NCBI GenBank assembly: GCA_041747675.1 | Contig: JBGTES010000090.1 | Location: forward strand, 19,582-83,581 | DNA: 64,000 bases | From: Flavobacteriales bacterium | GTDB lineage: Bacteria; Bacteroidota; Bacteroidia; Flavobacteriales_F; PHOS-HE28 | Direction: 5' to 3' | Part shown: piece by piece, positions 1 to 64,000 of the stretch | Numbering within the stretch: position 1 is the stretch's first letter | Layout of the letters: the number at the start of each line of letters is the position of its first letter | The notes under the pieces: generated by a model | Database searches by the model: none | What the model saw: only the letters and a program-made list of their open reading frames with translations | Told to the model about the DNA's origin: nothing | Program-made: the position numbers and the translations under genes

Positions 1-3000
1 CGAACGCAGCGAACGATACCAGCCGCTACTGGGTGATGAGTGGAAGGGTGAACGCCGCCGTGCCCTCGAACTTTGTGAGGAAGCCATCACGCGGCATCCG
101 GGATCTTTTGGTGCACGCAACGCGGAGGCCTTGAAGGCACGGCTGCTGGAACCCCGCCTCAGCCTGCGTGCGGAACGGGCCATAGTGCCGGGAGCGCCTT
201 TCCATGCGCTTCTGGGATACGCCAACCTGCAACGCGTACACCTGCGTGTGGTGAAAGATCCCTCCGGCCCCATGGATGACGAATTCCACGACCCGGAACG
301 CGAACGAAAACTCCTTCAAGCCAACCCCATCGCCACCTTGATCGTGGAACCACCTGATGATGGCGATCTTAATATGCATCACGTCGAGGTGCCGATGGCC
401 GGCTTGCCTCTAGGTCGATACGTGCTACTACTTTCCGATGGTGATCGGTTCCGACATGGAGTGGACCGCCTGGCCTATGCCACTTTCCAGGTCACGGGCC
501 TTGCGTGCGCAGATCGTACGCAGGGGGTGGAGGCCGATCTGGTGGTGTTGGATCGGGTGACCGGCGCACCCAGGAAGGAGGCCAAGGCCACGGCGTACAT
601 CCGTGAACATCGATCGGCCACCGAACGCTACACTGCGATCGGGAACCACACCACGGATGCCGATGGATTTGTAAGAGCCCAACTACAAGGGCATCAGGGA
701 ATGGTACGCTGGACGGTCACCGACGGTGCGGATACCTATACCTCTGGTGGCCGTTGGATCCATCCGTATCAGGATGGCCAAACAAGTGATAGCATCCGTA
801 CTTTCCTCTTCACCGACCGCGCGATCTACCGGCCGGGGCAGACCATCCACTTCAAAGGCATCGTCTCCGTAGCACGTGGTGGTACCACCCTCGTCAAGTC
901 GGGCCATGCTACGTCGTTGCGCGTGTTCGACGTGAACGGCCGTGTGACCGATTCGATGGAGGTGGTCACCGATGCCTTCGGATCGTTCCATGGCACTACT
1001 ACGGCACCCCCTGGCCTGACGGGCATGATCCGCATCGAAGAAAAGCATGGAAGCCAATGGGTGCGTGTGGAGGAATACAAGCGACCCACCTTCGAGGTCC
1101 ACTTCGACACCACGGCCGTGGATGCACGCCTCGGTGCATTGGTGGAACTTCGGGGAAGCGCCACCACCTATTCGGGTTCATCCTTGGATGGCGCAACTGT
1201 ACGCTGGACCGTTCGGCGCACGGCACGCATCCCCTGGTGGTCGGGAGGCTTTCGTGGGTTCCCGGGTTTGGGCAGGCCGGAGGAGATCGCCACCGGCACC
1301 TCAACCACCGATGCCCGGGGACGTTTCGCACTATCCTTCACCGCATGGCCTGATGCGAACATCGCGACACGGCATGATCCACTTTACCAATTCACTGTGG
1401 AAGCCGAGGTGACCGGGCAGGGTGGTGAGACACAGGCTGGAACTACCGCGATCAACGTAGGGCAGCGGTCATTCGAAGTGGATCTGATGGGTCTCGATGC
1501 AATGGACCGCAGCAAGGTGGAAGGCTTGCCGCTGGCCATCCGCGATCTTGCTGGACGCCCAATGGACCGCACCGTCACCGTTCGCATCGAGAAACTCGTG
1601 ACCCCGCGCGGCACACCACGCCCCAGGCGTATTTGGGACCGACCTGATCGTTTGTTGGCTGGCCAGGTGCGCGATCCCCGTGATCACGATCCTATAGATG
1701 GCGATGTGGAGGAAGTGAAGTTGGATCTTCCGGAATGGCACACGGACAGTGGCCTGGTGCACCTGCCGGGCATCCGCGGCTGGGATGTTGGGAGCTACCG
1801 CATCACAATGCGTGTGGCAGATGCGCCGGGCGATACCCTGGAGGTGCGACAGCACTTCACGGTCTACGACCCCACGGTGGAACGCAGTGGTTTCGTGCAT
1901 GAGGCGATCAGCATACGCCCGGTGAAGATGCGGGTCCAGCCCGGCGATGAAGCAGAACTGTTGGTGGGCACCGCAGCGCCCTACGCCAGGATCCTCATGG
2001 AAGTGGAACGTGGCGGGACGATCGTGGCCACGCGTTGGTTCACCCTGCGCAATGAACAACAACTGGTGCGTCTGCCTGTGATGGAAAGCGATCGGGGCGG
2101 TTTCGCGGTACACTTCATCGCTGTATCAGCGGGCCGCGAAACGAACATCACACATGCCGTGGAGGTGCCCTGGGATGACAAGGAGTTGCGCGTGGAGTGG
2201 ATGAGTTTCCGGGACCGCACGCTGCCAGGTGCGCAGGAGGAATGGCGCATGCGCATCACCGGTGCGCAGCGCGAGAAAGTTTCGGCCCAGTTGCTCGCCA
2301 CCCTCTACGATGCTTCATTGGATCATTTCGTGCCGCACGGCTTCAACATGTTCCAATGGCCCAGCTACCAGGTACGAAAAGGCTGGCAGCGCGTGGAGCC
2401 TGTTGGCGCACGCGTCGGCATCGCCATGCAACGGGCGGATGATCTGCCGCGCGACACGGTGCGCGTCTGGCCGGAGATCGATGTGCGCTGGTCGCTAAGT
2501 GACAATTGGTATGGCTACTACATTCAAGGGATTAGGAGCGGTGTAGCGGCCAGCGGGGTGCAGGAAATGGCCGGGGACCGTGTAGCGGAAACGGCGGTGA
2601 ACGAGGAGTCCACCGGCGAAGCGTTAGCTGATATTCTGGCCGTGGGTTCCGAAGTGAAGCAGAGCGCAGACTTGTTACCGCCGCCCTTGCGCAGCGACTT
2701 CCGCGAAACGGCCTTCTTCTTCCCCGACCTGCTCACTGATCCCAGTGGCGATGTGGTCTTGCGCTTCACCATGCCCGAGGCGCTCACACGCTGGCGCTTG
2801 CTGGGGCTGGCGCATACATCCGACCTGAAGCTGGCACACCTGGAGCGCGAGGTGGTCACGCGCAAGACCTTGATGGTGATGCCGAACCTTCCGCGTTTCT
2901 TGCGCGAGGGGGACCGCATCATCCTTACTGCACGTATCGATGTATTGGAAGGAGAGGCCTTGAGTGGTACCGCGCGCCTGCACCTGATCGACCCGCACAC

Positions 3001-5041
3001 CGGCAAGAGCGTTGAAGGGATCTCAGGACCAGTCCAGGATGATAAGCCATTCACTGCAGGGCCCGGGGCCAGTGCCGTGGTCCACTGGGAAGTGGTGGTG
3101 CTGCCGGGGATCGATGCGATGGCCGTCCGCATCGAGGCCAGGACCGATGGCCATGCGGATGGCGAGGAGCGCACCCTGCCCGTACTCAGCGATCGGGTGC
3201 TGCTCACTGCGAGCTTGCCCATGGCCTTGCGCGGACCGGGCACCCGCATGTTCAAGTTGCCTGCTCTCCTGAATTCCGGCACGTCATCCAGCGTGGGGCA
3301 TCAGAGTCTGCAACTGGAGTTCACGGCCAACCCTGCCTGGTACGCCGTGCAGGCATTGCCCTACCTGATGGAGTTCCCGCATGCCTGTGCGGAACAGATC
3401 TTCGGGCGCTTCTATGCCAACACCCTCGCAGCGCATGTTTCGCGTGAGCGGCCAGCGATACGCGAAGTGTTCGAGGCATGGCGGCACGCAGCGGAGGCAG
3501 GCGGTCCGGACGCCTTCCTGAGTGCACTGGAAAAGAACCCGGAACTGAAGGGGATCGTGCTGGAGGAGACACCGTGGGTGTTGCAGGCACGCGACGAAAG
3601 CGAGCGCAAGCGGCGCATCGCATTGTTGTTCGACCTGCAGCGCATGGCCACAGAACAGGGCATCGCCTTGGGGAAGTTGCGGGACATGCAGTTGAATGAA
3701 GGATCCTGGCCGTGGTTCAGCGGCATGGGAGGATCGCGCTGGGTAACACAGCACATCGTGGCGGGCTTCGGTCACCTGGAGCGCTTGGGTGCCGCCGACC
3801 TGCGCCCGGATGGCGAGACCCAGAGGATGTTGCAACGGGCCGTTCGCTGGCTGGATGTGGAGTTGGAACGCGAACACAAGGAGCGCCAGAACAGGTTGAG
3901 CGCTGATGAGCGGGCACGGTACCGCCCCGGATATGGGGAACTGTTCCTGCTCTATGCCCGCGGTTTTTTCCCGCGCTGGCCGGGGAGTGCCAATGCACAG
4001 ACCGCCATGCGATATCTGCGCGAACGGCTGGCCGCCGAATGGACCAACTACGGCTTGCAGGAACAAGCGATGATCGCGTTGGTGCTGCACCGCGCCGACG
4101 CGTATGGAACGCCCAAAAGCATCCTTGCATCATTGAAGGAGCGTGCCACTGTGGATGAGGAGCTGGGCATGTATTGGAAAGGCTTCCGTCCGGGTTATCA
4201 ATGGAACGAGTTCCCCACCGAGACGCACGCCCTCTTGATCGAAGCCTTCCACGAGGTAGGCGTTGATGCGGAAGCGGTCGAAGGACTGCGGCAACACCTG
4301 CTTACTCTGAAGCGCACCACCGATTGGGGCACCACCAAGGCCACGGCCACAGCAGTACATGCCCTGCTGCTCACAGGGCCCGACCTTCTGGCGGAAAAGG
4401 AAGCGGCTGTGATCGAAGTGGGTGGTGAACGCGCTGGGATGGAGGATGCCGAAGCGGGCACAGGTTACATCTCGAAGCGCTGGCCGGCCGGATCCATCAC
4501 GCCAGCAATGGGCACCGTGCGCATCAGCACCAGCGATACAGGCACCGTATGGGGCGCGCTGCACTGGCAGTATTTCGAACGCATGGATCAGGTGGAGGCA
4601 CACGGTGGTCCATTCGAATTGAAACACGCTTTGGTACTGCGCGAACGCGACGAGAGTGGCACCCGGCTGATACCCTTGGACGCAGCGCGGCCCCTGATCC
4701 CTGGTGATCGTGTTACGGTGCGGATGGTGCTTACCACGGACCGCTGGCTGGACCATGTGCACCTGAAGGACCTGCGCGCCGCCGGTCTGGAGCCGGTGGG
4801 AACGCTCAGTGGGGCGCATTGGCAGGGGGGACTTTCCTACTACCAGAGCATCCGAGACGCAGCCATGCACTTCTTCTTCGACCGCCTGGCGCCAGGTGAA
4901 CACGTGTTCGAATACGATCTGCGCGTCACGCACGCTGGTGACATGAGCAATGGTGTGGCCACTGTGCAATGCATGTATGCACCCGAGTACGGGGCCAACA
5001 GCGAAGGTGTGCGACTGAAAGTGCTGCACAGCGCGCCCTGA
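1..5041 (+). CDS. alpha-2-macroglobulin family protein, 5'-truncated at the window edge; frame is open from nt 2, first in-window ATG at 131
   Basis: 1636+ aa. Contains the MG-domain region and thioester motif FPHACAEQ (CxEQ) about 1085 aa into the in-window part, plus the C-terminal receptor-binding-like region. Size and motif order match bacterial A2M (YfhM/ECAM-like). Confidence 0.85.
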   Translation, partial: ERSERYQPLLGDEWKGERRRALELCEEAITRHPGSFGARNAEALKARLLEPRLSLRAERAIVPGAPFHALLGYANLQRVHLRVVKDPSGPMDDEFHDPERERKLLQANPIATLIVEPPDDGDLNMHHVEVPMAGLPLGRYVLLLSDGDRFRHGVDRLAYATFQVTGLACADRTQGVEADLVVLDRVTGAPRKEAKATAYIREHRSATERYTAIGNHTTDADGFVRAQLQGHQGMVRWTVTDGADTYTSGGRWIHPYQDGQTSDSIRTFLFTDRAIYRPGQTIHFKGIVSVARGGTTLVKSGHATSLRVFDVNGRVTDSMEVVTDAFGSFHGTTTAPPGLTGMIRIEEKHGSQWVRVEEYKRPTFEVHFDTTAVDARLGALVELRGSATTYSGSSLDGATVRWTVRRTARIPWWSGGFRGFPGLGRPEEIATGTSTTDARGRFALSFTAWPDANIATRHDPLYQFTVEAEVTGQGGETQAGTTAINVGQRSFEVDLMGLDAMDRSKVEGLPLAIRDLAGRPMDRTVTVRIEKLVTPRGTPRPRRIWDRPDRLLAGQVRDPRDHDPIDGDVEEVKLDLPEWHTDSGLVHLPGIRGWDVGSYRITMRVADAPGDTLEVRQHFTVYDPTVERSGFVHEAISIRPVKMRVQPGDEAELLVGTAAPYARILMEVERGGTIVATRWFTLRNEQQLVRLPVMESDRGGFAVHFIAVSAGRETNITHAVEVPWDDKELRVEWMSFRDRTLPGAQEEWRMRITGAQREKVSAQLLATLYDASLDHFVPHGFNMFQWPSYQVRKGWQRVEPVGARVGIAMQRADDLPRDTVRVWPEIDVRWSLSDNWYGYYIQGIRSGVAASGVQEMAGDRVAETAVNEESTGEALADILAVGSEVKQSADLLPPPLRSDFRETAFFFPDLLTDPSGDVVLRFTMPEALTRWRLLGLAHTSDLKLAHLEREVVTRKTLMVMPNLPRFLREGDRIILTARIDVLEGEALSGTARLHLIDPHTGKSVEGISGPVQDDKPFTAGPGASAVVHWEVVVLPGIDAMAVRIEARTDGHADGEERTLPVLSDRVLLTASLPMALRGPGTRMFKLPALLNSGTSSSVGHQSLQLEFTANPAWYAVQALPYLMEFPHACAEQIFGRFYANTLAAHVSRERPAIREVFEAWRHAAEAGGPDAFLSALEKNPELKGIVLEETPWVLQARDESERKRRIALLFDLQRMATEQGIALGKLRDMQLNEGSWPWFSGMGGSRWVTQHIVAGFGHLERLGAADLRPDGETQRMLQRAVRWLDVELEREHKERQNRLSADERARYRPGYGELFLLYARGFFPRWPGSANAQTAMRYLRERLAAEWTNYGLQEQAMIALVLHRADAYGTPKSILASLKERATVDEELGMYWKGFRPGYQWNEFPTETHALLIEAFHEVGVDAEAVEGLRQHLLTLKRTTDWGTTKATATAVHALLLTGPDLLAEKEAAVIEVGGERAGMEDAEAGTGYISKRWPAGSITPAMGTVRISTSDTGTVWGALHWQYFERMDQVEAHGGPFELKHALVLRERDESGTRLIPLDAARPLIPGDRVTVRMVLTTDRWLDHVHLKDLRAAGLEPVGTLSGAHWQGGLSYYQSIRDAAMHFFFDRLAPGEHVFEYDLRVTHAGDMSNGVATVQCMYAPEYGANSEGVRLKVLHSAP

Positions 5042-5060
5042 CCCGCATAACTTCGCGGCC

Positions 5061-5600
5061 ATGCGAATCCCTGTCATCCTCCCCGCATGCCTTGTACTTC
5101 TCGCCTGCGGCGACGGCAAGCGCGAAGCTGCCCAGCACCTGGCGGAGTTGGAAGCTGAAGCCGCTGCCAAGTCACAAGAGTATCTGCTGGACCTTCAGGC
5201 CTATGACCTGCCACTTGTGGTGTCCCTGCCCGAGGTAAGCACGCCCGGCGCGGACTCCACCTACGCCAAGGCCAAATGGAACGAGGAATTCGGCCACCTG
5301 CGGGTCTCGGCCGGACCGCGCTTCGCGATCACCATTACCGAGGACGTGGGCGACATCGCCCGGCTAAAAGCCGATCTGGAGCGTGACATGCTGCGGCGCC
5401 ATACCATTCTGGAGGATTCCTCAGACAAGTTGGTGTACCGGCAACAGTTCCCCGACGATGACCTGGTCTTCATCCATTTCTACCAGATGATCACGGCTAA
5501 TGGGCGGAGCTTCGTGGTGGAGAGCGCCAGTGACGGCCGCTTCAGCGAATCCGACGTGGCCTTCATGGCCGCTTCCGTGCGCCCCAATATCCCGCTTTGA
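5061..5600 (+). CDS. hypothetical lipoprotein
   Basis: N-terminus MRIPVILPACLVLLACGDGK is a lipobox with Cys. 179 aa, no recognisable domain. Lies 20 nt after the A2M stop. Confidence 0.5.
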   Translation: MRIPVILPACLVLLACGDGKREAAQHLAELEAEAAAKSQEYLLDLQAYDLPLVVSLPEVSTPGADSTYAKAKWNEEFGHLRVSAGPRFAITITEDVGDIARLKADLERDMLRRHTILEDSSDKLVYRQQFPDDDLVFIHFYQMITANGRSFVVESASDGRFSESDVAFMAASVRPNIPL

Positions 5601-5601
5601 C

Positions 5602-6216
5602 ATGATCTCCAGGTCCTTGTCCGTGCTCGCGGTCGCGGCTCTCCTCGCTGCGTTGCCCGCCCTTGCCCAGCAGGACGATGCCTGGCTCCGCAAGGTGAAT
5701 TCCTACTGGGATGCACAGGACACCAAGTTCCGCGACCCCGCGCGAACCCCTTTGCTACCGGCGGACCAGGGAACCTTCAACATGTTGGATCGTTACATGC
5801 CGGATGAGCGCTATCGGGTCACATGCAAGTTCATCCCCAGGCAGGGTGAGGATTTCGGCATGCCCAGCACTGGTAGCAAGCGTCCCATTTACCGCAGCAT
5901 GGGGGTGCTCACCTTTATGATCGACAGCACTTCATACAAGCTCACCGTGTACCAGAACCGTGATGCCGCCAAGGACGCCCGCTACGCCAACCACCTTTTC
6001 GTTCCCTTCACGGACCTCACCAACGGAGAGACCACTTACGGCGGCGGGCGGTACATCGACCTGATCGGACCTTTGGACGGTACGGTGGTGTTGGACTTCA
6101 ACCTGGCTTACAACCCTTTATGTGCATACGGAGGCAGCTACAACTGCCCCATTCCACCGAAGGAGAACCACCTGAACGTTGCGATCAAGGCGGGCGTCAA
6201 GGCGTGGGATCATTGA
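5602..6216 (+). CDS. DUF1684-like secreted protein
   Basis: Signal peptide MISRSLSVLAVAALLAALPALAQQ. Motifs YGGGRY and FNLAYNPLCAYG are recalled as DUF1684-like. The track ORF starts upstream at 5500; the ATG at 5602 gives a proper signal peptide. Confidence 0.55.
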   Translation: MISRSLSVLAVAALLAALPALAQQDDAWLRKVNSYWDAQDTKFRDPARTPLLPADQGTFNMLDRYMPDERYRVTCKFIPRQGEDFGMPSTGSKRPIYRSMGVLTFMIDSTSYKLTVYQNRDAAKDARYANHLFVPFTDLTNGETTYGGGRYIDLIGPLDGTVVLDFNLAYNPLCAYGGSYNCPIPPKENHLNVAIKAGVKAWDH

Positions 6217-6362
6217 CAAACACCTCCATCTGTCGATACCTTGCACGTATTCGTCGACGCTTTCTGCAACTTGCTCAAGACCTCGACGTATAGGTTATCC
6301 ACCAAGCTCGGAAAAGCGGCCCCCAAGCCTTATCCTTGCCCTTCATTTTCGCCCCAGTAGCC

Positions 6363-7151
6363 ATGCGATCGATCCACATCCTTTTCGCCGCTGTCCTCAC
6401 GCTTCCCGGTCTGGCCGGCACCATCGTCATCGAGGGCAACTACCAGGGCCGCAACCTCTTCATCCAGAACCCCTTCTCCGAGGCCGGGGTGGGCTTTTGC
6501 GTGTTCGACGTGACGGTGAATGGTCAGATCGCCACCGACGAGATCAATTCCAGTGCTTTCGAGATCGATATGAACAACTTCGGCCTGAAGATGGGCGACC
6601 CCGTGGTGGTGAATATCCGCCACAAGGATGGCTGCACACCGGTGGTGCTCAATCCCGAAGTGCTCCGTCCGCGCAGCACCTTCGATATCGTGAAGCAAAA
6701 CGTCTCCGATGACGGAACCTACACCTGGACCGCCACGAACGAGACGGGGGAGTTACCCTATATCGTGGAACAGAAACGCTGGAACAAGTGGGTGAAGACG
6801 GGCGAGGTAATGGGAAAGGGCAAGCCCGGGGAGCATACGTACAGCTTCAAGGTGACGCCCCACAGCGGAGAGAACACCTTCCGCGTGAAGCAGGTGGACA
6901 TGACACGCCGGGCACGCATCAGCGAAAGTGTGACCTTCACCGACGGCGGTGTGGCCGCGGTGACCTGGGGCCCGCCAAAGCCCAAGGAGGAGATCGTTTT
7001 CAGTGGCAATACGATGTTCGAGATCTACGATGAGTACGGTAACATCGTGAAGCGGGGCACCGCCGACCGTGTGGAGGTGGCCAGCCTGAAGCGCGGCACC
7101 TACTATGTGAACTACGACAACAAGACCGGCGAGACCTTCATCAAGCGCTGA
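6363..7151 (+). CDS. hypothetical secreted protein with probable T9SS C-terminal sorting domain
   Basis: Signal peptide MRSIHILFAAVLTLPGLAG. C-terminus FEIYDEYGNIVKRG...LKRGTYYVNYDNKTGETFIKR resembles a Por_Secre_tail. Confidence 0.5.
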   Translation: MRSIHILFAAVLTLPGLAGTIVIEGNYQGRNLFIQNPFSEAGVGFCVFDVTVNGQIATDEINSSAFEIDMNNFGLKMGDPVVVNIRHKDGCTPVVLNPEVLRPRSTFDIVKQNVSDDGTYTWTATNETGELPYIVEQKRWNKWVKTGEVMGKGKPGEHTYSFKVTPHSGENTFRVKQVDMTRRARISESVTFTDGGVAAVTWGPPKPKEEIVFSGNTMFEIYDEYGNIVKRGTADRVEVASLKRGTYYVNYDNKTGETFIKR

Positions 7152-7171
7152 TCGATCGCCGAGTAACTTTT

Positions 7172-7200
7172 TGGAAGCCCTCCCGCTGCGGAGGGCTTTC
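7172..7200 (+). terminator. putative intrinsic terminator hairpin
   Basis: aagccctcccgc-tgc-ggagggcttt forms a 9-bp GC-rich stem immediately after the stop at 7151. Confidence 0.4.
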
Positions 7201-7241
7201 TACTTGGACCCCATGTGCGCCACAGACCCGACCTTCGCGGT

Positions 7242-7664
7242 ATGTTGATCCGTGTAGAACACATCGGCATCGCCGTGAAGGACCTGGAGGCCGCCGAGGC
7301 GATCTACACCAAGCTTCTGGGCGAAGGGCCATACAAACGCGAAGCGGTGCAAAGCGAAGGGGTGATCACCTCCTTTTTCAAGACCGGCCCCAACAAGATC
7401 GAATTGCTGGAAAGCACGGATGCGCAAGGACCCATTGCCAGGGCGATCGAAAAACGTGGGGAGGGCATCCACCACATCGCCTTTGAGGTGGCCGATATCC
7501 GCGCCGAGATGGCACGCTTGAAAGCCGAAGGATTCACACTGCTGAGCGAAGAGCCCAAACCCGGCGCCGACAACAAGATGGTGTGCTTCATACATCCCAA
7601 GGGCACAGGTGGCGTATTGGTGGAACTGTGTCAGGAACGCGAGCAGGTGGGGTCTGGGGCATAG
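7242..7664 (+). CDS. mce: methylmalonyl-CoA epimerase (VOC/glyoxalase family)
   Basis: VEHIGIAVKDLEAAEAIYTKLLG...HHIAFEVADI...GGVLVELCQ is the typical epimerase pattern at about 140 aa. Confidence 0.75.
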   Translation: MLIRVEHIGIAVKDLEAAEAIYTKLLGEGPYKREAVQSEGVITSFFKTGPNKIELLESTDAQGPIARAIEKRGEGIHHIAFEVADIRAEMARLKAEGFTLLSEEPKPGADNKMVCFIHPKGTGGVLVELCQEREQVGSGA

Positions 7665-7688
7665 GCGATCGGTGCCTCCTGCATCCCA

Positions 7689-8321
7689 TCACAGCCCGAG
7701 CCGCCATACCAGTCCGAGCACATCCTCCTTGTCAAGGTCCAGATGTTCGGCTTGCAGGCCCGCCTTACGGGCGCCCACCACATGCTGGATGGAATCATCG
7801 ATGAAAAGCGTGCGGGCCGGGTCGGCGCCATGTTGCCCGAGCACATTAAGGAAGATGTCCACATCCGGCTTGCGCATGCCCAATTCGCAGCTATAGTAAG
7901 CACCATGGAACAGAGACCTGAAGTTGGCGATACCATGATCGCGGTTTACGATCGCCTCGAATGCAGGTACATGGATGGCGTTGGTATTGCTCAACAACAG
8001 CACAGGCAGGCGCTCACTCAGTCGCCGGACCAGCGCGATCCTTTCCGCGGGGATGGTGCCCAGCATCATGTTCCAGCAATGATCGATCGCCGCGTCCGTC
8101 AATTGTACCCGAAGAAGCACGCGCACCGCATCGCGAAAGCCCGCAGGTGAGAGCTCGCCAGTCTCGAAGCGATCGAACACATCGGTCTGTCGCGCCTTGG
8201 AGAAGGAACGTTCGAAGTCGGGCACGCCATGGGCAGCGAAGGCACGCGCGGTGGCCAGGTGATCCACATCAATGAGCACGCCACCGAGGTCCAGCACCAG
8301 GGTGTCGATCCGCTCTTGCAC
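7689..8321 (-). CDS. HAD family hydrolase
   Basis: HAD motif I DLGGVLIDVD at the N-terminus. Apparent GTG start 5 nt after the upstream serine hydrolase stop, so probably co-transcribed. Confidence 0.7.
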   Translation of the reverse strand: MQERIDTLVLDLGGVLIDVDHLATARAFAAHGVPDFERSFSKARQTDVFDRFETGELSPAGFRDAVRVLLRVQLTDAAIDHCWNMMLGTIPAERIALVRRLSERLPVLLLSNTNAIHVPAFEAIVNRDHGIANFRSLFHGAYYSCELGMRKPDVDIFLNVLGQHGADPARTLFIDDSIQHVVGARKAGLQAEHLDLDKEDVLGLVWRLGL

Positions 8322-8326
8322 GGGCC

Positions 8327-9796
8327 TCAGGGCAGTTTCAGAAAATGCACTCGGCCCTGCGCATCCACCGCACGGAGCATCAGCAGTCCACTGTGATGTG
8401 GACCCCAGAGCATGTGGGGTCGCAGGGTCGCGCGTTCCAGCAGGCGCCCTGTCGCATCGAGCACTTCCAGCAGCACGGGCCTATCCCCGGTCCATTCCAC
8501 CTGACGTTCGCGCGGCAAGAGGGTGCCGGCGGATGCCTCAACGTTGTATCCGGTGCTGAGGCATCCGGGATAGGCGTGTGTGCCCAGTGCTGCGTAGACC
8601 TCCTCCTCCACGCGGTACCAGGCGCTGTTGATGCCGAGCGCGTAATTGTTGCCGGGGGTATATCCGTTGGTGAGGAACACCAGTCCGAGACCGGTGACGG
8701 GGTCCAGGTATAGGTCGCTGATAAGTCCGTAGGCTTCGCCTGCATGACCCAGCATGGGGATGCCGGGCAGTATCACATCGCCACCCATCGTGGCCGTGAT
8801 GCGGTGCACACCCAGTCCCCATGAGCGGAACAGGCCGAAGTAGTTGTTGCCGTTGCCTTGGCCCCAGGTCCATTCGTTGGCGGCCATGGTGGCCCAGGTG
8901 GCGGGCTGGAGTATGGTGATACCATCCACCGTGCCTTCGCCGTGCATGAGCTTCAGCACCTGTGCCAGTTCCAGCGCGCTGCATCGCAGGCCACCCTGGG
9001 GTGCGAAATACAGGCCGTTGCTTCCAATGGTGTAACCGCTCAGGTCGGGTGCCGGTGGCATCACCCCACCGAAATTGTCGGCCTGGGCGATGCTGTTGCG
9101 GTAGAGTACGGCCAGATCGCCGATCTCATCCAGGTCCTGGATGTTGAACGAACCCGCGATACCCATGGGAAGCAGGATGTGCTCACGCATGTACTGGTCG
9201 AAGCGCTGGCCGCTGTTCGCCTCGATCAGGGTGCCGATGATACCGTAGTTCGCGTTACTGTACATGAAATAGGTGCCGGGCGCTTCGGTGCGCCACATGT
9301 TACTTGTGTACCATGTGCCGCCGGGCATTACGAGTTGTTGGATCGGTGGTGGGGGCGTACCGGCATAGGTGGCGCTGAGGAAATTCGCGTAACCTGTTCC
9401 GTCCTGCAGACTGCTGCGGTGGCTCAGCAGCATGCGATAGGTGACCGGTGTATCGGGATAGGTCGGGTTTCGGAAACTGAAGCCCAGAGCGATGCTTACG
9501 TCATCGTCCAGCCCGAAAGCGCCCTGTTCATGCAACCTCATCAGGCCCATTGCTGTGACAAGCTTGCTGATGGAGGCGATGCGGTAGCGTGTATCATCGT
9601 TCACCGGGGTGAGCGGGATGAGGTTGCGGTAGCCGTAGTGGACCACATGGCTCACTTGATCGCCGCAGGTGGCCACCACGCTCATGCCCACCAATCCGCG
9701 TTGTGTGGCGATGGCCGTGAGATCCTGATGAAGGGTTTGGGCCGGCGCGTATGCAGATACCAACAAGGTGGCCCACAGGAAGCATGTTCGGATCAT
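8327..9796 (-). CDS. serine hydrolase (beta-lactamase/transpeptidase fold) with T9SS C-terminal domain
   Basis: Signal peptide MIRTCFLWATLLVSAYAPAQT. S-x-x-K motif ASISKLVTAMG. C-terminal Por-type tail ...LLEVLDATGRLLERATLRPHMLW...VHFLKLP. Confidence 0.75.
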   Translation of the reverse strand: MIRTCFLWATLLVSAYAPAQTLHQDLTAIATQRGLVGMSVVATCGDQVSHVVHYGYRNLIPLTPVNDDTRYRIASISKLVTAMGLMRLHEQGAFGLDDDVSIALGFSFRNPTYPDTPVTYRMLLSHRSSLQDGTGYANFLSATYAGTPPPPIQQLVMPGGTWYTSNMWRTEAPGTYFMYSNANYGIIGTLIEANSGQRFDQYMREHILLPMGIAGSFNIQDLDEIGDLAVLYRNSIAQADNFGGVMPPAPDLSGYTIGSNGLYFAPQGGLRCSALELAQVLKLMHGEGTVDGITILQPATWATMAANEWTWGQGNGNNYFGLFRSWGLGVHRITATMGGDVILPGIPMLGHAGEAYGLISDLYLDPVTGLGLVFLTNGYTPGNNYALGINSAWYRVEEEVYAALGTHAYPGCLSTGYNVEASAGTLLPRERQVEWTGDRPVLLEVLDATGRLLERATLRPHMLWGPHHSGLLMLRAVDAQGRVHFLKLP

Positions 9797-9928
9797 GCTG
9801 CCAAATTACGCCGTGGTGTGGGGCACACGCTGTCACGTGTTGCCCATCGCCACCAACCATCCGCCAAACCACCATGGCCACCACGAGCGCAGCGAACGCC
9901 GGTGCTCCAGTACCTTCGCCGCGCGACC

Positions 9929-10001
9929 GGGCCCATAGCTCAGCGGTCAGAGCAGGGGACTCATAATCCCTTGGTCGCAGGTTCAAATCCTGCTGGGCCC
10001 A
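9929..10001 (+). tRNA. tRNA-Met (anticodon CAT), elongator-like (G1:C72 paired); tRNA-Ile2 (lysidine) cannot be excluded
   Basis: Hand-folded cloverleaf. Acceptor GGGCCCA/TGGGCCC, D-arm GCTC...GAGC, anticodon stem GGGGA/TCCCT with loop CTCATAA, T-arm GCAGG-TTCAAAT-CCTGC, discriminator A. 73 nt. Confidence 0.85.
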
Positions 10002-10061
10002 CCCACCACGCCATGTCCCCGCCCGCGGGGATCCGGCCTGCAACGTCGAGGAGCAACGAAA

Positions 10062-11081
10062 ATGCGCGGAAAGGTCATCGTCACCGGCGGTGCCGGATTC
10101 ATCGGATCCCACACCGTGGTGGAATTGGCGGCGGCTGGATACACGCCGGTGATCGTGGATGACCTGCGGAACAGCGAGGAGCGCGCCGTGGATGGCATCG
10201 CCGCGATCATCGGCCAGCGGCCCGTGCTGCATCGTGTGGATTGTTTGGATGGCCCAGCCATGGAAACGGTGTTCGCGGCGGAAGGACCCGTGCATGGTGT
10301 GATCCACTTCGCAGCGGACAAGGCCGTGGGCGAGAGCGTGCGCGAGCCTTTGAAGTACTACCGCAACAACATCGGCTCGCTGGTGACCCTGTTGGAGGTG
10401 ATGGCCGCACATGAGGTGCGCCACATCGTGTTCAGCAGTAGTTGCACGGTATATGGTCAGCCCGATCGATTGCCCGTCACTGAGGCCGCACCGGACCGCG
10501 CGGCCAATTCCCCTTATGGTTTCACCAAGGTGGCCTGTGAGCAGATGCTCCGGGACAAATGCACGGCGGATGCCTCGCTTCGGGCGGTGTTATTGCGCTA
10601 CTTCAACCCCGTTGGTGCCCATCCCACCGGCCACATCGGCGAGCTCCCACTGGGCGTGCCCAACAACCTGATCCCATTCGTCACACAGACCGCCGCCGGT
10701 ATCAGAAACCAGCTCACCGTGTTCGGCGATGATTACGCGACCCCCGATGGCAGTTGCGTGCGCGACTACATCCATGTGGTGGATCTGGCGCGGGCCCATG
10801 TGCGCGCGTTGCACTGGATGACCGGACACACACCGCCGCTCTGCGAAGTGTTCAATGTGGGTACCGGGCAGGGCAATAGCGTGCTGGAGGTGATCCGGCT
10901 GTTCCAGGAAGTGAATGGTGTAGAGCTCCCCTGGAGCATCGGACCGCGCCGGCCGGGCGATGTGGAAAGCGTGTATGCCGATACGACCAGGTGCCGCGAG
11001 GTGTTGGGCTGGACCGCCAAGCTGGGTCTGCGCGATGCCCTGCGCGATGCCTGGCACTGGCAGCAACAACTGGGCACTTGA
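10062..11081 (+). CDS. galE: UDP-glucose 4-epimerase
   Basis: Rossmann motif VTGGAGFIGSH, then YFNPVGAHPTGHIGE...PNNLIP...DYIHVVDLA. 339 aa, canonical GalE. Confidence 0.9.
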   Translation: MRGKVIVTGGAGFIGSHTVVELAAAGYTPVIVDDLRNSEERAVDGIAAIIGQRPVLHRVDCLDGPAMETVFAAEGPVHGVIHFAADKAVGESVREPLKYYRNNIGSLVTLLEVMAAHEVRHIVFSSSCTVYGQPDRLPVTEAAPDRAANSPYGFTKVACEQMLRDKCTADASLRAVLLRYFNPVGAHPTGHIGELPLGVPNNLIPFVTQTAAGIRNQLTVFGDDYATPDGSCVRDYIHVVDLARAHVRALHWMTGHTPPLCEVFNVGTGQGNSVLEVIRLFQEVNGVELPWSIGPRRPGDVESVYADTTRCREVLGWTAKLGLRDALRDAWHWQQQLGT

Positions 11082-11088
11082 CCGGATC

Positions 11089-11706
11089 TTAGAAGGCCAG
11101 GCCAGCAACAACGCAGGCGTGTGTGCAGGCGAAGCCCAGTGCCGCACCGGTGTATACCTGCGCGTGCGTATGGCCTCCATCCACGATGCGCGCGGTGCCC
11201 AATGCGCCGGCGATGATGATGAGGAAGGCGATCAGCGGAAGGATCGGCAGGGTGTGCAAGGCCGCGAGTGCCGAGATGGTCCCGAGCAGGCCACCCACGC
11301 CCACCATGTGTGCACTGATGCGCCAGCGGATGGAGATGATCGTGGTGATCGCCAATGCCAGCAGGGCCCCGCTGAAAAGCGGCAACAAACCATGGTGCAG
11401 GGCCGAACGTCGCAGCAGGTAGTAGGCCATCACATAGTAGATCAGGGTCACCACGTAGGGGGTGAAGCGCTGCCGGTGGTCAGGCATCCGCAGGTCGTCG
11501 ATCACCCCGGCGCGCAAGAGCAGAAGCGTGCTGGTGAGCGGGAAGGCGATCGTCATCACAGCGACCATCACCAAAGTGATCAGCAGCGCCTGGCCGCCGA
11601 GGAAGTAGCCCAGGTGCGGGTCAACGCGCAGGGCCAGCCACAGCATGATCAGTGGCATGAACAGCGGATGCAGCCCGATGGATATCCAGTATGCGGCTTT
11701 CTTCAT
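11089..11706 (-). CDS. PAP2-like integral membrane protein (tentative)
   Basis: Six or so hydrophobic helices. Weak PAP2-like motifs (RISAHM, GGHTHAQVYTGAALG). Confidence 0.45.
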   Translation of the reverse strand: MKKAAYWISIGLHPLFMPLIMLWLALRVDPHLGYFLGGQALLITLVMVAVMTIAFPLTSTLLLLRAGVIDDLRMPDHRQRFTPYVVTLIYYVMAYYLLRRSALHHGLLPLFSGALLALAITTIISIRWRISAHMVGVGGLLGTISALAALHTLPILPLIAFLIIIAGALGTARIVDGGHTHAQVYTGAALGFACTHACVVAGLAF

Positions 11707-11759
11707 GGCACCCGCCCGAACGGTGGACCCTCCTTGACCGTGTGGAAACCTGTCGGACG

Positions 11760-13232
11760 CTACAACTCCTTCCTCAAACGTGCCACAGGCAGTCCGAGTT
11801 GTTCACGGTATTTGGCCACGGTGCGGCGTGCGATGTTGTAGCCTTTCTCCTGCAACAGTGCGGTAAGCTGGTCGTCAGTGAGCGGTTTGCGCTTGTCCTC
11901 CGCTTCGATGGCGTCCTTCAGGATCTTCTTCACCTCGCGCGTGCTCACCTCCTCGCCACTGTCGGTGCTGAGGCTTTCACTGAAGAAGAACTTCAGCAGG
12001 TAGGTGCCGTGGTTGGTCTGCACATACTTGCTGTTGGCCACCCGGCTGATGGTGCTGATGTCAAGGCCCACACGCTCTGCGATGTCCTTCAGGATCATCG
12101 GCTTCATTTTGGTCTCATCGCCGGTGAGGAAAAAATCGCGCTGGTGCATCATGATGGCCTCCATGGTCACGAGCAGGGTGTTCTGCCGTTGCTTGATGGC
12201 ATCGATGAACCACTTTGCGCTGTCGAGCTTCTGCTTGATGAACTGGAGCGCCTCGCGCTGGCTCTTGTCCTTCTTGTTCCGCTGGTACTCCTTGATCATG
12301 TCGCGGTACTGCCTGCTGATGCGCAGTTCCGGGGCGTTGCGGCCGTTGAGGGTGAGTTCCAGCTGTCCGTCCACCGCCATCACCATGAAATCGGGCACGA
12401 TCTCGTGCACCGGCTTGGAAGTGTCACGCGAGGTATTGCCCGGCTTGGGATTCAGGCGCACAATAAGATCGATCGCCCCCTTCAGCGCCTCCTCATCGAT
12501 CTCGAGCCGGTCCATGATGCGTTCGTAGTGCTTCTTGCTGAAGGCCTCGAAGAACTTGTCGAGCATCTGTTCGGCGATGCGCTGTTCAAGGCTGTGGGGC
12601 ATCTGGCGCACCTGGATCAGCAGGCATTCGCGCAGGTCGCGTGCGCCCACCCCAAGCGGGTCCAGGCTTTGCACCTCTGCCAGGGCCTTCTCCAATTCGC
12701 CTTTTTCGCAGATCACATTCTGTGTGAATGCCAGGTCGTTCACGATGGCATCCAGATCCCGGCGCAGGTAGCCATCCTCGTCGAGGTTGCCGATCAGGTG
12801 TTCCGAGAGCATGCGGATGCGCTCATCGGTCCGGCGCAGGCTCAACTGCGAGCGCAGCATGTCCTGGAAGGTGGTGCCTCCGGCCAGGGGGATCTCCCGT
12901 TCCTCATCGTCGGGGCCGGTATTGCGGATACTCAGCTTGTAGTCCGGGGTGTCGTCGTCCTGGAAGTAGTCGCTCAGGTCGAAATCCTCACGCTCATCGG
13001 TCTCGCTGCGTTCCTCTTCCACGCGCTCTTCACCCTCGGTGGTGGATTGCTCCTCGGTGGGGCCGGCCTCTTCGTCCACCTCATCACCCTCCTCCAGGGC
13101 GGGGTTCTCCTCGATCTCCTGCTTGATCCGCTGCTCCAACTCCACGGTGGGCACCTGCAGCAGCTTCATCAATTGGATCTGCTGGGGGCTCAGCTTCTGC
13201 TGGAGCTTCTGGAAAAGACCTTGTTTGAGCAT
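11760..13232 (-). CDS. rpoN: RNA polymerase sigma-54 factor
   Basis: N-terminal MLKQGLFQKLQQKLSPQQIQLMKLLQ, acidic linker, and C-terminal RpoN box ARRTVAKYREQLGLPVARLRK. The track ORF extends to 13340; the ATG at 13232 fits family N-termini. Confidence 0.9.
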   Translation of the reverse strand: MLKQGLFQKLQQKLSPQQIQLMKLLQVPTVELEQRIKQEIEENPALEEGDEVDEEAGPTEEQSTTEGEERVEEERSETDEREDFDLSDYFQDDDTPDYKLSIRNTGPDDEEREIPLAGGTTFQDMLRSQLSLRRTDERIRMLSEHLIGNLDEDGYLRRDLDAIVNDLAFTQNVICEKGELEKALAEVQSLDPLGVGARDLRECLLIQVRQMPHSLEQRIAEQMLDKFFEAFSKKHYERIMDRLEIDEEALKGAIDLIVRLNPKPGNTSRDTSKPVHEIVPDFMVMAVDGQLELTLNGRNAPELRISRQYRDMIKEYQRNKKDKSQREALQFIKQKLDSAKWFIDAIKQRQNTLLVTMEAIMMHQRDFFLTGDETKMKPMILKDIAERVGLDISTISRVANSKYVQTNHGTYLLKFFFSESLSTDSGEEVSTREVKKILKDAIEAEDKRKPLTDDQLTALLQEKGYNIARRTVAKYREQLGLPVARLRKEL

Positions 13233-13354
13233 ATGTCCTGGTAAGCAACGCCTGGCGCCCTTTGCGGTGCGCGGGGCACAAAAATACCAGCGGGGAGAGT
13301 GCGGCGGGAGGTTCTGCGCCGGTATCGGTCCTTTCCGCACCGATCTTCGCGCAC

Positions 13355-15112
13355 ATGACCGACCCCGGACGAGGTAGGCGCATACGGCGGATCATGCTCC
13401 GTATCCTTGGGGTATTGGCCGTGCTGCTGGTCGCAGCGGCTGGTGTGGGTGCCTGGTGGTGGGCGGACCGTGGCGAGGACTGGCTCGAACGCAACGTACG
13501 CGAGCGCATCGGTCGCATGATCGACGAGGCCAGTGTGCCGGGTTATACATTCCGGATGGATGCCCTGTTGGTGGATACACGCACCGGGCATCTACGTGCG
13601 AACAACGTTGTACTCGATTTTGATGAGGTGCTGCTGGACAGCCTGCGGAGCGGGGAGTTCCGCTACCTCTTCGCAGCGCGTGCGGGCAGCATCGAGTTGC
13701 GCGGACTTTCCTTCTGGCGCCTGCTGGTATGGCGCGAGTTCCGCGTAGAGGCCTTCGAGATGCGGGAACCTGAGCTGTACTACCTCGTTGGCGGAGAGCG
13801 GGTGGCACTGTCCGCCCCCTTCACGCGGTTGCAACCGGGCGGTGGAAGGGCCATCTCGTTGGTGCGGGCGGATACGCTGATCGTGCGCGGTGCTGCTGCG
13901 AAGGTGGAGGACCTCAGCGGTTCGCTGCCTGTCATGGACCTCAGTGGCCTGGCGGTCGCCGGGTATGCCGTGCGCATCACCATGGACCAGCGGCGCAGTG
14001 GAGTGCGGCTCACGATCGGCGATACCGAACTGGGCTTCGACAGTCTGCGCACCCAGCTGCCCGATGGGGACCGATTCCACATCGGCCACACGAGCCTCTC
14101 CCGCCATGGCATGCGCGGACTGATGCGCGACATCAGGCTGATACCCGCTCCGGTGGACACCACCGATCGCACCCAGCCGCGAAAGCCGGTGATCGACCTG
14201 GCGGTGGACAGCATCACCTTGCAAGGGCTCGACATCGACCGGCTGATCGCACAGCAGGCCCTGCACATTGGCGAACTTGTGGTGCGTGGAATGCGGCTGA
14301 AGGTCGTCCTGGACAAGACCCTGCCCCCTGGGGAACCCATCACACGAGCACTGCCAGCCGCGTCCCTGCTGGCTATTCCCTTCGCCATACGTATCGATAC
14401 CCTCACCCTTTTGCGTGCTTCTGGCACCTACCATGAGCGTGACCCAGATACGCGCCGGTGGGGCCGCGTACCCTTCCGGCAGATCGAGGGGCGCTTCACC
14501 CACATCACCAATTTCGGCCCGGCCATCGTGGAGCATCCCAAGATCGAGGGTGGCTTCAGTTTGCTGCTCTTCGACAGTGCCCGGGTGAGCGGCCGATACA
14601 CTGCCGAGCTCGATGGAAGCGACCGCTTCACGGTGATGGCCACGGTCACAGACCTGCCTCTGGAGAACCTCAACAGCGCCACGCGGCCGCTGCTGCGCAT
14701 CCAGGTGAACGGTGGGCGGCTGCACCGGATGGACCTGCGCATGGAAGGCGACGACCGCCGGGCACGTGGCGATCTTGCGCTGAACTACACCGACCTGCTG
14801 GTGCGCGTGGAACCCGGCACTCCGCGTGAATTGCGGCATAGCATGTTCGGAAGTGTGCTGGAGACCATGCTGAAGGAGGCCTATGGCGGGGGTCTCAGCG
14901 CGGACCGGGAACGGAACTTCTCCATCGACCGCGACCAGAACAAGGCGATCATCACCTACCTCTGGCATGCCACGCGCGAGGGCCTTGCCCGCAACCTGGC
15001 GCCCGAGGCCTGGGAGCGGATGCGCAGCATGCTGCGTACGGATGCCGAACAGCGGCGCGAACAGCGTTCGTTGCGGAAGCAGCGGCGGGAGGAGCGCCAG
15101 GAACAGCGCTGA
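13355..15112 (+). CDS. hypothetical membrane-anchored protein (AsmA/TamB-like?), basic C-terminal tail
   Basis: N-terminal TM LRILGVLAVLLVAAAGVGAWWW, a long soluble body, and an R/E/Q-rich tail. No confident domain call. Confidence 0.45.
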   Translation: MTDPGRGRRIRRIMLRILGVLAVLLVAAAGVGAWWWADRGEDWLERNVRERIGRMIDEASVPGYTFRMDALLVDTRTGHLRANNVVLDFDEVLLDSLRSGEFRYLFAARAGSIELRGLSFWRLLVWREFRVEAFEMREPELYYLVGGERVALSAPFTRLQPGGGRAISLVRADTLIVRGAAAKVEDLSGSLPVMDLSGLAVAGYAVRITMDQRRSGVRLTIGDTELGFDSLRTQLPDGDRFHIGHTSLSRHGMRGLMRDIRLIPAPVDTTDRTQPRKPVIDLAVDSITLQGLDIDRLIAQQALHIGELVVRGMRLKVVLDKTLPPGEPITRALPAASLLAIPFAIRIDTLTLLRASGTYHERDPDTRRWGRVPFRQIEGRFTHITNFGPAIVEHPKIEGGFSLLLFDSARVSGRYTAELDGSDRFTVMATVTDLPLENLNSATRPLLRIQVNGGRLHRMDLRMEGDDRRARGDLALNYTDLLVRVEPGTPRELRHSMFGSVLETMLKEAYGGGLSADRERNFSIDRDQNKAIITYLWHATREGLARNLAPEAWERMRSMLRTDAEQRREQRSLRKQRREERQEQR

Positions 15113-15220
15113 TGATCGCCGGAAGGTGACGGCGGCTCATTCGGATCCATCGTTCAGACGATGCCCCGAGCCACCCCGTAGGTATTATTCATCTTCGCTG
15201 ACCGCAAAGACCCCCCTGCC

Positions 15221-15733
15221 GTGCACCATTCAACATCCATACTGCTGGTAGCCCTGATCCCCTTCGCAGCTTCGGCACAAAGCCTTGTTGTGAATTTTGA
15301 GGATGCGACCACGGAGAGTTTCCCGATCGCTACTGTACGCAGCATCAGCTTCGACAGTGGCGATATGCAGCTCAACCTGCTTGCTGGAACGACCCTGGCC
15401 TGGCCCATCGTGGATATCTGGTCCTATGCCTTCAGCCCACTAACGACATCGGTGGGCGATGGTGCCGTGGCGGGTATGCTGGAGATCTTTCCCAATCCGG
15501 CCTCCGAACAGGTCATCATCCGGTTCGGCGGTCTGCCCGGGGTCCATTATACGGTGGACATCTTCGACGCCAGCGGTCGCCTTGTCGCCAGGCTCTTCGA
15601 CGGCGAAGCAACGGCCGGCACCACGCAAGTGATGCTCGACCCCCGCGCGCAGGGTATGGCCACATCAGGCCTGTACGTCTGTCGTGTCACTTCCGCCGAT
15701 GGCGTGCGCACATCACCCATCATGATCCAATGA
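15221..15733 (+). CDS. small secreted protein with T9SS C-terminal sorting domain
   Basis: GTG start. Signal peptide HHSTSILLVALIPFAASAQS. C-terminus EIFPNPASEQVIIRF...YTVDIFDASGRLVARLF...GLYVCRV is a Por_Secre_tail. ATGA overlap with the next gene. Confidence 0.6.
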   Translation: MHHSTSILLVALIPFAASAQSLVVNFEDATTESFPIATVRSISFDSGDMQLNLLAGTTLAWPIVDIWSYAFSPLTTSVGDGAVAGMLEIFPNPASEQVIIRFGGLPGVHYTVDIFDASGRLVARLFDGEATAGTTQVMLDPRAQGMATSGLYVCRVTSADGVRTSPIMIQ

Positions 15734-16662
15734 TGATGCCCAGCATGAACAACCTCCGCACCATCGGCATTCCGCTGGCCGTCGCATTCACCCTGCAGGC
15801 CCAGGCCCAGATCGAGCACCGCGTGAACCTCACCGATGGCAGTGTGATCGCCCATCCGGTGAACACCATCGACAGCATCACCTTCAACACCGATGGGGTG
15901 CCATACATGGAGATCCATTTCACGGATGCCAGCACCGTCGAGGTGGAATTGGCAGAGGTGGATACAGTTTCCTTCGGGACCATGAGCACATGGACCTTCA
16001 CCGATCCACGCGACGACAATGAGTACACCGCGGTAATGATCGGTGACCAGTGCTGGATGGCCGAGAACCTGCGCTACCTGCCGGGCGTGGTGGGTCCTGC
16101 TTCCGGCCATGCGACCGTGCCCTTGTACTACGTGCACGGCTACAATGGCACCAATGCGAGCACGGCCATGACCACCCCCAACTACCAGACCTACGGCGTG
16201 CTGTACAACTGGCCTGCCGCCATGCAGGGTGCCGCGAGCAGCTCCTCCAACCCCAGCGGGGTTCAGGGCGCGTGTCCGCCTGGTTGGCACCTGCCCAGTG
16301 ATGAGGAAGTGAAGCAACTGGAGATGTTCCTCGGCTTGACCCAGGCGCAGGCCAACAACACCGGTTACCGGGGGACCAACCAAGGCAGTCGTCTGGCTGG
16401 CAATGCCCCGCTGTGGGATCCGGGGGCGCTTACCGATCATGCCCTCTTCGGCAACACCGGCTTCGATGCACTGCCCGGTTCGGTGCGTTCGCTGGGGGCT
16501 TTCGGCAACACCCTGGGAGAGCAGTTCGCCCTATGGACCGCCACGGACAATGGCCCCACTAACGCGTGGTACCGTGGCCTGCACTACACGCAGACCGGTG
16601 TGCTGCGCACCAGCATCCAGCGCGAATATGGCATGTCCGTGCGCTGTGTGTGTGATCAATGA
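15730..16662 (+). CDS. Fibrobacter succinogenes major paralogous (FISUMP) domain protein
   Basis: CWMAENLRYLPG...YNWPAAM...CPPGWHLPSDEEVKQLEMFLG...GFDALPGS...WTAT...VRCVCD matches the TIGR02145-type signature. Has a signal peptide. Confidence 0.8.
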   Translation: MMMPSMNNLRTIGIPLAVAFTLQAQAQIEHRVNLTDGSVIAHPVNTIDSITFNTDGVPYMEIHFTDASTVEVELAEVDTVSFGTMSTWTFTDPRDDNEYTAVMIGDQCWMAENLRYLPGVVGPASGHATVPLYYVHGYNGTNASTAMTTPNYQTYGVLYNWPAAMQGAASSSSNPSGVQGACPPGWHLPSDEEVKQLEMFLGLTQAQANNTGYRGTNQGSRLAGNAPLWDPGALTDHALFGNTGFDALPGSVRSLGAFGNTLGEQFALWTATDNGPTNAWYRGLHYTQTGVLRTSIQREYGMSVRCVCDQ

Positions 16663-18347
16663 CCTCCTTCAACGGAACTTTCTCCAACAGAACATCCCCC
16701 TCGAAAATGACCACGATCAGTACGCTGCTCGCGCTGCTATCCTGCAGCACCATCGCCCTGGGCGCTACCGCCCAAGGCACATACAGCAACACGCTCCCCA
16801 CCATGCAGGGCTATGGCCTCACGAGTTGGACCGCCTTCACTTTCCCGGCCACACCGGCCACCAACGGCGAGGCGGAGCTCTCCTTCCAATGGCTGGGTTG
16901 CTACCAAGCGGGCTTCAGTGGTACGGGCATCGCGATCGAGCTGCGTATCGGGCCCAGCCTCTACATCCCGGTCCACACCGAGACCGGCATCACCGTATCC
17001 TGCTCCTTTCTGAGCCGTATTGTGACCATTACCGAGAGTCAGCTTTCCCTGGCCATGGACTACGGGGGCGGCACAAGTGTGCAGGGTCGGTTGCGCTTGA
17101 CCGATGCCTGCCCCGCCGGTGTGGGCTGTTCCTTCTACAATGATCCCGTGGTCCAGAATTTCACCCTGGCCTACACCGTGCAGTCGGCCGGTTTCAGTTC
17201 CCCGGATGCTTCCATCTGCCCCGGAGGCGTGGTGCAGTTCAACGATGCCAGCCTCAACGTACCCACCAGTTATGCCTGGTCCTTCCCCGGAGGTATGCCG
17301 GATACGAGCAACATCGCCAACCCCGTGGTACAATACACAACGCCCGGAGCTTATCCGGTGACCCTTGAAGTGACCACCGCGGATGGCCCAAGCTCGATCA
17401 CGCACCCGGCCTTCGTGACCGTGCACCCCTTGCCCGATGCGTTCGCCGGTCTGGACCAGACGATCTGCGCAGGAGCCACGGCACAGTTGCAGGCCAGTGG
17501 TGGCGCCAGCTACCAATGGATACCAGCCAGCGGCCTTTCCGATGCCACCATCGCCAACCCGGTCGCGACCCTCACCAACTCCACGACCTACACCGTGATC
17601 GTCACCTCAGCCCAAGGCTGTGAAGCTTCGGACGCGGTGCAGATCACCGTGACACCGCTGCCAGAGATAGAGGTACAGGCTGCAAGCACCACGATCTGCG
17701 GAACGGATACCTTGAGCGTAACGGTCAGCGGTGCCACACTCTACACCTGGTCGCCGAACCTTTTCATCAGCAGCAACACCGGGGCTGCGGTGGAGGTATG
17801 GCCACCCGCTTCCTTCGCGTGGACGGTGACGGGAACGGACCTGAACGGCTGCGTGGGGGTCGATACGCTGGAGGTGACCGTTGTTCCCGTGCCGCCCACG
17901 CCCTTGATCACCTGGGCGGACATGGTCCTTTCCTCCACACCTTCCGAGGAGTACCAATGGTACCTGGATGGAGTGCCTATTCCGGATGCGACCGCACAGG
18001 ACCACACACCGCTTGTGAACGGGAACTACACCGTGGTGACCACCGATGAGAACGGCTGTAGCGCCACCAGTGATCCCTACTTCTTCGGAAGCACCCAGGT
18101 TCTGGATCCATGGCATACGAAGCCTGCGATCTTCCCGCAACCAGTGTCCGACGTGCTGATCGTGGTCGGTGTGCCGCACGGCTCATTCTATCGACTTCTT
18201 GATGGCCAGGGACGGCTTGTGCAGGAAGGCAGGATGCAAGGCCAAAGAGCCGAGATCGATGTGCGTAGCTCGGCGCCTGGCATGTATGTGTTTCACCTGC
18301 TTTCACCGGATGGCAGCCACAGCGAACACCGCGTCATTAAACAATGA
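16659..18347 (+). CDS. PKD-domain protein with T9SS C-terminal sorting domain
   Basis: PKD-like segment FNDASLNVPTSYAWSFPGG...PGAYPVTLEVTTADG. C-terminal tail IFPQPVSDVLIVVG...YVFHLLSPDGSHSEHRVIKQ. The ATG overlaps the upstream stop (ATGA); an alternative ATG is at 16707. Confidence 0.7.
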   Translation: MTSFNGTFSNRTSPSKMTTISTLLALLSCSTIALGATAQGTYSNTLPTMQGYGLTSWTAFTFPATPATNGEAELSFQWLGCYQAGFSGTGIAIELRIGPSLYIPVHTETGITVSCSFLSRIVTITESQLSLAMDYGGGTSVQGRLRLTDACPAGVGCSFYNDPVVQNFTLAYTVQSAGFSSPDASICPGGVVQFNDASLNVPTSYAWSFPGGMPDTSNIANPVVQYTTPGAYPVTLEVTTADGPSSITHPAFVTVHPLPDAFAGLDQTICAGATAQLQASGGASYQWIPASGLSDATIANPVATLTNSTTYTVIVTSAQGCEASDAVQITVTPLPEIEVQAASTTICGTDTLSVTVSGATLYTWSPNLFISSNTGAAVEVWPPASFAWTVTGTDLNGCVGVDTLEVTVVPVPPTPLITWADMVLSSTPSEEYQWYLDGVPIPDATAQDHTPLVNGNYTVVTTDENGCSATSDPYFFGSTQVLDPWHTKPAIFPQPVSDVLIVVGVPHGSFYRLLDGQGRLVQEGRMQGQRAEIDVRSSAPGMYVFHLLSPDGSHSEHRVIKQ

Positions 18348-18536
18348 TGGATGACCCTGTTCAGGTGATCGTAGCGATCAAAGGAACACGGGTCTGCAGC
18401 ACTGCCCGAAATCGGGTGGAGCGTCATCGCCCAGAATGATCGACGTGGATGCTGTCGGCTCACTCGTTCATGACCGCACCACCGCATAGCTGAACTTCGC
18501 GACACACCGACGACCGGCATCAAAGATCTCCGCCCT

Positions 18537-20474
18537 GTGCAACGCACCCTTCTCCTGGCCGGTCCGCTGCTTCTGGTGTTCGCCTGTGGCGGCAATGGCG
18601 GCGATCGTGGGGTCACGCTGCGCGGTGAGGAGGACCCGCCACGCTTCAAGGCCGAGATGGATTCCGCACAGGAATACATGCGTGCCGGCAAGGTGGATAA
18701 AGCCGAAGCGCTGGGCCGGTCCATCTATGAACGCACGCTTGCCGAGCCTACCTTGTTGAGCCAGCGGATCACCATGTTGTCCTTGCTGGGGCACATCATG
18801 CAGCGCCGCATGATGACCGACTCCGCCCATGCCCTGTTCCAGGAGGGCCTCCATTTGGCGCGGTCCATCGCTGACACGGCCGCCATCGGCACCATGTGGC
18901 TGAATGTGGGTGTGGTGCTGGAGGAGAAGGGTGATTATGAAGGAGCGTTGGAAGCCCAGTTGAACGCTTTGCGCTGGAAGGAACTGGTGGGTGAGGATCG
19001 GGTGTTGGCACGTGTGCTGCACAATCTGAGCGTGCTCCATTGGCGGCAGGACAGCATCGAGCAGGCCATGCGCTTGATCGAACGCAGCATCGCCATCAAG
19101 CGCATCCACGGCATGCGCGATCTGCCCCTGAGCCTTAACGGCATGGGGCTCCTGCTGATGGAACTCGGCAGGCTTGATACGGCCCTTGTTGTCCTGAAGG
19201 AGAGCCTCGCCCTCGAGGACAGCATCAACCTTGGCGCCGAACGCCAGATCCAGGTGTTGAACATCGGACTGGTCTTTGAACGAATGGGCCAGCTGGACAG
19301 TGCTGCTCTCTACTACACGGAGGGTCACCAGATAGCGGAGGCGAACAACGACCCCTACGTGATGATCCGCTCGCTCTTCGGCTCAGGCGATGTGCTGCGC
19401 GCGAAGGGCCGATATGCGGAAGCGTTGTCATTGCTGGACAGCAGCCTTGCGCTGGCCGGCCGGGTCGGTTCCCTGGAGGACATGAAGGAAGCGCACATCT
19501 CCCTGGTGGTGCTGCACGAACACCTGGGCCACGCGCAAGCTGCCCTGGACCATTTCCGGATGTATCACCACCTGAGTGATTCACTCATGAACGCGGAGAC
19601 CGGTGCCGCCATGGAAGAGTTGCGCCTGCGCTACGACACCGAAAAGAAGGACCGCGAGAACCAGGACCTGCGTGCCACGGCGGAACTTGCCGCACTGCGC
19701 GCCGCACGCGATCGGTGGATCGCTGTGGGCATGGGCCTGGTGGCGATCAGCCTGACCGTGTTCGGTTGGGCCATGGCCCAACGCAACAAGCAGCGCGCGC
19801 GGCAACGCGAGGCGGAACTGGAGCAACAAGCACTTCGGCTACAGATGGATCCGCACTTCCTGTTCAATGCGCTCAATACCATTCCGGGCTTGTATGCCAG
19901 CGGCGATCCGGCAGTGGCCAACGACCATGTGGGCCACCTCTCCAAATTCCTGCGCATGGTATTGGAGACCAGCCGGCGACGCACCATTCCGCTGGCCCAG
20001 GAGATCGAACTGGTGGAACACTACCTGCGCATATGCGCCAACCGCCGGCCGGACAAGTTCACGTGGGAAGTTCAGGTGATGCCCTACGTCAGGCCCGAAC
20101 GACTGGCGGTGCCACCCATGCTCATCCAACCCGTGGTGGAGAACGCCTTGGAGCACGGCTTCCACGGCCTGGCGAAGGGGCATCTGAGGGTTTTGGTGGA
20201 CCTGGCGGGAAGTGTGCTACACGTGGAGGTGGCGGACAATGGCATCGGTCACAAGGCAGCGGAGCAGCGCCCTTCGCGGCGCAACGGCCGCTCCATGGGC
20301 ATCGACCTCGTGCGGCAGCGGATCGTGCTTTTCGATGAACTGGCTAACTTCAGCGATGCCGTGCAGGTGCATGATGGATCTTCCGGGGACCCATCGCGTC
20401 CGGGCACAACGGTCACCCTGCGTTTCAGGCCACAACATTTGACCGAACATGATGAGGCTCGCGATCGTGGATGA
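18537..20474 (+). CDS. sensor histidine kinase, TPR-repeat sensor with LytS/YehU-type kinase core
   Basis: GTG start. Lipobox LLVFACGG, about 330 aa of TPR-like repeats, one TM segment (WIAVGMGLVAISLTVFGWAMA), His_kinase motif DPHFLFNALNTI, and an HATPase region. Confidence 0.8.
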   Translation: MQRTLLLAGPLLLVFACGGNGGDRGVTLRGEEDPPRFKAEMDSAQEYMRAGKVDKAEALGRSIYERTLAEPTLLSQRITMLSLLGHIMQRRMMTDSAHALFQEGLHLARSIADTAAIGTMWLNVGVVLEEKGDYEGALEAQLNALRWKELVGEDRVLARVLHNLSVLHWRQDSIEQAMRLIERSIAIKRIHGMRDLPLSLNGMGLLLMELGRLDTALVVLKESLALEDSINLGAERQIQVLNIGLVFERMGQLDSAALYYTEGHQIAEANNDPYVMIRSLFGSGDVLRAKGRYAEALSLLDSSLALAGRVGSLEDMKEAHISLVVLHEHLGHAQAALDHFRMYHHLSDSLMNAETGAAMEELRLRYDTEKKDRENQDLRATAELAALRAARDRWIAVGMGLVAISLTVFGWAMAQRNKQRARQREAELEQQALRLQMDPHFLFNALNTIPGLYASGDPAVANDHVGHLSKFLRMVLETSRRRTIPLAQEIELVEHYLRICANRRPDKFTWEVQVMPYVRPERLAVPPMLIQPVVENALEHGFHGLAKGHLRVLVDLAGSVLHVEVADNGIGHKAAEQRPSRRNGRSMGIDLVRQRIVLFDELANFSDAVQVHDGSSGDPSRPGTTVTLRFRPQHLTEHDEARDRG

Positions 20475-21201
20475 TGAGGCACCGGCCCGCGCCAACCTGC
20501 GCGCCGCCCTGGCTGGTATTCCGCTGGAGGTGGAGGTGATCGGCGAGGCCCAAAGCGTTGCAGAGGCCATCGTGCTCATCAACAACGCCAGGCCCGATGT
20601 GGTGCTGCTCGACATCTGGCTGGATGATGGCACCGGCTTCGATGTGCTCGACCAGGTGGATCATGACATGACCCGCGTGGTCTTCGTCACCGCCTTCGAT
20701 CACCATGCGGTGAATGCCTTCAAGCACGGCGCCCTGCATTACCTGCTGAAACCCGTGGTGCGCGCCGATCTGCAGGAGGCCCTGGAACGTGCCGCGGCCG
20801 CACCGGTGTACACCACCGAACATGTGGACCATGCCCGCCGCGCCCTGCTGGACCGCATCATCATCCCCACGGCCGAAGGCTTCCACGTGCTTACGCCGCA
20901 TGAGATAGAGCGTTGCGAGAGCGATGGCAACTACACGCGGTTCCACCTGCTGAACGGCGATCGCGTGATGGCATCACGCACCTTGAAGGAGTACGAGAAC
21001 CAATTGGTGCCCTTCGGATTTATGCGGGTCCATCTGTCACACCTGGTGAACATGGCGCAGGTGCGGATGTACCTGCACCGCGATGGCGGGACCCTGGTGC
21101 TAGCGAACGGACAGGAGGTACCGGTGAGCCATCGCCGACGGAACGAAGTGGTGGAAGCTCTTGGCCGGAAAGCCGCCAAAGGTGGGCCTTCCTCCCTATG
21201 A
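20449..21201 (+). CDS. LytTR-family response regulator
   Basis: REC domain (MMRLAIVDDE...VLLDIWLDDGTGFDVL) plus LytTR domain (IIIPTAEGFHVLTPHEIERCESDGNYTRFHL...). Overlaps the HK gene by 26 nt. Confidence 0.85.
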   Translation: MMRLAIVDDEAPARANLRAALAGIPLEVEVIGEAQSVAEAIVLINNARPDVVLLDIWLDDGTGFDVLDQVDHDMTRVVFVTAFDHHAVNAFKHGALHYLLKPVVRADLQEALERAAAAPVYTTEHVDHARRALLDRIIIPTAEGFHVLTPHEIERCESDGNYTRFHLLNGDRVMASRTLKEYENQLVPFGFMRVHLSHLVNMAQVRMYLHRDGGTLVLANGQEVPVSHRRRNEVVEALGRKAAKGGPSSL

Positions 21202-21443
21202 GCGTGCCTGTTCTGCCGGCTTCCTTCTGGCCAACGCTCCCTGATCGCTCGTGGAGAGTCAGGGTCACTGGCATTCGCTGATGCACCTGAACCACCAAAG
21301 TGTGGAACCCCTGTCCCGATCCCTCCCAAGGGAGCGTGGTGCGGCCGCCTCGTTATTCAGACCAACACCTGCCGGGTATGGGGGATCGAGCCTGGCCGGT
21401 TAAATGCTTGGTTTTGGGATATCCACCAATTGACCCAGTTGCC

Positions 21444-22052
21444 ATGAGAATGACCACGACCCTGCTGCTATGTCTGGTGCTTGCCATCGCGGTCCGTGCA
21501 CAGACCACCCACAACCTATTCGTAACGGACTTCGAATTCACTCCTGCTGTGATCGATGCGGTGCAGGGTGATTCGCTCCGCATCCTGCCGATCGACCCCG
21601 GACACACTTTCACGCAGGTGAGCGAGGAGACATGGAACGCCAATGGGAATACCCCTTCCGGGCAGTTCCAGTTCGAATTCCTGCAGGACACGGTCACGGT
21701 CGAGTTGACAGGGTCCGGCATCATCTATTATGTGTGTTCCCCCCATGCGAGCACGGGTATGAAAGGGATCGTGAATGTGGAATTGGCCGCCAACATCGCC
21801 GATCATAGTCCGCTCCGCCCTTCCATCTTCTATCCCAACCCCGCATCGGAGGTGATCTGGATGCGCGATGCGTCTTCCGATGCGATGCACGTGGACATCG
21901 TGGATGTGGTGGGCCGCGAGTCCGTGCGGATGCAGGTGCTCGGTACTTCGCCGCTCTATGTGGGTGACCTGCCCGCCGGTTTGTACCTGTTACGGGTGAT
22001 GGACCGCGGCGGCAACGAACTGCAACGCCAGCAGTTGGTGGTGGCGCGCTGA
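21444..22052 (+). CDS. cupredoxin (plastocyanin/azurin-like blue copper) domain protein with T9SS C-terminal domain
   Basis: Signal peptide MRMTTTLLLCLVLAIAVRAQT. Type-1 Cu ligand pattern H(DPGHTF)...YYVCSPHASTGMKG (C-x2-H-x4-M). C-terminal tail IFYPNPASEVIWM...LYLLRVMDRGG. Confidence 0.7.
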   Translation: MRMTTTLLLCLVLAIAVRAQTTHNLFVTDFEFTPAVIDAVQGDSLRILPIDPGHTFTQVSEETWNANGNTPSGQFQFEFLQDTVTVELTGSGIIYYVCSPHASTGMKGIVNVELAANIADHSPLRPSIFYPNPASEVIWMRDASSDAMHVDIVDVVGRESVRMQVLGTSPLYVGDLPAGLYLLRVMDRGGNELQRQQLVVAR

Positions 22053-22224
22053 GGTCATATGGATCGGAGCCTTGAAGGTTGTTACCACTTCCTCAGGCTC
22101 CACTCTCTAAAACATATTGGGCCCTTTGGCTGGGCCGGGAACACCGGTGCCTGAGCGCTTGCTTCCCGTGGTGGATCGCTTCTTGGCCAGGTGATCCGAG
22201 GGGTTGATCTTGCTCTAAAACGCC

Positions 22225-24705
22225 ATGGGCATGCGAGGGCATATCGCTGGTATTCTGGTCTTCCTTTTCATCCCCTCCACGATCACTGGACAGCGGGTGG
22301 TCCCATTGGACACGGGAGAGACCATCATGGCGCTAGGCGTATTTGCCCTGACCGATTATCAGGGTTTCCTGGTCGTAGGCGGATCATTCCATCAGTTCCT
22401 CGGACATGAGCGGGTGAACCTACAGGCCTGGGATGGAACAGAGCACCACGATCTGCCCGGTGCCTTCGCAACGCTGGCGAACCGGGTGAGGGCCATGGTG
22501 GTGTATGAAGGCGATCTTATCGTGGCGGGCACCGAACCAGCCTTCGGGCACGTGGCCCGGTGGGATGGGACAACATGGAACGCGTTGGCGTCGGGTCTGT
22601 CGGCACCGGTATTCTCCCTGGCCGTGCACAATGGTATGTTACATGCCGCTGGGGAAAGCGGGAATGTATGGCGATGGCAGAGTGGTGTATGGGAACAGTT
22701 GGGAAGTGGGTTGGGAGCCCCGGTCCTCGCCCTTTGTGTCCATGGAGACGTGTTGTATGCGGGCGGTGAATTCACAGCCACGAGCAGTGGCATCACCGGG
22801 CTGCACCATATCGCCCAATATGATGGTGACGGCTGGACCCCTGTTGGTCCCGGCCTGAATGGTGTGGTACACGCGATGCAGAGCGATGCCGAGGGTCTTC
22901 TGATCGGGGGTGATATGACCGCGACCGCCGACCAATCCCTGGCGCTGGCACATTGGACCGTGTTCAACGGGACGGGCTATCTGTCGAAGCCCTCGGTAAA
23001 AGGAGGAGGGCCTGTTACGGGATTCTACCGGATATCCGATGGAAGGTTGCTGGTAGGTGGTTCCCAGCACACGCTGGTCATGAAGGAAGATGAGGTGGTG
23101 GGCAGCTTCCGGTTTTCCCGTATGCACGCCGCTCAGGAGTATGCGGGGAGCACTGTTCTCGCAGGGCGTGGCTCCATGGCGCTGGCCCATACCTGGACCA
23201 ATGGGATCGGCCGGATGATCGAAGGCACGATCGTGGCCGACCTCGAGCTTAATTCCATCCGCGCCATGGTCAGTCCCTTCCCAGGCGCCTTCACCGACCA
23301 TTGGTCGAACGAGCCTGGTTTCGAGGTGCCCCAGGGAGAAGACACACACTCCATCTACACCACGATACCATGGATCATCGGGTTGGCCGATGGTAGTCCT
23401 GTGGGTTTCACGCCGGCCACCTTCCAATCACAGGGTACATGGCCGCGCTACCCGTGGGCAGGACCCAATGCGGATGCGGTAGATGACGGTTTCTACGAAC
23501 GCTATCACCGCGTGTGGAAGTTGGATCGCGCCATGGTGCAGAACCACATCGCCCTTTGGCAGGACCCCGGTTATGAAATGCCGGAGCCCATTGCCAGCTG
23601 GCCGGGCAATGGCGATGTTTCCAACGGGGAGCCAGCGCTGCTCGCCCCATTCATGGATGTGAACGGGGACGGCATCTATGATCCCTGGTCCGGGGACTAT
23701 CCCATCATCCGCGGCGACCAAGCGGTGTATGCCATTATGCATGCGGAGTGGGTGTCGCAATGGGGCGGCATGGCGCATCCTGAGGTGGATATCCATGCGA
23801 TGTACCACGTGTATCATCCTTTCAACCAGCCCGCGTTGGATGGCGTGGTCTTCGTGAACTACCGGTACGTCAACCGTTCATCGCAGACCTATGAGCAGGT
23901 GCGCTTCGCGCAGTACATCGATGCGGATATCGGGTGCTTTCAGGATGATCTTGCGGGCTGTGATTCCACACGTAATGTCATCTATGCTTACAATGGCTTC
24001 GATTTCGATGCCGACTGTTCCACTCAAACGGGTTATGGCCCAACGCCGCCGGCCCAAGGGGCGGTCTTCTTGAATGAGCCATTGCGCTCGCACAGTGTGA
24101 TAACGACCAGTTTTGTGCCTACTGGATCGGCACTTATGGACCTCATGTTCGGCACCATCAATGGGCAGCCGTTCGACCTGGGAGGCTCCACCACAAATTA
24201 TATGTTCCCTGGCGGGGATCACATGGACCAATTCAACCCAGCTCTCATCGACCGGATCTCCATCGGCGCCACCGGCCCTTTCACCCTGGCTCCCCAGGAT
24301 ACCTTGTGCATCGATCTGGCCTTTGTCTACGCACGCGCAGGCAGCGGAGGAGCGCTTGCGAGTCGTGATGCTCTGCTGACCCGTGTGGATTCCGTTCGCG
24401 CCTTCTACATGTCACATGCCCTGGCATGTGCGGAAGAGCCGATCATGGTGGGGATCGCGCATCCACACGATATCATGCCAGATGTACGGCTCTTCCCCAA
24501 TCCTGCCACGCACGCCTTCCAAGTCGTCGCAGGTAAGCCGATCCAACGCGTCGCTGTACTGGACATGCAAGGGCGCCTGGTCCGTGCGGTCCACACCTTC
24601 GGCGAACGGGTGTTCGTCCCCTCCGGTGATATGGCGCGCGGCACCTATGTGGTGCAGGTCTTCTTCACGAACGGAAGCCGTGCATTGCGTGTAGTGTTGG
24701 AGTAG
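22225..24705 (+). CDS. large secreted hypothetical protein with T9SS C-terminal sorting domain
   Basis: 826 aa with signal peptide. C-terminus RLFPNPATHAFQVVAG...VLDMQGRLV...GTYVVQVFF is a Por tail. Confidence 0.65.
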   Translation: MGMRGHIAGILVFLFIPSTITGQRVVPLDTGETIMALGVFALTDYQGFLVVGGSFHQFLGHERVNLQAWDGTEHHDLPGAFATLANRVRAMVVYEGDLIVAGTEPAFGHVARWDGTTWNALASGLSAPVFSLAVHNGMLHAAGESGNVWRWQSGVWEQLGSGLGAPVLALCVHGDVLYAGGEFTATSSGITGLHHIAQYDGDGWTPVGPGLNGVVHAMQSDAEGLLIGGDMTATADQSLALAHWTVFNGTGYLSKPSVKGGGPVTGFYRISDGRLLVGGSQHTLVMKEDEVVGSFRFSRMHAAQEYAGSTVLAGRGSMALAHTWTNGIGRMIEGTIVADLELNSIRAMVSPFPGAFTDHWSNEPGFEVPQGEDTHSIYTTIPWIIGLADGSPVGFTPATFQSQGTWPRYPWAGPNADAVDDGFYERYHRVWKLDRAMVQNHIALWQDPGYEMPEPIASWPGNGDVSNGEPALLAPFMDVNGDGIYDPWSGDYPIIRGDQAVYAIMHAEWVSQWGGMAHPEVDIHAMYHVYHPFNQPALDGVVFVNYRYVNRSSQTYEQVRFAQYIDADIGCFQDDLAGCDSTRNVIYAYNGFDFDADCSTQTGYGPTPPAQGAVFLNEPLRSHSVITTSFVPTGSALMDLMFGTINGQPFDLGGSTTNYMFPGGDHMDQFNPALIDRISIGATGPFTLAPQDTLCIDLAFVYARAGSGGALASRDALLTRVDSVRAFYMSHALACAEEPIMVGIAHPHDIMPDVRLFPNPATHAFQVVAGKPIQRVAVLDMQGRLVRAVHTFGERVFVPSGDMARGTYVVQVFFTNGSRALRVVLE

Positions 24706-24824
24706 CGAACTACCCGTAGCCGCTTCAAGCGCCGTTTTCATCAGATCACGCCTTCCGGTCCATACTCTTGCTCATAGTGTGATCCGCAAAGCGATGCGCC
24801 ATCTTTGAGCACCTAAACCACTCC

Positions 24825-25040
24825 ATGAAGAAGCACCTCCCTATTGCCGCCATTCTATTCCTGGGTCTCACGGCCTGTGGCAACGACAGTGAACAGCACA
24901 ATGAAGCACCACCACCCGCCGCCACGGAAACGGACAAGGGCACCAAGGTCCGGGTTGGTGGAGATGGTGTGAACGTGGAGACCGACAAGGTGAATATCGA
25001 CATCTCCACGGACAGCGGTTCGGTGGAGATCGGTGATTGA
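24825..25040 (+). CDS. small lipoprotein (hypothetical)
   Basis: MKKHLPIAAILFLGLTACGND is a lipobox. 71 aa and low complexity. Followed by a strong terminator hairpin. Confidence 0.4.
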   Translation: MKKHLPIAAILFLGLTACGNDSEQHNEAPPPAATETDKGTKVRVGGDGVNVETDKVNIDISTDSGSVEIGD

Positions 25041-25064
25041 TCGGGCGACACGTCAGCTAGATAG

Positions 25065-25095
25065 AGGCCCGCGACAGCTGTCGCGGGCCTTCTCA
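25065..25095. terminator. bidirectional intrinsic terminator hairpin
   Basis: aggcccgcgacagc-tgtcgcgggcct is a perfect stem of about 11-12 bp, lying between the convergent genes ending at 25040 (+) and 25123 (-). Confidence 0.5.
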
Positions 25096-25122
25096 TGTTC
25101 CAGTGCGGTCGAGGCGGCAAGG

Positions 25123-25473
25123 TCACCCCTTCGCTGCCTCCACCATCGCCTTTACCGTCTTCGGTGCGCTGCCGATGAACACCTGCTTGCCTATCACGAT
25201 GGTGGGGCGTTTGAGGAAGGTGTATTCTTCGAGAATGTACTTCCGAAAGTCCATCTCGGTCAGCTTCATCTCGTTCAGGCCCATGCTGCGGTACTTCCTG
25301 GCGATCTTGCTGAATAGGGCCTCGTAGCTACCTGCCAGTTTCTTCAGTTCATCGAGTTGGGCTGCGGTGATGGGCTGGGTCTTGATCTCCTGCAATTCAA
25401 ATTGATTGATGTTGGGGATCTGGCCCAGGATGCGCTGGCATGTGCCGCAGTTGGCGAGGTGGTAGATCTTCAT
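25123..25473 (-). CDS. ArsC/Spx/MgsR-family protein (thioredoxin-fold, arsenate reductase-like)
   Basis: 116 aa. N-terminus MKIYHLANCGTCQR is family-typical. Confidence 0.65.
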   Translation of the reverse strand: MKIYHLANCGTCQRILGQIPNINQFELQEIKTQPITAAQLDELKKLAGSYEALFSKIARKYRSMGLNEMKLTEMDFRKYILEEYTFLKRPTIVIGKQVFIGSAPKTVKAMVEAAKG

Positions 25474-25522
25474 GGGGGAGGAGGATGATGGGAAGGAGTA
25501 ACGGAGCGGCGGCGGTCATTGT

Positions 25523-26107
25523 TCAGCTGCCGCTCCGTTGTGACCATTGCCAGGTCTTGAACTCCATGCCCGCCATGCGCACATGGAACGTGAGGAAGAA
25601 TGCTGCTCCCATACCGTAGATGACGAACGCAGGGCGCACGAGCACAGCGCGCAGGCTGTCGTTGATGGGCCAGGCATGGAACTGGCCGAGGTTGTGCAGC
25701 ACGGCGAAGACGCTCACCACGGCCGCAGCTTTCAGCATGGAGTGGGCCATTTGAGCATGGTAGAGCTTGGGTGTGTTCCCGCTTCTGAAGGGTATGTGGT
25801 GCACCTGGTCCGCGCGACCGTAGTACAGCAGCGAGAGGAACTGCCAGCGGTCATTGGGCGCGCCCTGCACGGGGCGCAGCGCGTAGTGGCGGCAATACCA
25901 CCAATGGCCATAGATCAGCAGGGCGGATACCAGCAGGTTGGCGAGCAGCAGCGGCCCGAAACTGAAGCCCAGGATGCTGGTCAGGGGGTTCATTTCACCG
26001 GCCTCGCCGCCGGGTTGGCTCATGAACAGGTGCGTGCTCCACATGTCGCCTGCGCGGGTAATGAGGAATGCGACAGCCCAAGGCCAGAAGCGGGGCGGGT
26101 TGATCAT
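25523..26107 (-). CDS. hypothetical integral membrane protein
   Basis: Four or so hydrophobic helices. The ATG at 26107 overlaps the DUF1801 stop (ATGA). The track ORF extends to 26383 in an overlapping frame. Confidence 0.45.
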   Translation of the reverse strand: MINPPRFWPWAVAFLITRAGDMWSTHLFMSQPGGEAGEMNPLTSILGFSFGPLLLANLLVSALLIYGHWWYCRHYALRPVQGAPNDRWQFLSLLYYGRADQVHHIPFRSGNTPKLYHAQMAHSMLKAAAVVSVFAVLHNLGQFHAWPINDSLRAVLVRPAFVIYGMGAAFFLTFHVRMAGMEFKTWQWSQRSGS

Positions 26108-26496
26108 CCTGGCAGCTTCTTGTTCTTCAACTTCCCGACAATCCTGCCTTTCCTCAAAGCGATTGCGTACGACAGCACCTCGTTCAGTAGTGCCACTGGC
26201 GCATCCTGCGTGGGATCCACCCGGAAGATCTTCATGCGTTTGCGGTCGCCTTGCACCAGTGCGGGGTGATCCATGATGGCGCCATCCACGAAGCCGATGT
26301 AGGGTGTACCGGTCGATGAAGCGCACCACAGGTAGCAGAACATCCTGCCAGCAAGGTCGAAGAAGGGCATGCCATAGCGCCACTTCTCTTCAAGCCCGGG
26401 GTGCTTCTTCTTGATATGGTCGCGCAGCCAGATCAAGGTGCTGCGTGCGGGTTCCTGCTGCTTCTGGAAATAGGTGTCGATGGCCGGGAAGTGCAT
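26104..26496 (-). CDS. DUF1801 (YdhG-like) domain protein
   Basis: MHFPAIDTYFQKQQEPARSTLIWLRDHIKKKHPGLEEKWRYGMPFFDLAG matches the DUF1801 pattern. Confidence 0.7.
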   Translation of the reverse strand: MHFPAIDTYFQKQQEPARSTLIWLRDHIKKKHPGLEEKWRYGMPFFDLAGRMFCYLWCASSTGTPYIGFVDGAIMDHPALVQGDRKRMKIFRVDPTQDAPVALLNEVLSYAIALRKGRIVGKLKNKKLPG

Positions 26497-26610
26497 GGTG
26501 CAAAGGAATGCTATGGATGAATTTGACTGCCTGGCGAGTGTGACCGCCAGCACCTCACCGGTCTAGAGATCAGCTGTCCTTTGACGACATGGGAAGGAAT
26601 CTCACGCGGC

Positions 26611-27063
26611 CTAAGGTTTCACCCGGCCGAGGTCGAGGAACACCTCCTTGAGATGGTCGAAATCGGCATCCGTGGTCAAAAGCGTGGCTTTGGTCACTGC
26701 TGCGGTGGCTGCGATCCACAGGTCGTTCTTGCCCATGTTTCGGGAGCTTAGCCCCAAGGTGTAGCCCGCAAGCTTGCCCTGGCTGAACGCATCGATGCGC
26801 GCATAGGAGGTCATCAGCGGATCGTCGGCGTGGTTAATGTCGATGATCACGTAGCGCCTAAGCAACTTCTCGAGCTTCTCCTTCTTCTGCGCACCCCACC
26901 CGTTCTGCTCAGCAAGCGAAAGCAGTTCGCCCATGGTCACTGTTGAGATCATGACCAAGGCATCATCGGCCCCGAGCTTGTGTTCGGCCTGAAGGCGCTG
27001 CCACAGCGGATGGTCCTTCAGCGCGGCAAGGACCACGTTCGTATCCAGCACATAGCGCCTCAT
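26611..27063 (-). CDS. vapC: PIN-domain ribonuclease toxin (VapC-like)
   Basis: MRRYVLDTNVV...DALVMISTVTMGEL...NDLWIAATAAV...LLTTDADF carries the conserved acidic PIN residues. Confidence 0.8.
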   Translation of the reverse strand: MRRYVLDTNVVLAALKDHPLWQRLQAEHKLGADDALVMISTVTMGELLSLAEQNGWGAQKKEKLEKLLRRYVIIDINHADDPLMTSYARIDAFSQGKLAGYTLGLSSRNMGKNDLWIAATAAVTKATLLTTDADFDHLKEVFLDLGRVKP

Positions 27064-27983
27064 GCGGTCAGTTGGCTCAGCAGCACATCGAAGTCCTCAT
27101 CACCGGGCCATTGGCCCACCACACTTTTCGCTTTGTTGCGCCCACCCTTTTCGCGCAGTTGCCGTTCGATCTGCTGTTCGGTGTGCTCGCCCTTGCGCTG
27201 CTTCGCGAAGTAGCGCTCACCTTGTTCCGCCGGATGCAACTGTTGCACTTCGATGGTGCGGCGCCCGCCCGGCTTGAAGTGGACCATGCCGATGACCGTG
27301 GCCTCCTTCGTCCAGAACTGTGCGACCTCGGTCCGGTCCAGATCGTCGGACAGGAACCCATCCATGGTGCCATCGGGACCCTTGATCCTGATGCGTGAGC
27401 TGCTGTGTTGCAACAGGTCCACGGTCCCCTGCAGCACGATCCGCTCCGGTTCGGGAAGTGTGTCCTCCAGTTCGGCGATGCGCTTCAGGGAGATGCGTTC
27501 AATAACGAGGCCTTTCGTGCTCCCTTCGTTGCTGATGCGGAACGCCTCTTCGGCTCCACGGAACACTTTCTTGAAGGCCTTCAATTGGTTGAGCAGCGGC
27601 TTGTCAAGGAACTCCTTGCTGCCCTCCTCGTCCAGCGCATCATTGAAGGTGTTCATGAACAGCGACATGGGCGTCTGTTCCTTGAGCTTCAGCTGCTCTT
27701 CATGGCGAAAGGCATCGAACTGGATCCCGGTGAGCGTTTCGCCCAGGGTCTGGCATTCCACCATCAAACGGGTACTGCCCTTTTTCACACCAACGAGGTC
27801 GATGCGTAAGGCATCATCCAGGCGCGCCTGCTTCCGGCCGGCGGTGATGCTCACGCCCCGCAGCCGCAACTGGAGCGCTCCCTCGGCCACCTTCGAGATG
27901 ATGTCCGCAAGCTGCGCCAATCGCCGAAGGTCGATCCTGCCGTTGCCTTCGATCGGCTTGTCTATTTTGATCTCGTACTTCAT
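27060..27983 (-). CDS. hypothetical 307-aa protein with a VapB/DUF2281-like C-terminal tail; putative atypical antitoxin/partner of the PIN toxin
   Basis: 4-nt ATGA overlap with the downstream PIN gene. C-terminal ...KSVVGQWPGDEDFDVLLSQLTA resembles the G-x-W/I-x-x-DDFD-x-x-L tails of PIN-binding antitoxins. The N-terminal ~270 aa is uncharacterised. Local GC is lower than the flanks. Confidence 0.5.
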   Translation of the reverse strand: MKYEIKIDKPIEGNGRIDLRRLAQLADIISKVAEGALQLRLRGVSITAGRKQARLDDALRIDLVGVKKGSTRLMVECQTLGETLTGIQFDAFRHEEQLKLKEQTPMSLFMNTFNDALDEEGSKEFLDKPLLNQLKAFKKVFRGAEEAFRISNEGSTKGLVIERISLKRIAELEDTLPEPERIVLQGTVDLLQHSSSRIRIKGPDGTMDGFLSDDLDRTEVAQFWTKEATVIGMVHFKPGGRRTIEVQQLHPAEQGERYFAKQRKGEHTEQQIERQLREKGGRNKAKSVVGQWPGDEDFDVLLSQLTA

Positions 27984-28172
27984 GAAGGCTCCACGATAGC
28001 TAGGACGAAAACTGCGGCGATCTTCATCAGTCGAAGTTAGTATTCCCCGTTCATACCACTACCAGTAGGTCGATCCCACTTCGACTGCGCTCTGCATGGG
28101 TCGACCTGCCTGCCGGTATGCGCTACAGGTGCGGATAAGGACCCTTGTGCGCAGCCGCCAACCCGCAACCGA

Positions 28173-28631
28173 TCATGCGAGCATTGCAGAGATGAACTGA
28201 AGGATGAACCCGACAGTGAGCAGCGAAGCACCAAGGACCAACGCCTTGCGGCGGGCATCGCGGTCGGCCACCAGACGATGCACCAAGGGCTGCGCCAATC
28301 GGCGTTCCAGAAAAGCAAGGATTCGCTTGTAGAAGAGGAGGAAGATGAAATACACGACCATTGCAAGGCCGATGACCATGAAATAGTATCGCATACTGAG
28401 GACAGGTTCACCGCCGCGGGACGCGGTGAGGCCTTCGTACACCCCGAAAAGGCCTGCCGCGAGGCCATAGATCATCATGCTTCCGAACACGATGATGATC
28501 GGTATCCGCGATACGAAGCGTGTCATTCCTGCCTCCAGTCGCTTCATGGTTTCTTCGCCCAATAGTTCAGGTGCGGCGCACCAGAACGAAAGGAACTGCA
28601 GTACCATGCCGATCATGTTGAGCCATTTCAT
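28173..28631 (-). CDS. hypothetical membrane protein
   Basis: 152 aa with four or so hydrophobic segments. Confidence 0.4.
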   Translation of the reverse strand: MKWLNMIGMVLQFLSFWCAAPELLGEETMKRLEAGMTRFVSRIPIIIVFGSMMIYGLAAGLFGVYEGLTASRGGEPVLSMRYYFMVIGLAMVVYFIFLLFYKRILAFLERRLAQPLVHRLVADRDARRKALVLGASLLTVGFILQFISAMLA

Positions 28632-28720
28632 GCGATCAAGAGGTGATACTGTTCAGAACTCCGCACTCTTCGGCGTCCGCGGGAACGGGATCATCCGCCG
28701 TACGGTGGATTCCCCACGCC

Positions 28721-30172
<1,452 letters not shown>

Positions 30173-30332
30173 GGATCGGATGATCGGATGATCGGATGAT
30201 CAGACAATGGGAATGCCTGCCTCCGACCCGGGATCAGCCCGCAAAGGAACGAAGGCGACGTGATGTGTAGGAGGGTGATAGAGTTGCGATCGCTCCTGTG
30301 GGACCGCTGGAAGCACAATACTTCGCGCTCAG

Positions 30333-33300
30333 CTACTCTTTGGCCACGCGTTCCACCGCGAGGGTCTCCCCACGATCATCGACCACCTTTAGCAGGTAGC
30401 TTCCAGCAGCCAGTTGTTGCATGGGGATCGTGACCGGTCCGGACCCTGTACCAAGGGCCTGGGTGATCACCGCCCGTCCCGAGGCGTCCAGCAGGATGAT
30501 GTGCGCCGCCGCGACCTGCAAGGTCCCCAGGTCCACGAAGAGCAGAGCGGAGGTGGGGTTCGGGAAGATGCGCAGGATACCATGCGTACATGGCTGGGCC
30601 GTGGCCATGGGCAGTTCGGCAGTGGTGCCGTCCAGGTCCACTTGCAGCAGGCGGTAGTAGATCGGGGCCGGCAACATGGGATCATCATCCCTGAATTCAT
30701 ATGCGATGATCTGGTGGCTGTGCCCGGCAGCCTGCACATCGCCAACCTTCGTCCAGGTGAAAGTATCGCTGCTGCGCTGTACCACGAAGTGGCTGCTGTT
30801 CTCTTCGCTGGCGGTGGACCACCGCAGCCGCATTTTGCCATTGTCGCAGGCGGCTTCGAAGTGGGTCAATTCCACTGGCAACGGCACATTGTTATGTGTT
30901 CCGGAACCGTCAAGGTAACCCGGCATATAGCGCCATGGACCATATACCTGGCCGGTGATGGCGGTGACAGGATCGTACCGGACACGGGCGCGCACTTTGG
31001 TGGCGGTAATGCCTGCACCGCCTACGGGCTTGTCCACAAGCGCCTTCAGTTCAACGCCGGACACGGCACCGGCCACGAGCGCAGATTGTTGTGATGTGAA
31101 AGCAGTGCTGTTGTTGATCGAGTTGTTGCTTCCCGTGCTGAAGGCCTGTCCCTGGATGCGTGACTCCCACACCATGCGGGTTCTTGTCCGGCCCAGGAAG
31201 GGGCGGGTGAACAGACCGGCGCCGAATTGCGGTTCGGGTATGTTGCTGGCCTTGATCGGTGTGACCAGATCCGTTTCGTAGAGGCGCAAGTTCGCACGCG
31301 CCCATGAGATGCTTCCGTTTCCATTAAAGATGTGAATGCGCTGGTTCAAGGGTATTCCCGATATCACATCACTACAACCATCGCCATTGATATCTCCAGC
31401 GGAATCCACGAACTCGCCACCTTGAAATTGCAATTGATGGGTCCCAGAAAGTCCTGTAGGTCCGCCCAGGTATAAAAATGCCCCAAAGAAAGATCCGATC
31501 GCCACGTCACTGTACCCATCACAATTCACGTCACCAGCTCCGGCGACCGAGGCTCCGAAAAAGGACGCCCCATTTAGAATGGTGAGATCAGGGAGCACAC
31601 TGATCCCTGTTGAGGAACCGTAGTGAATGTTGGCCAGGTAGCCAAATGAAGCGATCACCACGTCATCATACCCATCGCCATTCAGATCACCAGCCCCACA
31701 AAGTGTCGCGCCGAATCCCGGAACTGATCCATGTGTCTGGTATGCAGGGTCGCCATTGATGATCACACTTGGGGTGGGTGACAAGCCGGCCGGTCCCCCC
31801 AGGTACAGGTAAACATGTCCATCGTATTGCGGCGCGGAGGATGCTGCAACCAGTACATCGCTGTATCCATCGCCGTTCACATCACCGGCACCGGCTACGC
31901 CTTGTCCATAGTTCGAGCCAGGGATATGCGGGGAATCGTAAGGGGCGCTGGTCCACGCCGGTGTCGCGCCCAGCCCTGATGGACCGCCGAGGAACAAATA
32001 TGCAATGCCCGCAGCTCCATTGTGGATGCGCGCTCCTATGACAACGTCACTGTAACCGTCCGCATTGACATCGCCTGCACTGGCCACACTGATGTCGCTG
32101 TTCTGTAGGCCAGTACTGAAGGTCCAGCTTGGCGTTGTAGCTGGTCCGGTCGCTGAACCATGAAAGACTTCGACCTCGTGCGGGCTGTTACGCCCAATGA
32201 TGATGTCACTGAAGCCGTCACCATTCACATCCCCAGCCCCTGTCACGCAGTTCCCATATCCACCGGGAAGTGTTCTTGTCCACAACGGGGTGGCCAGTAA
32301 GCCGGTGGGTGACCCACTGTAGAGCCGCACCGTACCCCCGACGCTCATGCCAGCTATGACGTCACCATAGCCATCCCCATTGACATCACCCGCGCCCTTA
32401 GCTGACCATCCGAAATCCCCTGGCCCCGGATAGCTGTAGACAGACACCGCCAATGGCATCGCCGCAGAACCAAGGAAGAGCCTGGCGCGACCTTCGTTGT
32501 TCTGGCCATTGTCCCACTGCGGCACCCCCACCAGCACGTCGCTGAAACCATCGCCATTCACATCCCCGGCACTTGCGACGGCGGCGCCATTTCGAGCTCC
32601 TGCCTGGTTCAGTTCGTTCTGCCATTCCAAGGTCAATGCGGCGGTCGCATTCCCAAAGAAGGTGTAAGCTTTCCCTTCCTGCGCTTGTCCATTCGTATGC
32701 TCCGGAGCACCGACCACCAGGTCGCTGTATCCATCGCCATTCACATCGCCTGCACATGCAAGAGCTTTCCCGAGTTGTGCCTGGGCCGTCGGGCTGTCAT
32801 AGGTCCACGCTGCCGCTGCCGCGACTCCTCCCGCTGAGCCGAGATGCACGATCACCCGCCCATCGTTGGCCAGCGTGCTCGCATAGAACGGAATACCGAT
32901 AGCGACATCGGAATATCCATCGTTGTTCACATCCCCTGCGCTGGAGACCGCCCAGCCCGTCTGGGAGGACGCCTGGTTGCTCTCCATGGTCCGTGCGGCG
33001 GTCAAGGCAAGGCCGGTCGCGCTACCGTGGTAGACGAAGGCGCGGCCCTCGTTGGTCTGGCCATTGTCGAAGAGTGGTGCACCCACGATCAGGTCCGAGT
33101 AGCCATCACCGTTCACATCTCCTGCACTGGCCACACTGAAACCGTAGCGCGCAGCCGTCTGGTTGCCTTCCCCGATCCAGTCGGGAGTGGCGGACAGGCC
33201 CGTGGCGCTACCATGGTAAACGAACACGGCACCCTCGTTGACCTGGCCATTGGAATACTGGTAAGCGCCAACCACCACATCGCTGTATCCGTCACCGTTC

Positions 33301-34463
33301 ACATCGCCCGCACAGTTCACCGAATAGCCGAACAGGGCATATGCCTGGTCGATCTCAGCGGTCCAGTCCGGCGTTGCCGATAGGCCGGTGGCGCTGCCAT
33401 AGAATACGAATACACGCCCTTCGTCCGTCTGGCCATTATCGTAGTATGGGGCACCAACAATGATGTCACTGTAACCGTCGCCGTTCACATCGCCAGCGGT
33501 GGCCACGCTTGTGCCGATCCCGAGGTTCGCTCCCACCTGGTCCGTTTCGAAGGACCAGCTGATGGTGGGCGAAGGACCTGTGGCACTGCCAAAGTGGACC
33601 TGTGCGCGCCCTTCACCCACCTGGCCGTTGCTCCATACGGGTGTGCCTATGATCACGTCGCTGTAGCCGTCGCCGTTCACATCCCCCGCGCTCGCAAGGC
33701 TGGTGCCCATCTGGGCATTGGCCATATTGCTCTCGATGGCCCAAATGGTCGTATTGGCCAAGGGATCCACTACAATGGGATAATTGGCGTCATCGTCCTC
33801 CACTACAAGTACGACCAACCCCTCTTCCATGAATGCACTGGCGACAAGCGTGTCCCCATCCGCATCCCATACATGCAGATCGGAATAGGTAAGGTGCGCG
33901 ATACCCGCGGCATCCACGAACTGGAAGTGGTCATCCGCTACGTGTTCGCAGGTCAGGTTCCCGCCAGGCTGCAACTCCACACGCAGTGGTCCCTTGCCGG
34001 GCGGACGTTCGTGTACGATGAAATTCTGGCGAAGACCCTGAGGCAGGTCCACATGTTCCACATCGAAAGTGCCATGCCTGGCTATGGTACCGTGATCGAA
34101 GTGATCGATCCGGGCACTGTCCACGGGTGTGAATCCTTCCACGTCCTTTCCTATGCGCACCACATGGAGCGATGCGATCCAGGAACGGGTCACCTCTTGT
34201 GCGCCGATGCTGAAACCCGATGGGCTTATCTGGGGCGTGAAACCGAACGCCGACCTGGTGGGTGGTCGCCGATCATCTGGTCCTGCTTCCGGGATCCGGG
34301 GGGTGGGCATACCCGGCAAATACGAGGGACTTGTTTTGTCACTGAACGATGTTGGAGTAGGCCTCAGGACCGGGTGATCCTCCGACCCTTGATCTAAGAT
34401 CAGGGAAAGCGTAGCCAGCCCCAGAAGCACCATTGAACGATGGATGGCGTGTATCTGTACCAT
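30333..34463 (-). CDS. FG-GAP/VCBS-repeat protein (about 14 integrin-alpha-type repeats) with T9SS C-terminal domain
   Basis: Repeats of AGDVNGDGYSDV.. at about 55-aa periodicity. Signal peptide MVQIHAIHRSMVLLGLATLSLIL. C-terminal tail LRIFPNPTSALLFVDLG...LLDASGRAV...GSYLLKVVDDRG. Confidence 0.8.
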   Translation of the reverse strand: MVQIHAIHRSMVLLGLATLSLILDQGSEDHPVLRPTPTSFSDKTSPSYLPGMPTPRIPEAGPDDRRPPTRSAFGFTPQISPSGFSIGAQEVTRSWIASLHVVRIGKDVEGFTPVDSARIDHFDHGTIARHGTFDVEHVDLPQGLRQNFIVHERPPGKGPLRVELQPGGNLTCEHVADDHFQFVDAAGIAHLTYSDLHVWDADGDTLVASAFMEEGLVVLVVEDDDANYPIVVDPLANTTIWAIESNMANAQMGTSLASAGDVNGDGYSDVIIGTPVWSNGQVGEGRAQVHFGSATGPSPTISWSFETDQVGANLGIGTSVATAGDVNGDGYSDIIVGAPYYDNGQTDEGRVFVFYGSATGLSATPDWTAEIDQAYALFGYSVNCAGDVNGDGYSDVVVGAYQYSNGQVNEGAVFVYHGSATGLSATPDWIGEGNQTAARYGFSVASAGDVNGDGYSDLIVGAPLFDNGQTNEGRAFVYHGSATGLALTAARTMESNQASSQTGWAVSSAGDVNNDGYSDVAIGIPFYASTLANDGRVIVHLGSAGGVAAAAAWTYDSPTAQAQLGKALACAGDVNGDGYSDLVVGAPEHTNGQAQEGKAYTFFGNATAALTLEWQNELNQAGARNGAAVASAGDVNGDGFSDVLVGVPQWDNGQNNEGRARLFLGSAAMPLAVSVYSYPGPGDFGWSAKGAGDVNGDGYGDVIAGMSVGGTVRLYSGSPTGLLATPLWTRTLPGGYGNCVTGAGDVNGDGFSDIIIGRNSPHEVEVFHGSATGPATTPSWTFSTGLQNSDISVASAGDVNADGYSDVVIGARIHNGAAGIAYLFLGGPSGLGATPAWTSAPYDSPHIPGSNYGQGVAGAGDVNGDGYSDVLVAASSAPQYDGHVYLYLGGPAGLSPTPSVIINGDPAYQTHGSVPGFGATLCGAGDLNGDGYDDVVIASFGYLANIHYGSSTGISVLPDLTILNGASFFGASVAGAGDVNCDGYSDVAIGSFFGAFLYLGGPTGLSGTHQLQFQGGEFVDSAGDINGDGCSDVISGIPLNQRIHIFNGNGSISWARANLRLYETDLVTPIKASNIPEPQFGAGLFTRPFLGRTRTRMVWESRIQGQAFSTGSNNSINNSTAFTSQQSALVAGAVSGVELKALVDKPVGGAGITATKVRARVRYDPVTAITGQVYGPWRYMPGYLDGSGTHNNVPLPVELTHFEAACDNGKMRLRWSTASEENSSHFVVQRSSDTFTWTKVGDVQAAGHSHQIIAYEFRDDDPMLPAPIYYRLLQVDLDGTTAELPMATAQPCTHGILRIFPNPTSALLFVDLGTLQVAAAHIILLDASGRAVITQALGTGSGPVTIPMQQLAAGSYLLKVVDDRGETLAVERVAKE

Positions 34464-34585
34464 TGTATAGAATGCATGTCCCTCGCGAACAACACCGTTG
34501 AACGAGCGGAATTCATGCGAATGAAGCGAGGGTGCCGATGGGATTCCAAGTAAGAACCCGACATCCACCCATATAACTTTCGTTA

Positions 34586-35443
34586 TCAGTGCCCCAAATT
34601 CAGATCCACCATAGGGCGGATGAGCGAAACGAAACGTTTCGGGGTCTTGCCCAGGAAATAAGAGAGGTCCTTCAACATGTGACTCTCGTCAAAATAGCCA
34701 CAGGAAAGGGCAACATCCAGATCAAGTTTACCAGTGCGTTTCATTTCGCTGTACACGTGGTTGAAGCGTACCACCGAACAGAAGGCCTTGGGCGAAAGGC
34801 CGATCTCCTCCTTGAACCGACGTTGGAGCTGGCGTTCGGAAAGGCCTGCCAACTCGGCCAACTCGTTCACCAGCACCATGCATTTTCTTTCGCGGATGTA
34901 ATGCTCCAGGCGCGCAACAGAAGATGGCGGATCGGGCGCCTTCCTGTTGACCAGGTCGATCAGGAAGATTTTGACGACATCGATCGACGACTGTGCATCG
35001 ATCGTCGCGCGAACATTCGCATAGAGCGTGGCTGCAGCCGTGCCCAGCACCTGTTCTGGTGGTACCATCATCCCATTGAACCGGTCCATTGGACCACCGA
35101 AAAGCCGGTGGAATGCGCTTGGATAGAAGTTGACCATCAGGCAGCGTACGGGTCCATTGCTCGTAGCAACAATGCCTTTGCGTGGCGGTACATGGCCTGC
35201 GATCCCATCATGCCAATCCATGGGTTCGCCTTGGCCATCGAAGTAGTGTGGCTCACCTTCCGGGATCAATGCCAGCTTGATGTAGCTGTCCGGTGCCAGC
35301 TGCTCGGGTGGCAGCGGAGCCAGGAAGTGCATATGCGCCATGCGCTGCACGATGCCGAACAAGGGATCATTGACCGCGGGGATGTACTCGCCGTAGTTGG
35401 CGAGCATGGGTAGCCCTTCAGTCAGGCGTTCGGTGTCGGACAT
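34586..35443 (-). CDS. AraC-family transcriptional regulator
   Basis: C-terminal AraC HTH LAGLSERQLQRRFKEEIGLSPKAFCSVVRFNHV...GYFDESHMLKDLSYFLGKTPKRF. Confidence 0.75.
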   Translation of the reverse strand: MSDTERLTEGLPMLANYGEYIPAVNDPLFGIVQRMAHMHFLAPLPPEQLAPDSYIKLALIPEGEPHYFDGQGEPMDWHDGIAGHVPPRKGIVATSNGPVRCLMVNFYPSAFHRLFGGPMDRFNGMMVPPEQVLGTAAATLYANVRATIDAQSSIDVVKIFLIDLVNRKAPDPPSSVARLEHYIRERKCMVLVNELAELAGLSERQLQRRFKEEIGLSPKAFCSVVRFNHVYSEMKRTGKLDLDVALSCGYFDESHMLKDLSYFLGKTPKRFVSLIRPMVDLNLGH

Positions 35444-35765
35444 CAGATTGGCCGGTCAATGGTCTAGATACATTGTGCTCCACCATTGGTTTCGTTCCAA
35501 TGTAGATCCTGAAGCACTATGGCGGTGGTAGTCATGGCCGATCTGGGTGAGCAATCAAGCATGGCCAAGGCAGGGAAACAAGTAAAAAGGCGACATGTGG
35601 AATGAGGAGTGCCACAGGCTTGCAGGGTAAGTGGCCCCTACCCATCTATTGCGGATGTGTCTGTCCCGGGACCGCGACCTCAGGGTGTTGGGTCATGGAG
35701 GGTCATTTGACCCAACACAGCCAGGCCAAGGCCACTGGGTGCCAATGGAATTGTGATAAACGGCG

Positions 35766-35818
35766 GAAACAATATGATGTGCGGAACGTTTCCGGTGTGT
35801 ATTCGTTCCCTACATTTG
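35766..35818 (+). promoter_or_regulatory. putative TetR operator (GGAAAC-N15-GTTTCC / GGAACGTTTCC palindrome) plus Bacteroidota-type -7 element TAcaTTTG
   Basis: Inverted repeat at 35766-35792. TACATTTG at about 35811-35818 lies 8 nt before the TetR ATG, suggesting a leaderless or short-leader transcript. Confidence 0.3.
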
Positions 35819-35825
35819 CCGCGCA

Positions 35826-36476
35826 ATGCAGGATCAGGACCGCGAACGACACATACTCGCCGAGGCCGGCAAGGTCTTCATGCGCCTCGGTATCCGCAGC
35901 GTGAACATGGACGATATCGCCCAGCACCTGCGCATCAGCAAGAAGACGCTCTACCAGTATGTGAAGGACAAGAATGAGCTGGTGCTGCGCACGGTAAGGC
36001 AGATCGGGGATCATCACCGGGAGTGCATCCTGGGGATCTGTACCCATGGCCACAATGCCATCGACGAAAGCTTCGAGATCACCCGCTGGGTCGCTTCGCA
36101 GGTGGGCCAGATACATCCTTCGGTACACTTCGACCTGCAGAAGTATCACCCCGAGGCCTGGGACCTTCTGGAAAGCACCGAGCGTGCGGATATCTACCGC
36201 TGCATCTCCGGGAATCTGAAAAAGGGGATCGCTGAAGGGCTGTATCGCGAGGACCTCGACATCGAGATCATCGCACGCATCTACATCTCGCGTTTCGATG
36301 TCACCTTCGATGGCAAGCTCTTCCCGGCCGATCAGTACCGTTTCGAGGACGTGATCTGGGAGTTGTTCCGCTACCACATCCGCGGTATCGCCAGCGACAA
36401 GGGGCGCAAATACCTGATCAAGAAAGTGCTGAAGGAACGTAACACCACGCCGGTCACCGCGGCGACCCGCAAATGA
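35826..36476 (+). CDS. TetR/AcrR-family transcriptional repressor
   Basis: N-terminal HTH ILAEAGKVFMRLGIRSVNMDDIAQHLRISKKTLYQYVKDK. Confidence 0.8.
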   Translation: MQDQDRERHILAEAGKVFMRLGIRSVNMDDIAQHLRISKKTLYQYVKDKNELVLRTVRQIGDHHRECILGICTHGHNAIDESFEITRWVASQVGQIHPSVHFDLQKYHPEAWDLLESTERADIYRCISGNLKKGIAEGLYREDLDIEIIARIYISRFDVTFDGKLFPADQYRFEDVIWELFRYHIRGIASDKGRKYLIKKVLKERNTTPVTAATRK

Positions 36477-37807
36477 ACATGCGTACACTGCTTATCTCCG
36501 GCCTGTGGGCCTTTGCCGCGTTGCCGGTGCTGGCCCAGGGGCCCGTAAGCCTGAGCCTGCAGCAGGCCGTGGACCTGGCCGCCGAGCAGAGTTACCAGGT
36601 GCGGAACAGCGCGTTGGAGGCCGAGAAGGCGCGCAAGCGGATCACCGAATTCATGGCCATCGGCCTGCCGCAGGTCACCGCATCGGGCGGGTTGATGAAC
36701 TACATCGATGTGCCCACCCAGGTGGTGCCCAACTTCTTCGGCCCGGGCCCGGAAGTAGTGGCCGTGCAGTTCGGCCTGCCCTGGAGTGCCAACGGTGGTG
36801 TGCGACTGGACCAGCTGATCTTCGATGGCAGCTACCTCGTGGGCCTGCAGGCCGTCAAGGAGGCGCGCACAATGGCCGATGAGGAGCTGGAGCGCAGTGT
36901 CAAGGACGCACGCATCCAGGCCGCCAAAGCCTACTTCGCCGTACTTGCGGCCGACGAGGGCACGCGCCTGCTGGGCGAGACCGTACCTGTGCTGGAGAAG
37001 AGCCTGCGCGACAGCGAGGTGATGTGGGAGAACGGCTTCATGGAGGAGACCGACGTGGACCGTATCCGCATCGAGATGGCCAACGTGCGCGACCAGCTGC
37101 TGGTCTTCCAACGGCAGGGCGAACTGGCCCGCAACTTCCTCCGCTTCGTGCTGGGCATGAACATGGGCACGCCGTTGGAGCTGACCGATGATCTGGACAA
37201 GTTGATCCTGGACCCTGCGGAGATGGCCCTCGCCGGGGAGCCCTTCGACCGCGCGCGCCACATCGACCAGCGCATCGCCGAGACCAACATCCGCGCCGGC
37301 ATGATGCAACTGAAGAACGCGCGGGTCGCCTACCTGCCCAGCCTGAGCGGCTACTTCAGCCATCAGCAACAGTGGAACGCCAACACCTTCGAACCGATCG
37401 CAGGTCCCATCCCCTGGTTCCCGGCCACACTGTGGGGCGTGCAGCTCAACGTGCCGATATTCAGCAGTGGCATGCGCGGCAGCAGGGTGGCACAGATGAA
37501 GCTGCTGGTGGAACAGGCCGAGGTGAACCGCGACCTCACCAGCCAGCGCCTGGAACTGGAGTATGCGCAGCGCCGCAACGATGTGCTCACCGCGGAGGAA
37601 CTCTTCCGCAATGAGCGCGACCGCATGGACCTGACGCGCCGTGTCTTCGACCGCACCAGCCTGAAATTCACCGAAGGCATGGCCTCCAGCTTCGAGCTCA
37701 GCCAGGAACAGAACCAGTACATCACTGCGCAGCAGAGCTACATCCAGCGCGTGGTGGACCTGGTGAACGCCAGGGCAGAGCTACGTCGGGCACTCGATCG
37801 TTTCTAA
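36473..37807 (+). CDS. TolC-family outer-membrane efflux protein
   Basis: Signal peptide, then LSLQQAVDLAAEQSYQVR... with two repeat halves. ATGA overlap with the TetR stop. Confidence 0.8.
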   Translation: MNMRTLLISGLWAFAALPVLAQGPVSLSLQQAVDLAAEQSYQVRNSALEAEKARKRITEFMAIGLPQVTASGGLMNYIDVPTQVVPNFFGPGPEVVAVQFGLPWSANGGVRLDQLIFDGSYLVGLQAVKEARTMADEELERSVKDARIQAAKAYFAVLAADEGTRLLGETVPVLEKSLRDSEVMWENGFMEETDVDRIRIEMANVRDQLLVFQRQGELARNFLRFVLGMNMGTPLELTDDLDKLILDPAEMALAGEPFDRARHIDQRIAETNIRAGMMQLKNARVAYLPSLSGYFSHQQQWNANTFEPIAGPIPWFPATLWGVQLNVPIFSSGMRGSRVAQMKLLVEQAEVNRDLTSQRLELEYAQRRNDVLTAEELFRNERDRMDLTRRVFDRTSLKFTEGMASSFELSQEQNQYITAQQSYIQRVVDLVNARAELRRALDRF

Positions 37808-38009
37808 GCCATGAAGACACAACGCAGAGACGCGGAGGCCTGCCTGCCTGCCGGCAGGCGCCAGGGACGCAGAGCAGTGCAGCTGGCATGTGGCATGGCA
37901 GAGACGCGGACAGACTGCCTGGCGGCAGCGAGTGCGGAGAGGTACAACAGAGGGTCCAACAGGACCGAAGACGATCACGAACATGGTCAATGACCGCACC
38001 GGAGTTCAC

Positions 38010-39164
38010 ATGAAACATTTCCTCCTTACCATCCTGATCATCGCCGTGCTGTCCGGCTGCGGCGAAAGTGCCGATATCGATGCGCAGGTACAGTTGAAGC
38101 GCACCGAGCGTGATTCGCTGAAGACCGAGCGCGAGAAGCTCAACGCCGCCATCACCGAGGTGGAGGCCTGGCTCGCCAAGAACGACCCCGATCAACAGCG
38201 CACCCTGCCCATGGTCACCACCTATGAATTGCAGCCGCAGGACTTCGCGCATTGGACCGAAGCGCATGGAAGTGTGCGCGCCGACCAGAATGCAATGGTC
38301 TATACCAGCACCGGAGGCGAAGTGCGCCGCATCCTGGTGCAGCAGGGCCAGACCGTACGAAAGGACCAGGCGATCGTTGACATCAATACCGACGCCTTGC
38401 GCCAGCAGATCCAGCAAGCCGAGTCGAATGTGGAGCTCGCCCGCACCGTGTTCGAGCGCCAGGCAAAACTCTGGGAGCAGAAGGTGGGCAGTGAAGTGCA
38501 GTTCCTGGAGGCCAGGAGCCGCAAGGAAGCCGGTGAGGCCCAGCTACAAGCCCTCAAGGACCAACTGCGCAGTGCCCAGGTGATCGCCCCATTCGATGGC
38601 GTGGTGGACGAGATCTTCCCCAACCTGGGCGACATGGCCAATCCGATGCAGCCGGTGGCCCGTGTGGTGGCGTTGGGAAAAGCGAGCATTGAAGTAGACC
38701 TCGCGGAGGATCTGCTCACCAAGGTGAATATGGGCGATCCCGTGGTGGTCATCATTCCCGAATCCGCGGATACCATCTCGGCGACCATCGACCAGATCGG
38801 CCAGTACATCAACCCGAACAACCGCAGCTTCAAAGTGAGCCTGCGCATGGAGAACGGCACCAAACTGCGCCCCAACCAACTGGCCAATGTGCGGATCCGC
38901 GACCTGGATGTGAAGGACGCGCTGGTGGTGCCCAGCCGCTTGGTGATGGAGAACAGCGCAGGCGACAGCTATGTATATGTGCTGGAAGAACAGGACGGCA
39001 TCACACGCAGTCGCAAGGTGCCTGTGAAGGTACTGAGCACGCAGGGTGGCGAGCTGCTCATCGAGCGTGCGGAAGGCGGATTGAAAGGCGGCGAAATGCT
39101 GATCGACCAGGGATCGCGTCTGGTGGTGGACAAACAGGAGGTGCAGGTGTTAAGGGGTGCATGA
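38010..39164 (+). CDS. efflux RND transporter periplasmic adaptor (membrane fusion protein)
   Basis: Lipobox LSGCG, coiled-coil segment, and HlyD/biotin-lipoyl-like beta-barrel regions. The track ORF begins at a GTG at 37890; the ATG at 38010 gives a lipoprotein signal. Confidence 0.8.
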   Translation: MKHFLLTILIIAVLSGCGESADIDAQVQLKRTERDSLKTEREKLNAAITEVEAWLAKNDPDQQRTLPMVTTYELQPQDFAHWTEAHGSVRADQNAMVYTSTGGEVRRILVQQGQTVRKDQAIVDINTDALRQQIQQAESNVELARTVFERQAKLWEQKVGSEVQFLEARSRKEAGEAQLQALKDQLRSAQVIAPFDGVVDEIFPNLGDMANPMQPVARVVALGKASIEVDLAEDLLTKVNMGDPVVVIIPESADTISATIDQIGQYINPNNRSFKVSLRMENGTKLRPNQLANVRIRDLDVKDALVVPSRLVMENSAGDSYVYVLEEQDGITRSRKVPVKVLSTQGGELLIERAEGGLKGGEMLIDQGSRLVVDKQEVQVLRGA

Positions 39165-39169
39165 TGTGT

Positions 39170-39262
39170 ATGGAGGTTAGGAAGGGGAAGAAGGGAAAGG
39201 AGGTAAGGGAGGTAAGGGAGGTGAAGAAGGTGAAGAAGGTGAAGGAGGTGATGAAGGAGAAG
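39170..39262 (+). repeat. GA-rich degenerate tandem repeat (GGTAAGGGA / GGTGAAGAA units), left flank of the inserted gene
   Basis: ggaaggggaagaagggaaaggaggtaagggaggtaagggaggtgaagaaggtgaagaaggtgaaggaggtgatgaaggagaagg. Confidence 0.6.
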
Positions 39263-39378
39263 GCTTGACGATAGAGAATAAACAATTCATCAAAGCCATG
39301 AACACAACGAACGACCCGCTTCACAGGGACTGGAACATCGAGGGCTATTTCGAACCAGGTGGATCCGTCTCCGTGGTA

Positions 39379-39765
39379 ATGGAGCCGGATGGACGCACAG
39401 TATCTGGTTTCAAGGACCTGTGGGTGTGGAAGCAGGGAATGGTGCTGACCAGCAGGATCCATAAGCTTACCCGAAAGTACCCCAAGGACGAAATGTTCGG
39501 GCTTACCTCGCAGTTGCGTCGTGCCGCCGTTTCGGTACCATCGAATGTCGCAGAGGGTTGGGCGCGCAACCGCATCGGGTTCTTCCAGATGGGTCTGACC
39601 TACGCGCGCGGCTCCGTGGCCGAGATCGAAACCCAACTCTTGATCGCGGTCGACCAGGAGTACATCACCATGGAGGAAGCACAACCGGTCATTGACCTCC
39701 TGAATGGACTCAGCGCTGCTTCGCTCAAGTTTCTTGTCAAGTTGGACGTGAAAAAAGGGAAGTGA
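39379..39765 (+). CDS. four-helix-bundle protein (TIGR02436 / '23S rRNA intervening-sequence protein' family)
   Basis: DLWVWKQGMVLTSRIHKLTRKYPKDEMFGLTSQLRRAAVSVPSNVAEGWAR...GSVAEIETQLLIA is the family signature. The track ORF uses a TTG at 39265; ATG 39379 is the conservative start. GC is lower than the flanks. Confidence 0.7.
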   Translation: MEPDGRTVSGFKDLWVWKQGMVLTSRIHKLTRKYPKDEMFGLTSQLRRAAVSVPSNVAEGWARNRIGFFQMGLTYARGSVAEIETQLLIAVDQEYITMEEAQPVIDLLNGLSAASLKFLVKLDVKKGK

Positions 39766-39940
39766 TCGAGGAGGAGAAGGAAGAGAAGATGGTGAAGGAG
39801 GAGAAGGAGGTAAGGGAGGAGAAGAAGGTGAAGGCCATCACCGATCACCATGCACTCTAACACACGGCGCGCGACCAATTAACACCAGACCCCCTCGCTT
39901 CCCTTACCCCCCTCACCTTCCTTACCTCCCTCACTGATCC
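39766..39940 (+). repeat. right flank: second GA-rich repeat copy followed by its CT-rich inverted complement (hairpin-capable)
   Basis: ggtgaaggaggagaaggaggtaagggaggagaagaaggtgaagg ... cgcttcccttacccccctcaccttccttacctccctcac is imperfectly complementary to the GA-rich units on both sides of the gene. Confidence 0.6.
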
Positions 39941-39972
39941 CAATACCACCCAGACCGTTCTCCTCTCACACC

Positions 39973-42900
39973 ATGTCAGACAACGGCAAAACCTACCAGG
40001 ACAAACGCTTCGCGATCAGCTCGTGGGCCGTGGACAACCGTGCCACCGTGATGGTGCTGTCCATCCTTATCGCCCTGATCGGCTTCAACGCCTACAACAC
40101 CATGCCGCGGGAAGCCTTCCCCGAAGTGGTGACGCCCGAGATCTACGTGAGCACCATCTACCCGGGCAATGCACCGGACGACATGGAGAAGCTCATCACC
40201 CGCCCGCTGGAGAAGGAGATCAAGACCATCACCGGCATCGACGAGGTCCTCTCCACCAGCGTGCAGGGCTTCAGCACCATCCACGTGAAGTTCGACTTCA
40301 ACGTGACGCCCAGCGAGGCGTTGCGCAAGGTGAAGGACGCCGTGGACAAGGCCAAGGCCGACCCCGATTTCCCGACCGACCTGCCCGCCGAACCCAACGT
40401 CTTCGAGATGAACTTCTCGGAGATCATGCCCATCCTCAATATCAACCTCAGCGGCGACTACAGCATCGACCAACTGAACAAGTGGGCCGAGATGCTGGAG
40501 GACAAGATCGAGGACCTGCCGGAGGTGAGCAAGGTGGAGCTCCGCGGCGTGCCGAAGAAGGAGGTGCGCATCAGTCTCGACCTGCGCAAGATGGAAGCGC
40601 GTGAGATCTCCTTCGGTGATGTGGCCTCGGCGGTGCAGAGCGAGAACGTGAGCATCAGCGGCGGTGAGGTGCTGGTGGACGGCCTGCGTCGCACCGTGAG
40701 CGTGAACGGCGAGTTCACCGACATGGACCAGGTGCGCGGCATCATCGTGAAGCAGGAGAACCTGGACATCGTGCGCCTGGGCGAGATCGCCGACGTGGCC
40801 TTCACCTATGTGGAGCCCACAAGCTTCGCACGTGAATATGGACAGCCGGTGGTGATGGTGGATGTGATGAAGCGCAGTGGACGCAACCTGCTTGTGGCAG
40901 CGGACAGCATCAAGGCGCTCATCGGCCGCTTTGAACGCACCGTGTTCCCTGCCGATCTGCACGTGACGCTCACCGGCGACATGAGCGACCAGACACGGAC
41001 CCAGGTGGACGAACTGGAGAACAGCATCATCTTCGGGATCCTGCTCGTGGTGGGTGTGCTCATGTTCTTCCTCGGCCTGCGCAACGCCATCTTCGTGGGC
41101 ATCGCGATCCCCATGAGCATGCTGCTGAGCTTCATCGTGCTCAGCTCGATGGGCTACACATTGAACATGATGGTGCTCTTCAGCCTCGTGCTCGCATTGG
41201 GCATGCTGGTGGACAACGGCATCGTGGTGATCGAGAACACCCACCGCCTGATGAGCGAAGGGCAATCGCCCCTGCGTGCCGCCAAGAACGGCATCGGTGA
41301 AGTGGCCATGCCCATCATCGCCAGCACCGCCACCACCGTTGCGGTGTTCATTCCGCTCATCTTCTGGCCGGGCATCATGGGCGAGTTCATGAAGTACCTG
41401 CCCATCACGCTGATGGTGGTGCTCGGCTCGTCGCTCTTCGTGGGGCTCATCATCAACCCCATGCTGGCCTCGCGTTACATGCGGGTGGCGCAGGATGGCC
41501 CCACGCGCTTTCTCACCTTCGTTGTGGGCAGCTGGATGACCGGTATCGGATTACTCTTCAGCCTGATGGGCTTCATCGGCGAGGTCCGCTTCCTCTTCAC
41601 CCTGGGCAACCTGATGCTCGCCTTCGGCCTGTTCGGATTCCTCAACCACTATGTCCTCTACCCGGCGGCGGTCCGCTTCCAAACGGTGACGATGCCGCGC
41701 CTGGAGGAGAAGTACCGTAATTTCCTCGCATGGGCATTACAAGGTCTTACACCAATCTTCATGTTTCTTGCTACGATAGGTCTGCTTATCATGTCCGGCG
41801 TGCTGGTCTGGCTCTTTCCACCCAAGACGCTCTTCTTCCCGGTGAACGAACCGCTTTACGTCAATGTGTTCATCGAGAAACCGATCGGTACGGACATCAA
41901 CGAAACGGATGCCACCACCCGCTTGATCGAGGAGCGCGTGATCCAGGTGTTGAGCGATCCGCGTTACAACGAGCAGGTCACCGATACGCTCGCAGATGGC
42001 ACGGTGCAGCAGCACACGGTGAACTTCATGGTCAGTTCATTGATCGCGCAGGTGGGCGAAGGCACCAGCGATCCCATGGCCGGTCCCAGCTTCGATGCCA
42101 CACCGCACAAGGCGCGTGTGCAGGTCAGCTTCGTGAAGTCCTCGGAGCGTCGGGGTATCAATACGTTGGAAGTGATGGAAGCGATCCGCGATGCCGTGCG
42201 CGGTGTGCCCGGCGTTACCGTGGTGGTGGACAAGGATGCCGCTGGCCCGCCGGTGGGCAAACCGATCAACATCGAGATCAAGGGCGAGGATGTGAACGGA
42301 CTGATCGCCGAGGGTGAACGCCTGCGCCAGTTCCTGATCGGGCAGCATATCGCCGGGGTGGAGGAGTTGAAGCTGGACATCGAACTGGGCAAGCCCGAGA
42401 TGCCTGTGGACATCGATCGCAGCAAGGCGCGCCGCTACAATGTGAGCACCTATGCCATCGGCGATGCCATACGCACCGCGCTCTACGGCCGCGAGGTGAG
42501 CACCTACAAGGAAGGCGAGGACGACTACCCCGTGAACCTGCGGCTGATGGACCAGTACCGCTACGATCCGGAAGTGCTCACCAGCATGCGCATCACCTTC
42601 CGCGACCAGACCGATGGCAAGATCCGCCAGGTGCCCATCAGCGCCCTGGCCACCACCCGCTACACCAGCACCTACAGCGCCGTGAAACGCAAGAACCTGG
42701 ACCGCATGGTGCAGGTGCAGAGCAACGTGCTTGGCGACTTCAACCCCGCCGAGGTCGTGGGCAAGGTGCAGCACGCCATGCTCGATTATCAGAAGGATCC
42801 CGCATACACTTACGAGTTCACCGGAGAGATGAAGGAGCAGGAGAAGCAGATGGCCTTCCTCAGCACCGCGTTGATGATCGCCGTGTTCATGGTCTTCCTC

Positions 42901-43536
42901 ATCATCGTGGCGCAATTCAACAGCGCCGCCATACCGGGTATCATCGTCAGCTCGGTGGTCTTCAGCCTCATTGGTGTGTTCCTCGGTCTGGTGATCTTCC
43001 GCATGGAGTTCGTGATCATGATGACCATGGTGGGCATCATCTCCCTGGCGGGCATCGTGGTGAACAACAGCATCGTGCTCATCGACTTCATGATGTTGAT
43101 GCAGAAACGGAGGAAGTCCGAGCTGGGCCTGAGCGATGATCAACGCCTGCCGATGCCCGAGGTCCTGCATGCGATCGAAGAGGCCGGTGCCCGCCGCCTG
43201 CGCCCCGTGTTGCTTACCGCCATCACCACCGTGCTGGGTCTGATGCCGCTGGCGATCGGACTCAACATCAACTTCTTCACGCTCTTCACCCACCTCGATC
43301 CGCAGGTCTTCATCGGTGGCGACAATGTGGTGTTCTGGGGGCCCATGAGCTGGACGGTGATCTTCGGGCTCATCTTCGCCACCTTCCTCACCCTGGTGAT
43401 CGTGCCGGTGATGTTCCTGCTGCTCGTGAAGGTGCTTTACCGTTTCGTTCCCGTGGTGGATCTAAGGACCCCGCAACCCGTGTTGCACGGTGCAGATGGT
43501 CATGGGGCGGTGAAGTCTGTGGAGACGGGGGGGTGA
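39973..43536 (+). CDS. efflux RND transporter permease subunit (AcrB/CzcA superfamily)
   Basis: 1187 aa with twelve TM segments, two large periplasmic loops, and a family-typical N-terminus (...AISSWAVDNRATVMVLSILIALIGFNAYNTMPREAFPEV). C-terminal extension of about 100 aa. Confidence 0.85.
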   Translation: MSDNGKTYQDKRFAISSWAVDNRATVMVLSILIALIGFNAYNTMPREAFPEVVTPEIYVSTIYPGNAPDDMEKLITRPLEKEIKTITGIDEVLSTSVQGFSTIHVKFDFNVTPSEALRKVKDAVDKAKADPDFPTDLPAEPNVFEMNFSEIMPILNINLSGDYSIDQLNKWAEMLEDKIEDLPEVSKVELRGVPKKEVRISLDLRKMEAREISFGDVASAVQSENVSISGGEVLVDGLRRTVSVNGEFTDMDQVRGIIVKQENLDIVRLGEIADVAFTYVEPTSFAREYGQPVVMVDVMKRSGRNLLVAADSIKALIGRFERTVFPADLHVTLTGDMSDQTRTQVDELENSIIFGILLVVGVLMFFLGLRNAIFVGIAIPMSMLLSFIVLSSMGYTLNMMVLFSLVLALGMLVDNGIVVIENTHRLMSEGQSPLRAAKNGIGEVAMPIIASTATTVAVFIPLIFWPGIMGEFMKYLPITLMVVLGSSLFVGLIINPMLASRYMRVAQDGPTRFLTFVVGSWMTGIGLLFSLMGFIGEVRFLFTLGNLMLAFGLFGFLNHYVLYPAAVRFQTVTMPRLEEKYRNFLAWALQGLTPIFMFLATIGLLIMSGVLVWLFPPKTLFFPVNEPLYVNVFIEKPIGTDINETDATTRLIEERVIQVLSDPRYNEQVTDTLADGTVQQHTVNFMVSSLIAQVGEGTSDPMAGPSFDATPHKARVQVSFVKSSERRGINTLEVMEAIRDAVRGVPGVTVVVDKDAAGPPVGKPINIEIKGEDVNGLIAEGERLRQFLIGQHIAGVEELKLDIELGKPEMPVDIDRSKARRYNVSTYAIGDAIRTALYGREVSTYKEGEDDYPVNLRLMDQYRYDPEVLTSMRITFRDQTDGKIRQVPISALATTRYTSTYSAVKRKNLDRMVQVQSNVLGDFNPAEVVGKVQHAMLDYQKDPAYTYEFTGEMKEQEKQMAFLSTALMIAVFMVFLIIVAQFNSAAIPGIIVSSVVFSLIGVFLGLVIFRMEFVIMMTMVGIISLAGIVVNNSIVLIDFMMLMQKRRKSELGLSDDQRLPMPEVLHAIEEAGARRLRPVLLTAITTVLGLMPLAIGLNINFFTLFTHLDPQVFIGGDNVVFWGPMSWTVIFGLIFATFLTLVIVPVMFLLLVKVLYRFVPVVDLRTPQPVLHGADGHGAVKSVETGG

Positions 43537-43995
43537 TCACCCCTTCACCGTGAACCTGCACGTCAGCCCCACGCAAAAACCCCTCGGCAGATCCGCCACC
43601 CCGAAGATGCTACGGCTGTGTCGGCCCTTATCGCCGAGCACCTTCACGAAGAGGTCCGAGGCACCGTCCACCACCAGGGGGGCATCGTCCCAGCCAGGTG
43701 CTGCGCGGTAGATGGCGTCAATGTGATCGAGCCCTTCCACACGGTCGAAGCCGACCTTCGCATTGATCTGTGCCAGCACGTTGAGGGCGCAGAGTTCCAT
43801 GGCGGCGCGGCCGTCGGCGGTGATGAGCGATTCGCCCAGCACACCTTGGTAGAGGAACGCGCCATCGCGGATGGGGAACTGGATGGCCACGAAGGCGGTG
43901 TGCCCGCGCACGTTCACGGAGACGTAGTTGCCGCCGGGCGTGCTGGCTACAGGTAGGCTGAGGCCGAGGGTTTGTAGATCGGCGATGAGATCCAT
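43537..43995 (-). CDS. RidA/YjgF-family protein (tentative)
   Basis: 152 aa. C-terminus RSIFGVADLPRG...V resembles RidA's R-x-x-x-GV-x-x-LP. Confidence 0.55.
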   Translation of the reverse strand: MDLIADLQTLGLSLPVASTPGGNYVSVNVRGHTAFVAIQFPIRDGAFLYQGVLGESLITADGRAAMELCALNVLAQINAKVGFDRVEGLDHIDAIYRAAPGWDDAPLVVDGASDLFVKVLGDKGRHSRSIFGVADLPRGFCVGLTCRFTVKG

Positions 43996-44102
43996 TCGGC
44001 GAAGCTACCGGTGGGCCATGTTCCGCCTCCGATCATTTCCATGGATGATGCGTTCGGCTACCATCTCCGGCTCTATCTGTAGATGGCCGCCGCGCATCCG
44101 CC

Positions 44103-45158
44103 ATGCGCGGTTTGGATGAAGGGATCCTGAACCCTTCTACCTTTCGACCCATGCACGCCGGACATAAATTCACAGTGAGGCAGGTCCTGATGTGGACCCG
44201 CCGCGAGATCTTCGTTTTCCTTGTGATCGGTGCAGTACCCACGCTGGCGTATAAGCTTCTGGGTTGGGAACAGATGGTGCTGCCCTGGCTGCCCATAGCC
44301 CTGGTGGGCACGGCCGTGGCTTTTCTGGTGGGCTTCAAGAACAACGCCACCTACGACCGCCTGTGGGAGGCGCGCAAGATCTGGGGCGCAATTGTGAATG
44401 TGAGCCGCACCTGGGGCATCATGGCGCGTGACCTGCCCATGTGTTCCAAGGCCGATGAAGCCGCTGTGCGTGCTGTGCAACGCCGCCTGGTGCTGCGCCA
44501 TGTGGCCTGGCTTACCGCGCTGCGCTACCAACTTCGAACCCCGCGCTACTGGGAGAACATGACCAAGCCGCACAACCGTGAGTTCCAACGCAACTTCACG
44601 GTGCCCGAGCATGCCGGTGATCTCAGCGAACGCCTGACGCCTTTGCTCGGTATAGAGGAACGCGATGCGGTGCTCGCCGCCGCCAATCCCGCCACGCAAC
44701 TGCTCGCGGCCCAATCCACGGACATCCGGACCTTGCATGTGAATGGCATGCTCAGCGACTACCGCCATGTGGAACTCGCGCGTCTGCTTGGATCATTGTA
44801 CGACGAGCAAGGCAAGTGCGAGCGGATCAAGAACTTCCCCTATCCACGCCAGTTCGCCACGGTGAACCTCTACTTCGTGTGGCTCTTCATCGCCCTGCTG
44901 CCCTTCGGCATGCTGCGCGAGTTCGCTACCCTGGGCGAACACCTTGTGTGGTTGACCATACCCTTCACCGCGCTGGTGGCCTGGGTGTTCCACACCATGG
45001 AGAAGATCGGCGAGGCCACGGAGAATCCTTTCGAGGGCAATGCCAACGACATCCCCATGGCCGCGCTGAGCCGCACCATTGAGATCGATCTGTTGCAGAT
45101 GATCGGTGAGCCGCAGGTGCCCGAGCCGCTGCATCCGGTGAACGATATCCTGATGTGA
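44103..45158 (+). CDS. bestrophin/UPF0187 (YneE-like) family membrane protein
   Basis: ...LVGTAVAFLVGFKNNATYDRLWEARKIWGAIVNVSRTW... matches the bacterial bestrophin pattern. An alternative start is the ATG at 44151. Confidence 0.55.
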   Translation: MRGLDEGILNPSTFRPMHAGHKFTVRQVLMWTRREIFVFLVIGAVPTLAYKLLGWEQMVLPWLPIALVGTAVAFLVGFKNNATYDRLWEARKIWGAIVNVSRTWGIMARDLPMCSKADEAAVRAVQRRLVLRHVAWLTALRYQLRTPRYWENMTKPHNREFQRNFTVPEHAGDLSERLTPLLGIEERDAVLAAANPATQLLAAQSTDIRTLHVNGMLSDYRHVELARLLGSLYDEQGKCERIKNFPYPRQFATVNLYFVWLFIALLPFGMLREFATLGEHLVWLTIPFTALVAWVFHTMEKIGEATENPFEGNANDIPMAALSRTIEIDLLQMIGEPQVPEPLHPVNDILM

Positions 45159-45204
45159 GGGATCAGCCATGCACGGACGCCGGTCCGTGAGTGGATGACA
45201 CACG

Positions 45205-45630
45205 TCAACCCCTCGCGGCGGCTCCCTGCTTCACCGCGATACACAACGTGGTATGTGGCACCACGCGCAGGCGCTCCTTCGCGATGCGTTCACCGCTCAC
45301 CCGGCAGATCCCATAGGTGCCCGCGCGAATGCGTCCCAGAGCAAGGTTGAGTTCGTTGATGAACTTCCGCTGCCGGAAGACCAGCAGCATCAATTCCTCG
45401 CGGTCCAGCGCGACATTTCCTTCGTCGAACCCCTTGTTCCCCACATAGGTATCCTCCGTTCCATTGGATCCCGCGCGGGACAAGGATCCGAGCGCCATTT
45501 TGAGATCCTCCTCCGCAGCAGCGATCTTGCTACGAATGATCGATCCGAACTCCGCGAGCTCTTCGGCGGAGTAACGCGGTACGGCGGTGTAGTCCTGTGC
45601 CGGCGTGGAGTTGGGGGTAATGTGTCGCAT
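45205..45630 (-). CDS. TraR/DksA-family protein (degenerate zinc finger)
   Basis: C-terminus LNLALGRIRAGTYGICRVSGERIAKERLRVVPHTTLCIA has only two of the four Cys. The track ORF extends to 45687. Confidence 0.55.
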   Translation of the reverse strand: MRHITPNSTPAQDYTAVPRYSAEELAEFGSIIRSKIAAAEEDLKMALGSLSRAGSNGTEDTYVGNKGFDEGNVALDREELMLLVFRQRKFINELNLALGRIRAGTYGICRVSGERIAKERLRVVPHTTLCIAVKQGAAARG

Positions 45631-45947
45631 TGCTGGGTCGTTTTTGTTTGGCTGCATAGAGCGCATCGCATGCCAAAGCGTTTCCATGGTACTTCAGCCC
45701 TGCAGGGTGTGTATCGAACGCCCCGACCTTTGGCGACAGGGGCATGTGGATGCACATTGGATCTCCTGCAGGCAGCATAGGCGCTGCGTTCCCATGCATG
45801 CGCGTTCATCCCCGCTATGGACAGGCTCCCGCTTGCCCGGGCAGGGATCTCCTGCGGCCTGCATTCCATCTGCGATTGTGGTCGCATGTAGGTCCATCCA
45901 TGGTGGGGCCAGCGATCGTTCCCGCCCGGTAACTTCGCCCGGCCTGC

Positions 45948-47402
45948 ATGAAACGCCTCCTCTTCCAACTCGCCGGTCCGCTGCTGGCCTTGCTGGTCTT
46001 CGCACTCATGCGGCACCACGGCGACCAAGCCGCGATCATGGCGGGACTCGTGGCATGGATGGCGACGTGGTGGATCACCGAGGCGGTGCCGATCCCGGTC
46101 ACCTCCATCCTGCCCTTGCTGTTGTACCCGCTCTTCGGCATCGACGGCGTTCCGGCCACGGCAGCGCACTACGGCAAGGAGATCATCTTCCTCTTCCTCG
46201 GCGGCTTCATCATCGCGCTGGGGATCGAGCGCAGCGGATTGCACAGGCGCATCGCGCTGCACATCGTCTCACGGCTTGGAGGATCGCCATCGCGTTTGGT
46301 GCTGGGCATGATGGTGGCCTGTGCCATCCTCAGCATGTGGATCAACAGCACCGCCACCACATTGGTGATGCTGCCCATCGCGCTGAGCTTGATCGACGAC
46401 GAGGACGCACCCATCGCTGTGCGCCAACGTTTGACCGTGCCCCTGCTGCTGGGCGTGGCCTACGGCGCCACCATCGGCGGCATGGCCACGCCTGTGGGCA
46501 CTCCGCCCAACCTGGTCTTCCTGGAACTGTGGCGCCAGCTCTATCCGGAGAAGGAGAGCATCGGTTTCGGGCAGTGGATGAGTGTAGGCCTGCCCTTCGC
46601 GGCGATCTTCCTCGTGCTCGGCTGGTTGCTCATCACGCGGGTAGTGTTCAAGTTGGGTACGGAGATGCTGGGCGAAGCGCATACGGTCAAGCAAAGGCTG
46701 CAGGCCCTGGGACGTGCCACCGTGGACGAGAAGCGAGCCGGGATCGTGTTCGCCTCGGTGGCCCTGCTGTGGATGACCGGCGATGACCTCCGGCTGGGCG
46801 AGACCTTCCGCCTGCCTGGATGGCGCGGCCTCACCGGCTTTCTGGCCGTGAGCGATGCGGCGGTAGCGGTGGCTGGAGCCGTGTCGCTGTTCCTTATCCG
46901 GTCCGTAACCGTACGCGCCGGGGCATCTGTGGGACAAGGAGGTGCGCTCATGGACTGGACCTTCGCCGAGCAGCGCGTGCCTTGGGGCATCCTGCTGCTC
47001 ATCGGCGGTGGTTTCGCACTGGCGGCCGGTGTGGACAAGGCGGGCCTGAGCAACATCATCGGTGAGAGCATGGTGGGCCTGGGCACATTACCCCTGCCGA
47101 TCTTGATCGGTGTGGTCGCATTGATCGTTTGCCTCCTGAGCGAATTGGGCAGCAACACCGCCACCGCCAGTTTGGTGATCCCCATCCTGGCCGCCATGGC
47201 ACAGCGCTGGGGCATGGATCCACAAAGCATCCTCTGGCCCGCTACGCTCGCGGCCAGCCTCGGCTTCATGTTGCCGGTGGCCAGCCCTATGCAAACGATC
47301 GTCTTCGGCACGGGCCGCATCCCCATGCAGCAGATGGTGAAGGCAGGGGTGTGGATGGATCTGATCGGAGTGCTTTTGCTGATGCTGTTCTTCGGATGGT
47401 GA
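45948..47402 (+). CDS. DASS/SLC13-family anion (sulfate/di-tricarboxylate) transporter
   Basis: 484 aa, about 13 TM segments, with duplicated hairpin motifs (GTPPNLVF; SNTATASLVIPI). Confidence 0.7.
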   Translation: MKRLLFQLAGPLLALLVFALMRHHGDQAAIMAGLVAWMATWWITEAVPIPVTSILPLLLYPLFGIDGVPATAAHYGKEIIFLFLGGFIIALGIERSGLHRRIALHIVSRLGGSPSRLVLGMMVACAILSMWINSTATTLVMLPIALSLIDDEDAPIAVRQRLTVPLLLGVAYGATIGGMATPVGTPPNLVFLELWRQLYPEKESIGFGQWMSVGLPFAAIFLVLGWLLITRVVFKLGTEMLGEAHTVKQRLQALGRATVDEKRAGIVFASVALLWMTGDDLRLGETFRLPGWRGLTGFLAVSDAAVAVAGAVSLFLIRSVTVRAGASVGQGGALMDWTFAEQRVPWGILLLIGGGFALAAGVDKAGLSNIIGESMVGLGTLPLPILIGVVALIVCLLSELGSNTATASLVIPILAAMAQRWGMDPQSILWPATLAASLGFMLPVASPMQTIVFGTGRIPMQQMVKAGVWMDLIGVLLLMLFFGW

Positions 47403-47423
47403 ACCCATAGCGTGCATTGGACC

Positions 47424-48626
47424 ATGAGCACCCCCACCACCCAACGCACCCACCTGCTTGACGCCCTGCGCGGCTTCGCACTATTCGGGGTGGTGTGGAG
47501 CAACTACGCTTTCCTCTCGATCTGGATGTTCCTGTCATCGGAGGAGCGCCAAGCCTTGCCCGGGGCTGCGCTGGACGCTGTGTTGGGGCCGTTCCATGAC
47601 ATCCTCATCGACGGCAAGTTCTACTCGATCTTCTCGCTGCTATTCGGCATCGGCTTCGGCTTCTTCCTGGACAAGGGGGGGTCCGGACAGACGCGTTTCC
47701 TGCGCCGCATGTTCTTGCTCTTATTGATCGGTGTATCGCACCTGCGCTTCCTCTGGGCAGGCGACATCCTCTCGCTTTACGCGATCCTGGGTCTGCTGCT
47801 TCCGCTGTTCCGCAATGTCGGCGATCGCGCGTTGCTGATCATCGCGACCGTCCTGCTCCTGTCGCCCATCGCTGTGGATGCCGCACGGGTGCTGACCGAT
47901 GACAACTTCTATCCGGCCGGTCCTGTTGCTGTGGCGCTTGACGCTGATACAGCGGAGAATGGCAGCAGATGGGAAGCATTGCGTGCGTTGGGAGATGGCG
48001 GATGGAAGGAGTTCACGGTGGCCTGTCAACGTACCTGGCTCTTCCGCATTTGGATCATCGTGGACAGCAACCGGCCGCAAAAGGTTCTTGCGCTCTTCCT
48101 CATTGGCTTGTGGATCGCGCGGCGCAAGCTCTTCGCCGATACCGCCAAGCACCGCTCATTGCTGAGGCGCGTCTGTATCGCAGGTATGGCCTTGGGCATT
48201 CCATTCTGCGTGCTCAACTGGTACAGCATCAATTACCTGCCGCAACTTCCCGAGGCACAAGGCATGGTGAACACGATATCGTACGCGCTCGGTGTGGTGC
48301 CCCTCGCACTCGCCTATGCGTCGGGTTTCGCGTTGCTGTGGTTCGATCCGCGCTGGCAGAAACGCTTCCAGCTGCTCGCGCCCATGGGCCGCATGGCGCT
48401 TACCAACTACCTCCTACAGACCGTTATCGGCATCCTCGTGTTCTATGGTATCGGCCTGGGTCTGGGTGGACGCGTGAGCATGGTGGGCTACGAGAGCATC
48501 GCGCTTGCCGTCTTCATCGTGCAGATCATCTGGAGCCACTGGTGGTTGGATCGCTTCCACTATGGCCCATTTGAGTGGGTGTGGCGATCGCTCACATACG
48601 GGAAGGTGATGCCCATGCGCAAGTGA
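47424..48626 (+). CDS. DUF418 (YeiB-like) membrane protein
   Basis: N-terminus LLDALRGFALFGVV and C-terminal signature FHYGPFEWVWRSLTYGK. The track ORF begins at a GTG at 47412. Confidence 0.75.
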   Translation: MSTPTTQRTHLLDALRGFALFGVVWSNYAFLSIWMFLSSEERQALPGAALDAVLGPFHDILIDGKFYSIFSLLFGIGFGFFLDKGGSGQTRFLRRMFLLLLIGVSHLRFLWAGDILSLYAILGLLLPLFRNVGDRALLIIATVLLLSPIAVDAARVLTDDNFYPAGPVAVALDADTAENGSRWEALRALGDGGWKEFTVACQRTWLFRIWIIVDSNRPQKVLALFLIGLWIARRKLFADTAKHRSLLRRVCIAGMALGIPFCVLNWYSINYLPQLPEAQGMVNTISYALGVVPLALAYASGFALLWFDPRWQKRFQLLAPMGRMALTNYLLQTVIGILVFYGIGLGLGGRVSMVGYESIALAVFIVQIIWSHWWLDRFHYGPFEWVWRSLTYGKVMPMRK

Positions 48627-48629
48627 TCC

Positions 48630-49190
48630 CTATGGCGGTAAAGGCCCCTGCCAGGGAGCACATGGCACACGTTCCCAGCTGCACTTCAGGTGGGTGTTGT
48701 GCGCCACCTGCGTGCTGTCTCCTTTGGTGATGGTGAAGGCGCTGTACGAAGCGTGCAACCACTTGTCCAGGCAATCCTTGTCGATCGCACCACGGTATCG
48801 CACGGGTTCAGCGTGGTCCTTCAGCAGTTGTTGGTAGCGGCGGTCGTCCACGCGATCGCGATCCACCAGGATGTAGCTGCCCGGAGGCAGGCGCAGGAAA
48901 CCCTGACCATTATCCATGGTGCGGATACTGTCCACCACGGGTCGTGTTGGGTCGTTCTTCGCCTGTCCACGTGCATCCACCGGGCCTGCTTCGCGCACGT
49001 ACAGCACGGTGCTCCAAGGCTGGGGTGCGATGTGATCCTCCGGACGTGGCGGTACGCCCTTACAGTAGGCTTCGGTGTGGGTGGCTTCCAGATGAAGGAC
49101 TCCGATGGACCGTTTATCGGGACCATTGACCTTTTTCGTCACGCATGAAGCGGTCAAGAGCATGATCATAACGCCGATCCCGGTTCCCAT
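48630..49190 (-). CDS. hypothetical lipoprotein
   Basis: MGTGIGVMIMLLTASCVTKK is a lipobox. No recognisable domain. The track ORF has an odd MAQMTQMTQM extension arising from a short tandem repeat. Confidence 0.4.
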   Translation of the reverse strand: MGTGIGVMIMLLTASCVTKKVNGPDKRSIGVLHLEATHTEAYCKGVPPRPEDHIAPQPWSTVLYVREAGPVDARGQAKNDPTRPVVDSIRTMDNGQGFLRLPPGSYILVDRDRVDDRRYQQLLKDHAEPVRYRGAIDKDCLDKWLHASYSAFTITKGDSTQVAHNTHLKCSWERVPCAPWQGPLPP

Positions 49191-49233
49191 TTGTGTCATC
49201 TGTGTCATCTGCGCCATCTGCGGATATTCACAC

Positions 49234-49644
49234 TTACACAGTCGCCACCACCTTCAGCTCTATCGCTATGGGCGTGGGCAGGCAGTTGATCTCCAGCGTG
49301 GTCCTGCATGGTGGGTCTTTCTGGAAATACTCCCTCCACAGCCGGTTGTACGTGGGGAAGTCGTCTTTCATGTTGGTGAGGTACACCGTCACATCCACGA
49401 TCTTCTCCCAGCTGGTGCCGCTGTCCTCCAGTATCCACTTTACGTTTTGGAACACGCTGCGCACCTGCGTTTCGATGTCGTAGGAAACGATCCTGCCCTG
49501 CTCATCGAGTTCCACGCCCGGGATCTTCTTCGTGCCGCGTTCGCGTGGGCCCACACCGCTGAGGAACAACAGGTCGCCCACACGGCGTGCATGGGGGTAG
49601 TGGCCCACGGGTTCGGGGGCTTTGCTGGAGGAGATGCCGCTCAT
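49234..49644 (-). CDS. RidA/YjgF/TdcF-family reactive-intermediate deaminase
   Basis: 136 aa. MSGISSSKAPEPVGHYPHARRVGDLLFLSGVGP...PCRTTLEINCLP is classic RidA. The track ORF extends far upstream in the same frame. Confidence 0.75.
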   Translation of the reverse strand: MSGISSSKAPEPVGHYPHARRVGDLLFLSGVGPRERGTKKIPGVELDEQGRIVSYDIETQVRSVFQNVKWILEDSGTSWEKIVDVTVYLTNMKDDFPTYNRLWREYFQKDPPCRTTLEINCLPTPIAIELKVVATV

Positions 49645-49722
49645 GTCCGCGAAGATCGGTATCACTACCTTCGATCGAACCATTGGGACCCGGACATGTC
49701 CAAAGGCCCAAAGCGACCCTGC

Positions 49723-51057
49723 ATGCGCCTCTTCGTCATTTTGTTGATCCTGCATGCCTGTGCGATGGCCACGGCACAACCCACACTGCTGCCCTCCATC
49801 GGCGTGGGTGCATTGCCCGCCGACAGCGACCCCATCTGCACCCTGCCGTTCCAGACCCCGCCCGTCCAGAGCGTTGGCAGACCCGTAGGCGAACAGGCCG
49901 CCGATCTCACCCTCTATGATCTGGACGGCAATGCCTTCGATCTGGGCGTGGCACTTTCCCAAGGGAAACCCGTTTTGATGATCAGTTCGAGTTACACCTG
50001 TTATGTGTTCCGCAACAAGGTGGAGCGTATCAATGCGGTGGCCGCACAGTATGCGGATCAGCTCACCACCATCATCGTATATACCGTGGAGGCGCACCCC
50101 ATCGTGGATATCAGCCCCTACTTCGGCGCGGTGAACACCGGCCAGGCGAACATGCAGGCGGGCGTTCTATACGAACAGCCGGACACCTACGGGGAGCGCA
50201 AGGCCATCGTGCAGGACATGCTTGAGAGCATGACCATCAATGTGCCGGTCTACCTCGATGGCCCGTGCAACAATTGGTGGGACTACTATGGCCCGCAGCC
50301 CAACAACGCCTACCTCATCGACCTGAACGGCACCATTCACACCCACCACGACTGGTTCGACAAGACACCCGAGAACATCGATTGCGACATCGCGGACCTG
50401 CTTGGCCTCAGTGCCCCCCCGGAATGTGCGGGCCAATCATACGGCGGACAGTTCGCGCTTCAGTGGGTGAGCAACGACACGGTCCACGGCCTGGGTGGCA
50501 CCACGATCGCCGCGCACATGGAACTGTGGAACCCCACCAACGAGGATGTGCTGGTGCGTGTGGTGAAGCTGCAGAATGACCTTCCCGCAGGATGGGGCAG
50601 TTCGCTGTGCCTGGACGTTTGCTACCTCCCCGACATCGACACGGCCATCGTACCCATCGCGGCGGGCGACACCATGCAGTTCTACTATTACTTCTACACT
50701 ACGCCTGGCAGCGCCACGGGCCACACACATATCGGCCTTCGCAATGAGTATGACCATGCCAACGGGTTCATGCGGCATGTTTGGGGTGTGGCCGAAGGCG
50801 GAGTTGGGATCAGCGACGCAATGCAGCTCGATCCACCAAACGCCCCCTACCCGAATCCATCTACCGGGCGGATATGGATACCTGGTGGACGGCAGGAGGA
50901 TGTGATCAGGATCTTCGACATGACGGGCAGGATTATTCTGGAGCGATCCTGGCAAGCGGCCATCGATGTGAGTGGCTTGCCACCAGGGGCCTATCGCCTC
51001 GTGTTGGAACGCGAAGGCCGGGGTGTCACCGCGCATACCGTGGTGGTCCAGCGGTGA
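49723..51057 (+). CDS. hypothetical secreted protein with T9SS C-terminal domain
   Basis: Signal peptide MRLFVILLILHACAMATAQ (an alternative ATG at 49696 gives MSKGPKRPC...). C-terminal tail PNPSTGRIWIPGG...IRIFDMTGRIILE...GAYRLVLEREG. Confidence 0.6.
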   Translation: MRLFVILLILHACAMATAQPTLLPSIGVGALPADSDPICTLPFQTPPVQSVGRPVGEQAADLTLYDLDGNAFDLGVALSQGKPVLMISSSYTCYVFRNKVERINAVAAQYADQLTTIIVYTVEAHPIVDISPYFGAVNTGQANMQAGVLYEQPDTYGERKAIVQDMLESMTINVPVYLDGPCNNWWDYYGPQPNNAYLIDLNGTIHTHHDWFDKTPENIDCDIADLLGLSAPPECAGQSYGGQFALQWVSNDTVHGLGGTTIAAHMELWNPTNEDVLVRVVKLQNDLPAGWGSSLCLDVCYLPDIDTAIVPIAAGDTMQFYYYFYTTPGSATGHTHIGLRNEYDHANGFMRHVWGVAEGGVGISDAMQLDPPNAPYPNPSTGRIWIPGGRQEDVIRIFDMTGRIILERSWQAAIDVSGLPPGAYRLVLEREGRGVTAHTVVVQR

Positions 51058-51066
51058 GGGCAGTAT

Positions 51067-51091
51067 GCGAAGAAGCCCCGTCCCCGGGGCT
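51067..51091. repeat. copy 1 of a 25-nt repeat gcgaagaagccccgtccccggggct (7-bp GC hairpin); probable terminator of the preceding gene
   Basis: An identical 25-mer recurs at about 54573-54597. Stem AGCCCCG/CGGGGCT with loop tccc. Confidence 0.5.
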
Positions 51092-51304
51092 TCCCTTCTA
51101 TGCTGCGACTCGCTCAAGCAATATCTGTGGCCCCTCGCTCAGGTCCGGGCCGGCCCAGTTGTGCCAGTCCCTTTGCGTTTGTTGCGGCGAGCGGTCAAGT
51201 AAGTGATCCCGAGCCATGCGCTCATACACCAGCAGGCGATAGCGAGGATCAGGAAGGCGATCTCCATGTCTGTGGGGATCTTAGGTTGGACATTCCGGCA
51301 CTGC

Positions 51305-52210
51305 TTATCGCAGGCGCAGCAGTACGGTGTTCAGGTAGGTGTCGCCGGATCGCACATCGATGCGGTAAAGACCGGGTTCCAGCTTCTCCTTTGGACGGAA
51401 GGTGAGATGGATCCGCGAAGCACGGGAGCCCGGTCCTGACAACAGTTCCACCGAGGCCATGGGCTCTCCTTCATGTGGATCGATGCTCATGGCGATCGAC
51501 GGATCCTTGCCTTCGTAGGACCTGCCCTTGGGTGAGATGATCTTGAAGTTGGCCTGCTGGGCCAAGTGCTCGGGCAGGTCGAAGGCCATACGGATCTGGC
51601 GGGTGCGTTTGGCCACCACGGTCAGCTTCTCCTTCTTCCCGCGTAATGCGTCCACTTCGGCGTTGTTCACCATTTGCGCACCCTGTTGCTGTTGGTCGAA
51701 GCGTGCTGCGATGGCATCGCGGTCGGCCATGGCTTGCGCCAGCTGACCACGTAGGTCGCGCTCGCTGGATCGCAGCTCTGCCAGCTGGGTCATGAGTTGC
51801 TCACGCTGGGCTTGGGCCTCGGCAAGGTCTTTTTTCGCCTTGTCCGTGCTGCGGGCCCTTCCTTCCAACGCGCGGGCATGTTCCTGGGCCTGCTTTACTC
51901 GACGCTCCAGATCGGCGATGCGCGCATCGGCATCGGTGTTGCGCTTGCGTTCGTCATGCAGGCTTCCTTCCTGATCATTCAAGCGTTTCTCCAACTGCAG
52001 CTTGTCGCCCAACAGGCGCTCATTCTCCAACCGCTCTTTTTCCACCGCGGCTTTCACTTTATCACTTCCCCCGCCCACCATGAAGATGGTGGTGCCGATG
52101 ACCCCTGCGGTGAGCAGGACCAGGGCGATGATCGTGGCGCGTTTCCGTGCGGTGCTTCCACCGCTGTTCTCTTGGGCTTTCATGTTCGTTCGTGTTCGTT
52201 GACGATGCAA
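51305..52210 (-). CDS. membrane-anchored coiled-coil protein (hypothetical)
   Basis: N-terminal TM IIALVLLTAGVIGTTIFMV, then about 150 aa of heptad-rich E/R/K/Q coiled coil. An alternative start is the ATG at 52183. Confidence 0.45.
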   Translation of the reverse strand: MHRQRTRTNMKAQENSGGSTARKRATIIALVLLTAGVIGTTIFMVGGGSDKVKAAVEKERLENERLLGDKLQLEKRLNDQEGSLHDERKRNTDADARIADLERRVKQAQEHARALEGRARSTDKAKKDLAEAQAQREQLMTQLAELRSSERDLRGQLAQAMADRDAIAARFDQQQQGAQMVNNAEVDALRGKKEKLTVVAKRTRQIRMAFDLPEHLAQQANFKIISPKGRSYEGKDPSIAMSIDPHEGEPMASVELLSGPGSRASRIHLTFRPKEKLEPGLYRIDVRSGDTYLNTVLLRLR

Positions 52211-52267
52211 AGCAGGCCCCCTGTGCTGAAGGCCACCCGTGAGCGGGATGAAAAAGGGGTGAAAGCT

Positions 52268-53635
52268 TCAACCGGCCTTTGGCAGCCGAACGGTGAAGCG
52301 GGCCCCGGCCCCGGGTGCCGACAACAGCACGATGCTTCCGCCGTGCAGCTCGGCGATGCGGCGCGCCAGTGACAGGCCGATGCCGTGGCCCTTGGCGCCA
52401 CCGGTGTTGGTGGCCCGGTAGAAGGGTTCGAAGACACGTTCCTGTTCGGCAGGCCCGATACCTGCTCCATTGTTGGAGATCGCGATGAGTACCTCCACAC
52501 CGTTTCTGTCCAACTTCACTCGCGCGATGTGGTCCGGTGAGTATTTGCAGGCATTCTCGATCAGATTCACCAACATGGAACGCAACAGGGTTTCATTGCC
52601 GCTCACCAGTAGATCGGCCTCCTCATCAAGTTGCCCGATGCTCACTTCCACCGTGTTGTGCTTTTCCGCCTTCAGTGTCTCTTGCCTGGCCTGCCATAGC
52701 ACCTCGTCCATGCGCACAGGTGTGAAGGTGGCGGCCGTTGTGCTGTTCTCCGCCTGGGCCAGCAACAGCAAGCGGTCGGCCAGTCGGTTCAGCGCCTGCA
52801 TGTCCTCCAACACGGAGCGCAAGGCAGGCTGGTATTCTTCCATCTCCCGGGGCTTCAACAGAAGCACTTCCAATTGCCCGCTGATAGTGGTGAGGGGTGT
52901 ACGCATCTCGTGCGATGCGTTGGCTATGAAGTTCTTCTGCACTTGGAAAGCCTCCTCCAGCCTGGCGAGCAACTCGTTGAAGGTGTAAGCGACTTCGGCG
53001 ATCTCGTCCTTGGTATCGCCGGTATGAATGCGCATGGCCAGGTCCTGTGCGTTGAAGCGGCGCAGTTCTGCGACCAGGCGTTGCAGGGGCACCAGAGCAC
53101 GTTGGGCGTAGAGCCGCCCGGCCAGAAAGGTGATCAGCAATCCGGCTAGGAAGTTGGCCACCAGTACCTGGGCGAGGTTGCGCAGTTTGCTACGGCCAAA
53201 GATGTCGTTGCCGCTCACCACCACCACGAAGCGGTCGTACCGGTCGTTGAAGGGGAAGGCCAGACGTTCGCGTTGGCCGATGGTGGACCACTGCGTGCCT
53301 TCCAAGCGCACCAGGTCCAGCAATTCCGGGGGGGCCGGAGGCAGGCCCTCGTCACCCATACGGAACAGCAATTCTCCATTGTGGTCGAAGATGCGGATGG
53401 CCTCCTCGGGCAGGCGCACAGGGTTGTCACGCTCAATGCGCCGCAGCAGTTCCTCGGTCACTTCCTCCACCTGGATCAACAGGGTGGCCGCGTTGATGCC
53501 GCGATCGCGCAAGCGGCCTTCAAACTCCTGCATGCGGTATTTGGCCGAGAGCAGGTAGATGGAAGCCGACATTCCGCCCAGTACCAAGGATGCCAGTATC
53601 ATGAACTGTAGCGTGAGACGCCCCCGGATGGTCAT
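52268..53635 (-). CDS. two-component sensor histidine kinase (HisKA + HATPase_c)
   Basis: Two TM segments flank a periplasmic loop. H-box NASHEMRTPLTTISGQLEVLL, then N/G boxes (...NLIENACKYSP...GIGLSLARRIAELHGGSI). The start at ATG 53635 overlaps the RR stop. Confidence 0.8.
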   Translation of the reverse strand: MTIRGRLTLQFMILASLVLGGMSASIYLLSAKYRMQEFEGRLRDRGINAATLLIQVEEVTEELLRRIERDNPVRLPEEAIRIFDHNGELLFRMGDEGLPPAPPELLDLVRLEGTQWSTIGQRERLAFPFNDRYDRFVVVVSGNDIFGRSKLRNLAQVLVANFLAGLLITFLAGRLYAQRALVPLQRLVAELRRFNAQDLAMRIHTGDTKDEIAEVAYTFNELLARLEEAFQVQKNFIANASHEMRTPLTTISGQLEVLLLKPREMEEYQPALRSVLEDMQALNRLADRLLLLAQAENSTTAATFTPVRMDEVLWQARQETLKAEKHNTVEVSIGQLDEEADLLVSGNETLLRSMLVNLIENACKYSPDHIARVKLDRNGVEVLIAISNNGAGIGPAEQERVFEPFYRATNTGGAKGHGIGLSLARRIAELHGGSIVLLSAPGAGARFTVRLPKAG

Positions 53636-54312
53636 GTACGCGCGGTGAGAATGTAGCCCAGCCCCACACGGGTGTGGATGAGCTTGGGCTCGAAGTCGCG
53701 ATCCACTTTCTTGCGCAGCAGTTTGACGTAGGCCTCCACCACGTTGGTGCCGGTATCGAAATCGATGTCCCATACCTTCTCACTGATCTGGGCACGGGAA
53801 AGCACACGATCGGCATTGCGCATGAGGTACTCCAGCAGCGCGAACTCCTTTGCGGTGAGTGTTATGCGCAGTCCTTCGCGCACGGCCTCCTTGCGCGCAA
53901 GGTCCAGCACCAGGCCGTGGTATTCCAGTTGATCGGCCTGCACATGCACCGCCGATCCACGGCGCAACAGGGAGCGCACCCGCGCAAGAAGCTCCTTGAA
54001 CTCAAAGGGCTTCACCAGATAGTCATCAGCCCCGGCATCCAGGCCGCCCACCTTGTCATCAGTGGTACCCAATGCGGTGAGGATCAGGATGGGCATGGTG
54101 CCACCGCCTGCACGGATGGCCTTGCAGGTCTCCAGCCCATTCATGCCGGGCATCACTACATCCATCACCACAAGGTCCACAGGCTCCTGCAGGGCGAAGC
54201 GCTTGCCCATGGGGCCATCATAGGCGCTGAGCACCTCGTAGCCACTTTCTTCAAGTCCCTGTTTCAGGAACGCGGCCACCTTGGGTTCATCCTCCACCAC
54301 CAGAATGCGCAT
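53632..54312 (-). CDS. OmpR/PhoB-family winged-helix response regulator
   Basis: MRILVVEDEPKVAAFLKQGLEESGYEV...DLVVMDVVMPGMNGLE... plus a C-terminal wHTH (LTAKEFALLEYLMRN...). Confidence 0.85.
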   Translation of the reverse strand: MRILVVEDEPKVAAFLKQGLEESGYEVLSAYDGPMGKRFALQEPVDLVVMDVVMPGMNGLETCKAIRAGGGTMPILILTALGTTDDKVGGLDAGADDYLVKPFEFKELLARVRSLLRRGSAVHVQADQLEYHGLVLDLARKEAVREGLRITLTAKEFALLEYLMRNADRVLSRAQISEKVWDIDFDTGTNVVEAYVKLLRKKVDRDFEPKLIHTRVGLGYILTART

Positions 54313-54572
54313 GCTTTTGTCCGTTCACGAGCGTGTTGCGAAGATCGGCCATTGTTCCTTGGCGGCGAGCCGGTGACCCAAGAGTGGGTCACCGGCCGCC
54401 TAGGCGAAGTACATTGCATCCATCCCTGGAGCCATGCGGTCCCTTTCGCAGGAGGTGGGTCGCGTATGGTGCCGATCCGATCTTGCCTTCCCTGCTGGAC
54501 AGTGCAAATCACCAGACCTGTTCCGGAAGGGACCTGACACCAACATGAAATTTCCATGAAAGGATCACCAAC

Positions 54573-54597
54573 GCGAAGAAGCCCCGTCCCCGGGGCT
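54573..54597. repeat. copy 2 of the 25-nt GC-hairpin repeat, inside an ~850-bp gene-free region
   Basis: Identical to 51067-51091. Immediately followed by a second hairpin, gcctgcc-tgccgga-ggcaggc. Confidence 0.5.
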
Positions 54598-55164
54598 CCT
54601 CCCAATTCGTCCGTGCGCCTGCCTGCCGGAGGCAGGCCGGATGCGAGGCTCACCGGCCCCGCTGGCTGAGCGGAGGCAACGCCCTCCCGGGCTTGCGTAT
54701 GGTGAGCCGCGCGAAGACCTTCTGCTCGGAGGGCTCCTTCCTGATTCGCTGGCGGACGTATACGATCATGACTTCTGGAACGAAGCTCGCCTTCCTGTAT
54801 GTCCGGGACGTTCTGGGAAAGTGAAGTGTTTTCGAATGGGTGCACGAGATATCCACAGCGTGAACAATCTCGGTGGAGCGCGGCATGGCGCCTGGTGCGA
54901 TCAGTACACGAGTAACAACCAGCCGATAAAGAGCAAGGCCAGCGCAATGGCCAGGACCCGGTACAACGTGGGTATGCGTGCAGGTTTCTTACTTCCCATG
55001 GGCGCAGAAGGTAAGGCTACGATGCAAGAGGCCTTGTGTTCAACAATGTGCACAGCATGGCATTCGATCAATGCGGCATGGCATCGGACCATCCGCGCCG
55101 ATCTTTGTGCCGAGCGTTGAATATCCCTCAACCATTCAACCACCCAACCCTCAACCTCTCCACC

Positions 55165-56151
55165 ATGCGCTACCGCCGCCTCGGCACTTCAGGCCTCCAG
55201 GTCTCCGAACTCTCACTGGGAAGCTGGCTCACCTTCGGGAAACAGATCACCGATGCCACCGCGGAGAAATTGATGAAGAGCGCTTACGATGGTGGCATCA
55301 ACTTCTTCGACAATGCCGAGATCTATGCACGCGGTGAGAGCGAGCGGGTGATGGGCAAGATCCTGAAGAAGACCAAATGGCCACGTGACACCTGGATCGT
55401 GAGCAGCAAGGCATACTTCGGCGCGGGTGGTAAACTGCCTACGCAGACCGGGCTGCACCGCAAGCATTTGGTGGAAGCCTGCAACGCCGCACTTCAACGC
55501 TTGCAGGTGGAATACCTGGACCTCTTTTTCTGCCACCGGCCGGACAAGCACACGCCGATCGAAGAGACGGTGTGGACAATGCACCAGTTGATCATGAGTG
55601 GCAAGGTGCTCTATTGGGGCACCAGCGAATGGAGCGCACCGGAGATCATGGAGGCGCACATGGTCGCAAGGCAGCATCACCTGATCGGACCCGTGATGGA
55701 GCAGCCCCAGTACAACATGTTCCACCGTAACAAGGTGGAGGTGGAGTACGGGCAGATATACAAGACCGTTGGGCTGGGCACCACCATCTGGAGTCCGCTG
55801 GCCAGTGGCATCCTCACCGGCAAACACCGCGACATCAAAGCCGCCAAGGGCACGCGCCTCACCATGGCAGGCCTCGATTGGCTGCGCGAACGCGAACTCA
55901 CGCCCGCACGCCTGAAGACCGTGGAGAAGCTGAACAAGATCGCCGATGGTCTTGGCCTCTCGCTGCCGGTGATGGCCCTGGCCTGGTGCCTGAAGAACCC
56001 GCATGTGAGCACGGTGATCCTCGGCGCCAGCAAGGAGGCACAACTGAAGGAGAATCTTAAGGCTTCCGAAGCGCAGGACCTGTTGACACCTGCGGTGATG
56101 GAAAAGATCGAGAAGGTGTTGGGGAACGCTCCAGTGCGGCCGCAGTGGTGA
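55165..56151 (+). CDS. aldo/keto reductase (Kv-beta/YajO-like subfamily)
   Basis: MRYRRLGTSGLQVSELSLGSW...YDGGINFFDNAEIYARGESE...YLDLFFCHRPD... is the AKR catalytic-tetrad context. The track ORF begins upstream at 55036. Confidence 0.8.
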   Translation: MRYRRLGTSGLQVSELSLGSWLTFGKQITDATAEKLMKSAYDGGINFFDNAEIYARGESERVMGKILKKTKWPRDTWIVSSKAYFGAGGKLPTQTGLHRKHLVEACNAALQRLQVEYLDLFFCHRPDKHTPIEETVWTMHQLIMSGKVLYWGTSEWSAPEIMEAHMVARQHHLIGPVMEQPQYNMFHRNKVEVEYGQIYKTVGLGTTIWSPLASGILTGKHRDIKAAKGTRLTMAGLDWLRERELTPARLKTVEKLNKIADGLGLSLPVMALAWCLKNPHVSTVILGASKEAQLKENLKASEAQDLLTPAVMEKIEKVLGNAPVRPQW

Positions 56152-56303
56152 CAGGCACCCCGCCGGTCCCAACACTGCGATGCACGGAGTCGCCTTTGAC
56201 AGGCACCACGGTCGTTCACCCGATCGAACCGGTCATTCACCCGCCTCCGACTTCCATTTGGCATTAGGCGGGTATAGCTTGTGGTCCATTAAAGCTGACC
56301 GAC

Positions 56304-58016
56304 ATGCTTACACGCGTGATCCTGCCAACGGCCTTTGCGGCTCTTTTCGCGAGTGCCGGTTCCGCCCAGACATTGGATTGGGCGAATGCCATCGGAGGGG
56401 ATCCCTTCCAAACCCAGTTCGCTAATGCCACAGCGGTGGACAGCGAAGGCGCGGTGATCACCATCGGCAGATACGTGGGTAGTGCGGATCTCGATCCCGG
56501 CCCGGGCGAAGCCTTCGTTACGAGTAATGGAGACACCGATATCTTCATCCAGAAAGTGGATGCTTTCGGACAGTTCCTCTGGGGCAGGTCCATCGGCGGC
56601 ACCAGCCAGGACTGGGGCCAGGGGATCACCATCGACAGCGGCAACAATGTGATCGTGACCGGCCGGGTGGCGGGAACGGTGGATCTCGATCCGGGTCCGG
56701 GCACCGATCTCTGGACCACGCCCAATACGGTCTTCGCCGTGTTCGTTGTAAAGCTCAGTGCAGAAGGAGGATACCAATGGGGGCGGATCTTCGGTGGGAT
56801 CAACAACGACGCCGGATATGATGTGGCGGTGGATCACGAGGACAACATCATCACTGTGGGGGTCATCGGCGGGCCGGCCGACCTGGATCCCGGACCGGAT
56901 GTGGCACAGGCCGGAGGCAACGGCATGCAGGACATCTTCGTGCAGAAGATGGACGCACAGGGCAACTTCCTTTGGGGGGCTGCCATGGGCGGGCCTGCCC
57001 ATGATCTCGCATACGGGGTGGCCATCGACGCAGAGGGGCACATCTTCGTCACCGGTGAATTCCGCGGCACGGCCGACTTCGACCCCGGCCCTGGCACGGC
57101 ATCGCGCACCAGTGGCGGGTTCGAGGACATCTTCGTGCTGAAGCTCAGTGCCGATGGAGCCCTGATCTGGGTCAACACCTTCGGATCATCAGGTCTTGAA
57201 CATTCCAACGCGATCGCCGTGGGACCCGACGGCGGCCCCGTATTCACCGGCCGCATCACCAGTGTCACCGACTTCGACCCGGGACCCGATGTACACGAAG
57301 TGCAGGGCAGCCTGTTCGAGGACGGATTCATCTGCAAGCTCGATGGTGATGGAGCGCTGGAGTGGGCCTTCCTGCTGGCGTCGTTCATGGTGGAGGGCCA
57401 CGCCATCGCGGTGGATGTGGAGAACAACGTATATGCCGCCGGGACCTTCTTCAGCGTACAGGGTATTCCACTGGACCTTGATCCTGGAACGGGATCGGCG
57501 CCGGTGTCCAGCCAGGGTGGCGGCGATGTGTGGGTGGCCAGTTATGGATCCGGAGGGGTGTATCGCTGGGGATTCAGCATCGGCAGCTTCCAGACCGACA
57601 TTCCCCATGGGATCGCCGTCGGACCTACGGGCAAGGTGGTCGTGGTGGGCAGCTTCCTGCAGGACCTGGAAGTAGATCCCGGGCCGGGAAGTGTCACCCT
57701 GCCGGTCACCTGGGGTCCGGATGCGTTCATCGCGCAGTATCGGCAGGACTTTACCACCGGCATTCTCGCGGAACATCTCGCAAATGCCCCCGGGCTGTTC
57801 CCCAATCCGGCCAGCAGTATGGTGCGTATCCACTCGACCGGAAATGAGGCCGTGGAGCGCATGGAAGTTTCGGATGCGCAGGGCAGGGTGATGATGCGCT
57901 GGCACGGATCGCCACCACCGACATTCTCAGTGGACCAGTTGTCCCCCGGGATCCATTTCGTTCGTCTGCTGATCGGTGGCCAATGGCATGTGCTGCCGCT
58001 GGTGGTGATGCGATGA
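56304..58016 (+). CDS. SBBP/beta-propeller-repeat protein with T9SS C-terminal domain
   Basis: About 9 repeats containing DLDPGPG / FDPGPG. Signal peptide. C-terminal tail LFPNPASSMVRIHSTGNE...GIHFVRLLIGGQ. Confidence 0.7.
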   Translation: MLTRVILPTAFAALFASAGSAQTLDWANAIGGDPFQTQFANATAVDSEGAVITIGRYVGSADLDPGPGEAFVTSNGDTDIFIQKVDAFGQFLWGRSIGGTSQDWGQGITIDSGNNVIVTGRVAGTVDLDPGPGTDLWTTPNTVFAVFVVKLSAEGGYQWGRIFGGINNDAGYDVAVDHEDNIITVGVIGGPADLDPGPDVAQAGGNGMQDIFVQKMDAQGNFLWGAAMGGPAHDLAYGVAIDAEGHIFVTGEFRGTADFDPGPGTASRTSGGFEDIFVLKLSADGALIWVNTFGSSGLEHSNAIAVGPDGGPVFTGRITSVTDFDPGPDVHEVQGSLFEDGFICKLDGDGALEWAFLLASFMVEGHAIAVDVENNVYAAGTFFSVQGIPLDLDPGTGSAPVSSQGGGDVWVASYGSGGVYRWGFSIGSFQTDIPHGIAVGPTGKVVVVGSFLQDLEVDPGPGSVTLPVTWGPDAFIAQYRQDFTTGILAEHLANAPGLFPNPASSMVRIHSTGNEAVERMEVSDAQGRVMMRWHGSPPPTFSVDQLSPGIHFVRLLIGGQWHVLPLVVMR

Positions 58017-58050
58017 ACAGATCAAGCCGTTCCATCACGATCTTGTGTCC

Positions 58051-59859
58051 ATGTTTCGCGCGCTGTTCCTGTCGACCCTCACATGCGCCGCGATCGGTGC
58101 AGCGGGACAGACGGACAGTCTCATACGGGTCTTGAACGACCTGCCCGATGATAGTAACAAGGTCGCTGCCATGGGCCAGGCCGCGCGCGAGTTGATATTG
58201 CGTGATACGGATCGGTCCATATTGATCGGCGGTACGGGACTGGCACTGGCGCAACACCTCGGACTGCGATATCATCAAGCCACGGCGCACAACCTGCTGG
58301 GCGTCGGGCACAATTTGCAGGGTGATCGAAATGCCGCGCTTGAGCACTTTCTGGGTGCGCTGGAGATCTCGGAAAGCCTCGGGAAGAAAGCCTTGACGGC
58401 CAACGTACGATCAAACCTCGCCCGGCTATATCTGGATGATCGACGACTGGACCTTGCCGAAGCCGAGTACCGTCGTGCCATGCGGGAGTTCCGTGACCTG
58501 GATGAGCCCATCTGGGAGGCGGGCATGGTGCAAGGCCTCGCCGATGTGTACCGTCAGATGGACCGGCGGGACAGCGCCCAGATCCTATTCGGTAAAGCGG
58601 CGGACATGCTCGTTCAGCTACAAAGGCCCCTGCATGCGGCCCTTGCCCGGCACGACCAGGCCGTGCATACGGATGGCCCCGGCGAGGACTCGCTTTCGCT
58701 GGCACGCCATCGCCAGGCATGGGCATTATTGCAGGAGGCGGAGAACGGACAAAGCGCTTTCACGCGAATGACCATCCTGCGCGGATTGGGCGGCGCGCTG
58801 TTGCGCAATGGCTTGGATGACGAAGCGGAAGGGATCCTGCGCGAGGCTTTGGCGCTGGCCACCAGTGCTGGCCAACGGCAAGGCCGGCATGACCTGCACC
58901 TGCTGCTGGCGGGCGTACTGGAACGGCGGGGCGGGGCGGACAGCGCGTTGCACCACCTGCGCCAGTATGTGGCGTTGCACGACAGCATGGTCACAGCCGA
59001 ACGTGCACGTGCCATCATCGAGTTGCAGGAGCGCTACGAAAGTGAGCGCAAGGACATCGCGTTGGCCCACCAACGGATGCTGCTGGAGCGACGTACCCGT
59101 TCCATGTACCTGTTGACGGGTGGCATCATCCTGATGGCGATCTCCCTGCTGCTGCTATGGCGTGCATGGCGGGCGAAGCAACGCACTGCGGCCGCGCTGC
59201 GCAAAGCCCTGGACGAGCGGCAGCTGCTGTTGCGCGAGATCCATCACCGGGTGAAGAACAACCTGCAGATGGTGGGTGGCCTGTTGCGCATGCAGGGCCG
59301 CCATATCCGCGACCCCATGGCGCGCGAGGCGGTGCGCGACAGCCAGGACCGCGTGCGCAGCATGGCCCTGATCCACCAGGACCTCTACCTCGAGGACGAT
59401 CCACGCGGCATCCAGATGGTGCCCTACGTGGAGAAGCTCGTCCATGGACTCTTGAAGAGTCACGCAGTGGGGACGGAACGCATCCAGCTGGAACTGACCG
59501 TGGATCCGGTGCGCCTGGATGTGGATGTGGCCATGCCGATCGGATTGATCCTCAATGAACTCATCGTCAATGCCCTGAAGCATGCGTTCCCGCAAGGACG
59601 AACGGGCCGCTTGCGGGTGATGCTCAAGCATCAGGCGGAGGAGCTGGTGCTGGAGGTGTCCGACAACGGTGTGGGCCATGCGGCCGGCACAGGCATGGAG
59701 AGCGGTACACCGGGTTTCGGGCTGGGCATGTTGCGCACTTTCGCCGACAAACTGGGCGCACGGTATGAGATGAACGGACATCCCGGCACCACCGTCCGGA
59801 TGTTCATCCGCGATCACAAGGCTCCTATCGAACCGGCGCTGTCAGTTTCCCAACGATGA
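58051..59859 (+). CDS. TPR-repeat sensor histidine kinase (HisKA_2-type H-box + HATPase_c)
   Basis: Signal peptide, TPR-like repeats, a TM segment (MYLLTGGIILMAISLLLLW), H-box LLLREIHHRVKNNLQMVGGLL, and ATPase LNELIVNALKHAF...DNGVG. The track ORF starts at GTG 58045. Confidence 0.8.
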   Translation: MFRALFLSTLTCAAIGAAGQTDSLIRVLNDLPDDSNKVAAMGQAARELILRDTDRSILIGGTGLALAQHLGLRYHQATAHNLLGVGHNLQGDRNAALEHFLGALEISESLGKKALTANVRSNLARLYLDDRRLDLAEAEYRRAMREFRDLDEPIWEAGMVQGLADVYRQMDRRDSAQILFGKAADMLVQLQRPLHAALARHDQAVHTDGPGEDSLSLARHRQAWALLQEAENGQSAFTRMTILRGLGGALLRNGLDDEAEGILREALALATSAGQRQGRHDLHLLLAGVLERRGGADSALHHLRQYVALHDSMVTAERARAIIELQERYESERKDIALAHQRMLLERRTRSMYLLTGGIILMAISLLLLWRAWRAKQRTAAALRKALDERQLLLREIHHRVKNNLQMVGGLLRMQGRHIRDPMAREAVRDSQDRVRSMALIHQDLYLEDDPRGIQMVPYVEKLVHGLLKSHAVGTERIQLELTVDPVRLDVDVAMPIGLILNELIVNALKHAFPQGRTGRLRVMLKHQAEELVLEVSDNGVGHAAGTGMESGTPGFGLGMLRTFADKLGARYEMNGHPGTTVRMFIRDHKAPIEPALSVSQR

Positions 59860-60551
59860 GCACCCTGAGCGTTTTGATCGTGGAGGATGAACCCCTGATC
59901 GCCGGGGACCTGGCGGAGATGCTCGCCGAGCAGGGCCACCGCGTATGCGGCATCGCACACCGGGCCCATGCGGCCATGGAACTGATCAAGCGCGAACGTC
60001 CCGACCTCGTGCTGCTGGATATCCGCTTGAACGACGGGGTCGATGGCATCGCCGTGGCACGCGAACTGGATCGGGAGCACATCGCTTTCCTGTACGTCAC
60101 CTCGCATACCGATGAAGCCACCATGGAACAGGTGGTGCGCACCGGCCCACAGGGTTTCATCCGCAAGCCCTTCGATGAGGATGACCTGCGCACACAGATC
60201 GCCGTGGTGCTGGCCAGGCTGGAGAAACGGCAGGTGCCTGAACATATCCTGGTGCGCGACAGGGGCCACACGGTGCGCGTACCCATCCGCGACATCATCT
60301 ACGCCGAAGCGGATGACAACTACACCACCATCCATACTTCCGATCGCAAGTATGTGCTGGTAAGCTCATTGAGCGCGGTGGAGGAGAAGCTTGGTGGCAG
60401 GCATCTGCTCCGGGTGCATCGCAAGTACGCGGTGGATATGCAACGCGTCACGCGCATGGACGCGAACGTGCTTATGCTGGGACCTGTGCGCATCCCCGTG
60501 GGGCGCACGCATCTGGCGGAAGTACAGCGCCGGTTCATGCATGTCCGATAG
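59856..60551 (+). CDS. LytTR-family response regulator
   Basis: REC domain (LIVEDEPLIAGDL...DLVLLDIRLNDGVDGI) plus LytTR domain (VRVPIRDIIYAEADDNYTTIHTSDRKYV...). ATGA overlap with the HK stop. Confidence 0.85.
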   Translation: MSTLSVLIVEDEPLIAGDLAEMLAEQGHRVCGIAHRAHAAMELIKRERPDLVLLDIRLNDGVDGIAVARELDREHIAFLYVTSHTDEATMEQVVRTGPQGFIRKPFDEDDLRTQIAVVLARLEKRQVPEHILVRDRGHTVRVPIRDIIYAEADDNYTTIHTSDRKYVLVSSLSAVEEKLGGRHLLRVHRKYAVDMQRVTRMDANVLMLGPVRIPVGRTHLAEVQRRFMHVR

Positions 60552-60653
60552 GGATCGGGACGGTCACCCGTATGATCCCGCCATCCACCCAGATCCGGAT
60601 AGGATGCACGGACCAGAGGTGATACCTTGTGGTCAATGAATGCCTGAGGGATC

Positions 60654-61643
60654 ATGCGCATCAAGATCACCCGCTTTCTGAGCACACATGCTACCATGTG
60701 CCTCATCGCATGGGCACCGTTGCTATCAGGAACGATCGCGGGCCAGAACCTGCTACCCAACCCGGGTTTCGAGAAGGTGCTGCAATGTCCGGACTTCCAA
60801 AGCCAGCTGGATCGGACGGCCCATTGGACCTCGCCCAGTACGCAGGGCACCCCGGACTTCTACCATGCCTGCGCGACCAACCCATGGTTCTCCACACCGG
60901 AGAACATCGTCGGTTTCCAGGAGCCGGTGGAAGGTGTGGCCTATGCCGGCATTTTCCTGTTGATCGCCCAATCCGTCATGGCCGAATGGCGGGAGTTCAT
61001 ACAGACACCATTGCTCGAGCCCCTTGTGCAGGACCGCTGCTATCGCTTCCGCATGCACGCCAACCTCACGGAGTATTCGCTACTGAGCTCCAACTCCCTG
61101 GGCGTGCGCTTCAACGTGGGGCCATACGCACTTCCGAATGCTTTTGTGCCCGGTGATCCGCCACACCTTGCACTACCTCCGGCGGTATTCCTCGACCATG
61201 AGAACTGGACAGGGCTCGAAGGCGAGTATGTGGCACAGGGTGGGGAGGACCACCTGATGATAGGCAACTACGCACCGGATGCCGGCACGTTGACCCAGCC
61301 GGTCTCCAGCACGCTCCCCAATGCGGGGCCCTTCGTCTATGTGCTCATCGATCTGGTGAGCCTGGAGCCCTGTGAGATCGTCACCGATGCCACGCAGCTT
61401 GACGGTTCCAACACCCCGGGGTATGATCTGCTTGGGAGCACCATCCAACTGGCCGATGCGCGCTGGGCAAATGCAACCTGCCGCTTGTTCGACACCCTTG
61501 GCCGGACGGTCTTCGAAAGCACCCGGATCACGGGAACGATCCATCTCCCTTCGCATCTGGCGGGGATCTATGTTTTCGAATTGGTGGCGTCATCGGGTGA
61601 GCGGCATCGTCGAAAGGTGCTGCTGCATGGGGTCCATCATTGA
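60654..61643 (+). CDS. hypothetical secreted protein with probable T9SS C-terminal domain
   Basis: N-terminal hydrophobic signal. C-terminus RLFDTLGRTVFES...AGIYVFELVASSG is Por-tail-like. Confidence 0.55.
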   Translation: MRIKITRFLSTHATMCLIAWAPLLSGTIAGQNLLPNPGFEKVLQCPDFQSQLDRTAHWTSPSTQGTPDFYHACATNPWFSTPENIVGFQEPVEGVAYAGIFLLIAQSVMAEWREFIQTPLLEPLVQDRCYRFRMHANLTEYSLLSSNSLGVRFNVGPYALPNAFVPGDPPHLALPPAVFLDHENWTGLEGEYVAQGGEDHLMIGNYAPDAGTLTQPVSSTLPNAGPFVYVLIDLVSLEPCEIVTDATQLDGSNTPGYDLLGSTIQLADARWANATCRLFDTLGRTVFESTRITGTIHLPSHLAGIYVFELVASSGERHRRKVLLHGVHH

Positions 61644-61801
61644 GCGCGACTAGTGGTGCACGCAACTTCGCGGAGGAAGGGCTCTTGACCATAAGCGTCA
61701 CTGGATCACGGATGAAGGTGGATGGTGCATTGCGGACACGCTTTTGTGGTGTTGCGCCGATCGGACTTGCCGCAGCGGATCGCATCGCCGAACTTTCCGC
61801 C

Positions 61802-63586
61802 ATGCGCGCCATCGCCTGGATCATCCTGTGTTTCATTCCCATCCATGCAGGTGCACAGTCCGACAGCCTCCTTCGTGTACTCGGCACCCTGCCCAATGAC
61901 ACCTCGCGTCTGCCCGTGCTCACCGAACTGCTCCGTGCCACGGTCTTCAACAAACCGGACAGTGCGTTGGTCTTCGCTGCCGCATATCGTGATATCGCCC
62001 AGCGCAGCGGGATCGCGCTGGAGATCGGCAAGGGGCACAACTACACCGGCATGTGCTACAGCTTCAAAAGTGAGCACGATCGGGCATTGGAACATTACCT
62101 CGCTGCCTTGCCACACTTCGAGAAAGGTGGCGACCCATGGTATGTGGGCATGGCGCACAACAACATCGGGAGCGTGCATGAGAAGATGCGCCGCATGGGC
62201 AAGGCCCGGCAGGAGTACGGCATCGCACTGGGCGTCTTCAAGGCGATCCCCGACACGGTGTGGATGGCCAACGTCTCCAACAACCTGGGCAACCTGCACT
62301 TCGCGGATGCCCGCTGGGACAGTGCCGCCGTCTACTACACCCAGGCCGACCGTGTGCTCACCAGTGCAGGTATGGACAGCTTCACCGGGCAGACGCGCAT
62401 GAACCTGGCCAATGCGCTGTACGAGCAGGGTGAGCATGCCCGCGCACTGGAGGTGATGCGCACCGCACTGGCCGTGATGCCCGCAGGAGAGGATGACCGC
62501 GCCCGCTCCAGCGTACTCACCGGTCTGGGTCGCTTGCATGGGTTGGTGGGGCGCGAGGACAGTGCCCTGCACTTTCTTCACGCGGGCCTCACATTGGCCG
62601 AGCAGGTCGGTGCGCGCGAGGATGCGCTCAACGCCCACCTCTACCTCTTCGAGCTGCATGAACAGCGGGGCCGTCCCGAGCAGGCCCTGTTCCACCACAA
62701 GCGCATGGCGGCCCTGCGCGACAGCATCTTCGACGAGGAGCGCAGCGCACAGATCACCGAGATGCAGGAGAAGTACGAGAGTGGGCTGAAGGACGCGCGG
62801 CTTGCGGAGAATGAGGCGCAGTTGCAACGTCGATCGATGGCGGTGAAAGCCTTCGCCGGTGGAGCGCTGCTGTTGCTGGTGGCAGGGCTCTTCGCCTTCC
62901 GTGCCTATCGTGTGAAGAAGCGCAGCAGCGAGCAACTCATGTCGAAGAATGCGATCATCGACGCCCAGTTGAAAGAGAAGGAACTGCTGGTGCGTGAGAT
63001 CCATCACCGCGTGAAGAACAACCTGCAGACCGTGAGCAGCCTGCTCAGCATCCAGGGGCGCGGCATCGCCGATGAAGCGGCCAAAGAGGCTGTGAACGAC
63101 AGCCGCCTGCGCGTGAAGAGCATGGCCCTGATCCACCAGGACCTGTACCGCGAAGGCGATCTCACCGGTGTACGCATGAAGGACTACGTGGAGAAGCTGG
63201 TGAACAGCCTGATCACCAGCTACGCCGCCGGCGATCGCGTTTCCGCTGCCTTCGAAGTGGATGACATCGCCCTGGATGTGGATACCGCCGTGCCCATCGG
63301 GCTGGTGCTGAATGAACTCGCTACCAACGCGCTGAAGTACGCATGGCCCGATGGTCGTACCGGTACGCTCGTGATCCGATTGAAGCACCATGCCGATGCG
63401 CTCGAGCTCTCCGTGACCGATGATGGCGTGGGCAAGCAGGACACCACCGGGGACGAACGTTCCTCCGGCTTCGGGATGAACATGGTGCGCACCTTCGCCA
63501 ACAAGCTTAAAGCGGAGCACAGCGTGGAGCATGTCAATGGGACCACCGTGCGTATGCTCATCCGGAATTTCAAACTTGCGCGCTGA
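61802..63586 (+). CDS. TPR-repeat sensor histidine kinase (HisKA_2-type); paralog of 58051-59859
   Basis: N-terminus MRAIAWIILCFIPIHAGAQSDSLLRVLGTLPND parallels ...AGQTDSLIRVLNDLPDD in the first copy. H-box LLVREIHHRVKNNLQTVSSLL and ATPase LNELATNALKYAW. The track ORF begins at TTG 61640. Confidence 0.8.
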   Translation: MRAIAWIILCFIPIHAGAQSDSLLRVLGTLPNDTSRLPVLTELLRATVFNKPDSALVFAAAYRDIAQRSGIALEIGKGHNYTGMCYSFKSEHDRALEHYLAALPHFEKGGDPWYVGMAHNNIGSVHEKMRRMGKARQEYGIALGVFKAIPDTVWMANVSNNLGNLHFADARWDSAAVYYTQADRVLTSAGMDSFTGQTRMNLANALYEQGEHARALEVMRTALAVMPAGEDDRARSSVLTGLGRLHGLVGREDSALHFLHAGLTLAEQVGAREDALNAHLYLFELHEQRGRPEQALFHHKRMAALRDSIFDEERSAQITEMQEKYESGLKDARLAENEAQLQRRSMAVKAFAGGALLLLVAGLFAFRAYRVKKRSSEQLMSKNAIIDAQLKEKELLVREIHHRVKNNLQTVSSLLSIQGRGIADEAAKEAVNDSRLRVKSMALIHQDLYREGDLTGVRMKDYVEKLVNSLITSYAAGDRVSAAFEVDDIALDVDTAVPIGLVLNELATNALKYAWPDGRTGTLVIRLKHHADALELSVTDDGVGKQDTTGDERSSGFGMNMVRTFANKLKAEHSVEHVNGTTVRMLIRNFKLAR

Positions 63587-64000
63587 TGAGCACCGTACGC
63601 ATCCTGATCGTGGAGGACGATCCCTTGATCGCTGAGGACCTCACCGGGCACCTGGAGGCGCTGGGCTACGAGGTAGTGGCCGCATGCGACAACGCGCTGG
63701 ACGCCATGGCGGAGATCGCTGAGCGCAAGCCGGACCTGCTGCTATTGGACATCAACCTCGGCGACGGCGCGGATGGCATCCAACTCGCTGAAAAGGTGAA
63801 AGCGAAGCAGGCACTGCCTTTCATCTTCGTCACCAGCCATAGCGACCCCGGCACACTCGCGCGGGTAAAGCCACTGCGTCCTGCAGGCTTCATCATCAAG
63901 CCCTTCGACGAGAACGACCTGCGCACCCAGATCGAACTGGCCCTGGCGCGCTACGCCAACGATGTGGAGGCCACCACAGCGCCCAGCGAAGAGCAGCGCG
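63586..64000 (+). CDS. response regulator (REC domain), 3'-truncated at the window end; paralog of 59856-60551
   Basis: MSTVRILIVEDDPLIAEDL...DLLLLDINLGDGADGI...FIIKPFDENDLRTQIELALAR. The ATG overlaps the HK stop by 1 nt. Confidence 0.8.
   Translation, partial: MSTVRILIVEDDPLIAEDLTGHLEALGYEVVAACDNALDAMAEIAERKPDLLLLDINLGDGADGIQLAEKVKAKQALPFIFVTSHSDPGTLARVKPLRPAGFIIKPFDENDLRTQIELALARYANDVEATTAPSEEQR

Follow-up and report, generated by a model that had tools for sequence, protein, structure and literature searches.

Predicted T9SS cargo genes around a TPR-kinase/LytTR pair in a chromosomal neighbourhood of an uncultured Flavobacteriales bacterium

Results and discussion

The region at 15221-24705 of the 64,000-nucleotide stretch of DNA that we analysed (the window) is best read as an unremarkable part of the chromosome in an uncultured Flavobacteriales bacterium of ~61% GC, one that gathers genes for proteins exported by the type IX secretion system (T9SS), and every part of it belongs to an already known kind. 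Within it, one T9SS cargo gene, encoding a 562-residue PKD protein (PKD562), and its own TPR-kinase/LytTR pair would make up the functional core, a reading to which we give a probability of roughly 0.55. PKD562, the kinase and the regulator form an evolutionarily stable core and are therefore probably the functional one, and the genes for the 170-aa, FISUMP, cupredoxin and 826-aa proteins would be interchangeable neighbours. We envisage that the TPR domain perceives a periplasmic signal, that the kinase then phosphorylates the regulator, and that the LytTR domain would bind direct repeats in the promoter of the cargo operon next to it, thereby controlling transcription of that operon, the cargo being exported by Sec and then, via its C-terminal domains, by the T9SS to the cell surface or medium.

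Gene content and setting of the region

A sequence-only reading had assigned T9SS tails to four proteins of the region, and profile searches bore this out: TIGR04183 (T9SS type A sorting domain, cut-off 23 bits) matches the extreme C-terminus of all four, with 39.0 bits for the 170-aa protein, 27.0 for PKD562, 28.6 for the cupredoxin and 27.5 for the 826-aa protein. The cut-off of PF18962 (27) is passed by two of them (31.0, in the 170-aa protein at residues 89-170, and 28.5) and failed by the other two (21.0, 19.5). By inspection, N-terminal signal-like sequences are present in all six secreted or sensor proteins; in the 170-aa protein, whose gene begins with GTG, the signal peptide is MHHSTSILLVALIPFAASA/QS. 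An N-terminal Sec signal peptide and a C-terminal sorting domain of ~70-80 residues matching TIGR04183/PF18962 are likewise shared by T9SS type A cargo such as the gingipains of P. gingivalis and the secreted enzymes and adhesins of Flavobacterium johnsoniae. This C-terminal domain acts as an outer-membrane translocation signal, after which PorU cleavage and anionic LPS attachment follow (review PMC5445135). Compared with known T9SS cargo, the passengers here are unusual or uncharacterised: they comprise a mini-domain of 65 aa, the rare 4-Cys domain, the type-1 cupredoxin and the propeller with its unknown 400-aa domain. Their export is a prediction, as T9SS machinery genes are absent from the window.

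The region may be divided into at least four separate units, namely a tight three-gene cluster that starts with the 170-aa gene and continues with the FISUMP and PKD562 genes, the kinase-regulator pair, a stand-alone cupredoxin gene and a stand-alone beta-propeller gene. The FISUMP protein was correctly recognised at the outset, with a signal peptide and scores of 100.8 bits against TIGR02145 (cut-off 41.65) and 112.7 against PF09603; its N-region and the 170-aa protein have a short motif in common (E 0.002). Both ATGA overlaps from which co-translation had been deduced are present in the DNA, but only one junction is secure. At 15730-15733 the FISUMP start overlaps or abuts the 170-aa stop, there is no in-frame start codon upstream of 15730, and since all candidate starts (15730, 15733, 15736, 15745) lie within 15 nt of that stop, tight coupling holds. 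The second ATGA, at 16659-16662, joins the FISUMP stop to a PKD562 start that is probably wrong: four aligned homologues do not conserve the 16 extra residues that ATG 16659 would add, and the conserved signal peptide begins at ATG 16707, the likelier true start, which would place PKD562 44 nt from the FISUMP gene. Tight co-translation is secure only for the first junction. The later gaps measure 190 nt before the kinase gene (18347 to 18537), 243 nt before the cupredoxin gene (21201 to 21444) and 172 nt before the gene of the 826-aa protein (22052 to 22225).

From 13262 to 25040 all genes run in the same direction, and the region is flanked by housekeeping genes and bounded by rpoN and arsC. 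It is not a compositional or mobile island: its GC content (0.61-0.63) does not differ from that of the flanks, and no mobility genes were seen. Nor is the clustering of cargo exceptional for this window. With three more TIGR04183-positive genes elsewhere, cargo genes are common in the window (7 of ~48), and four in a seven-gene run is therefore not unusual: at least four occur together in such a run in ~11% of random gene orders (P about 0.11).

Table 1. Features of the region and of the rest of the window
Feature	Position	Strand	Description
Region studied	15221-24705	+	T9SS cargo genes around kinase-regulator pair
170-aa secreted protein	15221..15733	+	signal peptide, ~65-aa N-domain, T9SS type A tail
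310-aa FISUMP-domain protein	15730..16662	+	signal peptide present, T9SS tail absent
PKD562, 562 aa	16659..18347	+	signal peptide, 4-Cys N-domain, PKD and Ig-like domains, T9SS tail
Sensor histidine kinase, 645 aa	18537..20474	+	TPR-TM-His_kinase(PF06580)-HATPase_c
Response regulator, 250 aa	20449..21201	+	REC and LytTR DNA-binding domain
Motif TGGAACNNCTGTCCCGA	21303..21319	+	conserved, non-coding; ~125 nt upstream of cupredoxin start
Cupredoxin, 202 aa	21444..22052	+	type-1 (blue) copper protein with T9SS tail; plastocyanin/pseudoazurin type
826-aa protein	22225..24705	+	signal peptide, beta-propeller (~23-330), unknown domain (340-745), T9SS tail
TIGR04183-positive gene outside region	30333-34688	-	profile search
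TIGR04183-positive gene outside region	49096-51057	+	profile search
Direct repeat CGGTCGTTCACCCG / CGGTCATTCACCCG	56209-56222, 56230-56243	+	LytTR-operator-like, 21-bp period
Box TAGCTTGTGGTC	56275-56286	+	after the repeat, upstream of second-module cargo gene
Second module	56304..60551	+	parallel module outside the region
SBBP beta-propeller T9SS cargo	56304-58016	+	TIGR04183-positive
TPR-TM-HisKA_2 kinase, second module	58045-59859	+	
REC+LytTR regulator, second module	59856-60551	+	ATGA overlap with kinase gene
Repeats TCACCCG / CCACCCA	60564-60570, 60585-60591	+	21-bp period, upstream of 329-aa gene
Box TACCTTGTGGTC	60623-60634	+	same 38-nt spacing as second-module copy
Third module	60654..63999	+	secreted protein, kinase, regulator
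329-aa secreted protein, third module	60654-61643	+	tail-like C-terminus
TPR-TM-HisKA_2 kinase, third module	about 61802-63586	+	
REC-domain regulator, third module	about 63586-63999	+	cut by window end

The kinase-regulator pair

The identification of a TPR kinase with a LytS-type core and of a LytTR regulator also stood, with matches to TPR_12, His_kinase (PF06580, 73.4 bits) and HATPase_c in the former and to Response_reg (PF00072, 65.4 bits) and LytTR (PF04397, 57.9 bits) in the latter. The kinase N-terminus ends in a lipobox-like ...LVFAC; the TPR region (~40-390) is predicted to be extracytoplasmic, and one strong hydrophobic segment forms the single TM helix (394-414). The PF06580 and HATPase_c core is shared with LytS/LytR, BtsS/BtsR, YpdA/YpdB and AgrC/AgrA, as is a REC+LytTR regulator gene that directly follows the kinase gene and overlaps it (here by ~23-26 nt), but LytS and BtsS carry a multi-pass 5TMR-LYT membrane domain in place of the TPR array and single helix, and the regulator scores far below the equivalog cut-offs of both BtsR (132.5 bits against 246) and LytR (77.9 against 375). 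The TPR region weakly matches the FimS model NF053520 (47.6 bits, cut-off 600); FimS of P. gingivalis, which controls surface structures, is also a TPR-containing Bacteroidota sensor kinase, but FimS/FimR differ from the present pair in kinase core and regulator type. The known T9SS regulatory pathway, PorX/PorY/SigP, is likewise a two-component system tied to T9SS-related Bacteroidota genes (PMC5445135). PorX and PorY, however, are encoded at separate loci and target secretion machinery genes through an ECF sigma factor, PorX being devoid of a DNA-binding domain, whereas here the two genes are adjacent, the output is a LytTR DNA-binding domain and the neighbours are cargo rather than machinery genes.

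A conserved core of PKD562, kinase and regulator

We compared the rpoN-arsC interval with five related genomes that are fairly close (RpoN 76-84% identical), so that linkage may partly reflect shared ancestry. The content of the interval varies among them, and only the kinase, regulator and PKD562 genes stay together; most of the related loci lack the 170-aa gene, and the same holds for the FISUMP gene, the cupredoxin gene and the 826-aa gene. Kinase orthologues (59-68% identical) are found at four loci. L001 carries two tandem copies of PKD562-kinase-regulator, the second with a gap of only 30 nt from PKD562 to the kinase; in L006 a gene for a tailed protein ends 12 nt before the kinase gene, which is followed by regulator, esterase and cupredoxin; L002 has an 826-aa homologue, kinase, regulator, DUF4890, esterase and PKD562; and in L011 the kinase and regulator are followed by a tail-bearing protein where L002 and L006 have the esterase, a small LTXXQ-like protein and PKD562. 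PKD562 lies upstream of the kinase in the window, in L001 and probably in L006, whereas in L002 and L011 it comes after the regulator, at a distance of about 1.8 kb. When the sequences are compared in pairs, the identities of PKD562, of the kinase and of the regulator all give the same grouping, the window with L001 copy 1 and L002 with L011, with L001 copy 2 as the outgroup, and from this congruence we conclude that the three genes were inherited and duplicated together.

PKD562 itself scores 46.3 bits against PKD_4 and also matches PKD and Ig_7. Its rare 4-Cys N-domain (~residues 40-180) has 24 relatives among 1.84 billion representatives; near the distant homologue at L015 no such kinase or regulator was found.

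Sister modules and operator-like repeats

The order cargo, TPR-kinase, LytTR regulator occurs twice more in the window (56304-63999), with kinases that have a HisKA_2 core, unlike the PF06580 core of LytS-type systems, and each of the three kinases of the window has a signal sequence and a single TM helix in addition to its TPR region and kinase core. The tail of the 329-aa protein was seen only by a custom HMM (E 2e-4) and fails TIGR04183. The presence of a tailed gene directly upstream of all three kinase pairs has a P of about 0.005 with this weak third tail counted and about 0.07 (weak) with strictly validated tails only, the statistic having been computed after the pattern was noticed.

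LytTR-output systems typically control adjacent genes via direct repeats of ~9 bp with a period of about 21 bp, the classic operator layout of AgrA, ComE and BtsR. Both sister-module cargo promoters (whole spans 56209..56286 and 60561..60634) have TCACCC-type direct repeats followed by a shared TAsCTTGTGGTC box at identical spacing. As the sister kinases are only 38% identical and their cargo proteins are unrelated, these shared promoter blocks look constrained. Upstream of 15221, 16707, 18537, 21444 and 22225, as well as in the corresponding intergenic regions of the relatives, the search found neither an operator-like repeat nor a shared motif.

This last result, the frequency of tailed genes in the window, the differing placement of PKD562 with respect to the kinase, and the lack of the association both at L015 and at three Bacteroidota plasmid loci with a PF06580-kinase/LytTR pair (none of which has an annotated T9SS cargo gene upstream) would all fit chance neighbours, that is, cargo genes and TPR-kinase/LytTR pairs that are each numerous and adjacent through gene density and shared ancestry, the targets of the regulator lying elsewhere. 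We nonetheless consider such a coincidence the less likely reading, given the tandem co-duplication with congruent divergence in all three genes, the cargo-kinase spacings of 12 and 30 nt in L006 and L001 copy 2, the three modules in one window and the constrained repeats before the cargo genes of both sister modules. Alternatively, the cargo could be the input of the system rather than its output, the TPR domain binding the neighbouring cargo or its C-terminal domain in transit, or the PKD protein capturing an external ligand, in a secretion-feedback or co-sensor circuit. In favour of this, binding of peptides or proteins is a general property of TPR domains, all three kinases have a TPR region predicted to lie outside the cytoplasm, and each kinase is accompanied by one specific cargo gene, with the cargo differing and the TPR region diverged from module to module; simple output regulation fits the same data, and we regard the input circuit as improbable.

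The cupredoxin and beta-propeller neighbours

That all 9.5 kb form a single functional island, with all its cargo as the regulon of the embedded system, is the least probable reading: common orientation, a cupredoxin gene after the orthologous kinase-regulator-esterase in L006 and an 826-aa homologue directly before the kinase in L002 speak for it, but all the genes other than PKD562 and the kinase-regulator pair come and go between relatives, the cupredoxin and 826-aa families stand in unrelated contexts in more distant genomes, the units are set apart by the gaps given above, no shared upstream motif was found and motif TGGAACNNCTGTCCCGA is unique to the cupredoxin gene, so the claim lacks support, as opposed to the narrower link, which is supported, between one cargo gene and its own kinase-regulator pair. 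In the distant contexts, cupredoxin homologues (35-48% identity) adjoin dnaE, AhpC-type redoxins or aspartate/glutamate racemase (Asp_Glu_race) genes and lack an adjacent TPR-kinase/LytTR pair of this kind, and homologues of the 826-aa protein (38-41%) adjoin DUF5723 genes and other regulator types.

The fusion of a cupredoxin to a T9SS tail, also proposed from the sequence, was upheld. PF00127 (Copper-bind) gives 24.9 bits (cut-off 21.2), and the four copper ligands (H54, C98, H101, M106) are all present, align with the pseudoazurin structures 3tu6, 2jkw and 1bqk and are invariant across 40 homologues. The same architecture is found in 64 homologous clusters, a widespread ~200-aa family already named in databases and without conserved neighbours. 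The gene is probably monocistronic; TGGAACNNCTGTCCCGA occurs once in the window, is identical in the orthologous L006 upstream region and partly so in L008. Pseudoazurin and plastocyanin share the cupredoxin fold and the ligand pattern His, Cys-x2-His-x4-Met, but no equivalog cut-off is reached (pseudoazurin 34.9/109.85, plastocyanin 20.9/87.85, halocyanin 20.3/93.8). The protein would be a copper-binding, plastocyanin-like member of a stand-alone family, exported by the same Sec/T9SS route. Classical cupredoxins carry electrons in the periplasm or the lumen and have known partners, whereas the tail of this family implies export past the outer membrane and a conserved neighbour is absent. Laz, a lipid-modified azurin from Neisseria, has been reported not to be surface-exposed (PMC6277709), contrary to an earlier view, and a truly extracellular small cupredoxin therefore has little precedent in the literature searched.

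The 826-aa protein has about 30 full-length homologues, and its AlphaFold model (pLDDT 86.3) matches propellers exclusively. The conserved middle domain of ~400 residues found no Pfam or PDB sequence match. The likeness to PorZ and to the beta-propeller sensor domains of the Bacteroides hybrid two-component proteins BT4663 and BT4673 is at the level of the fold only, since WD40 propellers of unrelated function score almost equally.

Predicted secreted cargo genes and a two-component pair in a co-oriented run

Every convincing gene between 13262 and 25040 is encoded on the + strand, and the seven from 15221 to 24705 specify, in order, a 170-aa protein, a FISUMP protein, a 562-aa PKD/Ig protein (PKD562), a kinase, a regulator, a cupredoxin and an 826-aa protein (see table). 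As the sequence-only reading had it, the 15221, 16659, 21444 and 22225 proteins all bear T9SS C-terminal domains, each scoring above the 23-bit TIGR04183 cut-off, the T9SS type A criterion being a domain of ~70-80 residues that ends at the C-terminus. With PF18962 (cut-off 27) only the 15221 and 21444 proteins pass, and hence the Por_Secre_tail profile check came out whole with one model and by half with the other. The remaining assignments were borne out: TIGR02145 and PF09603 identify the 15730 product as a FISUMP protein (a search for solved structural relatives returned none), PKD and Ig-like domains are present in the 16659-18347 product, and matches to PF06580, HATPase_c, PF00072 and PF04397 establish a TPR kinase with a LytS-type core next to a LytTR regulator. 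Each component of the locus is of a known, database-named kind.

Inspection of the N-termini revealed signal-like sequences on all exported proteins and on the kinase, in which an A-x-A-like site and, usually, Gln at +1 come after the hydrophobic core. The predicted cleavage sites of the region's exported proteins read ASA/QS, AQA/QI, ATA/QG, VRA/QT and TG/QR; a +1 Gln has been reported for Bacteroidota secreted proteins, in which it is cyclised to pyroglutamate. No T9SS machinery gene (PorK/L/M/N, SprA/Sov, PorU/V) was found among the scanned window genes; the nearest relatives are labelled Flavobacteriales, an order in which the T9SS is usual. Secretion, regulation and copper chemistry at the locus are inferred. 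On the same strand, the space between the 826-aa gene and arsC contains an ORF of 71 aa (24825-25040) that bears a lipoprotein signal (LTAC) and for which a gene call also exists on Logan contig L005. The gene at 13262-15112 encodes a ~575-615-aa protein that has a TM helix at its N-terminus and matches no Pfam or NCBIfam family; its 56%-identity counterpart in the comparison locus L001 (1121-2872) is directly beside rpoN.

Genes, domains and upstream elements of the seven-gene run and the two sister modules (window positions unless a comparison locus is named; strand as in the window)
Feature	Position	Strand	Profiles and remarks
170-aa tailed protein	start 15221	+	TIGR04183 39.0 bits; PF18962 31.0
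FISUMP protein	15730-16662	+	TIGR02145 100.8 bits (cut-off 41.65); PF09603 112.7 (cut-off 33.9)
PKD562	16659-18347	+	PKD and Ig-like domains; TIGR04183 27.0 bits; PF18962 21.0
PKD562 four-Cys N-domain	16767-17213	+	residues ~37-185
Kinase	18537-20474	+	TPR repeats; TM helix 394-414; His_kinase PF06580 73.4 bits (cut-off 25.2); HATPase_c 28.0 (cut-off 26.4)
Regulator	20449-21201	+	REC PF00072 65.4 bits; LytTR PF04397 57.9 bits
Motif TGGAACNNCTGTCCCGA	21303-21319; L006 4271-4287; L008 ~9870-9885	+	single occurrence in window
202-aa cupredoxin	start 21444	+	PF00127 24.9 bits (cut-off 21.2); TIGR04183 28.6; PF18962 28.5
826-aa protein	start 22225	+	TIGR04183 27.5 bits; PF18962 19.5
826-aa middle domain	23236-24468	+	residues ~338-748; pLDDT ~90, well folded in model
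Element upstream of 56304	56209-56286	+	repeats CGGTCGTTCACCCG / CGGTCATTCACCCG at 56209, 56230; 21-bp period; box TAGCTTGTGGTC 38 nt after second
Module 2 cargo (SBBP-propeller T9SS protein)	56304-58016	+	validated tail
Module 2 kinase	58045-59859	+	TPR-TM-HisKA_2
Module 2 regulator	59856-60551	+	REC+LytTR; ATGA overlap with kinase
Element upstream of 60654	60561-60634	+	repeats TCACCCG / CCACCCA at 60564, 60585; 21-bp period; box TACCTTGTGGTC 38 nt after second
Module 3 329-aa secreted protein	60654-61643	+	weak tail-like end
Module 3 kinase	about 61802-63586	+	TPR-TM-HisKA_2
Module 3 regulator	to 63999	+	REC domain; cut by window end

Translational coupling had been proposed from ATGA overlaps at 15730-15733 and 16659-16662. 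The tetranucleotide is present at both positions, but only the first junction is secure, the FISUMP gene having no in-frame start before 15730 and no candidate start more than 15 nt from the upstream stop. The second is doubtful: homologues from three other genomes, when aligned, do not conserve the 16 residues specified from 16659 onwards, and the conserved PKD562 signal peptide starts at ATG 16707, with a gap of 44 nt to the FISUMP gene. Stop and start regions overlap securely at the kinase/regulator junction, where the regulator start falls about 25 nt within the 3' end of the kinase gene, and the other junctions are gaps of 190, 243 and 172 nt. A scan of the region for sigma-70 promoter and intrinsic terminator consensus sequences gave fewer matches than shuffled sequence. 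Considered with the overlaps, gaps of this size make at least four transcription units plausible.

An ordinary gene neighbourhood

We find no support for the proposal that the run is one coherent island under common regulation, given the flat GC content, the unremarkable clustering of cargo genes and the variable gene sets in relatives. GC ranges from 0.61 to 0.63 within the region and from 0.56 to 0.63 over the remainder of the window, the scanned window genes include no integrase or transposase, and long flanking repeats are absent, a repeat search from 15000 to 25200 having returned chance-level repeats only. Composition, mobility genes and boundary repeats therefore give no sign of a horizontally acquired genomic island, and the region is surrounded by ordinary chromosomal genes (rpoN, a tRNA, an aminoacyl-tRNA synthetase, RND efflux genes, transporters). 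Rfam matched nothing in the window other than the tRNA gene (9929-10001, +; 76.3 bits).

Searching the window with an HMM built from the four tails, and then with TIGR04183, uncovered three further validated cargo genes and one weak candidate elsewhere. With seven tailed genes among ~48, four fall within a seven-gene run in ~11% of random gene orders, so the cargo cluster is real as a description and statistically unremarkable for this genome. As it stands, this is an ordinary gene neighbourhood that can be annotated.

Several other genes of the window drew our attention. A 1451-aa FG-GAP repeat protein (30333-34688, -) combines a T9SS tail with repeated XAC2610-related segments, and a 653-aa protein (49096-51057, +) joins a validated T9SS tail to a region related to the deiodinase family (NF038285, 71 bits, below cut-off). 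The 5' end of the window truncates the gene of a large bacterial alpha-2-macroglobulin-like protein (MG2, A2M, bMG10; 2-5041, +). At 26611-27983 (-), a PIN-domain gene shares an ATGA-type overlap with a 307-aa gene lacking a family match; the pair, possibly toxin-antitoxin-like, is conserved beside arsC/DUF1801 in L005 and L009.

PKD562 and the kinase/regulator pair as the probable stable core

Through a kinase scan of reference genomes, a metagenome scan and cupredoxin-homologue look-ups, we obtained five related loci from uncultured Flavobacteriales/Bacteroidota (RpoN 76-84% identical). Wherever the contigs extend far enough, rpoN, arsC or both bound the region: four of the five loci have it between the two genes, and the fifth, L006, adjoins arsC on a contig that starts inside the region. 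Gene sets in this interval differ among the loci: L011 has the kinase, the regulator, a tail-bearing protein in the position held by an esterase in L002 and L006, an LTXXQ-like protein and PKD562; L002 has an 826-aa homologue, kinase, regulator, DUF4890, esterase and PKD562; L006 has a tailed-protein gene that stops 12 nt short of the kinase gene, then regulator, esterase and cupredoxin; and L001 has three other tailed proteins followed by PKD562-kinase-regulator twice in tandem. None of these loci has a counterpart of the 170-aa gene or of the FISUMP gene, and the esterase (PF00756) of the related loci is absent from the window.

Pairwise identities of PKD562, kinase and regulator yield one common grouping, in which the second L001 copy is the outgroup to the rest, indicating that the three genes were duplicated together before the lineages split and have stayed together since. 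At greater evolutionary distance the region's gene links dissolve: L015, the locus of a remote homologue of the PKD562 N-terminal domain, has no such kinase nearby, and homologues of the 826-aa protein (38-41% identity) adjoin DUF5723 (PF18990) genes and other regulator types. The best-supported view is that the stable core of a variable neighbourhood consists of the PKD562 cargo gene and a dedicated TPR-kinase/LytTR pair.

The kinase has a single strong TM helix with TPR repeats ahead of it, and its N-terminus ends in a lipobox-like LVFAC. This architecture differs from that of LytS and BtsS, which have a multi-pass 5TMR-LYT membrane sensor, a domain that the Pfam scan of our kinase did not list. 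The regulator scores below the BtsR and LytR equivalog cut-offs, and exact-sequence look-ups with either start codon gave no match.

Sister modules carry operator-like repeats

When the window was searched with the kinase and regulator, two sister modules emerged near its 3' end, bringing the cargo/TPR-kinase/LytTR modules to at least three in 64 kb. All three kinases share the order signal sequence, TPR, one TM helix and kinase core, with a predicted periplasmic TPR part. Upstream of 56304 and 60654 lie repeat pairs followed at identical spacing by a TAsCTTGTGGTC box, whose exact occurrences in the window are limited to these two places. Since the kinases of modules 2 and 3 are 38% identical and their cargo proteins unrelated, the shared upstream blocks go beyond what neutral DNA would keep. 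LytTR operators are usually laid out as direct repeats ~21 bp apart (AgrA, ComE, BtsR), and, judged by this arrangement, the TCACCC-type repeats and box look like a LytTR operator and promoter element. Repeats of this layout before the sister cargo genes support the notion that such regulators may act on the adjacent cargo promoter.

Among the five intergenic regions of the seven-gene run and 18 orthologous regions, we found nothing convincing in the way of direct repeats spaced by 20-22 bp or shared motifs. At three plasmid-borne PF06580-kinase/LytTR loci from other Bacteroidota, no T9SS gene is annotated upstream, and this, together with the lack of an element at the PKD562 module, means that the cargo/kinase/regulator pattern is not universal. 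An apparent repeat match in L001 was discarded as a ~75-nt intergenic segment duplicated almost exactly (5650-5725 and 7843-7915); the segment follows two paralogous SBBP/T9SS genes and holds a short inverted repeat (ATGAGC...GCTCAT).

The tailed cupredoxin belongs to a family of its own

The fusion of a cupredoxin to a T9SS tail was upheld, as PF00127 and TIGR04183 both pass and the four copper ligands are in register. His54, Cys98, His101 and Met106 (pattern Cys-x2-His-x4-Met) align with the type-1 copper ligand positions of solved pseudoazurins and are invariant across 40 homologues of 30-75% identity. The protein does not reach the equivalog cut-offs for pseudoazurin (TIGR02375, 34.9 versus 109.85), plastocyanin (TIGR02656, 20.9 versus 87.85) or halocyanin (TIGR03102, 20.3 versus 93.8), and with scores so far under them it is a cupredoxin with a family of its own, one that would act like these proteins and is an orthologue of none. 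In a large protein collection we retrieved 64 homologous clusters, almost all of ~200 aa with PF00127, PF18962 or both, labelled "plastocyanin" by JGI and "plastocyanin/azurin family copper-binding protein" or "T9SS type A sorting domain-containing protein" by NCBI; automatic annotation thus already captures the fusion. A literature search that paired cupredoxin or plastocyanin with T9SS (type IX secretion) found no paper treating such fusions. Surface exposure of another small cupredoxin, the Neisseria azurin Laz, has been refuted for gonococci (PMC6277709).

Distant family members adjoin unrelated genes (dnaE, AhpC-type redoxins, aspartate/glutamate racemase) and the loci compared share no conserved neighbouring redox enzyme, so genomic context gives no hint of a redox partner. 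In the best-supported interpretation, the cupredoxin that adjoins the module stands alone, is predicted to be exported and belongs to an unstudied family that is widespread in metagenomes. Where the proteins of this tailed blue-copper family reside, and with what partner, would matter for the extracellular redox chemistry of Flavobacteriales.

In three genomes, the conserved non-coding motif TGGAACNNCTGTCCCGA precedes the start codon of the cupredoxin gene by ~125-140 nt. A sigma-54 promoter (TGGCCGG-N-TGC) was considered upstream of the gene and dropped, because neither L006 nor L008 conserves its -12 GC and the LytTR regulator is no sigma-54 activator.

Possible wider significance

To our knowledge, almost nothing is known about the regulation of individual T9SS cargo genes. 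PorXY-SigP, the only characterised pathway, controls the secretion machinery (PMC5445135), whereas the modules described here would target individual cargo genes. In the broadest reading, TPR-kinase/LytTR pairs would constitute a Flavobacteriales class, each pair hard-wired to one T9SS cargo gene via a LytTR operator, with the TPR region perhaps monitoring its own cargo in the periplasm as secretion feedback; separately, tailed cupredoxins would be truly extracellular, a location that would point to electron transfer or copper handling beyond the outer membrane. We consider this reading unlikely as it stands, with a probability of roughly 0.15. Should the modules be real regulatory units, they would provide a function for the orphan two-component systems of Bacteroidota, a very large family, and the operator repeats would offer a simple handle for regulon mapping. 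The recurring module and the predicted extracellular cupredoxin are two leads that deserve a wider survey.

Uncharacterised passenger domains

Two cargo proteins contain uncharacterised domains. In PKD562, the ~140 residues at the N-terminus make up a four-cysteine domain without a Pfam match, for which only 24 relatives (E <= 0.001) were detected among 1.84 billion representative proteins, either at the N-terminus of ~500-700-aa proteins or within larger ones; a separate homologue search with this domain gave no match. A metagenome scan with the PKD562 alignment was swamped by generic PKD motifs, the N-domain itself occurring only in L011-L015, and a single-sequence structure model of it was useless (pLDDT 30).

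Modelled at pLDDT 86, the 826-aa protein comprises a beta-propeller, a mixed domain of ~400 residues and the tail. In fold searches the model matched propellers only, the top matches being Bacteroides hybrid-sensor domains and PorZ, with WD40 proteins close behind. Its middle domain has invariant Cys/Asp/His motifs, including WPGNGD-x-SNGEP and GCDST, as well as a DxDxDG-like loop, and a profile of this domain found no sequence relative in PDB or Pfam. Within 22225-22329, the NCBI (PGAP) gene call starts at Met35 and gives 792 aa, losing the predicted signal peptide; the longer form is backed by a Logan call and by homologue alignment.

What the first reader, a model, noticed from the sequence alone, without database searches (positions are those of the whole stretch)
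39166..39960. Four-helix-bundle (23S-rRNA-IVS family) gene inserted between the MFP and RND genes of an efflux operon, bracketed by GA-rich/CT-rich inverted repeats
The TIGR02436-type four-helix-bundle gene sits in the 800-bp gap between the adaptor (stop 39164) and RND pump (start 39973). Its GC is visibly lower than the flanks. The left flank is a degenerate GGTAAGGGA/GGTGAAGAA repeat; the right flank has a second copy followed by its CT-rich reverse complement, so the mRNA can form a long stem. This family was first described inside stem-loop intervening sequences of 23S rRNA that RNase III excises. The same flanks here suggest an IVS-like, possibly mobile cassette that may cleave or segment the efflux transcript.
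Basis: partly seen in the sequence, partly recalled or inferred. Interest (0 to 1): 0.7.

Follow-up and report, generated by a model that had tools for sequence, protein, structure and literature searches.

The report
Hairpin-bracketed four-helix-bundle gene cassette in operon

Summary
Between the adaptor gene (stop 39164) and the RND pump gene (ATG 39973) lie five parts:
- a GA-rich 9-nt tandem array (39172-39263);
- a PF05635/TIGR02436 four-helix-bundle (4HB) gene (39298-39765);
- a second GA array (39768-39835);
- a spacer;
- a CT-rich reverse-complement array (39890-39935).

Of 17 orthologous operons in one scan, only one carries the cassette. Three more were found through protein look-ups, all with the same layout. 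The two closest relatives lack it.

4HB genes 79-82% identical, with the same GGTAAGGGA/TCCCTTACC arrays, sit between sdhA and sdhB. More distant ones sit between sufS and sufE and at a fourth site.

Across 75 diverse 4HB genes, 53 have bracketing inverted repeats above the 99th percentile of control genes (p=1.5e-27). These are mostly heptamer arrays. The 5' arm starts at the upstream stop codon. Polarity is conserved in 57 of 59 informative loci. Eight of nine viral-contig loci repeat the pattern.

dN/dS is 0.04-0.08, so the protein is under selection.

The Coxiella 23S IVS has the same anatomy. RNase III cleavage here is untested, and a wobble-pair test did not show RNA-specific selection.

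Best reading: an IVS-type cassette between cistrons, occasionally mobile. It is a new variant of a known kind.

The parts
38010..39164 (+). Upstream host gene: membrane-fusion (adaptor) lipoprotein of the TetR-OMP-MFP-RND efflux operon. Its stop codon lies 8 nt before the left array.
   Evidence: Pfam HlyD_D23 E 1.8e-17 and HlyD_3. The ORF listing starts at GTG 37890; I infer ATG 38010 from the MKHFLL...SGC lipoprotein signal. 17 orthologous operons found.
39172..39263 (+). Left (5') arm: GA-rich tandem array of about ten 9-nt units (GGTAAGGGA / GGTGAAGAA type).
   Evidence: TRF period 9, 9.1 copies, 83% matches. Pattern matches far above chance. Complementary to 39892-39934. Pairs with the CT array in the MFE of the whole region. 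Duplex -62.7 kcal/mol.
39264..39297 (+). A-rich leader between the left array and the 4HB start codon.
   Evidence: Sequence. No TAnnTTTG motif in 39101-39990. No sigma-70-type promoter between 38032 and 42917.
39298..39765 (+). Four-helix-bundle protein gene (155 aa) of the 23S rRNA-IVS protein / S23p family, with a conserved extension of about 37 aa at the N-terminus.
   Evidence: PF05635 E 1.1e-29 and TIGR02436 E 3.6e-27. Orthologues of 154-156 aa. AF2 model with four helices, pLDDT 84.6. Foldseek hit to 2GSC, TM 0.92, 39% identity. dN/dS 0.04-0.08.
39768..39835 (+). Right GA-rich tandem array (about 7 units), starting 2 nt after the 4HB stop codon. An alternative partner for the CT array.
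   Evidence: TRF period 9, 7.3 copies. Inverted repeats I6, I9 and I10. Pairs with the CT array in the local fold, z -2.5. The same extra array is present in L003, L119 and L120-123.
39836..39889 (+). Spacer, or loop, between the right GA array and the CT array.
   Evidence: Sequence. Spacers of different length and sequence occur in L003, L119 and L120.
39890..39935 (+). 3' arm: CT-rich tandem array (TCCCTTACC / CCTCACCTT), the reverse complement of the GA units.
   Evidence: TRF period 9/18, 85% matches. Matches on the minus strand. Inverted repeats I1-I11.
39958..39975 (+). CT-rich stretch (TTCTCCTCTCACACC) plus the RND start codon ATG (39973-39975). Positions 39958-39974, which include the first two bases of the ATG, are complementary to 39789-39805 in the right GA array.
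   Evidence: Inverted repeats I12 (17 nt, 82%) and I14. In sdh- and suf-site cassettes the CT arm runs up to the downstream start codon.
39973..43536 (+). Downstream host gene: RND inner-membrane pump.
   Evidence: Pfam ACR_tran E 2e-167. Orthologues 77-94% identical.

Best explanation
This is an IVS-type cassette sitting between two cistrons. A 4HB (S23p/Avd-like) gene is carried in the loop of a long imperfect hairpin. The two sides of the hairpin are inverted arrays of one short tandem repeat: 9-nt GGTAAGGGA-type units on the 5' side and their complement on the 3' side.

Shown:
- The cassette exactly fills the gap between the adaptor gene's stop codon and the pump gene's start region.
- No promoter-like or + strand terminator-like site was found inside it.
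- It is present in only part of a tight Flavobacteriales clade.
- The same gene with the same repeat unit occupies sdhA|sdhB and two other operon junctions in related bacteria.
- Array copy number changes between strains that have an identical protein.
- The protein is under strong purifying selection.
- About 70% of sampled family members across bacteria and viral contigs have such a bracket. The 5' arm starts at the upstream stop codon, the 3' arm ends about 20 nt before the next start codon, and polarity is conserved (RGT-containing strand first).

Inferred:
- The cassette is transcribed as part of the operon mRNA.
- The arms pair there, looping the inserted ORF out. This brings the upstream stop codon and the downstream start region together and so limits harm to operon expression, much as the IVS stem extends a 23S rRNA helix.
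- The duplex is a likely substrate for a double-strand-specific RNase (RNase III), as shown for the Coxiella IVS.
- New copies arise rarely by an unknown route.
- Tandem repeats make pairing independent of register and let the arms grow or shrink by slippage.
- The biochemical role of the protein is unknown. Its fold relative Avd binds RNA and a reverse transcriptase.
For: - Anatomy in the window.
- Family membership.
- Presence and absence: only L003 of 17 orthologous operons has the cassette, with the same layout. L119 and L120-123 also have it. In the MFP tree, cassette-less L001 and L002 are sisters of the cassette-bearing window and L120.
- Other sites with the same unit: sdhA|sdhB with 4HB 79-82% identical; beta-lactamase-family|RNase_H_2-exonuclease and sufS|sufE. 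The exact 18-mer GGTRAGGGAGGTRAGGGA occurs only next to 4HB genes among 149 loci.
- Array length polymorphism with an identical protein and 3' flank: L120, L122 and L123.
- Units differ between lineages while the arms stay complementary, for example a perfect 22-nt inverted repeat of GATAAAGTG-type units in L139.
- The MFE folds of the minimal cassettes pair the first and last 60 nt with 22-32 bp.
- Family-wide statistics:
  - Inverted-repeat score has median 35 against 17.5 in controls; 53 of 75 genes exceed the control 99th percentile; p=1.5e-27.
  - Matched arms beat arms permuted between loci.
  - Geometry relative to neighbouring stop and start codons.
  - Polarity 57:2, p=6e-15.
  - Replicated in viral contigs, 8 of 9.
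- dN/dS 0.04-0.08.
- Literature:
  - The Coxiella IVS has tandem heptamers before the S23p ORF, a 28-bp terminal stem and RNase III cleavage (PMC4990558).
  - 23S_rRNA_IVP genes have been seen between cmr3 and cmr2 (PMC3936711).
  - Cyanobacterial 7-bp STRR hairpins between hupS and hupL have been proposed to stabilise transcripts or couple translation (PMC2670836).
Against: - There are no transcript data, so pairing in vivo and RNase III cutting are untested.
- In 65 stems, mismatches that would be G-U pairs on the sense RNA (76) are not more frequent than those that would be G-U only on the antisense strand (91; p=0.28). This gives no signature of selection on the sense RNA and fits a DNA-level or copy-correction origin of complementarity equally well.
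- The window's stem is only z -2.1 (left arm) and z -0.7 (right arm) against shuffled CT arms, and the 836-nt fold is z -0.8.
- No recombinase, transposase, target-site duplication or recent insertion was found, so mobility is inferred only from distribution.
- Saturated dS and low dN/dS show long vertical retention, which a purely selfish element does not explain.
- Co-orientation with neighbours in the broad set (76% and 72%) is not above the usual bacterial background.
- About 30% of family members lack a detectable bracket.
Confidence: 0.55

Rival explanations
1. The arrays work at the DNA level. They would be binding sites for a protein (IHF/HU-like, a recombinase, or the 4HB pentamer itself), or ends used by a mobilising enzyme supplied in trans. 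Any RNA hairpin would then be a by-product.
For: - There is no sense-strand G-U bias in 65 stems.
- Polarity is strongly conserved and an RGT/AGT/GTG core recurs across unrelated hosts, which suggests sequence-specific recognition rather than just any stem.
- Paired inverted arrays of tandem 7-9-mers in Geobacter metallireducens were annotated as putative global-regulator/IHF sites (PMC2700814).
- Cassettes occur at several sites.
Against: - Unit sequences differ widely between loci, and even between two cassettes on one contig (L079, L046). A single trans-acting enzyme with a fixed site is therefore unlikely.
- No transposase or recombinase is in or next to the cassettes examined.
- The arms are placed relative to stop and start codons, which are translation-level landmarks.
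Confidence: 0.2
2. The arrays are a contingency switch based on simple-sequence repeats. Gain or loss of repeat units changes stem length or the choice between the two GA arrays. That would tune translation of the downstream gene (the RND pump here), whose start region lies in or next to the CT arm.
For: - Array copy number differs among contigs with an identical protein and 3' flank, and among Coxiella strains.
- There are two alternative GA partners for one CT array.
- 39958-39974, which includes the first two bases of the RND ATG, is complementary to the right GA array (I12).
- CT arms abut the sdhB and sufE start codons.
Against: - It does not explain why a conserved protein gene sits inside the hairpin.
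- It does not explain why housekeeping operons (sdh, suf, hisS) would need such switching.
- No expression data exist.
- It could be a secondary consequence of the main explanation rather than a true alternative.
Confidence: 0.12
3. The 4HB gene is a dedicated accessory or regulatory component of this efflux system, and the repeats are ordinary intergenic low-complexity sequence.
For: - The gene is co-oriented and conserved at this site in at least four lineages, under purifying selection.
Against: - It is absent from 16 of 17 orthologous operons in the genome scan, including the two closest relatives.
- Near-identical cassettes sit in sdh operons, and more distant ones in suf, hisS, permease and cas operons.
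- The repeats are a family-wide property with p=1.5e-27.
Confidence: 0.04

Closest known systems
23S rRNA intervening sequences that carry an S23p ORF (Leptospira, Coxiella burnetii, Brucella, Xanthomonas)
   Same: - The same protein family (PF05635).
- The ORF is enclosed by terminal inverted repeats that form a long stem.
- In Coxiella a purine-rich stretch and 2-3 tandem heptamers precede the ORF, and their copy number varies between strains.
- Distribution among relatives is sporadic.
- GC is lower than in the host (PMC4990558).
   Different: - The host molecule here is a polycistronic mRNA, between the adaptor and pump genes, not an rRNA helix. There is no rRNA in the window.
- The arms are long arrays (46-92 nt of 9-nt units), with an extra internal array.
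- The protein is under strong purifying selection, whereas the Coxiella ORF was judged to be decaying.
- RNase III processing is shown for the IVS and untested here.
Cyanobacterial STRR (short tandemly repeated repetitive) hairpins, e.g. between hupS and hupL
   Same: - Tandem repeats of about 7 bp, in inverted arrangement, form a hairpin in the spacer between two co-transcribed genes.
- The proposed roles are transcript stability or translational coupling (PMC2670836).
- Many 4HB flanks sampled here use heptamers of the same style, such as CAGTGGT, GAACAGT and GGGGTCA.
   Different: - STRR hairpins are described without an ORF in the loop and without any link to PF05635.
- The window uses 9-nt units and comes from Flavobacteriales.
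- Whether STRR hairpins are ORF-less derivatives of such cassettes was not tested.
Paired inverted arrays of tandem 7-9-mers in Geobacter metallireducens (Gmet_I1xx-I3xx 'global regulator binding sites')
   Same: - 53 pairs of sites on opposite strands, each made of 3-5 tandem 7-9-nt units.
- Several lie between genes of one operon, such as proB|proA and moaA|mosC (PMC2700814).
   Different: - The class 3 pairs whose coordinates I read are only about 80-100 nt apart, with no room for a gene between them.
- They were interpreted as DNA sites for IHF/HU.
- No connection to 4HB genes was made in that paper, and none was tested here.
Avd, the accessory protein of diversity-generating retroelements
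   Same: - The same fold (4DWL and 8UBE, TM 0.84-0.87) and a weak sequence relation.
- In the DGR reverse-transcriptase ribonucleoprotein structures (8UBE, 8UB7) Avd is part of the RNA-protein complex. My own recollection is that it is a pentamer that binds the RNA and the reverse transcriptase. This gives a precedent for nucleic-acid binding by the family.
   Different: - It scores 16 bits against a cut-off of 80 for the Avd equivalog.
- There is no reverse transcriptase, template repeat or variable repeat nearby, because the neighbours are efflux genes.
- It is much closer to Xcc0516 (39% identity) than to Avd (8%).
REP/BIME elements and MITEs in intergenic spacers of operons
   Same: - Small, non-autonomous, palindromic or inverted-repeat elements that settle between co-transcribed genes.
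- A REP-like element occupies this very site in L001, L002 and L007.
   Different: - REP elements and MITEs carry no conserved protein gene.
- Their arms are unique imperfect palindromes or TIRs that are conserved across copies in a genome, not locus-specific tandem arrays.

Membership tests
PF05635 / TIGR02436 four-helix-bundle protein (23S rRNA IVS protein, S23p) | Score above the curated cut-off of the family HMMs | tested here: met
   PF05635 scores 103.2 bits against a cut-off of 33.8. TIGR02436 scores 94.7 bits against a cut-off of 24.
PF05635 / TIGR02436 four-helix-bundle protein (23S rRNA IVS protein, S23p) | Four-helix-bundle fold like Xcc0516 (2GSC) and BT_0352 (2RLD) | tested here: met
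   The AF2 model has pLDDT 84.6 and four helices. Foldseek gives 2GSC with target TM 0.92, rmsd 1.0 A and 39% identity, and 2RLD with TM 0.85. phmmer against 2GSC gives E 1.3e-19.
PF05635 / TIGR02436 four-helix-bundle protein (23S rRNA IVS protein, S23p) | Conserved R-x3-S-x3-N-x2-E motif (reported as GxxRxxxSxxxNxxE in PMC3936711) | tested here: met
   R75, S79, N83 and E86 are invariant in the 30-sequence alignment A1. The leading G of the published consensus is not at the expected spacing in this subfamily.
PF05635 / TIGR02436 four-helix-bundle protein (23S rRNA IVS protein, S23p) | Homopentameric ring | not tested
   Only a monomer was modelled.
rRNA intervening sequence (IVS) | Inserted in a helix of a 23S (or 16S) rRNA gene | tested here: not met
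   The element lies between two protein-coding genes. Rfam at gathering threshold finds only one tRNA in the 64 kb.
rRNA intervening sequence (IVS) | Complementary termini that form a stem enclosing the element | tested here: met
   Arms of 43 nt are 74% complementary. The MFE pairs the left array with the CT array. The duplex has 43 pairs at -62.7 kcal/mol, though only z -2.1. The minimal sister cassettes pair their ends with 22-32 bp.
rRNA intervening sequence (IVS) | Excision by RNase III | not testable with these tools
   This needs transcript end mapping or an in vitro cleavage assay.
rRNA intervening sequence (IVS) | Sporadic presence among close relatives | tested here: met
   Present in the window, L003, L119 and L120-123. 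Absent from L001, L002 and 14 further orthologous operons.
DGR accessory protein Avd | Equivalog HMM score, and an adjacent reverse transcriptase with template and variable repeats | tested here: not met
   NF033474 scores 16.2 bits against a cut-off of 80. The neighbours are TetR, OMP, MFP and RND genes.
Transposon / MITE | A transposase (own or in trans) with conserved terminal inverted repeats and a target-site duplication | tested here: inconclusive
   There is no transposase in or beside the cassettes. Arms differ between loci. No target-site duplication is visible, but the empty sites available are diverged or occupied by another element.
STRR-type intercistronic hairpin | Inverted tandem arrays of a short unit (about 7 bp) in the spacer between co-transcribed genes | tested here: met
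   The window has 9-nt units. Most other family members have 7-nt units. Arms abut the neighbouring stop and start codons. The family has no formal definition beyond this description (PMC2670836).

The most novel reading that the evidence does not exclude
PF05635 four-helix-bundle genes with their inverted tandem-repeat arms would form one widespread, so far unrecognised class of cassettes inserted between cistrons, found in bacteria and phages. ORF-bearing rRNA IVSs would be a special case of this class. ORF-less hairpins, such as cyanobacterial STRR hairpins and the Geobacter paired arrays, would be derivatives. The Avd-like pentameric protein would recognise the repeat units of its own arms (RGT core, fixed polarity, one unit per subunit) to drive processing, protection or copying of the element.
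Probability: 0.25. Interest if true: 0.9.

Novelty: new variant of a known kind. Interest (0 to 1): 0.75.

Why it matters
Three puzzles have stayed open for decades:
- The S23p/4HB family has had no known function since its description in Leptospira IVSs in 1993.
- Heptamer STRR repeats in cyanobacteria are still described as of unknown function (PMC2670836).
- rRNA IVSs are of unknown origin.

The results here tie them together with concrete, testable rules:
- The gene normally sits in the loop of a hairpin built from inverted tandem repeats.
- The hairpin spans exactly from the upstream stop codon to just before the next start codon.
- Its polarity is fixed.
- The unit sequence travels with the gene between operons.

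This gives a defined RNA or DNA ligand to test with the protein. It gives a clear prediction for RNase III and translational-coupling experiments. It also explains why these genes turn up inside unrelated conserved operons (efflux, sdh, suf, cas).

For annotation, the arrays are sometimes miscalled as small ORFs (46-52 aa in L120-L122). The cassette may also alter expression of a drug-efflux pump.

Tried and rejected
- RNA duplex energy between 220-nt flanks as a measure of the bracket. It was dominated by GC content and did not separate 4HB genes from controls, so I replaced it with local alignment of one flank to the reverse complement of the other.
- A purine-first rule for the 5' arm. It holds in only 26 loci against 8 and is not general. 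It was replaced by the RGT/ACY polarity. That polarity is the same on both strands, so it says nothing about ORF orientation.
- Sense-strand G-U wobble bias as proof of RNA-level selection. The result was negative, 76 against 91.
- Co-orientation with neighbours in the broad set. The crude ORF-based estimate of 72-76% is not above background.
- Mantel test of protein similarity against flank similarity. It is significant but confounded by orthologous upstream genes, so I did not use it as evidence.
- Rfam. Only sub-threshold miRNA-hairpin look-alikes over the right-hand hairpin; nothing at gathering threshold except a tRNA.
- PADLOC gave no hit, and PHROGs gave only a weak Avd hit, so there is no defence-system assignment.
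- Promoter and terminator scan. No promoter-like or + strand terminator-like site in the cassette, and no Bacteroidetes TAnnTTTG motif.
- Exact look-up of the window's RND protein found no record.
- The REP-like element that replaces the cassette in L001, L002 and L007 is not in the window.
- Literature searches found no paper linking PF05635 genes outside rRNA to flanking tandem-repeat arms. The library is open-access only, the 1993 Leptospira paper is not held, and I could not read the TIGR02436 entry text.
Full report
**What is at the locus**

The window carries a TetR-OMP-MFP-RND efflux operon on the + strand:
- TetR regulator, 35826-36476.
- Outer-membrane factor, 36473-37807.
- Adaptor lipoprotein, ending at 39164.
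- RND pump, from 39973.

The 808-nt gap between adaptor and pump holds an ORF that matches PF05635 (103 bits; cut-off 33.8) and TIGR02436 (94.7 bits; cut-off 24). Orthologues are 154-156 aa and share a conserved N-terminal stretch, TNDPxxRDWNxEGYF...ISVVAEPDGR. The real start is therefore ATG 39298, giving 155 aa.

An AlphaFold model (pLDDT 84.6) shows four long helices after a disordered N-terminus. Its best structural matches are:
- Xcc0516 (2GSC; TM 0.92, 39% identity).
- BT_0352 (2RLD).
- More distantly, DGR Avd (4DWL, 8UBE).

It is not an Avd equivalog (16 bits against a cut-off of 80), and no reverse transcriptase is nearby.

**The repeats**

There are three arrays:
- 39172-39263, directly after the adaptor stop codon: about ten 9-nt units (GGTAAGGGA, GGTGAAGAA and variants).
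- 39768-39835, directly after the 4HB stop codon: a second GA array.
- 39890-39935, after a 54-nt spacer: the reverse complement (TCCCTTACC, CCTCACCTT).

The degenerate two-unit pattern hits 15 times in this region, against 0.02 expected for the whole window. Elsewhere in the 64 kb there are only two marginal hits.

The CT array can pair with either GA array:
- The MFE of the whole region chooses the left array, which encloses the gene.
- The local fold chooses the right array (z -2.5).
- Duplex energies are -62.7 and -49.5 kcal/mol. These are only z -2.1 and -0.7 against shuffled CT arms, because GA-rich and CT-rich strands pair in almost any register.

A further CT-rich stretch, 39958-39974, overlaps the first two bases of the pump's ATG and is complementary to part of the right GA array (I12).

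GC is 0.56 in the gene against 0.60 in the neighbours. No sigma-70-type promoter-like site or + strand terminator-like site lies in the gap, and no Bacteroidetes-type TAnnTTTG motif was found.

The "long stem" is real as complementarity but statistically modest for this single locus.

**Relatives of the operon**

A genome-collection scan with the adaptor protein found 17 orthologous operons in Flavobacteriales MAGs, at 65-84% adaptor identity. Only L003 has the cassette, at the same place and with the same order: GA array, gene, GA array, spacer, CT array. Look-ups of close 4HB proteins added L119 and L120-123, with the same site and layout.

The other operons have gaps of 11-278 nt. In L001, L002 and L007 the gap holds one to three copies of an unrelated REP-like palindromic element.

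In the adaptor tree, cassette-less L001 is sister to the window and cassette-less L002 is sister to L120. At least two gains or losses must have occurred within this tight clade.

Synonymous divergence between cassette-bearing members is saturated (dS 0.9-2.3), while dN/dS is 0.04-0.08. The cassette is therefore old, and its protein is maintained by selection.

**The same cassette in other operons**

The 4HB proteins occupy four operon junctions:

| Junction | Loci | 4HB identity to the window |
|---|---|---|
| MFP\|RND (this site) | window, L003, L119, L120-123 | 84-100% |
| sdhA\|sdhB | L124-133; also L039, L041 | 79-82% (P0014, P0019, P0023); 54-56% |
| beta-lactamase-family gene \| RNase_H_2-type exonuclease gene | L134, L138 | 69-73% |
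| sufS\|sufE | L135-137, L139-140, L040 | 50-55% |

In the first three sites the flanks are the same 9-nt family: GGTAAGGGA or GGTGAAGGA upstream and TCCCTTACC or CCTCCTTCACC downstream. In the sdh and suf sites they fill the whole spacer between the neighbouring stop and start codons. The 18-mer GGTRAGGGAGGTRAGGGA occurs only beside 4HB genes among all 149 loci fetched.

The suf-site copies use a different unit, yet the two arms still match each other. L139 has a perfect 22-nt inverted repeat, TAAAGTGATAGAGTGATAAAGT / ACTTTATCACTCTATCACTTTA.

In a neighbour-joining tree the efflux-site genes are sister to one sdh-site group. Other sdh-site and suf-site genes fall on separate branches. Sites and gene lineages therefore do not match. 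The tree rests on a short protein and is only indicative.

Contigs with an identical protein and identical 3' flank differ in array length: 3+5, 6+4, and at least 2+9 units.

MFE folds of the minimal sdh and suf cassettes pair their first and last 60 nt with 22-32 base pairs, enclosing the ORF.

**A property of the whole family**

A metagenome scan with the alignment of the subfamily returned 80 loci from very diverse bacteria. Many showed locus-specific tandem repeats upstream and their complement downstream. Examples are (GGGGTCA)n / (TGACCCC)n, and (GGGAATA)n and (GAGTGGC)n upstream.

I aligned 250 nt upstream to the reverse complement of 250 nt downstream for 75 genes:
- The median score was 35, against 17.5 for 330 control ORFs from the same loci.
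- 53 of 75 genes exceeded the controls' 99th percentile (Mann-Whitney p=1.5e-27).
- Tandem-repeat scores were raised on both sides.
- The dominant period was 7 nt, with 9 nt in the Flavobacteriales group.

Matched arms scored higher than arms permuted between loci. Some unit families (CAGTTCT, AGTGACN, CAGTGGY) recur across loci.

The geometry is regular:
- The 5' arm begins a median of 0.5 nt from the stop codon of an upstream co-directional long ORF (25 of 40 within 10 nt).
- The 3' arm ends a median of 21 nt before the start of a downstream co-directional ORF.
- The nearest-ORF search favours small distances somewhat, but I estimate the chance rate at only about 12%.

Polarity is also regular. 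The 5' arm carries more RGT than ACY in 57 loci against 2 (p=6e-15), with AGT, GTG, CAG and GGT as the most skewed trinucleotides. An inverted repeat reads the same on both strands, so this polarity is independent of gene orientation.

Nine loci from viral contigs (seven distinct) gave an independent replication. Eight of the nine exceeded the control threshold, again with heptamer arrays.

**Tests that did not support an RNA-only reading**

- In 65 stems, mismatches that would be G-U on the sense RNA (76) were not more frequent than those that would be G-U only on the antisense strand (91; p=0.28).
- Transitions outnumber transversions (167 to 108). This fits either tolerance of wobble pairs on both strands or plain mutation bias.
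- Co-orientation with neighbours in the broad set (76% and 72%) is not above the usual bacterial level, although the ORF-based method is crude.
- All four Flavobacteriales sites, which have proper gene calls, are co-oriented.

**Comparison with what is known**

- **Coxiella 23S IVS.** It is a 428-nt element carrying an S23p ORF. Its termini form a 28-bp stem cut by RNase III. Its 5' part is AGAAGA followed by two or three tandem GACAGAT heptamers before the ORF, with copy number varying between strains and the 5' cut at the first repeat (PMC4990558). This is the same anatomy as found here. The authors judged the Coxiella ORF dispensable, which contrasts with the strong constraint found here.
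- **cas loci.** 23S_rRNA_IVP genes have been noted inside cas operons, for example between cmr3 and cmr2, with no mention of repeats (PMC3936711).
- **CPR bacteria.** The genes also occur in rRNA insertions.
- **Cyanobacteria.** STRR hairpins built from 7-bp repeats lie between hupS and hupL. Their function is described as unknown, with transcript stability or translational coupling proposed (PMC2670836).
- **Geobacter metallireducens.** 53 pairs of inverted tandem 7-9-mer sites, some between operon genes, were annotated as putative IHF/HU sites. The class 3 pairs whose coordinates I read are about 80-100 nt apart, too close to hold a gene (PMC2700814).

I found no paper that connects PF05635 genes outside rRNA with bracketing tandem-repeat arms. 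The search covers open-access text only.

**Interpretation**

- **Shown:** the anatomy; its recurrence across the family; presence and absence among relatives; the same cassette with the same unit at different operon junctions; array-length polymorphism; purifying selection on the protein.
- **Inferred:**
  - The cassette is co-transcribed with the operon.
  - The arms pair and loop the ORF out, so the upstream stop codon and the downstream start region come close together. This would limit damage to operon expression, as the IVS stem does in rRNA.
  - The duplex is a likely RNase III substrate.
  - New copies arise rarely by an unknown mechanism.
- **Possible reasons for the fixed polarity:**
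  - It could reflect sequence-specific recognition, possibly by the 4HB pentamer.
  - Alternatively, it could avoid exposing a C-rich, unpaired RNA segment to Rho before its partner is made.
  - Both are my own inferences.
- **DNA-level role:** the negative wobble test means a DNA-level role for the arms cannot be excluded.

**Verdict**

Transcript cleavage is untested, and the element is ancient and selected rather than newly inserted. The follow-up shows that this locus is one example of a family-wide design. I rate it a new variant of a known kind, with interest 0.75.

Noticed in passing
L001:7160-7400; L002:2765-2830; L007:5840-5925: At the same adaptor|pump junction, cassette-less relatives carry one to three tandem copies of a REP-like element of about 95 nt (GCAGGCCTGCAATACG...GTCGACCCAnnGGGTCGAC...). 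The junction is therefore a hot spot for different small elements. The palindrome is absent from the window.
   Followed up: partly
L120:4878-5000, L122:1862-2002, L123:1-140: Contigs encoding an identical 4HB protein and an identical 3' flank differ in the number of 9-nt units in the 5' array (3+5, 6+4, at least 2+9). Gene callers annotate spurious ORFs of 46-52 aa across these arrays.
   Followed up: yes
L119:5691-9235: In this cassette-bearing relative the RND pump is called as two overlapping ORFs (105 aa and 1084 aa). That implies a frameshift about 300 nt into the gene, which is either a real disruption or an assembly error. It distorted this locus's position in the RND tree.
   Followed up: no
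L079:4001-4378 and 6432-6752; L046:1561-1932 and 3387-3752: Two 4HB genes lie within about 2.5 kb on the same contig. Their heptamer units are related but distinct (L079: CGTAGTT-type and CAGTAGC-type). This argues against one fixed recognition sequence per genome.
   Followed up: partly
L108:4001-4402 and L111:2961-3356: Two unrelated soil contigs have a 4HB gene immediately upstream of a gene whose N-terminus I read by eye as histidyl-tRNA synthetase (not tested). Both have (GAGTGGC)n arrays only on the 5' side and no detectable 3' arm. They are examples of the roughly 30% of family members without a full bracket.
   Followed up: no
L134:2742-3000 and 3487-3605: This locus has a very long 5' array (about 22 units of GGGAAGYAA in a 259-nt gap) and a 3' array of CCCACYTTA units. 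The two match only about 6 of 9 positions per unit, so the arms can drift apart.
   Followed up: no
L047:4004-5185: Here the 4HB match lies in a much longer open frame (about 390 codons), which may be a fusion or a missed stop codon. Not examined.
   Followed up: no
window:9929-10001: One tRNA gene, the only Rfam match at gathering threshold in the 64 kb.
   Followed up: no
window:30174-30201: A perfect 8-nt tandem repeat, GATCGGAT x3.5, unrelated to the cassette arrays.
   Followed up: no

Follow-up and report, generated by a model that had tools for sequence, protein, structure and literature searches.

A conserved four-gene module of secreted cargo, TPR-sensor HisKA_2 kinase and LytTR regulator, with predicted operators, in an uncultured Flavobacteriales bacterium

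The end of the 64-kb window (the whole stretch of DNA that was analysed) contains a full four-gene module and, after it, the beginning of another module that is its ancient relative; with a probability of about two in three, the regulators of the two would activate cargo genes. The first module (56213-61643) comprises an operator and promoter, the gene of an SBBP beta-propeller protein (cargo 1), a sensor kinase gene (K1), a response regulator gene (RR1), another operator and promoter, and the gene of a CBM-like secreted protein (cargo 2); the second starts with the kinase K2 and the regulator RR2 (Table 1). The interpretation given in a preliminary description of the region is supported in part; its core, that genes of secreted or T9SS cargo are accompanied by a TPR-kinase/LytTR regulator of their own, is supported.

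Results

Gene organisation, kinases and regulators

The coordinates of the open reading frames given in the preliminary description were confirmed, and the stop/start overlaps between kinase and regulator genes are real (ATGA at 59856-59859, TGATG at 63584-63588). Cargo 1 and K1 are separated by 34 nt and probably belong to one operon; operon boundaries were placed from gap sizes only, because the prediction of intrinsic terminators gave nothing above background for the region, in which no sigma-70-type promoters were found either.

Table 1 Features of the kinase modules and their left flank (positions in the window).
Feature	Position	Strand	Description
Aldo-keto reductase gene	55165..56151	+	ORF; conserved left flank of K1-type and K2-type modules in relatives
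Operator 1	56213..56243	+	Direct repeats CGTTCACCCG (56213-56222) and CATTCACCCG (56234-56243); 11-bp spacer
-7-like box TAGCTTGT	56275..56282	+	TAnnTTGY type; 31 nt past operator 1, 21 nt ahead of cargo 1 ATG
Cargo 1, SBBP beta-propeller protein	56304..58016	+	Pfam SBBP; signal peptide; T9SS type A CTD (predicted)
K1 sensor kinase	58051..59859	+	Signal peptide, periplasmic TPR, one TM helix, HisKA_2 + HATPase
RR1 response regulator	59856..60551	+	REC + LytTR; start overlaps K1 stop
Operator 2	60561..60591	+	Direct repeats CGGTCACCCG (60561-60570) and CATCCACCCA (60582-60591); 11-bp spacer
-7-like box TACCTTGT	60623..60630	+	31 nt past operator 2, 23 nt ahead of cargo 2 ATG
Cargo 2, small secreted protein	60654..61643	+	Signal peptide, CBM4/16/22-like domain, divergent CTD-like beta-sandwich
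K2 sensor kinase	61802..63586	+	TPR/HisKA_2 paralogue of K1; widely conserved orthologue clade
RR2 fragment	63586..64000	+	REC domain only; gene cut by window end; start overlaps K2 stop

K1 and K2 are clear paralogues, as previously proposed: they align over their full length (38% identity over 595 aa, E 2e-119) and have in common the N-terminal motif DSL[IL]RVL..LP.D and the H-box EIHHRVKNNLQ. Each begins with a signal peptide, followed by a TPR domain in the periplasm (~20-345 in K1), a single membrane helix (residues 351-369 in K1) and a HisKA_2 core. HisKA_2 (PF07568) scored 91.8 bits in K1 and 97 bits in K2 (cut-off 22.3), and HATPase_c and HATPase_c_2 were above cut-off; by the HisKA_2 domain, the H-box histidine and HATPase_c, both are predicted sensor histidine kinases of the HisKA_2 family.

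RR1 matches Response_reg (81 bits) and LytTR (66.9 bits) above cut-off and conserves the acidic pocket, D55 and K104; a receiver with the phosphoacceptor Asp and a C-terminal LytTR domain place it as a putative LytTR-family response regulator. Its receiver is of the PhyR/PdtaR type, the kind that partners HisKA_2 kinases. RR1 and the RR2 fragment are 50% identical over the REC domain, in agreement with the proposed paralogy of the regulators. The description of both as LytTR/REC proteins holds for RR1; RR2 displays the REC domain only, and its LytTR domain, which would lie beyond the window end, is predicted from a REC + LytTR relative at another locus (L002), 91% identical to RR2 over the REC domain, the sole part within the window.

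The system at 18537, listed earlier as the third TPR-sensor/LytTR system of the window, does have TPR and LytTR domains; its kinase core belongs to His_kinase (PF06580), not to HisKA_2, and judged by its domain assignment is not paralogous to K1 and K2. No repeat operator was found beside this system.

Synteny and ancestry of the two modules

The preliminary description read the region as a three-gene unit (T9SS cargo, kinase, regulator) duplicated locally in tandem, with cargo 2 as the partner of K2/RR2. The gene order fits this reading, as does the clear paralogy of K1 with K2 and of RR1 with RR2. Synteny shows a different unit, the conserved four-gene order SBBP-K1-RR1-cargo 2, which is also present in four further genomes of uncultured Flavobacteriales (loci L001, L107, L109 and L110) with no adjacent K2, so that cargo 2 homologues follow K1-type regulators where no K2 adjoins. 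Two of these (L107 and L109) have cargo 2 starting 15-50 nt after the regulator gene and lacking an operator of its own, and therefore in the same operon. Operator 2 starts 9 nt past the RR1 stop codon, and cargo 2 is therefore assigned to K1/RR1 and not to K2; the predicted targets of K2 orthologues lie downstream, not upstream, of the kinase.

The kinase phylogeny also argues against local duplication. K2 falls in a clade of orthologues from other genomes (46-91% identical, support 98/100), K1 falls in another clade of the tree, and the two were sisters in 0/100 bootstraps; on sequence, K1 and K2 are members of different, old subfamilies. The 91%-identical relative of K2 (L002) directly follows an aldo-keto reductase gene, and this locus entirely lacks the K1 module. 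The two cargoes are unrelated (best E 2.2). Copies that are each other's closest relatives in segments homologous throughout, as a recent tandem duplication would leave, were not found. From the tree, the unrelated cargoes and the L002 locus, the two modules lie side by side because an entire module was gained or lost, not through recent tandem duplication, and the duplicated-unit reading is largely refuted and very improbable. One observation fits a very old duplication at this locus, namely that the chromosomal position following the aldo-keto reductase gene is taken by a K1-type module in some genomes and by a K2-type module in others: Aldo_ket_red adjoins the modules in L001, L003, L005 and L107, and the gene upstream of the K2 relative in L002 has the same C-terminus as the aldo-keto reductase.

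Cargo proteins

A T9SS-tailed secreted protein had been proposed ahead of each kinase. This stands for cargo 1, where TIGR04183 scored 27.1 bits against a curated cut-off of 23 (PF18962 alone, 21 versus 27 bits) and the N-terminus is hydrophobic (MLTRVILPTAFAALFASAGSAQ); with TIGR04183 above cut-off and an N-terminal signal peptide, cargo 1 is a putative T9SS type A cargo. Over 480 aa it shares 57% identity with the SBBP protein whose gene precedes the K1 orthologue of L001. The tail of cargo 2 is under the same cut-off (16.3 versus 23 bits), and its L001 orthologue had no match. The C-terminus of cargo 2 aligns in register with CTD/PF18962-bearing homologues, the usual YPNP start being absent, and forms in the predicted model (pLDDT 88) a separate beta-sandwich (residues ~255-325) after a CBM4/16/22-like jelly-roll domain (residues ~31-240).

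Type A CTDs above cut-off occur in at least 7 of the ~46 window genes, and the many CTD proteins suggest that the host genome is likely to encode the type IX secretion machinery. Adjacency to T9SS cargo is consequently expected often by chance, and the earlier remark that all three TPR-sensor/LytTR systems lie beside T9SS cargo is weak by itself. At related loci, 8 of the 8 large downstream proteins tested had TIGR04183 above cut-off.

Operators and promoters

LytTR-type direct repeats, suggested in the preliminary description as a feature to look for upstream of the cargo genes, are present at both and at ~20 related loci. Each operator consists of a pair of 10-bp direct repeats (CGTTCACCCG-like) spaced 11 bp apart, and 31 nt past it, at either cargo gene, lies a TAnnTTGY -7 box; a TAGCTT box lies 30-31 nt past the operator of the SBBP gene in L001, L005 and L107. 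LytTR regulators in general recognise two direct repeats of 9-11 nt with a spacer of 11-13 nt just upstream of the promoter (PMC4847170), and operators 1 and 2, with 10-nt repeats, an 11-nt spacer and the same placement, have the geometry of candidate LytTR operators. The TAnnTTGY-type box matches a described box type (PMC9723704). An 18-nt motif that the two cargo genes have in common just ahead of their start codons (CTTGTGGTCNATNAANGC) was considered as a regulator site and rejected. It was reread as the -7 promoter box with leader sequence, since boxes of the TAnnTTG type are found ahead of other window genes as well and match the described type.

The dyad TYCACCC-N14-TYCACCC (12 specified bases, 21-bp register) was found with no more than one mismatch only at 56215-56242 and 60563-60590 in the 64 kb; weaker matches in the window represent coding-region noise (2.4 expected). 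The 0.40 Mb of K1/K2 loci contained 24 perfect dyads (20 of them unique), every one on the same strand as the kinase. All these loci had been picked for containing the kinase, so that the genome-wide specificity of the dyad is sampled only in the 64 kb of the window and in the flanks of the loci. None was found in 1.32 Mb of distant HisKA_2 kinase loci, which came from a full-length kinase alignment scan of genome contigs (relatives of no more than 32% identity). Nearly all perfect dyads precede a gene start by ~60 nt, most sites ending 55-63 nt before the start codon, and in K2 orthologues the first site begins directly after the regulator stop codon. Repeats identical to operator 2 follow the regulator of the K1 orthologue in L001 and occur also in L106. 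Upstream of K2 itself no repeat operator was found; a -7-like element (TTTTGTGG) is located ~55 nt ahead of the gene.

These counts bear on the reading that there is no functional link at all, the pairs merely lying among abundant T9SS cargo and the repeats being due to chance, to the site of a global regulator or to a structural DNA element. The density of T9SS cargo in the window and the lack of repeats beside the neighbours of the 18537 system are compatible with it. Against it stand the frequency of the dyad, its constant strand, register and distance from the start codon, its frequent position abutting the regulator stop codon and its absence from the control loci. In addition, no Rfam family matched within 55000-64000, and neither repeats of at least 9 nt flanking the K1 module nor mobile-element repeats were found. 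This reading is considered extremely improbable.

Cross-regulation is a further alternative: RR2 or another LytTR protein would bind the repeats of cargo 1 (perhaps also of cargo 2), with K2 controlling the K1 module or the regulators competing. The half-sites of cargo 1, CGTTCACCCG and CATTCACCCG, equal the K2-locus consensus CGTTCACCC[AG], RR1 is 46% identical to K2-type regulators through the LytTR domain, and among the genes of the K2 regulons is one for a stand-alone 105-aa LytTR protein, a possible competitor for the sites. Yet the SBBP genes of the K1 modules in L001, L005 and L107 keep their operator with no adjacent K2. Separated specificities are also hinted at by the L002 locus: the canonical dyad is absent after the regulator of this closest K2 relative, the locus uses GGATCCACT repeats, and its regulator, the close relative of RR2, has a divergent LytTR domain. 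Cross-regulation is held to be unlikely. The paralogous modules use a nearly identical half-site.

Discussion

According to the preferred reading, one complete module and the start of an old relative, the TPR domain of K1 would face the periplasm and its ligand would probably be a peptide or protein. On signalling, K1 would phosphorylate RR1, and two RR1 LytTR domains would bind the paired 10-bp repeats, estimated at about -75 to -45, and activate, rather than repress, the TAnnTTGY promoters. The first promoter would drive cargo 1, K1 and RR1 as a co-transcribed set, giving positive autoregulation, and the second would drive cargo 2. The K2-RR2 module (from 61802) would have its own promoter and no operator and, by analogy with its orthologues, may control T9SS cargo genes downstream, beyond the window. 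Points against this reading are the agreement of the cargo 1 repeats with the K2-locus consensus, the lack of the canonical dyad after the regulator in L002 and the score of the cargo 2 tail under the cut-off.

The module is an uncharacterised variant of the LytTR two-component system, probably an autoregulated one. Like AgrCA of Staphylococcus aureus, YpdAB/BtsSR of E. coli and ComDE/BlpRH/PlnBCD of Firmicutes, it has a REC + LytTR regulator, putative operators of paired direct repeats, adjacent predicted targets and likely autoregulation of the kinase and regulator genes. It differs from them in its kinase (HisKA_2 with periplasmic TPR, not HPK10 (AgrC-like) or LytS/5TMR), its PhyR/PdtaR-type receiver, the clade-specific half-site CGTTCACCC, the Bacteroidota -7 boxes and the predicted T9SS cargo regulon.

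The catalytic core is of the same family (PF07568) as those of the blue-light kinase EL346 (4R39/4R3A, matched by the HisKA_2 core with E 4e-12), PhyK (NCBIfam partial match) and PdtaS/PdtaR, and the receiver is most similar to those of PhyR and PdtaR; unlike the present module, these systems have neither a periplasmic TPR sensor nor a LytTR DNA-binding output. Systems of the EL346/PhyK/PdtaS type have cytoplasmic sensor domains, and their outputs are, for example, anti-anti-sigma or antitermination domains.

Among Bacteroidota kinases with a TPR periplasmic sensor, the comparison is FimS/FimR of Porphyromonas gingivalis, a system of unknown signal that activates an adjacent surface-protein gene cluster (PMC11053733). 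The FimS model NF053520 scored 65.1 bits in K2 (partial, TPR region) and 37.6 in K1; with 65 bits against a cut-off of 600, K1 and K2 are not FimS orthologues, and the present system differs in its HisKA_2 core, its LytTR output and its single TM helix plus signal peptide in place of two TM helices. PorXY of P. gingivalis is a two-component system tied to the T9SS in which, in the account of PMC12152298, the CTD-bearing PorA is the sensor ligand, so that PorA-PorXY offers a precedent for feedback from a cargo protein on the kinase encoded with it. As far as that account goes, PorXY regulates genes of T9SS component proteins, whereas the predicted targets of the present module are individual adjacent cargo genes, and its proteins are a TPR/HisKA_2 kinase and a REC/LytTR regulator.

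The SBBP gene directly upstream of the kinase is conserved in at least five genomes. In a speculative extension of the preferred reading, which we regard as rather unlikely, the SBBP protein would be a co-sensor or ligand of the TPR domain, the module monitoring the export of its own cargo with feedback, as PorA does for PorY, and the LytTR domain and operator of RR2 would have been re-specified (GGATCCACT instead of CGTTCACCC) in the lineage of the window and L002. If this is true, the GGATCCACT/CGTTCACCC split would illustrate how insulation evolves in nature between paralogous LytTR systems that reside in one genome.

TPR-sensor kinase and LytTR-regulator pairs are abundant in environmental Bacteroidota. 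The full-text literature searched on LytTR, TPR kinases, HisKA_2 and type IX secretion contained no characterised member of this architecture and nothing on the regulation of individual T9SS cargo genes, by LytTR regulators or otherwise. What is new, for one uncultured Flavobacteriales clade, is the conserved predicted operator CGTTCACCCR-N11-CGTTCACCCG, together with its promoter architecture and a predicted T9SS cargo regulon of beta-propeller, CBM-like and giant beta-helix proteins. With these, what had been a pattern of annotations becomes a regulatory model that can be tested directly, and a sequence handle is at hand for genome-wide regulon finding.

Gene organisation and sensor kinases

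The window, whose G+C content is approximately 60%, carries two sensor kinases (K1, K2) with their response regulators (RR1, RR2), and a secreted-protein gene lies 5' of each kinase (cargo 1 and cargo 2, respectively). The best database relatives of the kinases come from uncultured Flavobacteriales MAGs. TPR repeats, HisKA_2 and HATPase scored above the Pfam cut-offs in both K1 and K2, and the two proteins aligned end to end with 38% identity (E 2e-119), including the N-terminal DSL[IL]RVL..LP.D motif and the EIHHRVKNNLQ H-box, confirming that they are clear paralogues, as the preliminary description had stated. Both show a signal-peptide-like N-terminus and a single strong membrane helix near residue 350, and the TPR domain (approximately residues 20-345) is therefore predicted from hydropathy to be periplasmic and the kinase core cytoplasmic. 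RR1 consists of REC and LytTR domains. Of RR2, the window shows a receiver, which shares 50% identity with RR1 and 91% with the 246-aa regulator of L002 (locus of the closest K2 relative), annotated by Pfam as REC plus LytTR. The stop/start overlaps previously noted between kinase and regulator genes were also verified: ATGA in K1/RR1 and TGATG in K2/RR2.

Coordinates of the features in the window, including repeat runs and a tRNA gene observed outside the kinase region
Feature	Coordinates	Strand	Description
tRNA-Met gene	9929-10003		anticodon CAT
Third system	18537-21201
Gene	28721-30172	-
Tandem repeat	~30173-30200		CATCCGAT three times, directly 5' of the start codon of the 28721-30172 gene
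Purine-rich run	~39175-39265		GGAGGT/GAAGGT-type repeats, 5' of the ORF at 39265
Pyrimidine-rich run	~39880-39972		matching complementary motifs (cttaccccc/ccttacc), 5' of the ORF at 39973
Kinase and regulator pair	52268-54312	-	classical HAMP/HisKA kinase, OmpR-type regulator
Aldo-keto reductase	55165-56151	+	ORF
Stretch holding the K1 module	56152-61775		5.6-kb module of four genes; stretch compared with L002:1-850
Cargo 1 operator	56213-56243		CGTTCACCCG-N11-CATTCACCCG
Cargo 1	56304-58016	+	ORF
K1	58051-59859	+	ORF
RR1	59856-60551	+	ORF
Cargo 2 operator	60561-60591		CGGTCACCCG-N11-CATCCACCCA
Cargo 2	60654-61643	+	ORF
K2	61802-63586	+	ORF
RR2	63586 to window end	+	ORF

Kinase phylogeny and synteny

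The proposal that a cargo, kinase and regulator unit had duplicated locally was not borne out. K2 has many orthologues (46-91% identity) and K1 just a few (47-67%), the next-best matches of K1 being K2 orthologues at approximately 40%. A neighbour-joining tree built from 33 kinases gave the K2 clade a support of 98/100 and placed K1 elsewhere, with the relatives' kinases P0002, P0004, P0005 and P0006 (58/100); K1 and K2 were sisters in 0/100, so their split predates the diversification of the K2 clade.

The boundaries of the proposed unit also differ from those conserved in relatives, where the syntenic unit is SBBP, K1, RR1 and cargo 2. The gene order in the kinase locus L001 (GCA_041745875.1) is aldo-keto reductase, T9SS protein, SBBP protein, K1 orthologue, regulator, cargo 2 orthologue (77% identical to cargo 2 of the window) and a further gene, followed on the opposite strand by fructosamine kinase and polyphosphate kinase; there is no K2 in this locus. 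The order SBBP, kinase, regulator and cargo-2-like gene recurs in L107, flanked by aldo-keto reductase on one side and fructosamine kinase/polyphosphate kinase on the other, and in L109/L110, with cargo 2 homologues just 43-44% identical; L005 has four tandem SBBP genes before the kinase and regulator, without cargo 2. K2 orthologues lie directly 3' of the aldo-keto reductase gene in L003, L089 and L092, with their partners downstream, and K2 immediately follows this gene in L002 (91% identity). The entire K1 module of the window is missing from L002:1-850, where similarity restarts approximately 30 nt 5' of the K2 start, so all four genes were gained or lost together; no flanking repeats of at least 9 nt were found around the module. 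By synteny, the window thus has a complete K1 module sitting between the reductase gene and the K2 module, not a three-gene unit in two copies. Upstream of the reductase gene is the HAMP/HisKA and OmpR-type pair, which, together with the reductase, is conserved as a synteny anchor in L001, L089 and L092.

Direct-repeat operators

LytTR-type direct repeats common to both cargo upstream regions were sought and found. Two 10-nt direct repeats in a 21-bp register precede each cargo gene; TAGCTTGT or TACCTTGT stands exactly 31 nt after the operator, and the ATG lies 21-23 nt beyond. In LytTR operators generally, a spacer of 11-13 nt separates two repeats that are 9-11 nt long (PMC4847170). TAnnTTGY has been described as one form of the flavobacterial -7 element, lying at -12 to -5 (PMC9723704), and the repeats are accordingly estimated to lie at about -75 to -45. 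Allowing at most one mismatch, TYCACCC-N14-TYCACCC occurs in the 64-kb window only at these two operators, and no repeats were found upstream of K2.

Most of the longer K2-orthologue loci, collected from metagenomes with the alignment limited to the TPR domain, carry perfect dyads of the form CGTTCACCC[AG]-N11-CGTTCACCCG(ATC), on the same strand as the kinase: the first starts right behind the regulator stop codon, others lie 5' of later genes, and most end 55-63 nt ahead of a start codon. Perfect dyads numbered 24 (20 unique) across 0.40 Mb of K1/K2 loci, every one in the same orientation; 1.32 Mb from distant HisKA_2 kinase loci contained no copy. This arrangement also precedes the K1-module SBBP genes of L001, L005 and L107; there, the first repeat is degenerate and the box, TAGCTT, follows after 30-31 nt. 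L001 and L106 carry an identical cargo 2 operator; cargo 2 lies 15-50 nt after the regulator in L107 and L109, without its own operator, so that it probably shares the regulator's operon there.

Possible cross-talk between RR1 and K2-type regulators is a caveat to the model. The half-sites of cargo 1 are the same as the consensus of the K2 loci, and RR1 shares 46% identity, through the LytTR domain, with canonical K2-type regulators. The L002 regulator (L002:2627-3367), used as a proxy for RR2, with which it shares 91% identity over the REC domain, visibly diverges from the canonical regulators in its LytTR domain. Its locus lacks the canonical CGTTCACCC dyad and has GGATCCACT repeats in its place, as in GGATCCACTC-N11-GGATCCACTG (L002:4230-4330) ahead of the gene for a 1672-aa T9SS beta-helix protein; these may represent a re-specified operator, and the divergence may reflect a separation of specificities.

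Cargo proteins

A T9SS-tailed protein had been described before each kinase; this holds for cargo 1, an SBBP beta-propeller protein whose type A sorting domain scored 27.1 bits (NCBIfam cut-off 23). Cargo 2 scored below threshold (16.3 bits) and had no Pfam match; its family is more informative. The N-terminal domain of cargo 2 is fused in more distant homologues to a type A C-terminal sorting domain (CTD), a CHU_C (PF13585) C-terminal domain or an OmpA domain, and the type A CTDs among these line up in register with the last 75 residues of cargo 2. In an AlphaFold model of cargo 2 (mean pLDDT 88), a disordered linker connects a CBM4/16/22-like jelly roll to a separate beta-sandwich at the C-terminus. 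Comparison of cargo 1 with cargo 2 revealed no relatedness.

The K1-module SBBP proteins of relatives (L001:7774-9966; four genes in L005:1185-10001; L107:3294-5483) share a conserved C-terminal tail, ...NDRD..L..IGG..PT.TR.EQLP; no T9SS sorting domain was detected in the L005 protein, the only EQLP-tailed one tested. The window orthologue (57% identity over 480 aa) ends in a type A sorting domain instead, which points to a swapped C-terminal domain.

The adjacency of T9SS cargo to all the systems, emphasised in the preliminary description, is by itself weak evidence for a regulatory link, because a random window gene often has a type A neighbour: at least 7 of the approximately 46 window genes exceed the cut-off, and a few more look similar.

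Predicted regulon, proposed mechanism and comparison with known systems

The K2 regulon has a conserved order: regulator, operator, 443-aa secreted protein, 613-aa T9SS protein, 105-aa stand-alone LytTR protein, second operator and a T9SS protein of approximately 1650 aa; some genomes have additional T9SS genes preceded by an operator. TIGR04183 was above the cut-off in 8/8 large proteins tested. The LytTR-only protein (L003:18941-19258, L087:15811-16128, L089:12239-12556, L093:2134-2457), encoded just 5' of the operator that precedes the giant T9SS gene, might act on the same repeats, either in competition or as a co-regulator.

The gene architecture and paralogy, the cargo identity of downstream genes and the conserved, oriented and evenly spaced operators are shown by the sequences; the steps that follow are inferred. 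In the mechanism that we propose, K1 would sense a periplasmic ligand through its TPR domain, possibly a peptide by analogy with FimS of P. gingivalis (PMC11053733). K1 would phosphorylate RR1, and RR1 dimers would bind the repeats, activating the cargo 1-K1-RR1 operon (junctions of 34 nt and overlapping) and the cargo 2 promoter. K2-RR2 would be expressed from its own operator-less promoter and would target genes beyond the window.

This system resembles the LytTR two-component systems Agr, YpdAB and Com/Blp in output and operator, but differs in its input, a periplasmic TPR sensor on a HisKA_2 core. The periplasmic TPR sensor is shared with FimS, orthology to which was ruled out (65 vs 600 bits); the closest solved kinase structure is that of EL346, and the receiver is of the PhyR/PdtaR type. 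The TPR repeats and LytTR regulator of the third TPR-sensor/LytTR system are present as described, but it has a kinase core of a different family (His_kinase, PF06580), and no direct-repeat operator was found beside its neighbouring T9SS genes. A full-text literature search retrieved neither a characterised member of the TPR/HisKA_2/LytTR architecture nor a report of T9SS cargo under LytTR control; signalling from a CTD protein to a sensor kinase has a precedent in PorA-PorXY (PMC12152298).

The original observation was real and its interpretation half right: the local duplication and the unit boundaries fail, and the regulatory linkage stands, since the operators and the T9SS genes of the K2 regulons support cargo genes with dedicated TPR-kinase/LytTR regulators more widely than proposed. 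For a class of Bacteroidota regulators that is abundant but unstudied, the gain is a sharply defined operator and a predicted regulon.
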